DNA of 38,457 bases from Frankiaceae bacterium (GCA_030840545.1 JAVEEH010000146.1:1-38457); one strand, 5' to 3'. Counted from the first letter of the stretch, positions 1 through 38,457 are shown. Notes: generated from the letters alone by a model not told the origin. Numbers and translations: made by a program.

Positions 1-711
1 CTCCCAGGGCTGTTCCTCCCGGCGGACCATCAATTCACCCGTACGGGCGGTGGAGCGCCAGTGCACGCGGCGCAGGTCGTCGCCGCGCCGGTATTCGCGG
101 GTGGCGGCGTCGTCCTCGCCCGAGGTGGCCACCGACCGGGCCCGGCTCTCGCCGGCACCGGCCCAGTCACCGCCGAGCCGCACGTCCGGCAGCGGCACGA
201 CCTGCGGGGTCACCACGAGCAGGTCCGCGGAGGAGAAGGACCGCGTGAGCTCGCACAAGCCGAAGGGATCGGTCAGCCGCACCGTCAACGGGCCGATGCG
301 ATAGCGGCCGCGCAGCTGGGACCGGACCGTGTAGTCGACGTTGACCGCGCGTTGCGGCAGCACCCGGTCAAGCACGAACCTCGGCCGGCCGCCGAGCATG
401 TAGGGAACGGTGTCTTCCGCGAGCATCAGGCCGGTCGGCAACCGCGACACGTTCTGCAGCTTGAGCAGCACTTGCGCGGGTCGTCCGGCGTTGACGCGCA
501 CCGGGTCGAGCCGACGCGTGCAGGTCAGCCGATACCGGGTGCGCGCGACCATCGCATAGGACAGCAACGGCAACGCGACGAGAAAGACACCGATCCGCAG
601 CACGTTGACCTCGTGCAGCACGATCGCGCTGACCGCCGCGGCGATCCCCGCCGCCAGCAGGCACCGGCCCCGGACGGTGAGTCCGGCGAGGATCTGGTCG
701 ACGCGGGGCAC
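1..711 (-). CDS. DUF58 family protein, N-terminal part only (C-terminus lies left of the window)
   Basis: Absent from the ORF track because it runs off the window edge. Hand translation of the minus strand from GTG at 711 gives an open 237-codon frame. It ends ...GEDDAATREYRRGDDLRRVHWRSTARTGELMVRREEQPWE, the block I recognise as the DUF58 signature. The N-terminus has hydrophobic helices (LLAAGIAAAVSAIVL, VFLVALPLLSYAMV). It starts 5 nt after the MoxR stop, the usual MoxR-DUF58 pairing. Confidence 0.75.
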   Translation of the reverse strand, partial: MPRVDQILAGLTVRGRCLLAAGIAAAVSAIVLHEVNVLRIGVFLVALPLLSYAMVARTRYRLTCTRRLDPVRVNAGRPAQVLLKLQNVSRLPTGLMLAEDTVPYMLGGRPRFVLDRVLPQRAVNVDYTVRSQLRGRYRIGPLTVRLTDPFGLCELTRSFSSADLLVVTPQVVPLPDVRLGGDWAGAGESRARSVATSGEDDAATREYRRGDDLRRVHWRSTARTGELMVRREEQPWE

Positions 712-716
712 GTGGC

Positions 717-1724
717 TCAGCTGCTCCGGCGCTGCCGTTCGCCACCGGGTCGTTCGGCCTTCGGCACCGGCACCGACGCGACCACGTCCGCCACCACGGC
801 TTGCGTCGTACGCCGGGCCACCTGGGCTTCTGCGGACAGCAGCAACCGGTGGGCGAGCACGGGCACGGCGAGGATCTGCAGGTCGTCGGGCAGCACGTAG
901 TCGCGGCCGTCGAGTGCTGCCGCAGCGCGGCCGGTGCGCAGCAGGTGCAGGGTCGCGCGCGGGGAGGCGCCGAGGCGCAGGTCGCGGTTGTCCCGGGTGG
1001 CGGTGACGAGGTCGATCGCATAGCGGCGGACGGACTCGGCGATGTGCACGGCGCGGACCGCCTGGGTCAGCTTCGCGACCTCGAGTGCGTCCGAGACGGG
1101 TTCGAGGTCGTCGAGCGGTGAGCCGGCGCCGTGCTGGTCGACCATCTCGAGCTCGGCCTCGGGGGAGGGGTAGCCGATCGCGAGCCGGGCCGTGAACCGG
1201 TCGCGCTGAGCCTCCGGCAGTGGATAGGTGCCTTCCATCTCGATGGGGTTCTGGGTCGCGAGCACCATGAACGGCGGGTCGAGCGGGTAGGTGATGCCGT
1301 CGACCGTGACGTGCCGCTCCTCCATGCACTCGAGCAGCGCCGACTGGGTCTTCGGCGATGCGCGGTTGATCTCGTCGCCGACGACGATGTTGGCGAAGAT
1401 CGAGCCCGGCTTGAACTCGAACTCGCGGGTGTCCTGGTTCCACACGGAGACACCGGTGACGTCGCTCGGCAGCAGGTCCGGCGTGAACTGGATCCGGCGC
1501 ACCGTGCAGTCGATCGCGCGGGCGAGTGACTTGGCGAGCATCGTCTTGCCGACGCCGGGCACGTCCTCGATGAGGAGATGGCCCTCGGCGAGCATGACGG
1601 TGACGGCCAGCTTGACCGACTCGGTCTTGCCCTGGATGACCTGCTCGACGGCCTCGATGATGCGCCCGGATCGCTGGGCGATGTCGTCGAACTCGAGCGC
1701 GGCGCTCGACCTGCGGCTCGGCAC
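717..1724 (-). CDS. moxR: MoxR-family AAA+ ATPase
   Basis: C-terminal 335 codons of track ORF 717..2675. Walker A is DVPGVGKT, Walker B is VVGDEINRA, and ATQNPIEMEGTYPLPEAQRDRF is MoxR-typical. I moved the start to GTG 1724 because GGGAGG (1736..1731) sits 6 nt upstream. That start leaves about 27 aa before VIQGK, the normal length. ATG 1832 is an alternative. The rest of the track ORF is antisense to mraZ. Confidence 0.85.
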   Translation of the reverse strand: MPSRRSSAALEFDDIAQRSGRIIEAVEQVIQGKTESVKLAVTVMLAEGHLLIEDVPGVGKTMLAKSLARAIDCTVRRIQFTPDLLPSDVTGVSVWNQDTREFEFKPGSIFANIVVGDEINRASPKTQSALLECMEERHVTVDGITYPLDPPFMVLATQNPIEMEGTYPLPEAQRDRFTARLAIGYPSPEAELEMVDQHGAGSPLDDLEPVSDALEVAKLTQAVRAVHIAESVRRYAIDLVTATRDNRDLRLGASPRATLHLLRTGRAAAALDGRDYVLPDDLQILAVPVLAHRLLLSAEAQVARRTTQAVVADVVASVPVPKAERPGGERQRRSS

Positions 1725-1899
1725 GCGCTGCCTCCCTCTCGACCCGGTCGTCGCCCGGTCCGGCGGCGTCCGGTGACCCCCGCACCCGGGAATACGCAGG
1801 ACGAGTCTGCCAGGTTCGATCGCCGGTGCCATCCGACTTCTGGTTACGACTGGAGAACAACCCGCGGGGGCGGCGAGGAGCGTGATCACGGCGTTTTGG

Positions 1900-1927
1900 T
1901 TGACGGAGGGGCGAAGTGGAGTACAGT
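1900..1927 (+). promoter_or_regulatory. Candidate dcw (Pmra-type) promoter: -35 TTGACG, 16-nt spacer, -10 TACAGT
   Basis: TTGACG is at 1900..1905 and TACAGT (fits TANNNT) at 1922..1927. This is about 45 nt upstream of the mraZ start and overlaps the MraZ-type boxes. Confidence 0.45.
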
Positions 1928-1941
1928 GGAGCGCCGTGGGG
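1916..1941 (+). promoter_or_regulatory. Three direct GTGG(A/G)G repeats with exact 10-bp phasing: putative MraZ operator
   Basis: GTGGAG is at 1916..1921, GTGGAG at 1926..1931 and GTGGGG at 1936..1941, with 4-nt spacers (taca, cgcc). E. coli MraZ binds three GTGGG-type direct repeats with the same periodicity in its own promoter region. Confidence 0.55.
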
Positions 1942-1970
1942 GATAACGCGGCAACCCGGGGAGGCGAGTG

Positions 1971-2402
1971 GTGTTTCTCGGCACCTATTCGCCGCGCCTG
2001 GACGAGAAGGGCCGCCTGTTTCTGCCCGCGAAGTTCCGCGATGAGCTGGCGGCCGGTCTCGTGATCACCAAGGGGCAAGAGCGATGCCTCTACGTCTTTG
2101 CAGCGACTGAGTTCGGCAGCCTCACCGAGCGGCTCCGGGACGCGCCGCTGACGGCCAAGAGCGCCCGCGACTACAGCCGGGTGTTCTTCGCGTCCGCGCA
2201 CGACGAGGTGCCGGACAAGCAGGGACGGATCACCGTGCCCGGGCCGCTGCGCGACTACGCCGGCCTGGACCGCGACTGCGCGGTCATCGGCGCCAACACC
2301 CGGGTGGAGATCTGGGACGCGGCGGCGTGGCAGGACTACCTGGCTTCCTCCGAGGAGCACTTCTCCTCGCTGTCCGAGGAGGTGCTGCCCGGCATCTTCT
2401 GA
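1971..2402 (+). CDS. mraZ: Transcriptional regulator MraZ
   Basis: (M)[25 protein letters not shown] is a canonical MraZ N-terminus, and a second SpoVT/AbrB-like repeat follows ([18 protein letters not shown]). Track start 1968 and codon 1971 are both GTG. GGGGAGG at 1958..1964 has better spacing to 1971. Confidence 0.9.
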
Positions 2403-2611
2403 GGTCGCCCGGCAAGCAACTCGGCACCACACCGGCGACGTGGCGTTTGGCTCCCGCCCGCGGCACCTGGCGCACCTTCCCCGGCGCCAGGCGCGGGGGG
2501 CGGGGACCAAGCCCCACGTCTCAGGTCTCACGTTCGACATCAGGTCAAGGGAGAAGGGGGCCTCATGGTTGCGCCCGGGGGCACGCGCAGGGCTGCTCGG
2601 TGAGCGGGCCC

Positions 2612-3553
2612 ATGCACGTCCCCGTGCTGCGCGACCGGGTGCTGGCGTTGTTCGAGCCCGCCTTGGCCGACTCACCCGCCCTGCTCGTCGACGCGACGCT
2701 GGGGCTCGGCGGGCATGCGGCGGCGCTGCTTGCGGCTCATCCGGACCTGCACCTGATCGGTCTGGACCGAGACCCCCGCGCGCTCGCCCTGTCGGCCGAC
2801 CGGCTGGCGGCGTACAGGTCCCGGGTCACGCTGGTCCGCGCCGTGTACGACGCGCTGCCCGAGGTCCTCGGGGCGGCTGGCGTCGACCGGGTCGACGGGG
2901 TGTTGTTCGACCTCGGGGTGTCGTCCCTGCAGCTCGACGACGACGAGCGGGGCTTCTCCTACGCCCGGGACACCGCGCTCGACATGCGGATGGACCCGGA
3001 CGCACCACTGACGGCGAGCGAGGTGGTCAACACCTATCCGGTCGAGCGTCTCGCCCGGGTGATCGCGGAGTTCGGCGAGGAGCGGTTCGCGCGCCGCATC
3101 GCGGGAGCCATCGTCCGCGAGCGCAGCCACGGCCCGCTCACCTCCTCGGCGCGGCTGGCGGAGCTCGTCCGCGAGGCCGTGCCTGCCGCGACCCGCCGGA
3201 CCGGAGGCCATCCGGCCAAGCGGACCTTCCAGGCGCTGCGGATCGAGGTCAACGACGAGCTGGGCGCCCTCTCCCGGGCCCTGCCCGCCGGCGTCGCGGC
3301 GCTGCGGGTCGGCGGCCGCCTCGTGGCGCTCGCCTACCACTCCCTCGAGGACCGGATCGTCAAGCGGGTGCTGACGGCCGGCGCCTCGATCGACGCACCG
3401 CCGGACCTCCCGGTGGTGCCCGAGTCCGCCGCTCCCCGGCTCCGCCTGCTGACCCGCGGCGCGGAGCGTCCCAGCGAGGAGGAGGTCGCGGCCAACCCGC
3501 GTGCCGCCTCGGCCCGGCTCCGGGCCGCCGAGCGGGTCCGGGAGGCGGCGTGA
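2612..3553 (+). CDS. rsmH: 16S rRNA (cytosine1402-N4)-methyltransferase RsmH/MraW
   Basis: [10 protein letters not shown]..., [10 protein letters not shown] (SAM-binding) and [11 protein letters not shown] are all present, and the gene follows mraZ. It is the 3' part of track ORF 2327..3553. An in-frame GTG at 2600 is an alternative start. Confidence 0.9.
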
Positions 3554-4089
3554 CCGCCCTCGCCGCCGGCCAACCACGCACCCGCCCTGCCGAGGCGCCG
3601 CATCGCCCCTCCCTCCGGCTGGTCGCGACCCGGCCGCTCGTCGCCGGCCGGCTGCCGTTCGTGCTGCTCGTCGGCGGGATCCTCGCCCTCGGGCTGATCG
3701 TGCTCCTGCTGCTGCACACGATGGCCGCCCAGGACGCCTTCCGGCTGCAGACCCTCGAGCGGGCCGCGGCTTCCCTGAGCGACACCCGCCAGCAGCTCGC
3801 CCTGGCCGAACAGCAGCGACAGTCACCGGACGCCTTGGCCGCCCAGGCCCGCGCGCTGGGCATGGTGCCGACCGGCTCCATAGCCTTCGTGCGCCTGCAC
3901 CGCCATCATCGGATCGTCGGGGTCGTCCGGGCAGCTGCCGCGCCCCCGCCGCCCCCGGCGACTGCCTCGCCGGCCGCGCACCAGCGCGCCCAACAGCCCA
4001 CGCAGAAGAACGCGCACACCGCGGCAGGCAAGCCCGTGCACAAGGTGTCGCCGCCGCACCGGCGCGGCTCCCCACCTCCGCACGGGTGA
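3550..4089 (+). CDS. ftsL: FtsL-like septation protein (single TM, coiled coil, Pro-rich tail)
   Basis: GTG 3550 overlaps the rsmH TGA (GTGA). It has one TM helix ([21 protein letters not shown]) followed by a short coiled-coil-like segment ([29 protein letters not shown]). It sits in the rsmH-ftsI position. The call rests on architecture and synteny, not sequence motifs. Confidence 0.6.
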
Positions 4090-5864
4090 ACCGGCAGGCT
4101 GTGCGCATGCCTGCTGCCGCACCCGCCCGTCCCGGGCCGCGGCGACGCAAGCGTGTGCGGCGACCCAGCCCGCAGCGACGGATCGAGCTCATCCTCATCG
4201 GCTGTCTCGTGCTGTTGTCGCTGGTCGGCGGGCGGCTCGTGCAGCTCCAGGGGCTCGATCGCACCGCCTACGCGGCGATGGCGCAGAAGCAGCGGCTGCA
4301 CACCGTCGCGCTGACCGCACCGCGCGGGCCCATCCTCGATCGGGACGGCCAACCCTTGGCCGAGACCGTCGACGCCCGCGACATCTACGCCGACCCGCAC
4401 AAGGTCGTCGATGCCGCGGCTGAGTCCGGGCGGCTCGCACCGCTGCTGGGCGTCGACGCGGCGACGCTGCAGACCCAGATGCAGCAGAACACGACGTTCG
4501 TCTACCTGTCCCGGGCGGTCACGCCGCAGGTGAGCACGCAGGTGATCGACCTGAAGCTTCCCGGGATCGGCGTGCTCCCGGCCACCAAGCGGATCTATCC
4601 CGCCGGCCCGCTGGCGTCCAACGTCGTCGGTTTCGCCAACGCCGACGGTGCCGGCCTCGCCGGCCTCGAGTACTCGTTCCAGAAGCTGCTGTCCGGCAGC
4701 AACGGGGAGCGGACGTTCGAGACGGGCTTGTCCGGCTCGCCGATCCCCGACGGGCACGACATCCTTCGCCCGGCCGTGCCCGGCACCGGGCTCAAGCTCA
4801 CCATCCAGCGGGACATCCAGTGGAAGGCCCAGCAGGCGATCACGGCACAGGTGCATGCGCTGCACGCCGACAGCGGCACGGTGATCGTGATGGATCCGAG
4901 CAGCGGTCAGCTGCTCGCCCTGGCCGTCTCGCCCGGGTTCGACCCCAACGACCCGTCCAAGAGCCCGATCTCGGCGTTCGGGGACCCGGCGGTCAGCGAC
5001 GTCTACGAGCCGGGCAGCGTCAACAAGGTCATCACGATCTCCGCTGCCTTGCAGGAACGGCTCGTGACCCCCAACTCGCCGTTCACGATCCCACCGACAC
5101 TTCGTGACGCCGGATTCACGTTCAACGACGCCGAGGTGCACGGCACTGAACGCCTGACCCTCACCGGCGTCCTCGCGAAGTCGAGCAACATCGGCACCAT
5201 CGAGGTGGCCCGCAAGCTCGGCGCCGCCCGGCTCTACCACTACCTGCGCGCCTACGGGTTCGGCCAGCCCACCGGGGTCGGCCTGCCCGGTGACGGCACC
5301 GGGCTGCTGCCCCGCCTGTCGAACTGGACGGCATCGACGTTGCCGACCGCCTCGTTCGGTCAGGGCGTCGGCGTGACCGCGCTGCAGGTCGCCAGCGTCT
5401 ACGCGACGATCGCCAACGGTGGCGTGCGGGTCACCCCCAACCTGATCGCCGGGACGGTCGACGAGAACGGTGCCCTGAAGCCGGCGGCCGCGCCGGAGCA
5501 GCACCGGGTCATCAACGCCAGCGTCGCGAAGCAGGTCAGGGACATGCTCGAGGCCGTCACCACGAACGACGGCACCGCGCCGCTGGCGCGAATTCCCGGC
5601 TACCGCATTGCCGGCAAGACCGGCACCGCCCAGCGGCCGAACAGCCACGGCGGCTACTCGGGCTACACCGCGTCCTTCGTCGGGTTCGCGCCCGCCGACG
5701 CGCCGAAGCTGCTCGTCGAGGTGGTGCTGCAGAACCCGCGAACCGGCCACTTCGGTGGGCTGGTGGCTGCCCCCGTGTTCCACGATGTCATGAGCTTCGC
5801 CTTGCAGACGTTGAAGATTCCGCCCACCGGCACCCGGCCGCCCGTTGCCCGGCTGACGTGGTGA
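4086..5864 (+). CDS. ftsI: Class B penicillin-binding protein, division transpeptidase FtsI/PbpB
   Basis: Transpeptidase motifs are SVNK (SxxK), SSN (SxN) and KTGT, with an N-terminal TM anchor (LILIGCLVLLSLVGG). GTG 4086 overlaps the ftsL TGA. GTG 4101 and ATG 4107 are in-frame alternatives. Confidence 0.9.
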   Translation: MNRQAVRMPAAAPARPGPRRRKRVRRPSPQRRIELILIGCLVLLSLVGGRLVQLQGLDRTAYAAMAQKQRLHTVALTAPRGPILDRDGQPLAETVDARDIYADPHKVVDAAAESGRLAPLLGVDAATLQTQMQQNTTFVYLSRAVTPQVSTQVIDLKLPGIGVLPATKRIYPAGPLASNVVGFANADGAGLAGLEYSFQKLLSGSNGERTFETGLSGSPIPDGHDILRPAVPGTGLKLTIQRDIQWKAQQAITAQVHALHADSGTVIVMDPSSGQLLALAVSPGFDPNDPSKSPISAFGDPAVSDVYEPGSVNKVITISAALQERLVTPNSPFTIPPTLRDAGFTFNDAEVHGTERLTLTGVLAKSSNIGTIEVARKLGAARLYHYLRAYGFGQPTGVGLPGDGTGLLPRLSNWTASTLPTASFGQGVGVTALQVASVYATIANGGVRVTPNLIAGTVDENGALKPAAAPEQHRVINASVAKQVRDMLEAVTTNDGTAPLARIPGYRIAGKTGTAQRPNSHGGYSGYTASFVGFAPADAPKLLVEVVLQNPRTGHFGGLVAAPVFHDVMSFALQTLKIPPTGTRPPVARLTW

Positions 5865-5885
5865 GCACCGGTAGCCTGCAAGCCG

Positions 5886-7424
5886 ATGACTGAGTCGCTC
5901 CGCCCCCGGCGCGTGCGCGAGCAGAACATCGGGGGATTGCTCGAGCGGCTGCCGGGGGCCCGCTTGCACGGCGCGGCCGAGACGGGTGTGACCGGCATCA
6001 CGCACGACTCCCGACAGGTGCGTGCGGGCGACATCTACCTCGCCCGGGCCGGTGCGCACACCCACGGCATCGCGCACGTCGCCGAGGCGGTGGCCGCCGG
6101 CGCGACCGCCGTGCTCACCGACCCGCCCTCGGTCACCACCGCCGTCGCGGCCGGCGCCACGGCCGTTGTCGAGGTCGCGGACCCGAGGGCGGTCACCGGG
6201 GCTGCATCCGCGTGGGTCTACCAGGACCCGTCGAGTGGTCTGCTCGTCATCGGCGTCACGGGCACCAACGGCAAGACCACGACCGCCTACCTCGTCGAGG
6301 CCGGGCTGCGGGCGGCGGGCCGACCGACCGGGCTCATCGGCACCGTCGAGACCCGGATCGCGGACGAGAAGGTGCCGAGCATGCGCACCACCCCGGAGGC
6401 CACCGACCTGCAGGCGCTGTTCGCGGTGATGCGCGAGCGCGGTGTCGACGCGGTCGCGATGGAGGTGTCGAGTCACGCACTTGCCCTTGACCGGGTCGCC
6501 GGCACGACGTTCGGTCTCGCAGCGTTCACCAACCTCTCGCAGGACCACCTCGACTTCCACACCGACATGGACGACTACTTCGCGGCGAAGGCGCGATTGT
6601 TCTCCCCGGCCTACTCGCCGGTCGGGGTCGTCAGCATCGACGACACCTGGGGGCGGCGCCTCGCTGCCGAGGCGCCAATTGCCATCACGACCGTGGGGGC
6701 GGCCGACCACGGCCCGGACTGGACCCGGACCGACGAGTCGGTGTCTCCGGCCGGTGGCACGGTGACGGTCGTCGGGCCCGATGGTGGTCGACACCTGCTC
6801 GACGTCGCCCTGCCGGGCCGGTTCAACCTTCGTAACGCCGCACTCGCGTTCGTCGTCCTCGTGCAGGCGGGCGTCTCGCCGGCCGACGCACGGCGTGGCA
6901 TCGCCGGGCTCGCCCGTGTGCCCGGCCGGATGGAACGCGTCGACGCCGGCCAGCCCTACCCGGCACTCGTCGACTACGCACACACGCCCGAGGCCGTGAC
7001 CGTGCTGCTGACGGAGGCTCGAGGTCTCACCCGCGACCACGGACGGGTCATCGCCGTCCTCGGCTGCGGCGGCGATCGGGACCGCGGCAAGCGGCCGTTG
7101 ATGGGTGCCGCCCTCGCGGCCGGCAGTGACGTCGCCGTGCTCACCAACGACAACCCACGGTCCGAGGACCCCGCCGTGATCCTCGAAGCGATGGCGCAGG
7201 GCGCCCGTTCGGTCGCAACGGGGGCACGGCTCGTCATCGAGCCGGACCGGCGGGCCGCGATCGAGACAGCCGTCGCTGAGGCCGGCGCCGGCGATGTCCT
7301 GGTGGTGGCCGGCAAGGGGCACGAGCAAGGCCAGGAAGTGGCCGGCACGATTGTGCCGTTCGACGACCGGCAGGTGCTTCGAGACGCGCTGACTGAGCAC
7401 GGCTATGCGGTTGGTGCGCGGTGA
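5886..7424 (+). CDS. murE: UDP-MurNAc-L-Ala-D-Glu:diaminopimelate ligase MurE
   Basis: Mur ligase P-loop [11 protein letters not shown] is present. The DNPR motif (LTNDNPRSEDP) is typical of DAP-adding MurE enzymes. The gene is in the dcw position. Confidence 0.93.
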   Translation: MTESLRPRRVREQNIGGLLERLPGARLHGAAETGVTGITHDSRQVRAGDIYLARAGAHTHGIAHVAEAVAAGATAVLTDPPSVTTAVAAGATAVVEVADPRAVTGAASAWVYQDPSSGLLVIGVTGTNGKTTTAYLVEAGLRAAGRPTGLIGTVETRIADEKVPSMRTTPEATDLQALFAVMRERGVDAVAMEVSSHALALDRVAGTTFGLAAFTNLSQDHLDFHTDMDDYFAAKARLFSPAYSPVGVVSIDDTWGRRLAAEAPIAITTVGAADHGPDWTRTDESVSPAGGTVTVVGPDGGRHLLDVALPGRFNLRNAALAFVVLVQAGVSPADARRGIAGLARVPGRMERVDAGQPYPALVDYAHTPEAVTVLLTEARGLTRDHGRVIAVLGCGGDRDRGKRPLMGAALAAGSDVAVLTNDNPRSEDPAVILEAMAQGARSVATGARLVIEPDRRAAIETAVAEAGAGDVLVVAGKGHEQGQEVAGTIVPFDDRQVLRDALTEHGYAVGAR

Positions 7425-8815
7425 CCCCCATCGCGCTCGGCGTGGTCTGCCGCCGCACCGGCGGCCGGCTGGTCGGCGGCGCGGCGGCCGGCACGCTGGT
7501 GACCGGACCTGTCGTGATCGACTCCCGCCGCAGCGAGCCGGGCTCCTTGTTCGTGTGCGTGCCGGGAGAGCACGCCGACGGCCATGACTTCGCTGCGCGC
7601 GCCGTCGACGCGGGCGCGGTGGCCGCACTCGCAGCACGTGATGTCGGCGTACCGGCTGTTGTCGTCGCCGACCCGCAGCACGCGCTCGGCGAGCTGGCAG
7701 CCGCCGTGCTGTCATCGGCTCCGCAGTGCACCGTCGTCGGGGTGACCGGATCGTCCGGCAAGACCTCGACCAAGGACCTGATGGGCCAGGTCTTTGCCCG
7801 GGCCGGCGCAACCGTGGCGCCGGAAGGGTCGTTCAACAACGAGCTCGGTCTGCCGTTGACGGTCCTGCGCATCGACGAGCACACCCGGACACTGGTGTGC
7901 GAATACAGCGCGCGGGGCGTCGGTCACATCCGCGAGCTCTGTCGCATTGCCCCACCTGCGATCGCTGTGGTGCTCAACGTCGGTGCCGCGCATCTCGGCG
8001 AGTTCGGCTCGCGTGCCGTTGTCGCCGAGGCCAAGGGCGAGCTGGTCGAGGCGTTGCCGGCCGAAGGTGTGGCGGTGCTGAACGCTGACGACCCCCTCGT
8101 GCTCGGCATGCGGTCACGCACCGCGGCGAAGGTGCTGACCTTCGGACAGTCCGCTGCCGCAGACGTGCGCATCACCGACCTCAGCCTCGACGACGAGGCG
8201 CGGGCCCGGTTCCGGTTGGTCACCCCGGAGGGCGCGGCCGCGGTCGAGCTGCGGGTGCACGGCGCCCATCAGGCCGGCAACGCCGCCGCCGCCGCCGCCG
8301 CCGCGCTCGCCGCGGGCCTGGACCTCGACACCATCGCTGCCGCCTTGTCCGCGGCCGAGGCCCGCAGCGCGCATCGGATGTCGCTGCGCCGTCGTGGCGA
8401 CGGGCTGCTGGTCATCGACGACGCCTACAACGCCAACCCCGAGTCCACCGCGGCCGCACTCGACGCTCTGGCGGCGCTTGCCTCCGGGCGGCGTCGATGG
8501 GCCGTGCTGGGCGAGATGCTCGAGCTCGGTGACGAGTCGGGACCGTTGCACCGCGAGATCGGCCGGCGCGCTGCGTCGAGCGGGGTCGACGAGCTCGTCG
8601 CCGTCGGCATGGCCGAGATCGCGGCCGGAGCGGACGCCACCGCCGGATGGCACGGGCGGGCCCGCACCGTGCCCGACCCGGCGGCAGCCGCCGGGCTCGT
8701 GCTCACCGAAGTCACGGCCGACGACGCCGTGCTGGTCAAGGCGTCCAACTCGATCCAGCTCTGGCGGGTTGCCGACGCGCTGCTCGAGACCGTGCCCGCC
8801 GGAGCGAACGCATGA
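7421..8815 (+). CDS. murF: UDP-MurNAc-tripeptide:D-Ala-D-Ala ligase MurF
   Basis: Mur ligase P-loop [14 protein letters not shown] is present. GTG 7421 overlaps the murE TGA. The gene lies between murE and mraY. Confidence 0.9.
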
Positions 8816-9882
8816 GGAACGTCCTCGTCGCGGCGCTCGTGTCGCTCATCGTGTCGCTGCTGGGCACGCCGTTCGCGATCCGCTTCTTCCGGGCCCGGGG
8901 ATACGGCCAGCTGATCCGCGATGACGGCCCGACGACGCACCACACCAAGCGTGGCACGCCGACGATGGGTGGCACGGTCATCATCGCGTCGACGTTGCTC
9001 GGCTACTTCGCCGCGCATGCAGTCTTCCTGCGCGGGTTCACTGCCTCGGGTCTGCTTGTGATCGGGCTGATGACGGGTCTGGGCGCGGTCGGCTTCCTCG
9101 ACGACTTCATCAAGATTCGCAAGCAACGGAGCCTCGGGCTGACCGCGACCGCCAAGTTCGGTGGCCAGGCCCTGGTCGCCATCGCGTTCGGGGTGATGGC
9201 GACGCACTTCGTCAACGGTCACCGGCTGGCGCCGGTGTCGACGCACCTGTCGTTCGTGCGTGACTACGGGCTCGACTTCGGCGCGGTCATCCTGGTCGTC
9301 TGGGCCTACTTCATGGTTGCCGCGACGTCGAACGGCGTCAACCTCACCGACGGTCTCGACGGGCTGGCCAGTGGCGCGTCATGCATGGTCTTCGGCGCCT
9401 ACGTGATCATCGCGTTCTGGCAGTTCGGCAACAACTGCGTCAACCAGAACCCGGTCAACAACTGCTACCAGGTGCGCGACCCGCTCGACGTCGCCATCAT
9501 CGCGGCGGCGGCGATGGGCGCGTGCTTCGGATTCCTCTGGTGGAACGCGTCCCCGGCACGCATCTTCATGGGTGACACCGGCTCGCTCGCCCTGGGCGGG
9601 GCGCTCGCCGGCATCGCCATGACGACCCACACCGAGTTGCTGCTCATCGTCCTCGGCGGGCTCTACGTCGTCGAAGCCGCGTCGGTGATCGTGCAGGTCA
9701 TCGCCTTCCGGTTCTTCCGAAGACGTGTGTTCAACATGGCTCCGGTCCACCATCACTTCGAGATCGCGGGCTGGAACGAGAACACCGTCATCGTCCGGTT
9801 CTGGATCATCGCCGGACTTGCCGTCGCGTTCGGGCTGGGAGTCTTCTACGCCGAGTTCCTGTCCAAGGGCTCGTTGCGGTGA
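8812..9882 (+). CDS. mraY: Phospho-MurNAc-pentapeptide translocase MraY
   Basis: It is polytopic and carries [10 protein letters not shown] and the [12 protein letters not shown] motif. ATG 8812 overlaps the murF TGA (ATGA). The upstream part of the track ORF is out-of-gene extension. Confidence 0.93.
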
Positions 9883-11306
9883 CCCTCGACGTCGCGGGTC
9901 GCCGCGTCGTCGTCGCGGGTGTCGCTGTGTCCGGTATCGCGAGCGCCGAGGTGCTGCTCGACCTCGGCGCGCACGTCGTCGTCGTCGACGGTCGAACCGG
10001 GCCGGGCGAGCAGGACGCCGCCGAGCGGCTGCGCGCCCGCGGGGCCGAGGTCCGGCTCGGCGACGCCGAGACACCCATCGACGCCGACCTCGTCGTCACC
10101 TCCCCGGGATGGCGGCCCGACCAGCCGTTGCTCGTCGCCGCGCTCGCGGCCGGGACGGAGGTGATCGGCGAGCCGGAGCTCGCCGTTCGACTGATGCGGG
10201 CGACCTGGACGCTCGACGACCTGACCGCCGTTCCCTGGCTCGGCGTCACCGGGACCAACGGCAAGACCACGACCGTCGGCATGCTCGAGTCGATCCTGCG
10301 CGCGGCCGGTCTGCGTGCCGTCGCGTGCGGCAACGTGGGGTTGCCGCTCATCACCGCCGTGCTGCATCGCCCGCGCTACGACGCACTCGCAGTGGAGCTG
10401 TCGTCGTTCCAGCTGCACTGGTCGTCGTCGCTGCAGTTCCACGCGTCGACCGTCCTCAACGTCGCCCCCGACCATCTCGACTGGCACGGCTCGCTGGCGG
10501 CCTATGCCGCGGACAAGGCGAAGATCTGGGACGAGGGTGCCTGCGCGCTGTTCAACGCCGACGATCCGGGCTCGACCGAGCTGTCGAAGGGTCGCTACGA
10601 CCGGCATGACTTCGGTCTCGGCGGCGACGCGCAGTTCCGGCTCGAGGACGGCTGGCTCGTGCAGAACGTGATCAGCCACCAGCCGAGCGATCACCGGCTC
10701 GCACCGGCCGATGCGGTGACGATGCCCGGGGCACACAACACGTCCAACGCACTTGCCGCGTCGGCGCTGGCCTGGTTGCTCAACCTGCGACCGAACGGTC
10801 CGTCGATGACCCCCGACGCCGTGACCGCGGGCCTGCGCGGCTACCACCCCGGACGGCACCGCAACGAGATCGTCGCCGTCGCTGACGGCGTGACTTACGT
10901 CGACGACTCCAAGGCCACCAACCCGCACGCCGCGGCAGCGAGCCTGGCGGCGTACGAGTCGATCGTCTGGGTCGCCGGCGGGTTGTTCAAGGGCGCAGAC
11001 GTCGCGCCGCTGGTCGCCGCCCACGCCGGGCGGCTGCGTGGCGTGGTGGTGATCGGCACCGATCGGCGGCCATTGCTGGAGGCGATCGCGCGACACGCGC
11101 CGGATGTGCCGGTCGTGGAGGTGAGCGCTCGCGACACTGGCAGCGTGATGGACGCGGCGGTTGCCGCGGCGGCGCAGCTCGCCGTCGCGGGAGACACCGT
11201 GCTGCTCGCGCCCGCCGCGGCGAGCATGGACCAGTTCCGTGACTACGCCGAGCGCGGTGAGCGTTTCGCGGCCGCCGCCCGCACCCAGACCGCAGGGACG
11301 CCATGA
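9879..11306 (+). CDS. murD: UDP-MurNAc-L-Ala:D-Glu ligase MurD
   Basis: An N-terminal Rossmann-like segment ([12 protein letters not shown]) and the P-loop [15 protein letters not shown] are present. GTG 9879 overlaps the mraY TGA. Confidence 0.9.
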
Positions 11307-12487
11307 CCGCCACCACCGTGACCGCCCGTGGCACCGCGACCCGATCCCGGCCTCTCGCAGCGCTCGCCCGGCCATCCGCCGCCTATCACCTGGCCCTCGG
11401 CAGCGGCGCGCTGCTCGTGCTGCTCGGCCTGATCATGGTGCTGTCGGCGTCGAGCGTCTCGTCCTACGCGGCGTCCGGCTCGTCGTTCTCCGTGTTCCAG
11501 AAGCAGGCGCAGTGGTTCGCGCTCGGGCTCCCCGGTTTCGTCCTGGGGCTGCGGCTGCCGACCCGGCACACCCGCCGGCTCGGCTATCCGCTGCTGCTGG
11601 TGTCCATCGTCCTGCTCGCCGCCGTGCTGGCGCCGGGGGTGGGCCGCAACGTCTACGGGGCGCGTCGCTGGATCGCCGTCGGTGGCTATCAGCTGCAGCC
11701 GAGCGAGCTCGCGAAGGTCGCACTCGTCCTCGCCGGTGCCGACCTGCTCGCCCGGAAGCACAAGCGGCTGGGGGAGATGCGACACCTGCTCATCCCGCTG
11801 GTGCCGGTGGCGGTGCTGTTGGCACTCCTCGTCATCGCCGAGCCCGACATGGGCACCTCGGTCGTGCTGGTCGTGATCCTGCTGACGCTCCTGGCCGTCG
11901 CCGGGGCGCCCGCTCGAATCTTCGCCGGCACCTTCGGTGGCCTGGCCGCCGGATTCGGCCTGCTCGCGGCTGTGGAGCCCTATCGGCTGGCGCGACTCAC
12001 GTCGTTCGCCAACCCGTTCAGTGCTGCCAGTGCCGCCGGCTACCAGACCGTCCAAGGCCTCTATGCGATCGCATCGGGGGGTTGGTGGGGGCTCGGACTC
12101 GGCGCCAGCCGGGCGAAATGGGGCTATCTGCCCAACCAGTACACCGACTACATCTTCGCCGTCATCGGAGAAGAGCTCGGGCTGCTCGGCGGTCTGATGG
12201 TCATCGCATTGTTCGCCGTACTCGGCTATTCCGGCTTCCGGATCGCGCAGCAGGCGCGCGAACCGTTCCAGCAGCTCGTGGCTGGTGGCATCACGGCGTG
12301 GATCGTGGGGCAGGCCCTGATCAACATGTGCGCTGTCGTGGGTCTGCTGCCGGTGACGGGCGTGCCGTTGCCGTTCGTGTCCTTCGGTGGGTCGTCACTC
12401 GTCTTCACGATGTTCGCGCTGGGGGTCCTCGGTGCTGTCGGCCGGGAGACGGCGGGGCACCAGCGGCGCCGCCGCGTGAAGCGTTGA
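11303..12487 (+). CDS. ftsW: SEDS-family peptidoglycan polymerase FtsW
   Basis: It is a multi-TM protein with LQPSELAKVALVL and the conserved C-terminal GLLPVTGVPLPFVSFGGSS. ATG 11303 overlaps the murD TGA. It lies between murD and murG. Confidence 0.88.
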   Translation: MTATTVTARGTATRSRPLAALARPSAAYHLALGSGALLVLLGLIMVLSASSVSSYAASGSSFSVFQKQAQWFALGLPGFVLGLRLPTRHTRRLGYPLLLVSIVLLAAVLAPGVGRNVYGARRWIAVGGYQLQPSELAKVALVLAGADLLARKHKRLGEMRHLLIPLVPVAVLLALLVIAEPDMGTSVVLVVILLTLLAVAGAPARIFAGTFGGLAAGFGLLAAVEPYRLARLTSFANPFSAASAAGYQTVQGLYAIASGGWWGLGLGASRAKWGYLPNQYTDYIFAVIGEELGLLGGLMVIALFAVLGYSGFRIAQQAREPFQQLVAGGITAWIVGQALINMCAVVGLLPVTGVPLPFVSFGGSSLVFTMFALGVLGAVGRETAGHQRRRRVKR

Positions 12488-12501
12488 CAGGTCCGACTTC
12501 G

Positions 12502-13614
12502 ATGGCGGCCCGAGTCGTGATCGCGGCTGGTGGCACCGGCGGTCACATCTACCCCGGCCTCGCGCTCGCCGATGCGTTGCGCACCCTTGCGCCCCAAACC
12601 GAGGTCAGCTTCGTCGGGACGACCCGTGGCCTCGAAGGCGACATCATCCCCCGAGCCGGCTATGAGCTCGACGTCGTCGACATGGTGCCGTTCACGGGAG
12701 CCAACCGCGTCGTGCTGCCGGTGGCGCTGCTGCGGGCCGGTGCGCAGTCCCGGCGCGTGCTTCGCCGCCGCGCAGCCCACGTCGCGGTCGGCATGGGCGG
12801 CTATGCGAGCGCGCCGCTGCTCCTCGGTGCCCGCCTCAGCCGATTGCCGTCACTCATCCACGAGTCGGGAGCGATTCCCGGCAAGGCCAACCTGCTCGCG
12901 GCGCGGCTGACCGACAACATCGCCACCTCCTTCCACAGCGCCGTAGCCGCGTTCCCGCCGGGCAAGATCGTGCGGGTGACCGGCATGCCGCTGGCGGCGG
13001 AGTTCTCGACGTTCAACCGCGACCGCCTGCGCCCTGACGCACGACGCGCCCTAGGACTGCCCGACGACGCCTGCGTCCTGTTCGTCATGGGGGGCAGCCA
13101 AGGCGCGACCCGCCTGACCACGGCCGCGGTCGAGCTCGGCGGGCGATGGCGGGACCGCGACGACATCCACATCCTGCTCAAGCTGGGTGCGCGGGCCGGC
13201 AGCGAGATCGACGACCGGGTGGCCGCCCTCGGCGCTGACAAGGTGGTGCACCGCGTCGCTTATCTTGACCGGATGGACACGGCCTACGCCGCGGCCGATG
13301 TCGCGCTGTGCCGGGCGGGGGCGGGCACTGTGGCCGAGCTCGCCGTCACCGGGCTCCCGGCAGTCCTGGTGCCTTACCCGTTCGCGACCGGCGACCATCA
13401 GCGCGAGAACGCAGGTGAGCTGGTCGCCGCGGGTGCTGCCGTCGTCGTCGCCGACGGCGATGCCACCGCCGAGACGATCGGACCTCTGGTCGAGGCTCTC
13501 GTGGCCGACCGGGCCGAGCTGGCGCGGAGGTCGGCTGCGGCGCGTTCGGTCGGGCGCCCGGACGCGGCTCAGCAGCTGGCCCGCTGGGTGCTCGAGCTGG
13601 CGGGCTCGCAGTGA
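12502..13614 (+). CDS. murG: Lipid II synthase MurG (UDP-GlcNAc transferase, GT28)
   Basis: MAARVVIAAGGTGGHIYPGLALADAL contains the GGTGGH loop, and the C-terminal sequence ...PYPFATGDHQRENA is present. It is the 3' part of the fused track ORF 11161..13614. Confidence 0.92.
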   Translation: MAARVVIAAGGTGGHIYPGLALADALRTLAPQTEVSFVGTTRGLEGDIIPRAGYELDVVDMVPFTGANRVVLPVALLRAGAQSRRVLRRRAAHVAVGMGGYASAPLLLGARLSRLPSLIHESGAIPGKANLLAARLTDNIATSFHSAVAAFPPGKIVRVTGMPLAAEFSTFNRDRLRPDARRALGLPDDACVLFVMGGSQGATRLTTAAVELGGRWRDRDDIHILLKLGARAGSEIDDRVAALGADKVVHRVAYLDRMDTAYAAADVALCRAGAGTVAELAVTGLPAVLVPYPFATGDHQRENAGELVAAGAAVVVADGDATAETIGPLVEALVADRAELARRSAAARSVGRPDAAQQLARWVLELAGSQ

Positions 13615-14663
13615 CCGAGGTGATCGCCGCAACCGTGCGGACCCATCAGACTCTGCAGGCGGCGTTCACGGCGGCCGCCGGCTCCGGTGAACGCGTCGCC
13701 GTCGTCGTCGACGGAGACGGCCGCGTCCTCGCCGCAGTGACCGACGGTGACATTCGCCGGGCCGTGCTGCGCGGGGTCGCGCTCGATGCGCCCGTCGGGG
13801 GGATCGTCTCCGCCGCGCCCATGCTCGTGGCCGCCGACGAGCCCGACGAGTCCGTGCGTCAGCGGCTCCTGGCCAACGGGCTGCCGGCGCTGGCCGCGGT
13901 CGACGAGACAGGCCGGTTGGTGGGTCTGCGGCGGCTCGCCGACCTGGCCCCGGACGCCGTCCCGGCGCCGGTGGGGGTGCTGATGGTCGGCGGTCGCGGT
14001 GAACGGCTGCGGCCACTCACCGACAAGGTGCCCAAACCGCTGCTCCGGATGGGTGGCGCCACGATCGTGGAGCGGCTCATCGCCTCGTTCGTGCGGGCCG
14101 GGGTCGACGAGGTCTATCTCACGCTCAACTACATGGCGGAGCAGTTCGAGGACCGGCTCGGCGACGGTTCGTCGGCCGGTGTCCGCATCAACTACGTCCG
14201 CGAGAGCCAGGCGATGGACACGGCCGGATCGCTCTCGCTGCTGCCGCCGCAGACGCGCCCGCTGCTGGTGAGCAACGGCGACCTGGTCACCACGATCGAC
14301 TTCGCCGCCATGGTCGACTTCCACCGTTTCCACAAAGCCGCTGTGACGGTCGCCGGCGTCGAATACGCCGCGACGGTGCCTTACGGCGTCCTTCGTACGG
14401 CTGACCACCATCTGCTGCACATCGACGAGAAACCCACCACGCGCCAGCTGGTGAGCGGTGGCATGTATGTGCTCGCACCCGAGGTCCTGCGCTATGTGCC
14501 GCGGGACCGGCCGTTCGGGATGCCGGACCTCATCGACGCCGTCCTGCGCGACGGGCTGAGCGTCACGGTGTTCCCGGTGTTCGAACGCTGGTCGGACATC
14601 GGCAGCAAGGAAGAGTTCGAGCGGGTCCTGTTCGAGTTCGCCGTGGAAGAAGAGGAGACATAA
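13611..14663 (+). CDS. CBS-pair domain fused to a sugar-1-phosphate nucleotidyltransferase
   Basis: There are two CBS-like repeats (VAVVVDGDGRVLAAVTDGDIRRAVL and LPALAAVDETGRLVGLRRLADL). They are followed by the NTP_transferase signature LMVGGRGERLRPLTDKVPKPLL. GTG 13611 overlaps the murG TGA. GC3-rich codon usage matches the neighbouring genes. Confidence 0.8.
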   Translation: MTEVIAATVRTHQTLQAAFTAAAGSGERVAVVVDGDGRVLAAVTDGDIRRAVLRGVALDAPVGGIVSAAPMLVAADEPDESVRQRLLANGLPALAAVDETGRLVGLRRLADLAPDAVPAPVGVLMVGGRGERLRPLTDKVPKPLLRMGGATIVERLIASFVRAGVDEVYLTLNYMAEQFEDRLGDGSSAGVRINYVRESQAMDTAGSLSLLPPQTRPLLVSNGDLVTTIDFAAMVDFHRFHKAAVTVAGVEYAATVPYGVLRTADHHLLHIDEKPTTRQLVSGGMYVLAPEVLRYVPRDRPFGMPDLIDAVLRDGLSVTVFPVFERWSDIGSKEEFERVLFEFAVEEEET

Positions 14664-15653
14664 GTGATGTCGTCGTCGTGGGCCGGTCGCAAGGTCCTCG
14701 TCACCGGCGGTGAGGGGGTCATCGGCAGCCCGCTGGTGGACGAGCTGCTCGCCCTCGGCGCGGAGGTCCGTGCCTATGTCCACTACAAGCCCTACGGCTC
14801 GGCCGGATATCTCGCCGGCCGTGAGGACGAAGTCGAGATCGTCGCCGGTGACGTGCGCGACGCAGAGCGGGTCAGCGAGCAGGTCAAGGGCTGCGACACG
14901 GTCTTTCACCTGGCGGCCCTGATCGGCATCCCCTACAGCTATGTCGCGCCCGAGAGCTACATCCAGACCAACGTCATCGGCACCTACAACGTCGTGAATG
15001 CCTGCCGACACCACGGCGTACGACGGATGGTGCACACGTCGACGAGTGAGACCTACGGCACCGCGATCACCGTGCCGATCAGCGAGGACCACCCGCTCCA
15101 GCCTCAGTCGCCCTACTCGGCGTCGAAGATCGGCGCCGACATGATGGCGCTGTCGTTCCACCACTCCTTCGAGACACCGGTCGCGGTCATCCGGCCGTTC
15201 AACACCTACGGCCCGCGCCAGTCCGCCCGCGCGGTGATCCCGACGATCCTGAGCCAGCTGCACGCAGGTGCGGCGCAGATCCGCCTCGGCTCCACGACGC
15301 CGACCCGGGACTTCAACTACTCCGAGGACACCGCCCGGGGGTTCATCGCGGTGGCCGAGTCGGACCGCGCGCTCGGCCACGTCGTCAACGTGGGCTCGGG
15401 CCGGGAGATCTCGATCGGCGACCTGGCTGAGCTGCTGATCAAGGTCAGCGGCGCCGCCGCGGACGTCGTGGTCGACGAGTCGCGGGTGCGGCCCGGCGGG
15501 TCCGAGGTCGAGCGCCTGCTCTGCGACAACAGCCGGGCGCGCGAGTGGTGCGGCTGGGAGCCGCAGGTGCCGCTCGAGGAGGGCCTGCGCCGGACCTCCG
15601 ACTGGGTGCGCGACAACCTCGACCGGCTCGAAGCCAAGAGCTACCAGATCTAG
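14664..15653 (+). CDS. Extended SDR, NDP-sugar 4,6-dehydratase/epimerase family
   Basis: The Rossmann motif is VLVTGGEGVIGS. Catalytic motifs are HTSTSETYG and SPYSASKIGAD (YxxxK), and RPFNTYGPRQ is present. The start is GTG 14664 or ATG 14667, directly after the TAA of the upstream gene (TAAGTGATG). GGAG lies 6-9 nt upstream. Confidence 0.8.
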   Translation: MMSSSWAGRKVLVTGGEGVIGSPLVDELLALGAEVRAYVHYKPYGSAGYLAGREDEVEIVAGDVRDAERVSEQVKGCDTVFHLAALIGIPYSYVAPESYIQTNVIGTYNVVNACRHHGVRRMVHTSTSETYGTAITVPISEDHPLQPQSPYSASKIGADMMALSFHHSFETPVAVIRPFNTYGPRQSARAVIPTILSQLHAGAAQIRLGSTTPTRDFNYSEDTARGFIAVAESDRALGHVVNVGSGREISIGDLAELLIKVSGAAADVVVDESRVRPGGSEVERLLCDNSRAREWCGWEPQVPLEEGLRRTSDWVRDNLDRLEAKSYQI

Positions 15654-15658
15654 CGGCG

Positions 15659-17101
15659 ATGGGGGGAGCGGTGCCGGAGCCGGAGATGCCCGTCCCCGTC
15701 GCCGACGACATCGGCCGGGTGCACTTCGTCGGCATCGGGGGGGCCGGCATGAGCGGCATCGCCCGCATCATGCTCGCTCGCGGCATCGCGGTGTCGGGTT
15801 GTGACACCCGCGACTCGCGGGCACTCGCCGCCCTGCGCGCCCGTGGCGCCGACGTCGAGGTCGGTCATGACGCATGGCACGCGGCCGACATCGACACGCT
15901 CGTCGTCTCGAGCGCGATCCGTCCTGACAACCCGGACGTCGTCGAGGCCGTTCGGCTCGGCCGGCGGGTCCTGCCGCGGGCGGCCGCCCTTGCGTCCGTC
16001 ATGGCCGGGCTACGCGGGGTCGCGGTCGCCGGTACGCACGGCAAGACGACGACGACTTCGATGCTCACGGTGGCGATGCAGGCCTGCGGCCGCGACCCGA
16101 GCTATGCCATCGGGGGAGATCTCAACGAGCCCGGTTCCAACGCGCACAACGGAACGGGGGAGTTCTTCGTCGCCGAAGCCGACGAAAGCGACCGGTCGTT
16201 CCTGTTGCTGTCACCCGAGGCCGCTGTCGTCACCAACGTCGAAGCGGACCATCTGGACAACTACGGCGACGCCGAGGCGGTTCACGACGCGTTCCGGCAG
16301 TTCATCGGTCGGCTTCGCCCGGACGGCTGCCTCGCCCTGGGCGCTGACGATGCCGGGTCGCTGGCGCTGGCCGGGCCGGCCGCGGCACGTGGCCTGCGGG
16401 TGACGACGTTCGGGATGTCCCCGGCCGCCGATGTGCGCGTGCAGGGGTTGGCCGTCGAGGCGGGTGGTTCGCGGTTCGAGATCATCGCCGGCGGCCGCCG
16501 GCTGGGTGAGGTCGCGCTCCAGGTCCCCGGCAGCTACAACGCGGTCAACGCGGCCGGCGCGCTCGCCGTCGGGCTTCAGCTCGGCCTGCCCTTCACCGAC
16601 ATGGTGCGCGGGCTCGCCGACTTCACCGGTGCCCGGAGACGCTTCGAGCTGCGAGGCATCGCCCGCGGTGTACGCGTCTACGACGACTACGCGCATCACC
16701 CGACGGAGCTGCGGGCGCTGTTGACGGCCGCTCGCGACGTTGCCGGCGGCGGCCGGATCGTCACGGTCTTCCAGCCCCACCTCTACAGCCGCACCCGGCT
16801 GTTCGCGGACCAGTTCGCCGCAGCGCTGGCGCTCTCCGACGTCGCGGTCGTCATGGAGGTCTACGCCGCTCGGGAGGATCCGGTGCCCGGCGTCACCGGA
16901 GCGTTGATCGCCGATGCCGTCCCGCTCGGGGCGGGCCGGGTCATCTTCGAACCGTCCTGGTCGGCGGTGCCGGCCGCGGTGGCCGCACTCGTCCGGCCCG
17001 GGGACGTCGTCCTCACCGTCGGCGCCGGGGACGTGACCATGCTCGGCCCGGAGATCCTGACCGCGGTCGACGCCGCCGCAGCCGCGGGGTCCGGGCCGTG
17101 A
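15659..17101 (+). CDS. murC: UDP-MurNAc:L-Ala ligase MurC
   Basis: VHFVGIGGAGMSGIARIML and GTHGKTTTTSML are present. ATG 15659 lies 5 nt after the SDR stop. ATG 15686 is an equally plausible start. The 5' part of the track ORF overlaps the SDR gene. Confidence 0.9.
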   Translation: MGGAVPEPEMPVPVADDIGRVHFVGIGGAGMSGIARIMLARGIAVSGCDTRDSRALAALRARGADVEVGHDAWHAADIDTLVVSSAIRPDNPDVVEAVRLGRRVLPRAAALASVMAGLRGVAVAGTHGKTTTTSMLTVAMQACGRDPSYAIGGDLNEPGSNAHNGTGEFFVAEADESDRSFLLLSPEAAVVTNVEADHLDNYGDAEAVHDAFRQFIGRLRPDGCLALGADDAGSLALAGPAAARGLRVTTFGMSPAADVRVQGLAVEAGGSRFEIIAGGRRLGEVALQVPGSYNAVNAAGALAVGLQLGLPFTDMVRGLADFTGARRRFELRGIARGVRVYDDYAHHPTELRALLTAARDVAGGGRIVTVFQPHLYSRTRLFADQFAAALALSDVAVVMEVYAAREDPVPGVTGALIADAVPLGAGRVIFEPSWSAVPAAVAALVRPGDVVLTVGAGDVTMLGPEILTAVDAAAAAGSGP

Positions 17102-17811
17102 GCGTGCACAGCTTGCGCTCGCGCCGCTCGCCGGGGCGACGCCGCCGGTTCCGGCCGCTGATCGTCGTCGCGGCTCTGGTCGGGACCGTGGTCGGGCTCG
17201 GCTGGGTGGCCCTGCACTCGTCGCTGTTCGCGGTTCGCACTGTCACCGTCGAGGGCACGTCGAGACTCTCGGCAGGCCAGGTGCTCGCGGTCGCCCGGGT
17301 CGTGCGCGGTGGTTCGCTCTTCGGTCTGGACCCGACCGCGGTGGAGCGGCGGGTCGCCCGCCTCCCGGCCGTTGCGCACGTCGAGGTGCGTCGACGGTGG
17401 CCGCACGGGGTGAACATCCGGGTTGTCGAGCGGACAGCGGTCGGTGCCGTCGCGTCGGCCGGCGAGTTCGTGCTGCTCGACGCCACCGGCGTCGCGTTCG
17501 ACCACGCGCAGGTCGCCCCGCCGGGCCTTGTCACCGTGCAGCTCGGCGCTGCCGTGCCGGGTCCGGGAGACAGCGATGCGCGCGCGGCGATGCAGGTGCT
17601 CGGGTCGCTGCCCCTCGGAGTGCGTCACCGCGTGCTGGCCGTCCACGCGCCGTCACCGCTCGAGGTCAGTCTCGACCTGCGCGACGGCCGCAGCGTGCTG
17701 TGGGGGAGCGCGGCGCAGAGCGCGACCAAGGCTGCTGTCCTGCAGACGTTGCTGCACCGTCGGGCCCAGGTCTACGACGTGAGTACGCCGTCCATCGTCG
17801 TCACTCGGTGA
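17098..17811 (+). CDS. ftsQ: Cell division protein FtsQ (TM + POTRA)
   Basis: It has an Arg-rich N-terminus, one TM helix (LIVVAALVGTVVGLGWVAL) and a POTRA-like VRTVTVEGTSRLSAGQVLAVA. GTG 17098 overlaps the murC TGA. It lies immediately upstream of ftsZ. Confidence 0.8.
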   Translation: MSVHSLRSRRSPGRRRRFRPLIVVAALVGTVVGLGWVALHSSLFAVRTVTVEGTSRLSAGQVLAVARVVRGGSLFGLDPTAVERRVARLPAVAHVEVRRRWPHGVNIRVVERTAVGAVASAGEFVLLDATGVAFDHAQVAPPGLVTVQLGAAVPGPGDSDARAAMQVLGSLPLGVRHRVLAVHAPSPLEVSLDLRDGRSVLWGSAAQSATKAAVLQTLLHRRAQVYDVSTPSIVVTR

Positions 17812-17838
17812 CCGGGCAAAAAAAAGTTTCGGTCGTCA

Positions 17839-17874
17839 CGCGCGCGGATCGGCCAGGTCGCTTGACCGCGCGCG
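17839..17874 (+). other. Perfect 9-bp GC inverted repeat (CGCGCGCGG N18 CCGCGCGCG) in the ftsQ-ftsZ spacer
   Basis: The arms are at 17839..17847 and 17866..17874. No U-tract follows. It could be an attenuator, RNA processing site or protein binding site. Confidence 0.35.
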
Positions 17875-18096
17875 GCCGACGGCCCTACTGTCCGGCCCAG
17901 CCCTCAAGTTGACATAACTATAACGGTCTACTTGAGAGTGAGGGTCGAAACCAGGCCCGGGTCGCAGTCCGGCCCACAGCCGCGACGATCGGTGGCGTCT
18001 TCCCCGAGCCACCGGCGCCGCGGATCTTCCCCACTGTCCCGCCGCCCGTGCGTGCCCGCGCGCCCGCGGCCCGTATTCCGACGAAGGGCAACGCTC

Positions 18097-19275
18097 GTGC
18101 CAGCACCACAGAACTACCTGGCCGTCATCAAGGTCGTGGGGATCGGGGGCGGCGGCGTCAACGCCGTCAACCGCATGATCGAGGTAGGCCTCAAGGGCGT
18201 CGAGTTCATCGCGGTGAACACCGACGCCCAGGCGCTGCTGATGAGCGACGCCGACGTCAAGCTCGACGTCGGCCGCGAGCTGACCCGCGGGCTGGGCGCG
18301 GGCGCCGATCCCGAGATCGGCCGGCAGGCCGCGGAGGACCACGCCGAGGAGATCGAGGAGGTCCTCAAGGGGGCCGACATGGTCTTCGTCACCGCCGGTG
18401 AAGGCGGCGGCACCGGCACCGGGGGCGCGCCCGTCGTGGCGCGCATCGCCCGTGCGATCGGTGCGCTCACGATCGGGGTCGTCACCCGGCCGTTCTCCTT
18501 CGAGGGCAAGCGGCGGGCCGGGCAGGCAGAGGTCGGCATCGCCGGTCTGCGCGACGAGGTCGACACCCTGATCGTCATCCCCAACGACCGGCTGCTGTCC
18601 ATCAGCGACCGCCAGGTCAGCGTGCTCGACGCGTTCCACTCCGCCGACCAGGTGCTGCTCTCCGGCGTGCAGGGGATCACCGACCTCATCACCACCCCGG
18701 GACTGATCAACCTCGACTTCGCCGACGTCAAGGCCGTCATGTCCGGCGCGGGCTCGGCGCTGATGGGCATCGGGTCGGCCCGTGGTGATGACCGCGCGGT
18801 CGTCGCCGCAGAGATGGCGATCTCGAGCCCACTGCTCGAGGCATCGATCGACGGTGCCCACGGTGTGCTGATGAACATCTCCGGTGGCAGCGACCTCGGC
18901 CTGTTCGAGATCAACGAAGCGGCCCAGCTCGTCGCCGATGCCGCGCACGCCGAGGCCAACATCATCTTCGGCGCGGTCATCGACGACGCGCTCGGCGACG
19001 AGGTGCGGGTCACCGTCATCGCCGCCGGCTTCGACGGAGGTGCGCCGCGGGCGCGGGCCTACGAGGCCCGGCGCGCCCAGGTGCGCGAGCCGCAGGCAGC
19101 AGCGCCCGACGAGGACTACGAAGACGAGACCGTCGACCTCGTCGCGGCCGAGGAGCACGTGCCTGCGCGCACACCGGAGCCGGCCCGCGCCGTGACGACG
19201 CGACCGCAGCCGCCGCGGCGCACGATCGTGTTCGAGGACAACGACGAGCTCGACGTCCCCGACTTCCTGAAATAG
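18097..19275 (+). CDS. ftsZ: Tubulin-like division GTPase FtsZ
   Basis: (M)[28 protein letters not shown], the tubulin signature [13 protein letters not shown] and the C-terminal peptide [10 protein letters not shown] are all present. The start is GTG 18097, with GAAGGG 8 nt upstream. The 55 upstream in-frame codons of the track ORF use rare codons. Confidence 0.95.
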
Positions 19276-19278
19276 CGG

Positions 19279-19965
19279 GTGGCGTCCCGCGGGACATTCA
19301 CCACGCGGCTCGGGGGCGTCAGTGTGGTGCCCTACGCCGAGAACAACCTCGGTCACCACGTGGGCGACGACCCGCACGCCGTCGACGCAAATCGGGCGGC
19401 CTCGGTCGGCGCCATGCATGCCGATCGAGCCGTCTTCATGCGCCAGGTGCACGGCAGTGACGTGGCATTCGTCGACGCCCGCACCCTCGGTGACATCGAC
19501 GGCGTGGATGCGCTGGTCACCGACGTCCCCGGCGTCGCCCTCGGCGTGCTCGTCGCGGACTGCGTGCCCGTCATCTTGCAGGCCCAACGCGCGGTAGGTG
19601 TCGCACACGCCGGCCGTCGCGGCGTGCGCGACGGAGTGGTCGGTCGTGCCGTGGCGGCCCTGCGACAGCTCGACGACGGACCGCTGACCGCGCAGGTGGG
19701 GCCGGCGATCTGCGGTGCGTGCTACGAGGTGCCGGGACCGCTGCAGGACGAGGTGGCCGGCGCCGTCCCGGCGACACGGTCCACGACGTCGAAGGGCACC
19801 ACGGGGCTGGACCTTCGCGCGGGGGTCGTCGCGCAGCTGCGGGCTGCCGGCGTGCTGGACATCAGGCACCACCTCGCCTGTACGGCGGAGGACCCCGCCT
19901 ACTACTCCTACCGGCGCGACGGGGTCACCGGCCGGTTCGCCGGGATCGTCGTCCTGGACCCGTGA
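19279..19965 (+). CDS. pgeF: PgeF/YfiH (DUF152, laccase-domain) protein
   Basis: RQVHGSDV, VADCVPV and VAHAGRRG form the His-Cys-His triad context. It is in the conserved position directly after ftsZ. Confidence 0.85.
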   Translation: MASRGTFTTRLGGVSVVPYAENNLGHHVGDDPHAVDANRAASVGAMHADRAVFMRQVHGSDVAFVDARTLGDIDGVDALVTDVPGVALGVLVADCVPVILQAQRAVGVAHAGRRGVRDGVVGRAVAALRQLDDGPLTAQVGPAICGACYEVPGPLQDEVAGAVPATRSTTSKGTTGLDLRAGVVAQLRAAGVLDIRHHLACTAEDPAYYSYRRDGVTGRFAGIVVLDP

Positions 19966-20669
19966 CCGAGCCGAGGCGGACCGAGCTGCGTGCCAACCTC
20001 GCGACCGTCCGGCACCGCATCGAGGTTGCCTGCGCCGCGGCGGGTCGGGACCCGCACGGCGTCTCCCTCGTCGCGGTGACGAAGACCTGGCCGGCGTCGG
20101 ATGTGCGGCTGCTGGCGGAGCTCGGGGTGACCGACGTCGGCGAGAACCGCGACCAGGAGGCCCGTCCCAAGCACGTCGCGTGCGCCGACCTGGGGCTGCG
20201 GTGGCACTTCGTCGGCCGGCTGCAGCGGAACAAGAGCGGCTCGGTCGCGACCTATGCCGACGTCGTCCACTCCGTGGACCGGCAGCCGCTCGTGACGGCC
20301 CTCGACCGGGCGGCCGGTGACGCCGGTCGGGTCGTCACCGCGCTCATTCAGGTCAGCCTCGACGCCACCGCAGGCCCGGCGCGCGGCGGCGCGCGGCCCG
20401 ACCTGGTCGACGACCTCGCCGCCCAAGTTGCCGCCGCCGGCTCGCTGCGGCTGGGGGGCGTGATGGCCGTCGCCCCGCTCGACGCCGACCCGGACACCGC
20501 CTTCGCCCGGCTGGCCGAGGTCGCCGCCCGGCTGCGGGACAGCCACCCGGAGGCCGTGGCGATCTCGGCCGGGATGAGCGGGGACCTCGAGCCCGCCGTA
20601 CGGCACGGCGCGACACACCTGCGGATCGGTACGGCGTTGCTCGGCCACCGGGAGTCACCTGTCAGGTAA
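19962..20669 (+). CDS. yggS: YggS-family pyridoxal-phosphate homeostasis protein
   Basis: VAVTKTWPASDV...DVGENRDQE contains the PLP lysine context. GTG 19962 overlaps the pgeF TGA. It is the 3' part of track ORF 19719..20669. Confidence 0.85.
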   Translation: MTEPRRTELRANLATVRHRIEVACAAAGRDPHGVSLVAVTKTWPASDVRLLAELGVTDVGENRDQEARPKHVACADLGLRWHFVGRLQRNKSGSVATYADVVHSVDRQPLVTALDRAAGDAGRVVTALIQVSLDATAGPARGGARPDLVDDLAAQVAAAGSLRLGGVMAVAPLDADPDTAFARLAEVAARLRDSHPEAVAISAGMSGDLEPAVRHGATHLRIGTALLGHRESPVR

Positions 20670-20679
20670 TGTCCGCGGC

Positions 20680-21174
20680 ATGGCTGGGGCGATGCGCAAG
20701 ATGGCCGTCTACCTCGGACTCGTGGAGGACGAGGAGCATGACGGTTACGACGAAGAGGGTTACGACGAGCCGGCGCCGAGCGCCGTTCGTCGCACTGACG
20801 CGCCGGCGCAGCTGCGGGTGACCCGGGCCGACGAGACCGTCAACGCCGTCAGCTATCCGCCACCACCTCGGCGCGCCGCGGTCGAGGCGGTGGATCCCTA
20901 CCGCATCACGACCCTCCACCCGCGCACCTACAACGAGGCGCGCACCATCGGTGAACACTTCCGCGAGGGCATCCCCGTCATCATGAACCTCACCGACATG
21001 GACGTCTCCGACGCCAAGCGCCTGGTCGACTTCTCCGCCGGGCTCGTCTTCGGAATGCACGGCAGCATCGAGCGGGTCACCAACAAGGTCTTCCTGCTCA
21101 CCCCCGCCAACGTCGAGATCACGGCAGAGGACAAGTCGATGATCGCCGAGGGCGGCTTCTTCAACCAGAGCTGA
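20680..21174 (+). CDS. sepF: FtsZ-anchoring protein SepF
   Basis: MAGAMRKMAVYLGLVEDEE is the membrane-binding helix. The conserved C-terminal domain reads ITTLHPRTYNEARTIGEHFREGIPVIMNL. Confidence 0.9.
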   Translation: MAGAMRKMAVYLGLVEDEEHDGYDEEGYDEPAPSAVRRTDAPAQLRVTRADETVNAVSYPPPPRRAAVEAVDPYRITTLHPRTYNEARTIGEHFREGIPVIMNLTDMDVSDAKRLVDFSAGLVFGMHGSIERVTNKVFLLTPANVEITAEDKSMIAEGGFFNQS

Positions 21175-21176
21175 CC

Positions 21177-21464
21177 GTGACGATCCTCGCGACCGTCGCC
21201 CTCTACATCCTCTGGGTGTTCGTCGGGCTGATGTTCCTGCGGCTCATCGTCGACTGGACGATGATGTTCGCGCGCAACTGGCGTCCGTCCGGGGCGCTCG
21301 CCGCCGTGCTCGAGGTGGCCTACTCCGTCACCGACCCTCCGCTGCGTGCATTGCGTCGCGTCATCCCCCCGCTGCGACTAGGGTCGTTTGCGGTGGACCT
21401 GGCCTTCATCGTGGTCTTCATCGCTGCCTATGCGCTGATCTCCGTCGTGTCGAACTACACCTAG
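21177..21464 (+). CDS. yggT: YggT-family small membrane protein
   Basis: It is 95 aa with two TM helices and carries LRLIVDW...TDPPLRALRRVIPP. It lies between sepF and divIVA. Confidence 0.8.
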   Translation: MTILATVALYILWVFVGLMFLRLIVDWTMMFARNWRPSGALAAVLEVAYSVTDPPLRALRRVIPPLRLGSFAVDLAFIVVFIAAYALISVVSNYT

Positions 21465-21480
21465 AGCCTGAGGTGACCTG

Positions 21481-22257
21481 ATGCCGCTCACTCCCGAGGA
21501 CGTGCAGAACAAACGGTTCCGCACTGTTCGCGGACCCTTCAAGGAGGGGTACGACGAGGAAGAGGTCGACGCCTTCCTCGACGAGGTCGAGGCCGAGCTG
21601 CGTCGCCTCCTCGCCGAGGGCGAGACCGGACCGGCACCTGTCGCCGCTGCTGCGCCCGCCCCACCACCCGTTGCCGCACCTCCCGCCGAAGAGCCCAACG
21701 AAGCCGCCCTGCGCACCCTCTTGCTCGCCCAGCGCACCGCCGACGAAGCGATCGCGCAGGCCAAGGCGGAGGCTGACCAGGTCGTGGCGCAGGCCCGGGT
21801 GCGCGCCTCCTCGATCGAGTCCGAGGCGCAGCAGTCGCACGCCGCGGCGATGGCCGAGCTGCAACGTCAGCGGAGCCTGCTCGAGCGCCAGATCGACGAG
21901 CTGCGCGGGTTCGAGCGGGAGTACCGCACCCGCCTCAAGGCCTACCTGGAGAGCCAGCTGCACGACCTCGAGAGCCGCACCGTGGCGCCACCGGCTCCGG
22001 CGGCGGGCCGCCCGGCCGCCGCTGCGCCGACGGCTGCTCCCGCCGCTGCGCCGGTCCCGCCCGGACCGGCCGCCATGCCGCCGACCCCGCCGCTCGCACC
22101 CACCCCGGCCCAACCCGCCCCGCAAGGTCCGGCGAGCCCGTTCGCGCCGGCGCCCAGGCTGGTGGAGGACGTCGACGCCGGCAGCGACACCCCGCTCGGC
22201 CCGCCGCGCGAAGCCGGCGAGGACGGGGACGTGGAGACCGGCCCCGGTACCGCCTGA
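21481..22257 (+). CDS. divIVA: Polar growth/division scaffold DivIVA (Wag31)
   Basis: MPLTPEDVQNKRFRTVRGPFKEGYDEEEVDAFLDEV is the DivIVA N-terminal domain, followed by coiled coils and a Pro/Ala-rich tail. The SD GAGGTGA lies before ATG 21481. Confidence 0.9.
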   Translation: MPLTPEDVQNKRFRTVRGPFKEGYDEEEVDAFLDEVEAELRRLLAEGETGPAPVAAAAPAPPPVAAPPAEEPNEAALRTLLLAQRTADEAIAQAKAEADQVVAQARVRASSIESEAQQSHAAAMAELQRQRSLLERQIDELRGFEREYRTRLKAYLESQLHDLESRTVAPPAPAAGRPAAAAPTAAPAAAPVPPGPAAMPPTPPLAPTPAQPAPQGPASPFAPAPRLVEDVDAGSDTPLGPPREAGEDGDVETGPGTA

Positions 22258-22357
22258 CAACGCCCGTGGCGCGCCGAGGGGTACGGGTGCCGCCGCCACG
22301 CGGCCCGCTCGAATCGCTAGGCTCTCCCGCGCACGCTGACCATCAGCGCGAAATCGA

Positions 22358-22996
22358 ATGGGAGTCGACGACGTGATCGTCATCAGCGGAGTTCTGCTGC
22401 TCGTTGCCGTGGTGTTCCTCGTCATCGGGCTTTTCGGCTCACTCGGGTGGGTCTATGCCTCCATCGGCGTGAGCGTCGCATCGTTCCTGTTCCTGCTCAT
22501 CGGAGTCCGGCAGCGCCGCGAGGAACCGGCCGATGCGGCCGCGCCCGCGGTCGGCGCCGTTCCCGCCGCGGGGCCGGCCGCCGCGCCGAGCGACATCGTC
22601 GTCGTACCGACCAAGTCGGCCGCAACGACATCTGCACCGGTCGCGGCAGCGGAGGAGTCGGCCGCTGCGTCGACCACGACGTTGCGTCGTCCACCGGCGA
22701 AGAAGGCGGACACGTCGTCGAGCCCGGCCAAGAAGGCAGCGCCGGCGAAGACGTCCGCAGCCAAGGCGCCGGTCAAGGCGGCGGCGAAGAAGACCTCGAT
22801 GTCACCGGTCGGCAGCATCGCGCCGGCGAAGCGGACCGCTGCGAAGAAGACGGCAGCGACGAAGACGGCCGCCTCGACGACCGCCAAGAAGGCTGCGCCG
22901 GCCAAGAAGACGACGGCGAAGACGGCGGCGAGCAAGACCACGACCAAGAAGACGACGGCCAAGAAGGCGACGCCGCGCAAGACCTCCGGTCGCTGA
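22358..22996 (+). CDS. Membrane protein (two N-terminal TM helices) with Lys/Ala/Thr-rich histone-H1-like C-terminal tail
   Basis: TM1 is VIVISGVLLLVAVVFLVIGLF and TM2 is LGWVYASIGVSVASFLFLLIGV. An Ala/Pro linker follows, then about 100 aa of [10 protein letters not shown]-type repeats. GC3-rich codons support the frame. I recognise no enzymatic motif. Confidence 0.7.
   Translation: MGVDDVIVISGVLLLVAVVFLVIGLFGSLGWVYASIGVSVASFLFLLIGVRQRREEPADAAAPAVGAVPAAGPAAAPSDIVVVPTKSAATTSAPVAAAEESAAASTTTLRRPPAKKADTSSSPAKKAAPAKTSAAKAPVKAAAKKTSMSPVGSIAPAKRTAAKKTAATKTAASTTAKKAAPAKKTTAKTAASKTTTKKTTAKKATPRKTSGR
22685..22993 (+). repeat. Degenerate in-frame Lys/Ala/Thr coding repeats (AAGAAG/GCC-rich)
   Basis: The encoded sequence is PAKKADTSSSPAKKAAPAKTSAAKAPVKAAAKK...TAKKAAPAKKTTAKTAASKTTTKKTTAKKATPRK. 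The period is irregular, so this is low-complexity sequence rather than exact tandem repeats. Confidence 0.6.
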
Positions 22997-22997
22997 C

Positions 22998-23456
22998 CTA
23001 GTCGCGGCGGCGGAACGGGTCGCGCACCGGCGGGGCCGGCAGCGTGACCCGGTCACCCTCGATCGACAGGCCGGTGAGGGCGAGGACCCGGGCGAGAACG
23101 GTGGTGGTGGTCTCGCCGCGGGCCACGCCGTCGTGCGTCACCATCGCGCGGTAGATCATGGCCCAGTGCTTGGCCGGCGTGTCGTAGGTCCAGTCGATCG
23201 AGCCGAGATGGACGGCGGAGCCCTTGCCGCCGCCCGGCCCGTCGAACGGACCACTCCACACCTGGATGCCCGCCGGCCCCGCTGCGAAGCAGCCCCCTAC
23301 GCCGACGTCCTCGCGCGCCGCTGCGTCGAGCAGCGCGCGAGCCTGCCGTTCCGGCAGCACCAGTGCCGGGCGCACCTGGCTGGTCAGCGCCGGTACGGCG
23401 ATCGCATCCGTGTTCAGACGCAGGTGCACCGGCTGGGCCAGCAGAGTCAACGCCAC
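22998..23456 (-). CDS. Hypothetical cytoplasmic protein, 152 aa, family not recognised
   Basis: The frame is GC3-rich. A strong SD AGGAGG (about 23467..23462) lies 5 nt before GTG 23456, so I prefer this start to the track ATG 23483. I recognised no motif. Confidence 0.6.
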   Translation of the reverse strand: MALTLLAQPVHLRLNTDAIAVPALTSQVRPALVLPERQARALLDAAAREDVGVGGCFAAGPAGIQVWSGPFDGPGGGKGSAVHLGSIDWTYDTPAKHWAMIYRAMVTHDGVARGETTTTVLARVLALTGLSIEGDRVTLPAPPVRDPFRRRD

Positions 23457-23522
23457 GACTACCTCCTGATGGAGCGCCCGCATTGCCGCCGTTCGGAGTA
23501 ACGGATGCGCAGGCAGTTAGAG

Positions 23523-23546
23523 CATCGGCACGGCCGAATGCCGATG
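23523..23546. other. Perfect 8-bp hairpin CATCGGCA-N8-TGCCGATG
   Basis: It lies 44 nt downstream of the amine oxidase stop (minus strand). On the + strand it is followed by TGTTTA. It is a possible terminator or insulator between the oxidase gene and the 152-aa gene. Confidence 0.35.
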
Positions 23547-23589
23547 TGTTTACGCCGAGCGGGTGATCGTTTGCCGGCGGGGGCGAGCG

Positions 23590-25083
23590 TCAGCCGGCCG
23601 GGGGAGGGCCGAGCTCGCGGGCGACCCGGTGGCCGCTGCGCACCGCGCTTTCCATGTAGCCGGCGACCGATTCGGTGTGCTCGCCGGCGAAGCGGACCCG
23701 GCCGGTGCCGGAGCGGAGCACCGGCCAGAAGGGCACCATCTGGCCGGGCCGGAACACCGCATAACCGCCGCCGGTGTAACGCTCGTGCGCCCACACCATC
23801 GTGGCCACATGTTCGGTGAGCAGTGGCCGGCCCTCGGGATAGACGAGGTCGAGCTCGTGCTGGTAGCGGCTGCGGCGGCCACGCTCGCTCAGACCGGCGG
23901 CGCGCCGGGCGGCGTTGCCGGTGATGAAGGCGGTGAGGATGCCGCCGCGCGGGTTGTGCTGGGAGTCCGTCGCCGCCCAACCGACGCTGAACGGCAGGTC
24001 GGTCAGTGTGAACCCGGACGATCCTTCCGCGAGCCAGAACGGCGCGGTGTACTCGCGGATCATCTTGGCCGCGTGGCCGAGGTCGAGCCCATGGATGACC
24101 GCCTCCACCGACGGCGGCAGGGCGGGGCTGAAGCGGACCCGGCGCATCGGCATCAGTGGCGCGGCCACGACAAGCCACGCGGCGTCGGTGACCTGGCCCC
24201 GATGGTGGACCCGGAGTCCGGTGCCGTGCTGGTCGATCCGCGTGACGGGCTGGTTGGTGCGGACGATGGATCCGAGGGCGTGTGCCATCGCCTCGGGCAG
24301 TCGGCTGTTGCCACCCGCGACCCGCATCGTCTCGGCACCCGTGAGGCCGAGGCCGCCCAGGCCGCCGGAGCCTGCCGCCGACTGCTGCGCGACGAACAGC
24401 AGGGAGATGTCGGCGAGCTCGGCGTTGTACTCCGCCTTGTTCTGCAGGCGGACCAGGAACTCGGCTTCCGGCACGAGGTGCTGGGCGGTGACGAAGTCCT
24501 CGAGCGAGCGGCGGTCGAGGCGCTCGGCGTGGGCGGCGCGTTCGGGATGGTCGGGGTCGACGCCGTTGCCGAGTGCGGACAGGGCGTTGTCGAAGCGGAG
24601 GTAGTCGCGCAGGACCTGACCGCCGCGTTGCGCCGCGAACGCGGCGACCGGCAGTCGCTTGCCCTGGTAGTAGACGCGGCTGTCGTAGGGCTTCTGCGGC
24701 GGTCGCTCATCCGTGTGCAGGCCGAAACGCTTGAGCATCGCCTGGATGCGGTCGTGACTGTCGTCGATCGACTCGCCACCGGCCTCGGCGTGCAGTCCGG
24801 TCGTGAACGGTGCGTAGAGCGTGTGGACCCGCCCGCCGACCCGGTCGCGCGCCTCGAGCACCGTCACGTCCCAGCCGGCGTCGCGCAGGTCGAGCGCAGC
24901 CGTCAGACCGGCGAGACCGGCGCCGACGACGACGACGCGTCGGCGTGAGCCGGGGTGCGGTCTGGGCGTCGTACGGATCGGGGGTGTGCCCCAGGCCGGG
25001 ACGGCAGCGACCACGGCGGCACCGGCCGCCGCGCCGAGGAACGCGCGCCGGCTCGCGGTGGCACCGCTGAGCCCAGCCGTCAC
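23590..25083 (-). CDS. Flavin-containing amine oxidase (MAO/L-amino-acid oxidase family) with twin-arginine signal peptide
   Basis: The Tat motif is SRRAFLGAAAGAAVVAAVPAWG. FAD-binding sequences are VVVVGAGLAGLTAALDL and LEARDRVGGRV. The C-terminus ...RFAGEHTES... is typical of the family. The start is GTG. Confidence 0.85.
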   Translation of the reverse strand: MTAGLSGATASRRAFLGAAAGAAVVAAVPAWGTPPIRTTPRPHPGSRRRVVVVGAGLAGLTAALDLRDAGWDVTVLEARDRVGGRVHTLYAPFTTGLHAEAGGESIDDSHDRIQAMLKRFGLHTDERPPQKPYDSRVYYQGKRLPVAAFAAQRGGQVLRDYLRFDNALSALGNGVDPDHPERAAHAERLDRRSLEDFVTAQHLVPEAEFLVRLQNKAEYNAELADISLLFVAQQSAAGSGGLGGLGLTGAETMRVAGGNSRLPEAMAHALGSIVRTNQPVTRIDQHGTGLRVHHRGQVTDAAWLVVAAPLMPMRRVRFSPALPPSVEAVIHGLDLGHAAKMIREYTAPFWLAEGSSGFTLTDLPFSVGWAATDSQHNPRGGILTAFITGNAARRAAGLSERGRRSRYQHELDLVYPEGRPLLTEHVATMVWAHERYTGGGYAVFRPGQMVPFWPVLRSGTGRVRFAGEHTESVAGYMESAVRSGHRVARELGPPPAG

Positions 25084-25156
25084 CCATGAGGTATTCGGGA
25101 CTGCACCGTCCGATCCCTGTCGCCGCTCCTCGCCATCCGGGTCCGAGGTTCGGTGG

Positions 25157-25924
25157 CTAGACCTGCTGCCCGCTGTACATCAGCGACCCGGGGGTGGTGA
25201 GGAGCTCGCCGGACTCGAGCCACGTCTTCAGCCCGGACAGGATCATCGGCCAGCCGCCGTACAGCTGGTCGTTGGCACCGTCGCGCAGCTGGTCGTGAAT
25301 GACGAGAAGCCGTACGGAGTCGGCACCGATCGGTTCGATGTCCCAGGTGACCCGTGACGCGCCCTCGGCCTTGACGTCATCGCCCCAGAGCGCCGTCATC
25401 GTGTGCACCAACCGCCGGGGCGGGTCGATCTCGAGGACCTCGCCCTCGCCGAGCAGACCGTCGGCGTGCGGCGACCCCATCTCGATCCGCGAACCGACGT
25501 TCCAGTCCGAGCTGACGGCTGCGCCGAAGTTGTACTTGGCGCGGATCTCGGGGTCGGTGATCGCCTCCCAGAGGCGCTCCGGCGTCGTGCGGATATAGAT
25601 CTCGAAGTCCTTCTCCATCGGACTCTCCAGTCGTGTCTTGAGGTCGCTGAGCCCGGCCACCCAGGGCTCGGCGTACTTGCTCACCCAACGGTCGTGGACG
25701 AGCCGGATCGGCACCGGATTGAGGAAGTGGAGCTTCTCCCGCCCACGCCGTCGGGTGACGACGAGGCCGGCCTCCTCGAGCTGCTTCAGGTGCTTCATCA
25801 CGCCGAAGCGCGTGATCGTGAAGCGCTGCTCGAGGGCTCCCAACGTCTGCCCGTCCGCGCGGAACAGCTCGTCGAGCAGCTGCCGCCGGGTCGGGTCGGC
25901 GAGGGCTTTGAACACCGCGTCCAC
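25157..25924 (-). CDS. ArsR-family HTH regulator fused to an SRPBCC (AHSA1-like) ligand-binding domain
   Basis: FKALADPTRRQLLDEL...ITRFGVMKHLKQLEEAGLV is an ArsR winged helix. The C-terminal approximately 150 aa (FEIYIRTTPERLWEAITDPE...) is SRPBCC-like. I set the start at GTG 25924. The upstream 71 codons of the track ORF overlap the ileS 3' end and are Arg/Gly-rich. Confidence 0.8.
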   Translation of the reverse strand: MDAVFKALADPTRRQLLDELFRADGQTLGALEQRFTITRFGVMKHLKQLEEAGLVVTRRRGREKLHFLNPVPIRLVHDRWVSKYAEPWVAGLSDLKTRLESPMEKDFEIYIRTTPERLWEAITDPEIRAKYNFGAAVSSDWNVGSRIEMGSPHADGLLGEGEVLEIDPPRRLVHTMTALWGDDVKAEGASRVTWDIEPIGADSVRLLVIHDQLRDGANDQLYGGWPMILSGLKTWLESGELLTTPGSLMYSGQQV

Positions 25925-25930
25925 GCCGGA

Positions 25931-25960
25931 ACCATAGGTGACCGTTCGGTCACATGTCAA
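25931..25960 (-). promoter_or_regulatory. Leaderless-type promoter (-35 TTGACA, 18-nt spacer, -10 TATGGT) with a palindromic operator GTGACCG-AA-CGGTCAC in the spacer
   Basis: On the minus strand, TTGACA is at 25960..25955 and TATGGT at 25936..25931. The perfect 7+7 inverted repeat spans 25938..25953. The -10 ends 6 nt before GTG 25924 and there is no SD. This fits a leaderless mRNA. Confidence 0.5.
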
Positions 25961-25968
25961 CGCGCCGG

Positions 25969-28900
25969 CTAGTCGATGACACGCAGCCAGAACGTGAGCC
26001 CGAGCTCCTCGACCTGGTGCGGCGCGAGTGGCGCATGGGGCCGGTCCTCGGCCACGGTCGTCGCCAGCACCTCGCGCGCGAGCAGGTCCCGGCCCTCCCG
26101 AAGCGCGGTTGCCGTGAAGTCGTCGGTCGCCGTCCACCAGAGCTCGATGCGATCACTGACGTCGAACCCCTGACCCTTGCGGGCGTCCTGCACGAGCCGG
26201 ATCACCTCACGGACCGTGCCGGCGCGACGCAGCTCGTCGGTCAGCTCCAGGTCGAGCGCGACGGTCTCGTTGGCTGCGGTCGCGGTCGTCCAGCCCTCCT
26301 TGGGTGTCTCGGTCCTCAGCACGGCGTCGGCGTCGACCGTGACGCTCTCGCCGCCGGGGAGCGAGACGGTCCAGCTGCCCTTCTGGTCGGCGGTCAGGCT
26401 GCCGGCCGCGATCGCTGCCGCGACCTCCGGGGTGCGCGCGCCGAACTGCCTGCCGAGCACGCGGAAGTTGCCCTTGTAGGTCACCGTCACGAGCTCACTC
26501 GCGGCGGCCAGCGTGTCGACCTCGCGCACGTTGAGCTCGTCGGCGACGTGGCGGCGGAGCTCCGCCGGCAGCGCGGACCAGGACGGCGCGGACACCAGCG
26601 CCCGGGACAACGGCTGACGCGTCTTCACCCCCGAGTCGGCCCGCGCAGCCCGCCCCAGCTCGACCACGCGACGCACCAGTGCCATCTGCTCGCTGAGCGC
26701 CGCATCGACGAGCGAGCCGTCCACCTTCGGCCAGTCGCGCAGGTGCACCGAGTCCGGCAGATCCGGCCACACGTCGCACACCAACCGCTCGTGCACCTCG
26801 TCGGTGACAAAGGGAACGAACGGCGCCAGCAGCCTGGTCAGCACCTCGAGACACTCATGCAACGTCGCGAGCGCCGCCGGGTCACCGTCCCAGAACCTGC
26901 GCCGCGAGCGACGGACATACCAGTTCGACAGGTCGTCGATGTAGTGCGTGATGGCGCGCCCAGCCCGGGTGGGGTCGAAGTCCTCGAGAGCGGCGTCGAC
27001 CTCCTGCACCACCCGGTGCAGCTCGGACAGTGCCCAGCGGTCGAGCATGGGCCGGTTGGCGACGTCAGGCACGGGCGCCTGTCCTGGCACCCACTGGTTG
27101 GCGTTGGCATAGAGGACGAGGAACGACGCGGTGTTCCAGTAGGTCAGCAGCACCTTGCGCACGACCTCGTCGAGCAGCCCGTGTCCGACCCGTCGGGTCG
27201 ACCACGGGTTGCCGACACACAACATCAGCCAGCGCAGCGCATCGGCGCCGTGTCGCTCGAACAGCTCGAACGGGTCGAGCACGTTGCCGAGATGCTTGCT
27301 CATCTTGCGGCCCTGCTCGTCCACGATGTGGCCGAGACAAAGCACGGTCTCGTAAGCAGACCGGTCGAACACCAACGTGCCGATCGCCATCAACGTGTAG
27401 AACCAACCGCGGGTCTGGTCGATCGCCTCGCAGATGAACTGCGCGGGATAGGACCGTTCGAACTCCTCGACGTTGTGGTGCGGATAGCCCCACTGTCCGA
27501 ACGGCATCGCCCCGGCGTCGTACCAGCAGTCGATGACCTCGACAACCCGCTGTGCCGTCAACGCGCACTCGGACTGCGGACATTCGAACGTCACGTCGTC
27601 GACGAAAGGACGGTGCGGGTCGAGGCCGGCGAGGTCACGACCGGCGTACGACGACAGCTCGGCGAGCGACCCGACGCAGGTCAGATGCTCCTCGTCACAA
27701 CGCCAGATCGGCAACGGCGTGCCCCAGTAGCGGTTGCGGGACAGCGCCCAGTCGATGTTGTTGTCGAGCCAGTCGCCATAACGGCCGCGCTTGATGGTCG
27801 GCGGATGCCAGTCGGTGCGTTCGTTCTCCTCGAGCAACCTGCCCTTCACCACCGTGGTGCGGATGTACCAGGACGGCAGTGCGTAGTAGATGAGGGGCGT
27901 GTCGCATCGCCAGCAGTGCGGGTAGGAGTGGGTGTACTTCTCCTCCCGCCACAGCAGTCCGCGTGCGCGCAAGTCGTCCACGATGAACGGGTCCGCCGCC
28001 TTGAAGAACATCCCGCCGACGAGGGGAAGCCCTTCGGTGAAGTGACCATCCGCCTGCACCGGGTTGACGACCGGCAGCCCGTAGCGCCGCGCGACGGCGA
28101 GGTCGTCCGCACCGAACGCGGGCGCCTGGTGCACCAAGCCGGTGCCGTCCTCGACCGTGACGTAGTCGGCGAGCCCGACGTAGTGCGACGCGGGGATGTC
28201 GACGACGTCGAAGGGGCGCGAGTAGGTCGTGTGCTCGAGCTCGCTCCCGAGCATCAGCTGCACGACCTCGACCGGGGTGTCACCGAAGACCTTGTCGAGC
28301 AACGGCTCGGCGACGACGAGCACCTCGCCGACGCTGTCGTCGGGGCGCACCACTCTGACTGCGGCATAGCTGACATCGGGATGCACTGCCACCGCGGTGT
28401 TGGAGATCAGCGTCCACGGTGTCGTCGTCCACACGAGCAGCGCCGCGCCGGCGTCGGCCAACGGGCCGCTCGTCACGGGGAACCGGACGTAGACCGACGG
28501 GTCGGAGACCTCGTAGTAGCCCTGGGCGACTTCGTGGTCGGACAGGCCGGTGCCGCAGCGCGGGCAGTAGGGCGTGACGCGGTGGTCGGCGACCAGGAGT
28601 CCGGCGTCGAAGATCTGCTTGAGTGACCACCAGACGCTCTCGATGTAGGACGGGTTCATCGTCCAGTAGGCCGCCTCGAGGTCGACCCAGTAACCCATCC
28701 GCTGGGTCAGGCGGCTGAACTCGCCGACGTGCTCCTGGACCGACTCGCGGCAGCGCGCGTTGAACTCCGCGACGCCGTAGTCCTCGATGTCCTGCTTGCC
28801 CCGCTTGAACCCGAGCCGCTTCTCGACCTCGAGCTCCACCGGCAGCCCGTGGCAGTCCCAGCCCGCCCGACGCGGGACGTGGAACCCCTTCATCGTCCTG

Positions 28901-29115
28901 AAGCGCGGGAAGAGGTCCTTGAACACGCGGGCCTCGACGTGGTGCGTGCCCGGCTTGCCGTTGGCGGTCGGCGGGCCCTCGTAGAACGTCCAGAGCGGGC
29001 CGTCGGCGCTCCCGGCCAGCGAGCGGGCGAACACGTCGCGGTCGCGCCATCGGGCCAGGACCTCGTGCTCGAGCGCCGGCAGGTCGACCTGCGCCGGCAT
29101 CGGGCGGAAGGGCAT
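25969..29115 (-). CDS. ileS: Isoleucyl-tRNA synthetase
   Basis: MPFRPMPAQVDLPALEHEVLARW...FYEGPPTANGKPGTHHVEARVFKD is the HIGH region and KMSKH is present. The product is about 1048 aa. The start is ATG 29115, with GGAGGA 8 nt upstream. The track ORF is over-extended by 71 codons. Confidence 0.93.
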   Translation of the reverse strand: MPFRPMPAQVDLPALEHEVLARWRDRDVFARSLAGSADGPLWTFYEGPPTANGKPGTHHVEARVFKDLFPRFRTMKGFHVPRRAGWDCHGLPVELEVEKRLGFKRGKQDIEDYGVAEFNARCRESVQEHVGEFSRLTQRMGYWVDLEAAYWTMNPSYIESVWWSLKQIFDAGLLVADHRVTPYCPRCGTGLSDHEVAQGYYEVSDPSVYVRFPVTSGPLADAGAALLVWTTTPWTLISNTAVAVHPDVSYAAVRVVRPDDSVGEVLVVAEPLLDKVFGDTPVEVVQLMLGSELEHTTYSRPFDVVDIPASHYVGLADYVTVEDGTGLVHQAPAFGADDLAVARRYGLPVVNPVQADGHFTEGLPLVGGMFFKAADPFIVDDLRARGLLWREEKYTHSYPHCWRCDTPLIYYALPSWYIRTTVVKGRLLEENERTDWHPPTIKRGRYGDWLDNNIDWALSRNRYWGTPLPIWRCDEEHLTCVGSLAELSSYAGRDLAGLDPHRPFVDDVTFECPQSECALTAQRVVEVIDCWYDAGAMPFGQWGYPHHNVEEFERSYPAQFICEAIDQTRGWFYTLMAIGTLVFDRSAYETVLCLGHIVDEQGRKMSKHLGNVLDPFELFERHGADALRWLMLCVGNPWSTRRVGHGLLDEVVRKVLLTYWNTASFLVLYANANQWVPGQAPVPDVANRPMLDRWALSELHRVVQEVDAALEDFDPTRAGRAITHYIDDLSNWYVRRSRRRFWDGDPAALATLHECLEVLTRLLAPFVPFVTDEVHERLVCDVWPDLPDSVHLRDWPKVDGSLVDAALSEQMALVRRVVELGRAARADSGVKTRQPLSRALVSAPSWSALPAELRRHVADELNVREVDTLAAASELVTVTYKGNFRVLGRQFGARTPEVAAAIAAGSLTADQKGSWTVSLPGGESVTVDADAVLRTETPKEGWTTATAANETVALDLELTDELRRAGTVREVIRLVQDARKGQGFDVSDRIELWWTATDDFTATALREGRDLLAREVLATTVAEDRPHAPLAPHQVEELGLTFWLRVID

Positions 29116-29340
29116 CGGGTTCGTCCTCCGGTCGGGCATCGGCTCCGGGGGGAGCGCTGCGTCGTCCCGGAGGGACGAGCCCCGCCGTGCGGCGGGACCC
29201 GCGGTGCCACCCTCCTTGGCCCGCCGCCGCCGTGGCCGGTGAGCCCGCTCGAGGTCGCGGCCGGGTCTAGTCGACGTGCGGGCACGTCTTTCTTCCGGCG
29301 GCTCAGGGGTGATCTTCGGACCGGGCACGCCCCCGGGCTC
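29116..29340 (-). promoter_or_regulatory. T-box leader (Ile specifier AUC), translational SD-sequestering type
   Basis: On the minus strand, the T-box core GGAGGGUGGCACCGCGGG is at 29215..29198. GAAG-AUC-A (AUC = 29313..29311) is the candidate specifier plus a conserved purine. GUCCCUCCGG (29176..29167) is complementary both to the GGAGGG 5' of the T-box bulge and to the SD CCGGAGGAC (29131..29123). No U-tract terminator is present. The 5' boundary is approximate. Confidence 0.75.
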
Positions 29341-29506
29341 GCACCGTCCCCGGGTCGCTGCTGGCTGCGTCCGGGCCTACTCGGCCCCGTCAGCACCTTC
29401 TCGCCCGCTCAGGCTAGCCCGTCACACGCTCGCCGCGCAGCCGGGATTCCGGCCCCGCGCCATGGCCACCGGGAACGGCCGGGGCGAGGTGCTCGGCGTG
29501 CCGACG

Positions 29507-29535
29507 TTGCCCGCGTTGCGGACGAGACTTATCCT
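29507..29535 (+). promoter_or_regulatory. Candidate promoter for the DdbA-like gene: -35 TTGCCC, 17-nt spacer, -10 TATCCT
   Basis: The hexamers are at 29507..29512 and 29530..29535, about 57 nt upstream of ATG 29592. This is a motif match only. Confidence 0.3.
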
Positions 29536-29591
29536 GCGACGACCCAAGATCGGCGGCGGCGGCCCGCCGCGGACAGTTGAGAGGCGGCAGC

Positions 29592-30821
29592 ATGGCCGAC
29601 GAGCGCGGTGGAGGGCGGCTGCGCCGCATGTTCGGCCGTCGATCCCGCGACGCCCAGGACGCCCCCGCGGTGTCCGTCCCGCCAGCCATCCGGTCCGTGC
29701 CGCCGCCCTCGCCACCAACGTCGGCGCCCGTGAAGGGAACTCCCGTGGCCCCATCGAAGCGCGCGCCGGCCAGGAAGGCGGCCGCCAAGAAGGTCGCCGG
29801 CAAGAAGGCAGCACCCGGCCGGGCGCCGGCCAAGAAGGCGCCCGTGACCAAGGTGGCCGCGAAGAAGGCCCCGACCACGTCGGCGCTGAAGCGGACGCCG
29901 GCCGGCAAGGGTCCCGCCAAGAAGGCGGCCGCGAAGAAGGTCGCGGTCAAGAAGGCGCCGACGAAGAAGGTCGCCGCCAAGAAAGCCCCGGCGAAGCGGT
30001 CCCAGGCCAAGAAGACAGCGGCCAAGAAGTCCTCACCCGCCAAGCGGCCGGCGGCGAAGAAGGGGGCCGGCAAGAAGACCGCCTCGAAGGCGGCCGGCAA
30101 GAAGACACCGACTCGAACTACGCCGCCGGTGCGCCCGGCCGCCGTCAAAGCACCCGTCAAGGCCCCGGCCAAGCCAACAGCACCGGCCAAAGCCGCGACC
30201 GTGAAGTCCCCGCCGGCCAAGGCCGTGCCCACGAAGGCTGCGCTGGTCAAGGTCGCGCCCCCGAAAGCTGCGCCGGTCAAGACTGCGCCGGTCAAGGCCC
30301 CGCCGGTGCAGCCCGTGGCGGTCCAGGTCCCGGAGGCTCGTCCTGCCGAGCCGGCACCGGCGCCGGTGAAGACCGCCCCACCGCCGGTCAAGGCGGCTGC
30401 CCCGGTGAAGGCTGCGCCGCAGGCAAAACCGGGCGCAACAGTCCTGCCCGGCGAGCGCCCGTGGACCAAACCGGAGCTGGCCGCGATCCGCAAGGAGCTC
30501 GACGCGCAGGCCCGCGAGCTCCGCGGGGAGATCACCGAGGCCGAGAGCGCCTGGGCGGCGCTGCAGCGCGACAGCGGCGAGGGCTCGGGTGACGACCAGG
30601 CCGATGCCGGCACCAAGACCTTCGAGCGCGAGCACGAGATGTCGCTCGCGGCCAACAGCCGCGACCTCCTCGCGCAGGTCGAGCGGGCCCTCCAGCGGCT
30701 CGACAACGGGACCTACGGCATCTGCGAGAACTGTGGCAACCCGATCGGCAAGGGTCGGCTGCAAGCCTTCCCTCGTGCGACGCTATGTGTGACATGCAAG
30801 CAACGCGAGGAACGGCGGTAG
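29592..30821 (+). CDS. DdbA-like protein: histone-H1-like Lys/Ala/Pro N-terminal region + DksA/TraR C4 zinc-finger C-terminal domain
   Basis: Residues about 48-280 are [19 protein letters not shown] repeats. The C-terminus has a coiled coil plus [25 protein letters not shown] (CxxC-N17-CxxC). ATG 29592 is preceded by GAGAGG at 7 nt; track start 29577 is TTG. It sits between ileS and lspA, as Streptomyces DdbA does. Confidence 0.8.
29733..30431 (+). repeat. Degenerate in-frame Lys/Ala/Pro coding repeats
   Basis: There are many copies of GCCAAGAAGGC-like units encoding AKKA/PAKK. A second block encodes APVK/PVKA. This is low-complexity sequence, not exact tandem repeats. Confidence 0.6.
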
Positions 30822-31336
30822 CCGCTCCGCCCGACCGGCCCGCGTCCCGTCGTACGGTCCTGCTCGTCGTCACGGCGCTCGTCGTGCTCGTCGCCGACGC
30901 CGTGAGCAAGATCATCATCGTCGCCACGCTGCGCCCGGAAGAGCGGGTTCACCTGTTCGGCAACTGGCTGCAGCTCACCGAGACCCGCAACGCCGGCGCC
31001 GCGTTCAGCGTCGGGACGGGCGCGACGTTCATCTTCACCGGCGTCGCCGTCGCGGTCGTCGTCGTGATCGCCCGCCAGGCCCGGCGACTGTTCAGCCGGG
31101 CCTGGGCGCTGACTCTCGGGCTGCTGCTCGGCGGGGCGCTCGGCAACCTGGCCGACCGGCTGCTGCGCGGCCCGGCGCCGTTGCGCGGTCACGTCGTCGA
31201 CTGGATCCAGCTGCCGCACTGGCCCGTGTTCAACCTCGCGGACTCCGCCATCGTCGTCGGCGGCTGCCTGGCGGTGCTGCTGGCCAGCCGCGGCGTCCCC
31301 CTCGACGACCGCCCCGAGCCGGGTGGTCAGCCGTGA
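30785..31336 (+). CDS. lspA: Lipoprotein signal peptidase (signal peptidase II)
   Basis: [11 protein letters not shown] and [23 protein letters not shown] (FNxAD) are present, with four TM segments. The start is ATG 30785 or ATG 30794. Either one overlaps the 3' end of the upstream gene by 28-37 nt. Confidence 0.85.
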
Positions 31337-32262
31337 CGACGCAGGCCAGGTCGCTGCCGATCCCGGACGGTCTCGACGGGCTGCGGCTCGACGTCGCCGT
31401 GGCTCGCCTCTTCGGCCTGTCCCGCACTGCAGCGGCGGACCTCCTCGAAGCCGGCTCGGTCACGCTCGACGGGCGCGACGGCCGCAAGTCCGACCGGGTC
31501 ACCAGCGGCGCCTGGATAGAGGTCGCCCTGCCGGTGACGGCCGACGCGGCGCCGCCGCCGGAGCCGGTGCCGGGCCTGCGAATCGTGTTCGAGGACAACG
31601 ACCTGGTCGTCGTCGACAAGCCGGTGGGGGTCGCGGCTCATCCGAGTCCCGGCTGGACCGGCCCGACCGTGATCGGGGGGCTCGCTGCCGCCGGCCACCG
31701 GGTCGCCCTCTCGGGTGCTGCCGAGCGGCAGGGGATCGTCCACCGACTCGACGTCGGCACCACCGGGTTGATGGTCGTCGCGAAGAGCGAACGCGCCTAC
31801 TCGGTCCTGAAGGACGCCTTCCGCGACCGTGCCGTCGACAAGCTCTACGCCGCGCTGGTGCAGGGCCATCCGGATCCCTCCCGGGGCACCATCGACGCGC
31901 CCATCGACCGCCACCCGACCCACGACTACAAGTGGGCGGTCGTGGCAGGTGGCAAGCCGAGCGTCACCCACTACGAGACGGTCGAGGCATTCCGCGCTGC
32001 GTCGCTGCTGCATGTCCGGCTCGAGACCGGGCGGACGCATCAGATCCGGGTGCACATGTCCGCGATCCGTCACCCCTGCGTCGGTGACCTCACCTACGGC
32101 GCCGACCCCACGCTGGCCAGCCGGCTCGGGCTGCAGCGCCAGTGGTTGCACGCTCATCGTCTCGCTTTCGACCACCCCGTCGACGGCCATCGTGTCGAGT
32201 TCGAGAGCCCACCGGCCACCGACCTGCAGGCCGCGCTCGACACACTGGCGGCCGAGTCGTGA
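31333..32262 (+). CDS. rluD: RluA/RluD-family 23S rRNA pseudouridine synthase
   Basis: It has an S4-like N-terminus, the catalytic motif [15 protein letters not shown] and [13 protein letters not shown] 31333 overlaps the lspA TGA. Confidence 0.88.
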
Positions 32263-33149
32263 CGGGTCGGCTCCGCGAGCTCGACGACGCGTGGGTGCCG
32301 ACCGCGGCGGGGCGGCTGCGCGGTCTGCTCGCGCAGGTGCGCCGGGCCGCCGGCCCCGGCAACACCTTCGGCCGGACCGTGACCCGTGTCGTCCACGACG
32401 AACCGGCGCTTGCCGGGTCGGTCGCCGCGGTGCTGCTCGCCGGCGTGCTCATCGCCAGCGTGGGGGAGAGCGCGGTCGAGCAACCGGGTGGCCGCAACGC
32501 CGGTGTCGTGCTCCCCACCACGCCGCCGGCACTCGTCGCGACGATCGGCCCCGCGCCCGGAGCATCCGTGGCGACCTACCTCACCCGGGCCGGCTATGAC
32601 CTCCGGCACTACGGCGAGATCGCAGCCGGCCGACCTACCTACGCCGTGGTCGATCTGCGGCGTTACGCGAGCGTGGCCGAGGCGACGACGACGTTCGACG
32701 GTGCCACGGTGGTGCGTGCCTACGTGCGGGTCCCGTCGCGCCTGCCCACTGAGGTGCGCAGCGTCCCGGTCAACGGGTTGCAAGACCTCAGCGGCGGCAT
32801 CACGAAGGCCGCCCAGGTCGCCGCCGCGACCGCCAAGAGCTATGGCGCGCTGCTCGCGACCTTTCACCCGCAGTCACATGCCGACCGGGTGACCCGGGCC
32901 CGCTATGCCCTGCAGCGGCGGGCGGCCCGGCTGGAGGCGGCCCGGCTGGCCCGGCCGGCGACGTGCCGGTGCATCTTCGCCGTCGTCGTGCTGGCCGACA
33001 TCCAACGGCTGGCGGCGCTGTCCCGGATCGCCGCCGTACGCGTCGTCGACCCCGCCTCACCCGTGATTCCCATCGCCGGGCTCACGGTGCGCCCGCTGCT
33101 GCCGGAGGCGACAACGGCCGTCCCCCGGACCGGCCTGCTCGGTGGGTGA
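32259..33149 (+). CDS. Hypothetical membrane-anchored protein (single TM), family not recognised
   Basis: GTG 32259 overlaps the rluD TGA. The frame is GC3-rich throughout. It has one TM helix ([19 protein letters not shown]). I recognised no motif. The upstream 39 codons of the track ORF overlap rluD. Confidence 0.55.
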
Positions 33150-34737
33150 CCCCGCCGGCGTCGTGTCGACCGGGGGCCGGCGCGCGGCGACCATCGCGAC
33201 CTATGCCGTGCTGGCGTTGTCGATGGCCGACAACACGACGGTCGGGGTCGCCGTTCCCAAGGTGCGCGACTCCTTCCACCTCGGGGTCACTTCGCTGCAG
33301 TGGGTGGTCGCCGGTTACATCGTGGCTTTCGCCGGACTGCTGTTCACCGGCGGTGTCGTCGGCGACCGCTATGGCCGCAAGCGGGCACTTGTCGTCGGCA
33401 TCTCCGTGTTCGGGGCCGGCGCGGTCGTCGCTGCGACCGCCGTCGACTGGCGGATGCTCGTCGCCGGCCGGGTCGTGCAGGGCGTCGGGGCGGCGTGCTC
33501 GGAGCCCGGCACCTTGTCGCTGCTGCGTCAGCTGCACCCGGACGAACGGCAGCGGATGCGGGTGTTCGGCGGTTGGGCCGCCGCGTCGGGTCTTGCCCTC
33601 GCCGCCGGCCCGGTGGTCGCCGGCTTGCTCATCGAGATCGGCGGGTGGCGGGCGGTGTTCGTCGCCGAGGCGCTGGCGGCCGCGGCTGCAGCGGTTGTCG
33701 GCGCGGCGTTGCTCCCGGAGAGCTCCGACCCGCCCCGCGGGCGAGCCGACCTGCGCGGTCAGGTGTTCGCGGCGCTGACCCTCGCCGCCACGACCTACGC
33801 GTTGATCGACGGTCAGGACCGCGGGTTCGCGGCGCCGAGGGTCCTGCTCGCCTGGGGTGTCGCGGCCGCGGCGGTCCTTGCGTTCGTCCGGGTCGAGCGC
33901 CGTCAGGACGAGCCGGTGATCGACCTGCGGCTGCTGCGTGACCGCAACGCCGCCGCTGGGCTGCTCGCCGCCGCGACGTCGACGTTCGCGTTGTTCTCCG
34001 TGCTGCTCCTCGTCAGCCTCGACCTGGAGATCGTCGGCAGCTTCTCCGGCCTGCGCACCGCGGCGGTGTTCGCGCCGATGACCGCAGCGATGGTCGTGGC
34101 CGGGCCGCTCGGTGGCCGGTGGGTCGCGCGGCACGGGCCGGCGCCACCCCTCGTGAGCGGCCTGCTCCTGGCGGCGGTGTCCTGTGCCGGTCTCGATGCG
34201 GTGCTCCGGCGTCCCGTCCCGTTGGTCCCGACCATCGTCACGCTCACCGCCATGGGTCTCGGGTTCGGGCTGGTCGTCGCGCCGATGGTGGGCACGGTGC
34301 TCGCCCGGGTGCCGGCGCGCCGGTCCGGGATGGGGGCCGCCGCGGTGACCGCCGCGCGGGAGGTGGGCGGGGTCGTCGGCGTGGCCGTGCTCGGCGCGAT
34401 CGTCAACGGCCTGCTGTTCGCCAACCTGACCCGCCGGCTGGGCGACCTCGGCATCCCGGTGTCCTACCGCAAGATCGTGGTCGACGCCGTGCGCGGCGGC
34501 GTCCCCCTGCCGAAGCAACCGCCACCGCACGGGTCGTTTCTCGAGCGCTATCTCGCGGCGATCAAGCAGTCCGTGATCGACAAGACCGTCGACGCCGGCA
34601 AGGCGGCCTACGTCGACAGCCTCCGGACCGCCCTGCTGGTCGCGGTCGGGGTCCTCCTGAGCGGAGCGGTGGGGGTCGCCCTCCTCCTGCGACACACCGA
34701 GCGCGACACGCCGACCGCCGTCGGTGCGAGATGTTAG
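33142..34737 (+). CDS. MFS transporter, DHA2 (EmrB/QacA-like, about 14 TM) drug:H+ antiporter type
   Basis: MFS motif A is GVVGDRYGRKRAL. The 531-aa polytopic profile fits 14-TM DHA2 members. GTG 33142 overlaps the upstream gene by 8 nt. GTG 33163 is an alternative start. Confidence 0.85.
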   Translation: MGDPAGVVSTGGRRAATIATYAVLALSMADNTTVGVAVPKVRDSFHLGVTSLQWVVAGYIVAFAGLLFTGGVVGDRYGRKRALVVGISVFGAGAVVAATAVDWRMLVAGRVVQGVGAACSEPGTLSLLRQLHPDERQRMRVFGGWAAASGLALAAGPVVAGLLIEIGGWRAVFVAEALAAAAAAVVGAALLPESSDPPRGRADLRGQVFAALTLAATTYALIDGQDRGFAAPRVLLAWGVAAAAVLAFVRVERRQDEPVIDLRLLRDRNAAAGLLAAATSTFALFSVLLLVSLDLEIVGSFSGLRTAAVFAPMTAAMVVAGPLGGRWVARHGPAPPLVSGLLLAAVSCAGLDAVLRRPVPLVPTIVTLTAMGLGFGLVVAPMVGTVLARVPARRSGMGAAAVTAAREVGGVVGVAVLGAIVNGLLFANLTRRLGDLGIPVSYRKIVVDAVRGGVPLPKQPPPHGSFLERYLAAIKQSVIDKTVDAGKAAYVDSLRTALLVAVGVLLSGAVGVALLLRHTERDTPTAVGARC

Positions 34738-34804
34738 ACAGGACGGGTACGTCGGCCGCCTTCCCCCGTGCCGAAACACTGCACCGTCGGCGCTGGAGAT
34801 CCCC

Positions 34805-37800
34805 TTGACGAGCGACTCGTTCGTGCACCTGCACGTGCACACCGAGTACTCCATGCTCGACGGCGCCGCCCGGCTGAAGGACCTGTTCAAAGAGACCGCG
34901 CGGATGGGGATGCCCGCGCTGGCGATGACCGACCACGGCAACGTGTTCGGCGCCTACGAGTTCTGGAAGCAGGCGACCGAGGCGGGCGTCAACCCGCTCG
35001 TCGGGTGCGAGCTCTACGTGACACCGGGGACGCACCGGTCCGACCGCACCCGCGTCCGCTGGGCGGAGGGCGGCGAGGACGACGTCTCCGGCGGCGGCGC
35101 TTTCACGCACATGACGGTTCTGGCCGAGACCACCGAGGGCATGCACAACCTGTTCCGGATGTCCTCGCTCGCGAGCCTCGAGGGCTACTTCTACAAGCCG
35201 CGGGTCGACCGGGAGCTGTTGTCGACCTATGCGACCGGGCTGATCGCGACGACCGGATGTCCGTCGGGAGAGATCCAGACCCGGCTGCGGATGGGCGACT
35301 ACGACGGCGCCAAGCGGGTCGCCGGTGAGCTGCAGGAGATCTTCGGCCGCGACAGCTTCTTCTGCGAGCTGATGGACCACGGGCTCGACATCGAGCGCCG
35401 GGTGCATCAAGGGCTCAAGCAGCTCGCAGCGGAACTGGCGATCCCGCTCGTCGCAACCAACGACCTGCACTACACCTACGCCGACGACGCCGACGCCCAT
35501 GAGGTGCTGCTGTGCGTGCAGTCCGGCAAGACGATGGCCGACCCCAACCGCTTCCGCTTCGATGCCCGCGACTTCTATCTCAAGTCACCGGAGGAGATGC
35601 GCCGGCTGTGGCGTGAGCTGCCCGAGGCGTGCGACAACACGTTGCTCATCGCCGAGCGGTGCCACGTCGAGTTCGCCACCCGCGACCTGCTCCCGCAGTT
35701 CCCGGTGCCTGCCGGTGAGACCGAGGACTCGTGGCTGCGCACGGAGGTCGTTCGCGGGCTTGCTCGGCGCTTCCCGGGCGGGGTGCCGGACGACCGGCGG
35801 GCACAGGCCGACTACGAGCTCGGCGTCATGGTGCAGATGGGGTTCCCCGGCTACTTCCTCGTCGTCGCCGACCTGTGCCGGCACGCCCGGGAGAGCGGCA
35901 TCCGGGTGGGGCCTGGTCGCGGCTCGGCCGCGGGGTCGATGGTCGCCTACGCGCTCGGCATCACCGAGCTCGACCCGATCGAGCACAAGCTGGTCTTCGA
36001 ACGGTTCCTCAACCCCGAGCGCATCTCGATGCCCGACATCGACCTCGACTTCGACGAGCGCCGCCGCGGCGACATGATCCGCTATGCGACCGAGCGCTAC
36101 GGCGAGGACCGCGTCTCGCAGATCATCACCTACGGCACGATCAAGGCGAAGCAGGCCGTCAAGGACTCCGCGCGGGTGCTGGGTCACCCGTTCGCGATGG
36201 GTGACCGCATCACCAAGGTGATGCCACCGCCGGTGATGGGCAAGGACATGCCGTTGTCGGCGATCTTCGACGACAAGGACTCCCGCTACAAGGAAGCCGG
36301 CGAGTTCCGCCAGCTCTACGAGACCGACCCCGACGTGCGCAAGGTCGTCGACACGGCGCGCGGGCTCGAGGGGCTCAAGCGTCAGTGGGGCGTGCACGCA
36401 GCAGGCGTCATCTTGTCGCGCGAGCCGTTGCTCGACGTCGTACCCATCATGCGGCGTGAGCTGGACGGTGCGGTCATCACGCAGTTCGACATGGGGGCGT
36501 GTGAGTCCCTCGGTCTGCTCAAGATGGATTTCCTGGGGTTGCGCAACCTCACGGTGCTCGACGACTGCCTGCAGAACATCGAGGCCAACCGGGGTGAGCA
36601 GGTCGTCCTCGAGACACTGACTCTCGACGACCGGCCGACCTACGAGCTGTTGGGCCGGGGCGACTCGCTCGGTGTGTTCCAGCTCGACGGCGGCCCGATG
36701 CGTTCACTGATCCGGCAGATGCGCCCGGACAACTTCGAGGACATCTCCGCGCTCATCGCGCTCTACCGTCCCGGCCCGATGGGCGTCGGCGCGCACATCC
36801 AGTACGTCGAGCGCAAGCACGGCCGGCAGCGAATCGACCCGATCCACCCCGAGCTCGAAGAGCCGCTCAAGGAGATTCTCGACGACACCTATGGCGTGAT
36901 CGTCTACCAGGAGCAGGTCATGGCGGCCGCGCAGAAGGTCGCCGGCTACACGATGGGCCAGGCCGACCTGTTGCGGCGGGCGATGGGCAAGAAGAAGAAG
37001 GAGATCCTCGACAAGGAGTACATCCCCTTCGCCGCCGGCATGCGCGAACGTGGCTACGGCGACGCGGCCATCGCCAAGCTCTGGGAAGTGCTGGTCCCCT
37101 TCGCCGACTACGCGTTCAACAAGGCCCACTCGGCCGGCTACGGCCTCGTCTCCTACTGGACGGCCTACTTCAAGGCCAACTACCCGGCCGAATACATGGC
37201 GGCGCTGCTCACGTCGACCCGCGACGACAAGGACAAGTCCGCGCTCTATTTGCATGAGTGCCGCCGGATGGGCATCAAGGTGCTGCCGCCCGACGTCAAC
37301 TCCTCCGACGCCAACTTCACCCCGGTCGGCACCGACATCCGCTTCGGTCTCACCGCGATCCGCAACGTCGGCGACAACGTCGTCGGATCGATCATCGCCA
37401 CCCGCCGGTCTGCAGGGATGTACGCCGACTTCCCGGACTTCCTCAGGAAGGTCGAGCCGGTCGCCTGCAACAAGAAGGTCATCGAGTCGCTCATCAAGGC
37501 CGGCGCGTTCGACTCGTTGGGCCACACCCGCCAAGGACTCCTGCGTGTGCACGCCGACGCCGTCGATGCGTGCATGGACACCAAACGCAACGAGGCGATC
37601 GGGCAGTTTGATCTGTTCGGCACCGGCGACGAGGAGGCCGAGTCGCCGGGCTTCGGGCTCGACCTCGTCATCCCGTTGGGGGAGTGGGAGAAGCAGACGC
37701 TGCTCGCCTACGAGCGCGAGATGCTCGGGCTCTATGTGTCCGACCACCCGTTGTTCGGCATCGAGCACGTCCTCGCCGCAGCGGTCGACTGCTCCGTCTC

Positions 37801-38317
37801 GGCGCTGACCGGCGAGGAGAAGGCCGACGGGGCGATCGTGACCATCGGCGGCATCTTGTCCACGCTGACGCGCAAGGTCACCAAGACCGGCAACGCGTGG
37901 GCGCTGGCCACCCTCGAAGACCTCGAAGGTGCGATCGAGGTCATGTTCTTCCCCGCGGCCTACCAGCTGTGCGGCATCCATCTGGTCGAGGACGCGGTCC
38001 TGCTGGTCCGCGGCCGGCTCGACAAGCACGAGGACGTCCCGCGACTCATCGCGATGGACGTCATGGTGCCCGATGTGTCGGTGCAGCCCCGTGGGCCGGT
38101 CACGATCACGTTGCCGGCGCCGCGCTGCACGCCGATCGTCGTCGAACGCCTCAAGGATGTGCTGTCGACACATCCCGGCACCACCGAGGTCCGGCTGCAG
38201 GTCTCCGCCGGGCAGAAGGTCACGGTGCTGCGTCTCGGTGACGCGTTCCGGGTGACGCCGACCAACGGTCTGATGGCCGATCTCAAGGCGCTCCTCGGAC
38301 CCGCCGCCATCAGCTGA
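34805..38317 (+). CDS. dnaE: DNA polymerase III alpha subunit DnaE1
   Basis: The PHP domain begins (M)TSDSFVHLHVHTEYSMLDGA. Its length (about 1170 aa) and full-length colinearity fit DnaE. I set the start at TTG 34805 because GGAG lies 6 nt upstream and the N-terminus then has a family-typical length. The track ORF start at 34724 is less likely. Confidence 0.93.
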   Translation: MTSDSFVHLHVHTEYSMLDGAARLKDLFKETARMGMPALAMTDHGNVFGAYEFWKQATEAGVNPLVGCELYVTPGTHRSDRTRVRWAEGGEDDVSGGGAFTHMTVLAETTEGMHNLFRMSSLASLEGYFYKPRVDRELLSTYATGLIATTGCPSGEIQTRLRMGDYDGAKRVAGELQEIFGRDSFFCELMDHGLDIERRVHQGLKQLAAELAIPLVATNDLHYTYADDADAHEVLLCVQSGKTMADPNRFRFDARDFYLKSPEEMRRLWRELPEACDNTLLIAERCHVEFATRDLLPQFPVPAGETEDSWLRTEVVRGLARRFPGGVPDDRRAQADYELGVMVQMGFPGYFLVVADLCRHARESGIRVGPGRGSAAGSMVAYALGITELDPIEHKLVFERFLNPERISMPDIDLDFDERRRGDMIRYATERYGEDRVSQIITYGTIKAKQAVKDSARVLGHPFAMGDRITKVMPPPVMGKDMPLSAIFDDKDSRYKEAGEFRQLYETDPDVRKVVDTARGLEGLKRQWGVHAAGVILSREPLLDVVPIMRRELDGAVITQFDMGACESLGLLKMDFLGLRNLTVLDDCLQNIEANRGEQVVLETLTLDDRPTYELLGRGDSLGVFQLDGGPMRSLIRQMRPDNFEDISALIALYRPGPMGVGAHIQYVERKHGRQRIDPIHPELEEPLKEILDDTYGVIVYQEQVMAAAQKVAGYTMGQADLLRRAMGKKKKEILDKEYIPFAAGMRERGYGDAAIAKLWEVLVPFADYAFNKAHSAGYGLVSYWTAYFKANYPAEYMAALLTSTRDDKDKSALYLHECRRMGIKVLPPDVNSSDANFTPVGTDIRFGLTAIRNVGDNVVGSIIATRRSAGMYADFPDFLRKVEPVACNKKVIESLIKAGAFDSLGHTRQGLLRVHADAVDACMDTKRNEAIGQFDLFGTGDEEAESPGFGLDLVIPLGEWEKQTLLAYEREMLGLYVSDHPLFGIEHVLAAAVDCSVSALTGEEKADGAIVTIGGILSTLTRKVTKTGNAWALATLEDLEGAIEVMFFPAAYQLCGIHLVEDAVLLVRGRLDKHEDVPRLIAMDVMVPDVSVQPRGPVTITLPAPRCTPIVVERLKDVLSTHPGTTEVRLQVSAGQKVTVLRLGDAFRVTPTNGLMADLKALLGPAAIS

Positions 38318-38332
38318 CCGAGCGAACTGCAC

Positions 38333-38403
38333 CACTTCGAAGGGCTCCCGACCACGACACGCCGTCGGTGCACCCCAAAGTTGGTCGGGCGCCCTCCGAA
38401 GTG
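38333..38403 (+). terminator. Long imperfect hairpin after dnaE (21-nt arms, 19/21 paired, 29-nt loop)
   Basis: CACTTCGAAGGGCTCCCGACC (38333..38353) pairs with GGTCGGGCGCCCTCCGAAGTG (38383..38403). It starts 16 nt after the dnaE TGA. There is no U-tract, as is common for GC-rich actinobacterial terminators. Confidence 0.45.
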
Positions 38404-38457
38404 CGGCGATCGGCGCGGCGAGCAACGGATGCCGACGCTGCTGCTGGCACCGTGATG

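Follow-up and report, generated by a model that had tools for sequence, protein, structure and literature searches.

In Campylobacter jejuni and Tannerella forsythia, PtmE, a GlcN-1-P guanylyltransferase, and LegB, an NAD-dependent GDP-GlcNAc 4,6-dehydratase, catalyze the first steps dedicated to making CMP-legionaminic acid by the GDP-linked pathway (PMC5378307). On the peptidoglycan side, Kitasatospora and Streptomyces have an alternative lipid II synthase, MglA (MurG2), a distant paralogue with ~31% identity to MurG that coexists with the dcw murG; the paper describing it mentions no nucleotidyltransferase, epimerase, or dehydratase (PMC8092295). Here we analyze a 38,457-nucleotide stretch of DNA from a Frankiaceae bacterium (the window) in which murG is followed by a nucleotidyltransferase gene (NT) and a short-chain dehydrogenase/reductase gene (SDR), a pair that, judged by its sequence, has branched off and diverged from PtmE and LegB, the entry enzymes of legionaminic acid synthesis. 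Few steps in bacterial biology are regarded as more invariant than lipid II synthesis, which is also a major antibiotic target.

Apart from this pair, the window is a standard dcw cluster, with the gene order mraZ, rsmH, ftsI, murE, murF, mraY, murD, ftsW, murG, NT, SDR, murC, ftsQ, ftsZ, pgeF, yggS, sepF, yggT, divIVA. The features around the pair are as follows.

12502..13614, + strand: murG, lipid II synthase of family GT28 and first gene of the triad (Pfam Glyco_transf_28 and Glyco_tran_28_C)
13611-14: GTGA overlap of the NT start codon (13611-13613) with the murG stop codon (13612-13614), junction read directly
13611..14663, + strand: NT, CBS pair plus sugar-1-phosphate nucleotidyltransferase of PtmE-like architecture (Pfam and NCBIfam matches)
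14652..14657, + strand: GAGGAG Shine-Dalgarno sequence of the SDR gene, within the last NT codons (acidic C-terminal tail, EEEET)
14664..15653, + strand: SDR, LegB-like extended SDR, a probable NAD-dependent NDP-HexNAc 4,6-dehydratase (TIGR04180 and motifs)
15659..17101, + strand: murC (TIGR01082, 443 bits against a cutoff of 335)

The two open reading frames that a preliminary description had placed between murG and murC are present at exactly the positions it gave: NT runs from GTG 13611 to TAA 14663 (350 aa), and SDR from GTG 14664, with an alternative start at ATG 14667, to TAG 15653 (329 aa). The tight wiring that it reported was also borne out when the junctions were read directly, with spacings of -4, 0, and +5 nt for murG/NT, NT/SDR, and SDR/murC; the NT stop codon (TAA 14661-14663) abuts the SDR GTG at 14664, and the murC ATG at 15659 lies 5 nt past the SDR TAG. 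The acidic C-terminal tail of NT is kept in all homologues. At the level of sequence, the genes have the organization of a dcw operon, lying on one strand, gapless, and without an internal promoter or terminator signal. A consensus scan of positions 11000 to 18000, which used E. coli-type consensus sequences and is weak for this phylum, returned 0 promoter-like and 0 terminator-like sites, and Rfam and tRNA scans of the window gave no matches. GC3 is 0.88 for NT and 0.93 for SDR, and the codon-usage distances of the pair (0.17) fall within the range of the neighboring genes. These results agree with the absence of a separate promoter, terminator, or codon-usage break in the preliminary description, which was also correct in finding no mobile-element scars.

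Sequence and structure prediction together identify the first protein of the pair as a putative Bateman (CBS-pair)-gated sugar-1-phosphate nucleotidyltransferase with the architecture of PtmE. The HMM check upheld its proposed CBS/nucleotidyltransferase identity, with Pfam matches to NTP_transferase (1.8e-30) and CBS (3e-6), and the CBS-pair region of GutQ/KpsF aligns with residues 10-112. As in PtmE, an N-terminal CBS pair (residues ~1-112) is fused to a nucleotidyltransferase domain (residues ~120-340) in a protein of ~350 aa, and an AF2 model (pLDDT 83.5) has two CBS motifs and the nucleotidyltransferase fold. The best Foldseek matches of this model, MurU, GMPPB, and HddC, are generic sugar-1-phosphate nucleotidyltransferase folds only, and by fold and sequence NT is equally near UTP-, GTP-, and dTTP-using enzymes. 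It scored below the NCBIfam cutoffs for rmlA_long (54 bits, cutoff 320), HddC (41, cutoff 300), MurU (109, cutoff 250), and man1P_GTase_Rv (129.7, cutoff 440), and no curated PtmE model was among its NCBIfam matches. NT is 30% identical to the CBS-NT of L082, a verified Leg cluster, and 29-38% identical to 16 more distant CBS-NT homologues, L082 included, all of which fall outside the MurG-linked clade in a neighbor-joining (NJ) tree. The CBS pair is absent from NT relatives in some lineages (L064, L067, L069, and L070). We also observed longer CBS-NT proteins, 34-41% identical, that carry N-terminal extensions.

The second protein is an extended SDR, as had been proposed (GDP_Man_Dehyd 8e-66, Epimerase 8e-55), and by sequence it belongs to a sister subfamily of LegB that keeps the predicted dehydratase residues T-S-E and Y-x3-K. 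On the LegB model TIGR04180 it scored 441.8 bits, under the equivalog cutoff of 475, with the next family at 174.7 bits; scores for eight further SDRs of the clade, from other loci, were 431-465 bits, all below 475, compared with 486 and 513 bits for the true LegBs of the Leg clusters L082 and L089. The cutoffs for dTDP-glucose dehydratase (174.7 bits, cutoff 365) and gmd (69.7 bits, cutoff 415) were likewise not reached. GxxGxxG, TSTSE, PYSASK, and RPFNTYGPRQS are common to the window SDR and true LegB, and identity to Leg-cluster LegB is 50%. GGEGVIGS, TSTSE, and PYSASK match the LegB of L082 column for column, so that the extended-SDR catalytic set (GxxGxxG, Thr, Y-x3-K, and the predicted acid/base Glu for dehydration) is complete. 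The role of a single Glu as dehydratase acid/base has been described (PMC8987622). The motifs quoted in the preliminary description (GGRGERLRPLTDKVPKPLL, GGEGVIGS, STSE, and YSASK) were all found, its lead toward PtmE/LegB proved a good one, with SDR nearest LegB and NT of PtmE architecture, and the NDP-4-keto-6-deoxy sugar that it anticipated is, as a prediction, sound.

Related loci were gathered by a metagenome scan and protein look-ups, and all are MAG or metagenome contigs; an exact-peptide search of genome contigs with the window protein returned 3 loci. Where NT was at least 41% identical, MurG was encoded directly upstream in 53 of 60 loci and SDR directly downstream in 56 of 58, and 0 of 16 more distant CBS-NTs had MurG or SDR adjoining. 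About two thirds of the 52 tabulated MurG-NT junctions, with start codons chosen by us, have a 4-nt or 8-nt overlap. The triad is collinear with the dcw cluster in the window clade and in L061, L064, and L067, inverted inside dcw in at least 17 loci, and outside dcw in L013 and L063; in L097 it has moved to a site between ftsQ and ftsZ, and the usual position of murG is empty. In the inverted, relocated, and outside-dcw layouts, murC is not the downstream neighbor of the pair. The MAGs that bear it are labeled Frankiales/Mycobacteriales, Solirubrobacteraceae, and Acidimicrobiales, and besides that of the window they include GCA_025927615.1, GCA_004366205.1, GCA_019348175.1, and GCA_040960765.1. 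The conserved unit is thus murG-NT-SDR, whose genes remain linked in no fewer than four layouts across three Actinomycetota classes, and many uncultured soil Actinomycetota keep it intact even if it is flipped or moved. The earlier picture of two extra genes stitched between murG and murC gives way accordingly, and because the pair keeps to murG in layouts without murC downstream, MurG appears to be the conserved partner glycosyltransferase and not an accidental neighbor.

In five loci, MurG is replaced by another glycosyltransferase, of GT4 type. GT4-linked pairs lie in polysaccharide clusters (L006, L040, L037, and L053), where the gene directly upstream of the pair is again a glycosyltransferase with a 4-nt overlap. 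One of these loci, L040, has a DegT aminotransferase as well as a GT4 adjoining the pair, which fits a 4-keto sugar product. In an NJ tree of NTs, the MurG-linked proteins group in a single clade, within which the GT4-linked proteins are nested.

Bootstrapped NJ trees of the triad and of flanking genes have an identical major split, indicating no hard topological conflict. Between-clade distances are 0.51-0.59 for triad genes versus 0.82-0.88 for flanking genes, with similar within-clade distances (~0.5); this compression is no more than suggestive of horizontal transfer, as a slower clock would also explain it. We considered an invertible element and rejected it: the inverted triads have no meaningful inverted repeats on either side, and the only matches there, at 70-85%, are of the kind typical of high-GC DNA.

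The window MurG scored 245.2 bits on TIGR01133, whose cutoff is 250.25, and the MurGs of eight other triads scored 249.9-278.7 bits, seven of them above the cutoff and one at it. Its GGTGGH, GGSQGA, RAGAGTVAEL, and DHQxxNA motifs are conserved with Pseudomonas aeruginosa MurG (3s2u); judged from motif conservation only, the donor site looks canonical and gives no sign of a different donor. The MurGs nearest to it outside its own clade (54-63% identity) were triad linked in five of five look-ups. Across classes, triad MurGs are 54-63% identical, compared with 43-55% for flanking dcw proteins, and no murG besides that of the triad was seen in the cluster in the dcw-embedded layouts examined. No MurG-NT fusions were found among the MurG matches listed, whose lengths (364-451 aa) are too short.

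The best explanation, which we hold with moderate confidence, is that NT and SDR are genes 2 and 3 of a conserved murG-NT-SDR unit with the sugar chemistry predicted from their sequences. This chemistry probably runs from HexN(Ac)-1-P to NDP-HexNAc and on to NDP-4-keto-6-deoxy-HexNAc, coupled to the upstream glycosyltransferase. NT would activate a hexosamine or N-acetylhexosamine 1-phosphate, probably with GTP by analogy with PtmE, and SDR would convert the resulting NDP-HexNAc to an NDP-2-acetamido-2,6-dideoxy-hexos-4-ulose. Translational coupling would tie sugar production stoichiometrically to MurG, and the CBS pair, where present, would add ligand regulation. A 4-keto-6-deoxy sugar normally needs a reductase or aminotransferase, and neither was linked to a MurG-type triad in the loci examined; the sugar itself, or a derivative made by unlinked enzymes, may be used at the membrane step of MurG, the acceptor being either a peptidoglycan precursor on its lipid carrier or a glycan built in parallel with it. 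In the five loci with a GT4-type enzyme in place of MurG, the pair would feed an ordinary polysaccharide pathway. The arrangement suggests that the synthesis of lipid II is connected, in a way not described before, with a deoxy-amino-sugar of GDP type, and an envelope or peptidoglycan-linked glycan coupled to division, as first envisaged, is plausible.

The kinship with PtmE and LegB raises the alternative that the pair opens a full legionaminic acid (nonulosonic acid) pathway, with legC, legH, legG, legI, and legF elsewhere in the genome, which would feed, for example, a wall polymer or glycoprotein and would make MurG adjacency a matter of expression only. Consistent with this, SDR is nearest LegB (441.8 bits versus 174.7 for the next family), NT has the PtmE architecture, and L082 holds both enzyme types. 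However, no further Leg gene lies in the 38-kb window, gene calling with Pfam checks revealed none in some twelve longer triad loci, every SDR of the clade scored below the LegB cutoff, and L082, with proteins just 30% (NT) and 50% (SDR) identical, keeps all of its Leg genes together, and we consider such a pathway unlikely. Less probable still is that the pair supplies or salvages UDP-GlcNAc for MurG, NT being a MurU-type GlcNAc-1-P or MurNAc-1-P uridylyltransferase and SDR a 4-epimerase. Although MurU is the top structural match and second NCBIfam match of NT, and the pair adjoins a UDP-GlcNAc consumer in MurG, the MurU score of 109 bits is far below the cutoff of 250, the PtmE-type NT of L082 scores the same (115.9 bits), and SDR has the dehydratase T-S-E and LegB signature blocks, not the GalE pattern.

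Two further accounts concern the tie to MurG itself. The pair could merely hitch-hike on the strong, constitutive expression of an essential gene upstream and make a sugar for an unrelated glycan, as the unchanged MurG motifs and the pairs behind GT4-type transferases in polysaccharide clusters would allow; yet in three classes the linkage has held while the triad was inverted, shifted within dcw, or carried out of it, the junctions overlap in about two thirds of cases, no other dcw gene has taken that role, and the polysaccharide loci again place an overlapping glycosyltransferase upstream, all of which leaves this account rather improbable. Conversely, the triad MurG could be a transferase specialized for the NT-SDR product (or GDP-GlcNAc), taken in place of or alongside UDP-GlcNAc, and so make a modified lipid II. 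Its high cross-class identity relative to flanking dcw proteins, its position as the sole murG seen in dcw-embedded clusters, and the slightly subthreshold equivalog score in the window point this way, whereas donor-binding motifs conserved with UDP-GlcNAc-using MurG, the seven of eight other triad MurGs above the cutoff (the remaining one at it), and the lack in a 4-keto sugar of the 4-OH required for glycan polymerization make it quite doubtful. A specific form of this idea, that MurG transfers GDP-4-keto-6-deoxy-GlcNAc or a close derivative to lipid I to give a capped lipid II variant, is likewise a long shot. Such a variant could start a glycan strand but never extend one and, if real, would be a built-in non-reducing-end cap or keto handle on the peptidoglycan strands of a large group of uncultured soil Actinomycetota; translational coupling, together with the CBS sensor where present, would determine how much precursor is capped relative to normal.

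On the reading we prefer, in which the pair belongs to a murG-NT-SDR unit, its being welded to murG, both physically and by translation, through inversion, relocation, and dcw exit in three classes implies selected functional coupling. This coupling appears to be undescribed so far: a literature search turned up no relevant work on murG together with a nucleotidyltransferase or dehydratase, on inverted dcw clusters, on GDP-GlcNAc in peptidoglycan, or on bacillosamine in the walls of actinomycetes. The preliminary description held that its proposal would fail if the pair were both widespread and already characterized; the pair is indeed widespread in uncultured Actinomycetota, but we found no characterization of it in the literature. 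The three classes that carry the triad are abundant soil Actinomycetota, and incorporation of its product into peptidoglycan or a wall-linked glycan would amount to new cell-wall chemistry in lineages without cultured models. If the product is not so incorporated, the triad would still be a clean marker of a distinct MurG subfamily and a case study of an essential gene displaced together with accessory genes.

Among known systems, RmlA/RmlB, ManC/GMD, and HddC/DmhA share with the pair the two-step logic of sugar-1-phosphate activation followed by 4,6-dehydration, and the single-Glu T-S-E motif of SDR matches GMD; the corresponding models all scored far below their cutoffs, however, and those pairs adjoin their own epimerase and reductase partners, not murG. 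MurU is the MurNAc-alpha-1-P uridylyltransferase of the AmgK-MurU peptidoglycan recycling route, a sugar-1-phosphate nucleotidyltransferase acting on a peptidoglycan sugar. Among structural matches to the NT domain it ranks first, and both have the G-x-G-E-R-x-R-P-L-T loop, but NT scored 109 bits against the MurU cutoff of 250, and MurU has neither a CBS pair nor an associated dehydratase. MglA, like the triad, illustrates that actinobacterial lipid II synthesis genes can lie outside the canonical dcw slot and that MurG-type enzymes vary in Actinomycetota. By their scores, however, the triad MurGs are true MurG, and the clusters of the dcw layouts examined showed no other murG. The likeness to PtmE/LegB lies in the two-domain architecture of NT (CBS pair and NTP_transferase, ~350 aa), in an SDR that is nearest the LegB model and whose catalytic blocks (TSTSE, PYSASK, and RPFNTxGPRQS) are identical, and in a 4,6-dehydratase being paired with an activating enzyme. 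Identity to the Leg-cluster proteins is nevertheless just 30% (NT) and 50% (SDR), with SDR below the LegB cutoff, and the LegC aminotransferase, N-acetyltransferase, NeuC/LegG, NeuB/LegI, and CMP-synthetase are absent from the 38-kb window and the triad loci examined, while L082, our positive control, contains the full Leg cassette. In the Leg clusters examined, moreover, the LegB-type gene lies 4-6 kb from NT, whereas here NT and SDR are adjacent and the pair is bound to murG.

The metagenome-assembled contig from NCBI ("Frankiaceae bacterium"; 38,457 bp, taken entire) carries a division/cell wall (dcw) cluster in the order mraZ, rsmH, ftsI, murE, murF, mraY, murD, ftsW, murG, NT, SDR, murC, ftsQ, ftsZ, pgeF, yggS, sepF, yggT, divIVA, and past it lie ileS, a DksA-type gene, lspA, rluD, an MFS transporter gene, and dnaE. 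Apart from NT, a CBS-pair sugar-1-phosphate nucleotidyltransferase gene, and SDR, an extended SDR gene, this is an ordinary actinobacterial cluster. The pair is tightly coupled to its neighbors, with junctions read from the sequence as follows.

13611, + strand: NT start codon GTG, overlapping the murG stop codon (GTGA)
14652-14657, + strand: GAGGAG, ribosome-binding site of SDR, within the last NT codons
14661-14663, + strand: NT stop codon TAA, abutting the SDR start codon GTG at 14664 (alternative ATG at 14667)
15659, + strand: murC start codon ATG, 5 nt past the SDR stop codon

Both open reading frames and all three junctions are thus as the preliminary description had them. Its claim that no promoter patch or hairpin interrupts the genes was likewise borne out, as we found no consensus promoter or terminator in 11000-18000 using an E. 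coli-type consensus, which is weak for this phylum; nor is there a codon-usage break, the GC3 and codon usage of NT and SDR falling inside the spread of neighboring genes. The acidic C-terminal tail of NT (…GEEE / EEEET; window 14640-14663) is conserved in all homologues, and its GAG/GAA codons double as the Shine-Dalgarno sequence of SDR, a second role that may partly account for this conservation.

Elsewhere in the window, an open reading frame at 29577-30821 (+) encodes a Lys/Ala-rich, histone-H1-like HC2 region and a C-terminal DksA/TraR C4 zinc finger, and coincides with a strong AT-skew peak (0.42, at 29501-30500); an HC2-type protein gene also adjoins divIVA in a related locus, L012. 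T-box leaders are known upstream of ileS in actinobacteria. An Rfam scan of the whole window, including the leader (~29329-29580) of ileS (25969-29328, -), returned no family at gathering score, and a tRNA scan of the window found no tRNA genes. High-GC3 open reading frames lacking a Pfam match lie upstream of mraZ in window 1-1900 (61-900 and 1131-1529) and, on the minus strand, after divIVA (22453-22980 and 22998-23483).

To survey the arrangement more widely, we used an NT profile to retrieve 80 metagenome loci and mapped the window dcw proteins onto all loci in hand, limiting linkage counts to loci with an NT at least 41% identical to that of the window. A MurG gene lies directly upstream of NT in 53 of the 60 such loci having upstream DNA, and a LegB-like SDR directly downstream in 56 of the 58 having downstream DNA, while none of 16 more distant CBS-nucleotidyltransferases (29-38% identity, of the PtmE kind) has either as a neighbor. 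With our choice of start codons, about two-thirds of tabulated junctions show a 4- or 8-nt overlap of the MurG stop with the NT start. Close relatives (NT identity 69-85%; soil metagenomes and Frankiales/Mycobacteriales MAGs) keep the order murG-NT-SDR-murC. At 53-56% NT identity (L012, L013, and L014), MurG is still upstream and the surroundings are changed. The layout is collinear within dcw in the window clade and in a second, distant set (L061, L064, and L067), and inverted inside dcw in 14 loci from the initial survey and additionally in L095, L096, and L098; in L012 and L014, the murG-NT-SDR block (the triad) lies on the strand opposite to every other dcw gene. In L097, the block has moved between ftsQ and ftsZ, so that ftsW now immediately precedes murC. 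It lies outside dcw in L013, where it is far from any dcw gene, and in L063; these two share a PNPOx/enoyl-CoA-hydratase neighborhood with no further sugar gene nearby. The earlier framing of two genes inserted between murG and murC therefore does not hold: the true unit is murG plus the pair, kept when inverted, relocated, or outside dcw. Every named carrier is a MAG (Frankiaceae, Frankiales, Mycobacteriales, Solirubrobacteraceae, Acidimicrobiales, and "Actinomycetota bacterium"), with no isolates among the named matches.

No inverted repeats were found flanking the inverted blocks. Here, murC and murG are divergent, and the gap between their start codons is only 13 nt in L014 (8857-8871) and 89-104 nt in L095 and L012, which means that both promoters must lie in coding sequence; read-through from ftsW would run antisense to the triad. 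Directly after the triad in L096 is a defense-like gene (8785-10089; Mrr_cat and a weak NACHT match), in a stretch of assembly rich in frameshifts where both NT and SDR are matched by split HSPs.

The Kimura distances between the window and inverted clades are 0.51-0.59 for MurG, NT, and SDR, versus 0.82-0.88 for MurE, MraY, MurD, and FtsW; within the inverted clade, both sets are near 0.5. These compressed distances would fit passage of the triad as a whole from one lineage to another, which we regard as suggestive only because triad-gene and flanking-gene tree topologies do not conflict.

Five loci carry the pair without MurG, and their NTs nest inside the MurG-linked clade in a neighbor-joining tree. 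In L037, L040, and L053, the gene directly upstream encodes a GT4-family transferase common to all three, and its stop overlaps the NT start by 4 nt in L040; there, the pair sits in a polysaccharide-type cluster (DegT aminotransferase, GFO/IDH/MocA oxidoreductase, more SDRs, and a chain-length regulator) whose aminotransferase is consistent with a 4-keto sugar product. In L006, the transferase is a different one, of the GT1 family, and is surrounded by sulfo-, methyl-, and acetyltransferases. A GT-B glycosyltransferase gene thus precedes the pair in nearly every locus with an identifiable upstream gene. In four triad loci (L064, L067, L069, and L070), the encoded NT lacks the CBS pair and, where complete, measures 235-243 aa; MurG is still upstream, and SDR downstream wherever downstream DNA is present, so the regulatory domain is dispensable in some lineages. 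Some distant CBS-NT family members outside the window (P0224, P0249, P0298, and P0345; 34-41% identity, 460-564 aa) carry 120-230 aa of additional N-terminal sequence and may represent fusions to a further sugar-phosphate enzyme.

Domain profile searches and an AlphaFold model of NT (pLDDT 83.5) upheld the gene identities first proposed. In NT (350 aa), a CBS pair at the N terminus precedes the nucleotidyltransferase domain, and the model shows two CBS motifs ahead of the nucleotidyltransferase fold; NT scores far under cutoff on every curated nucleotidyltransferase model, and its structural neighbors (MurU, GDP-mannose pyrophosphorylase, HddC, and RmlA) were not discriminated. SDR (329 aa) best matches the LegB model TIGR04180 (441.8 bits; cutoff, 475), by a wide margin over the second-best, dTDP-glucose dehydratase (174.7 bits). 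It shares the motifs GxxGxxG, TSTSE, PYSASK, and RPFNTxGPRQS with LegB of a verified legionaminic acid (Leg) cluster, L082. In GDP-mannose 4,6-dehydratase, the arrangement is Thr-Ser-Glu, with a single Glu as the acid/base (PMC8987622), and PtmE of Campylobacter and Tannerella is a GTP-specific GlcN-1-P guanylyltransferase (PMC5378307).

Together, these data favor, somewhat better than evenly, a model in which NT would make an NDP-HexN(Ac), probably using GTP, and SDR would convert it to a 4-keto-6-deoxy derivative; output would be tied to MurG synthesis, ligand-gated where the CBS pair is present, and the sugar or a derivative would be consumed at or beside the lipid II step. A role in something envelope-related is likely, as the preliminary description supposed. 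That the pair instead belongs to a split Leg pathway seems improbable. The control cluster L082 encodes LegB (486 bits), LegC, a NeuD-type acetyltransferase, NeuB, NeuC, a 348-aa CBS-nucleotidyltransferase, and a CMP-synthetase; none of the remaining Leg genes is present in the 38,457-bp window. Because identity to L082-type proteins is low (SDR, 50%; NT, 30%) and eight other window-clade SDRs score 431-465 bits on TIGR04180, below two Leg-cluster LegBs (486 and 513 bits), the sequences place the pair as a distinct sister subfamily of PtmE/LegB. Mere hitch-hiking of the pair is equally improbable.

A MurG with altered donor use is less probable still. The window MurG keeps the motifs of UDP-GlcNAc-using MurG (G-loop, GGSQGA, RAGAGTVAEL, and DHQxxNA). 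Against the MurG equivalog model, whose cutoff is 250.25 bits, it scores 245.2 bits, and eight other triad MurGs, among them those from outside dcw, score 250-279 bits. As no second murG was seen in the cluster of dcw-embedded layouts, the triad MurG most likely serves as the housekeeping lipid II synthase. Used as a query, the window MurG matched its own clade at 72-84% identity, and the next matches (54-63%) were triad-linked in all five looked up. Supply or salvage of UDP-GlcNAc is very improbable. The boldest reading, to which we give little credence, is that MurG would put the 4-keto-6-deoxy sugar onto lipid I; because, by what is established for glycan polymerization, a unit without a 4-OH cannot accept the growing chain, it would be a strand-initiating cap.

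NT and SDR are new members of known families, and we found no description of the murG-NT-SDR arrangement in the searched literature. Among non-canonical lipid II synthase genes, the closest precedent is MglA, a distant paralogue, whose description mentions no nucleotidyltransferase, epimerase, or dehydratase (PMC8092295).
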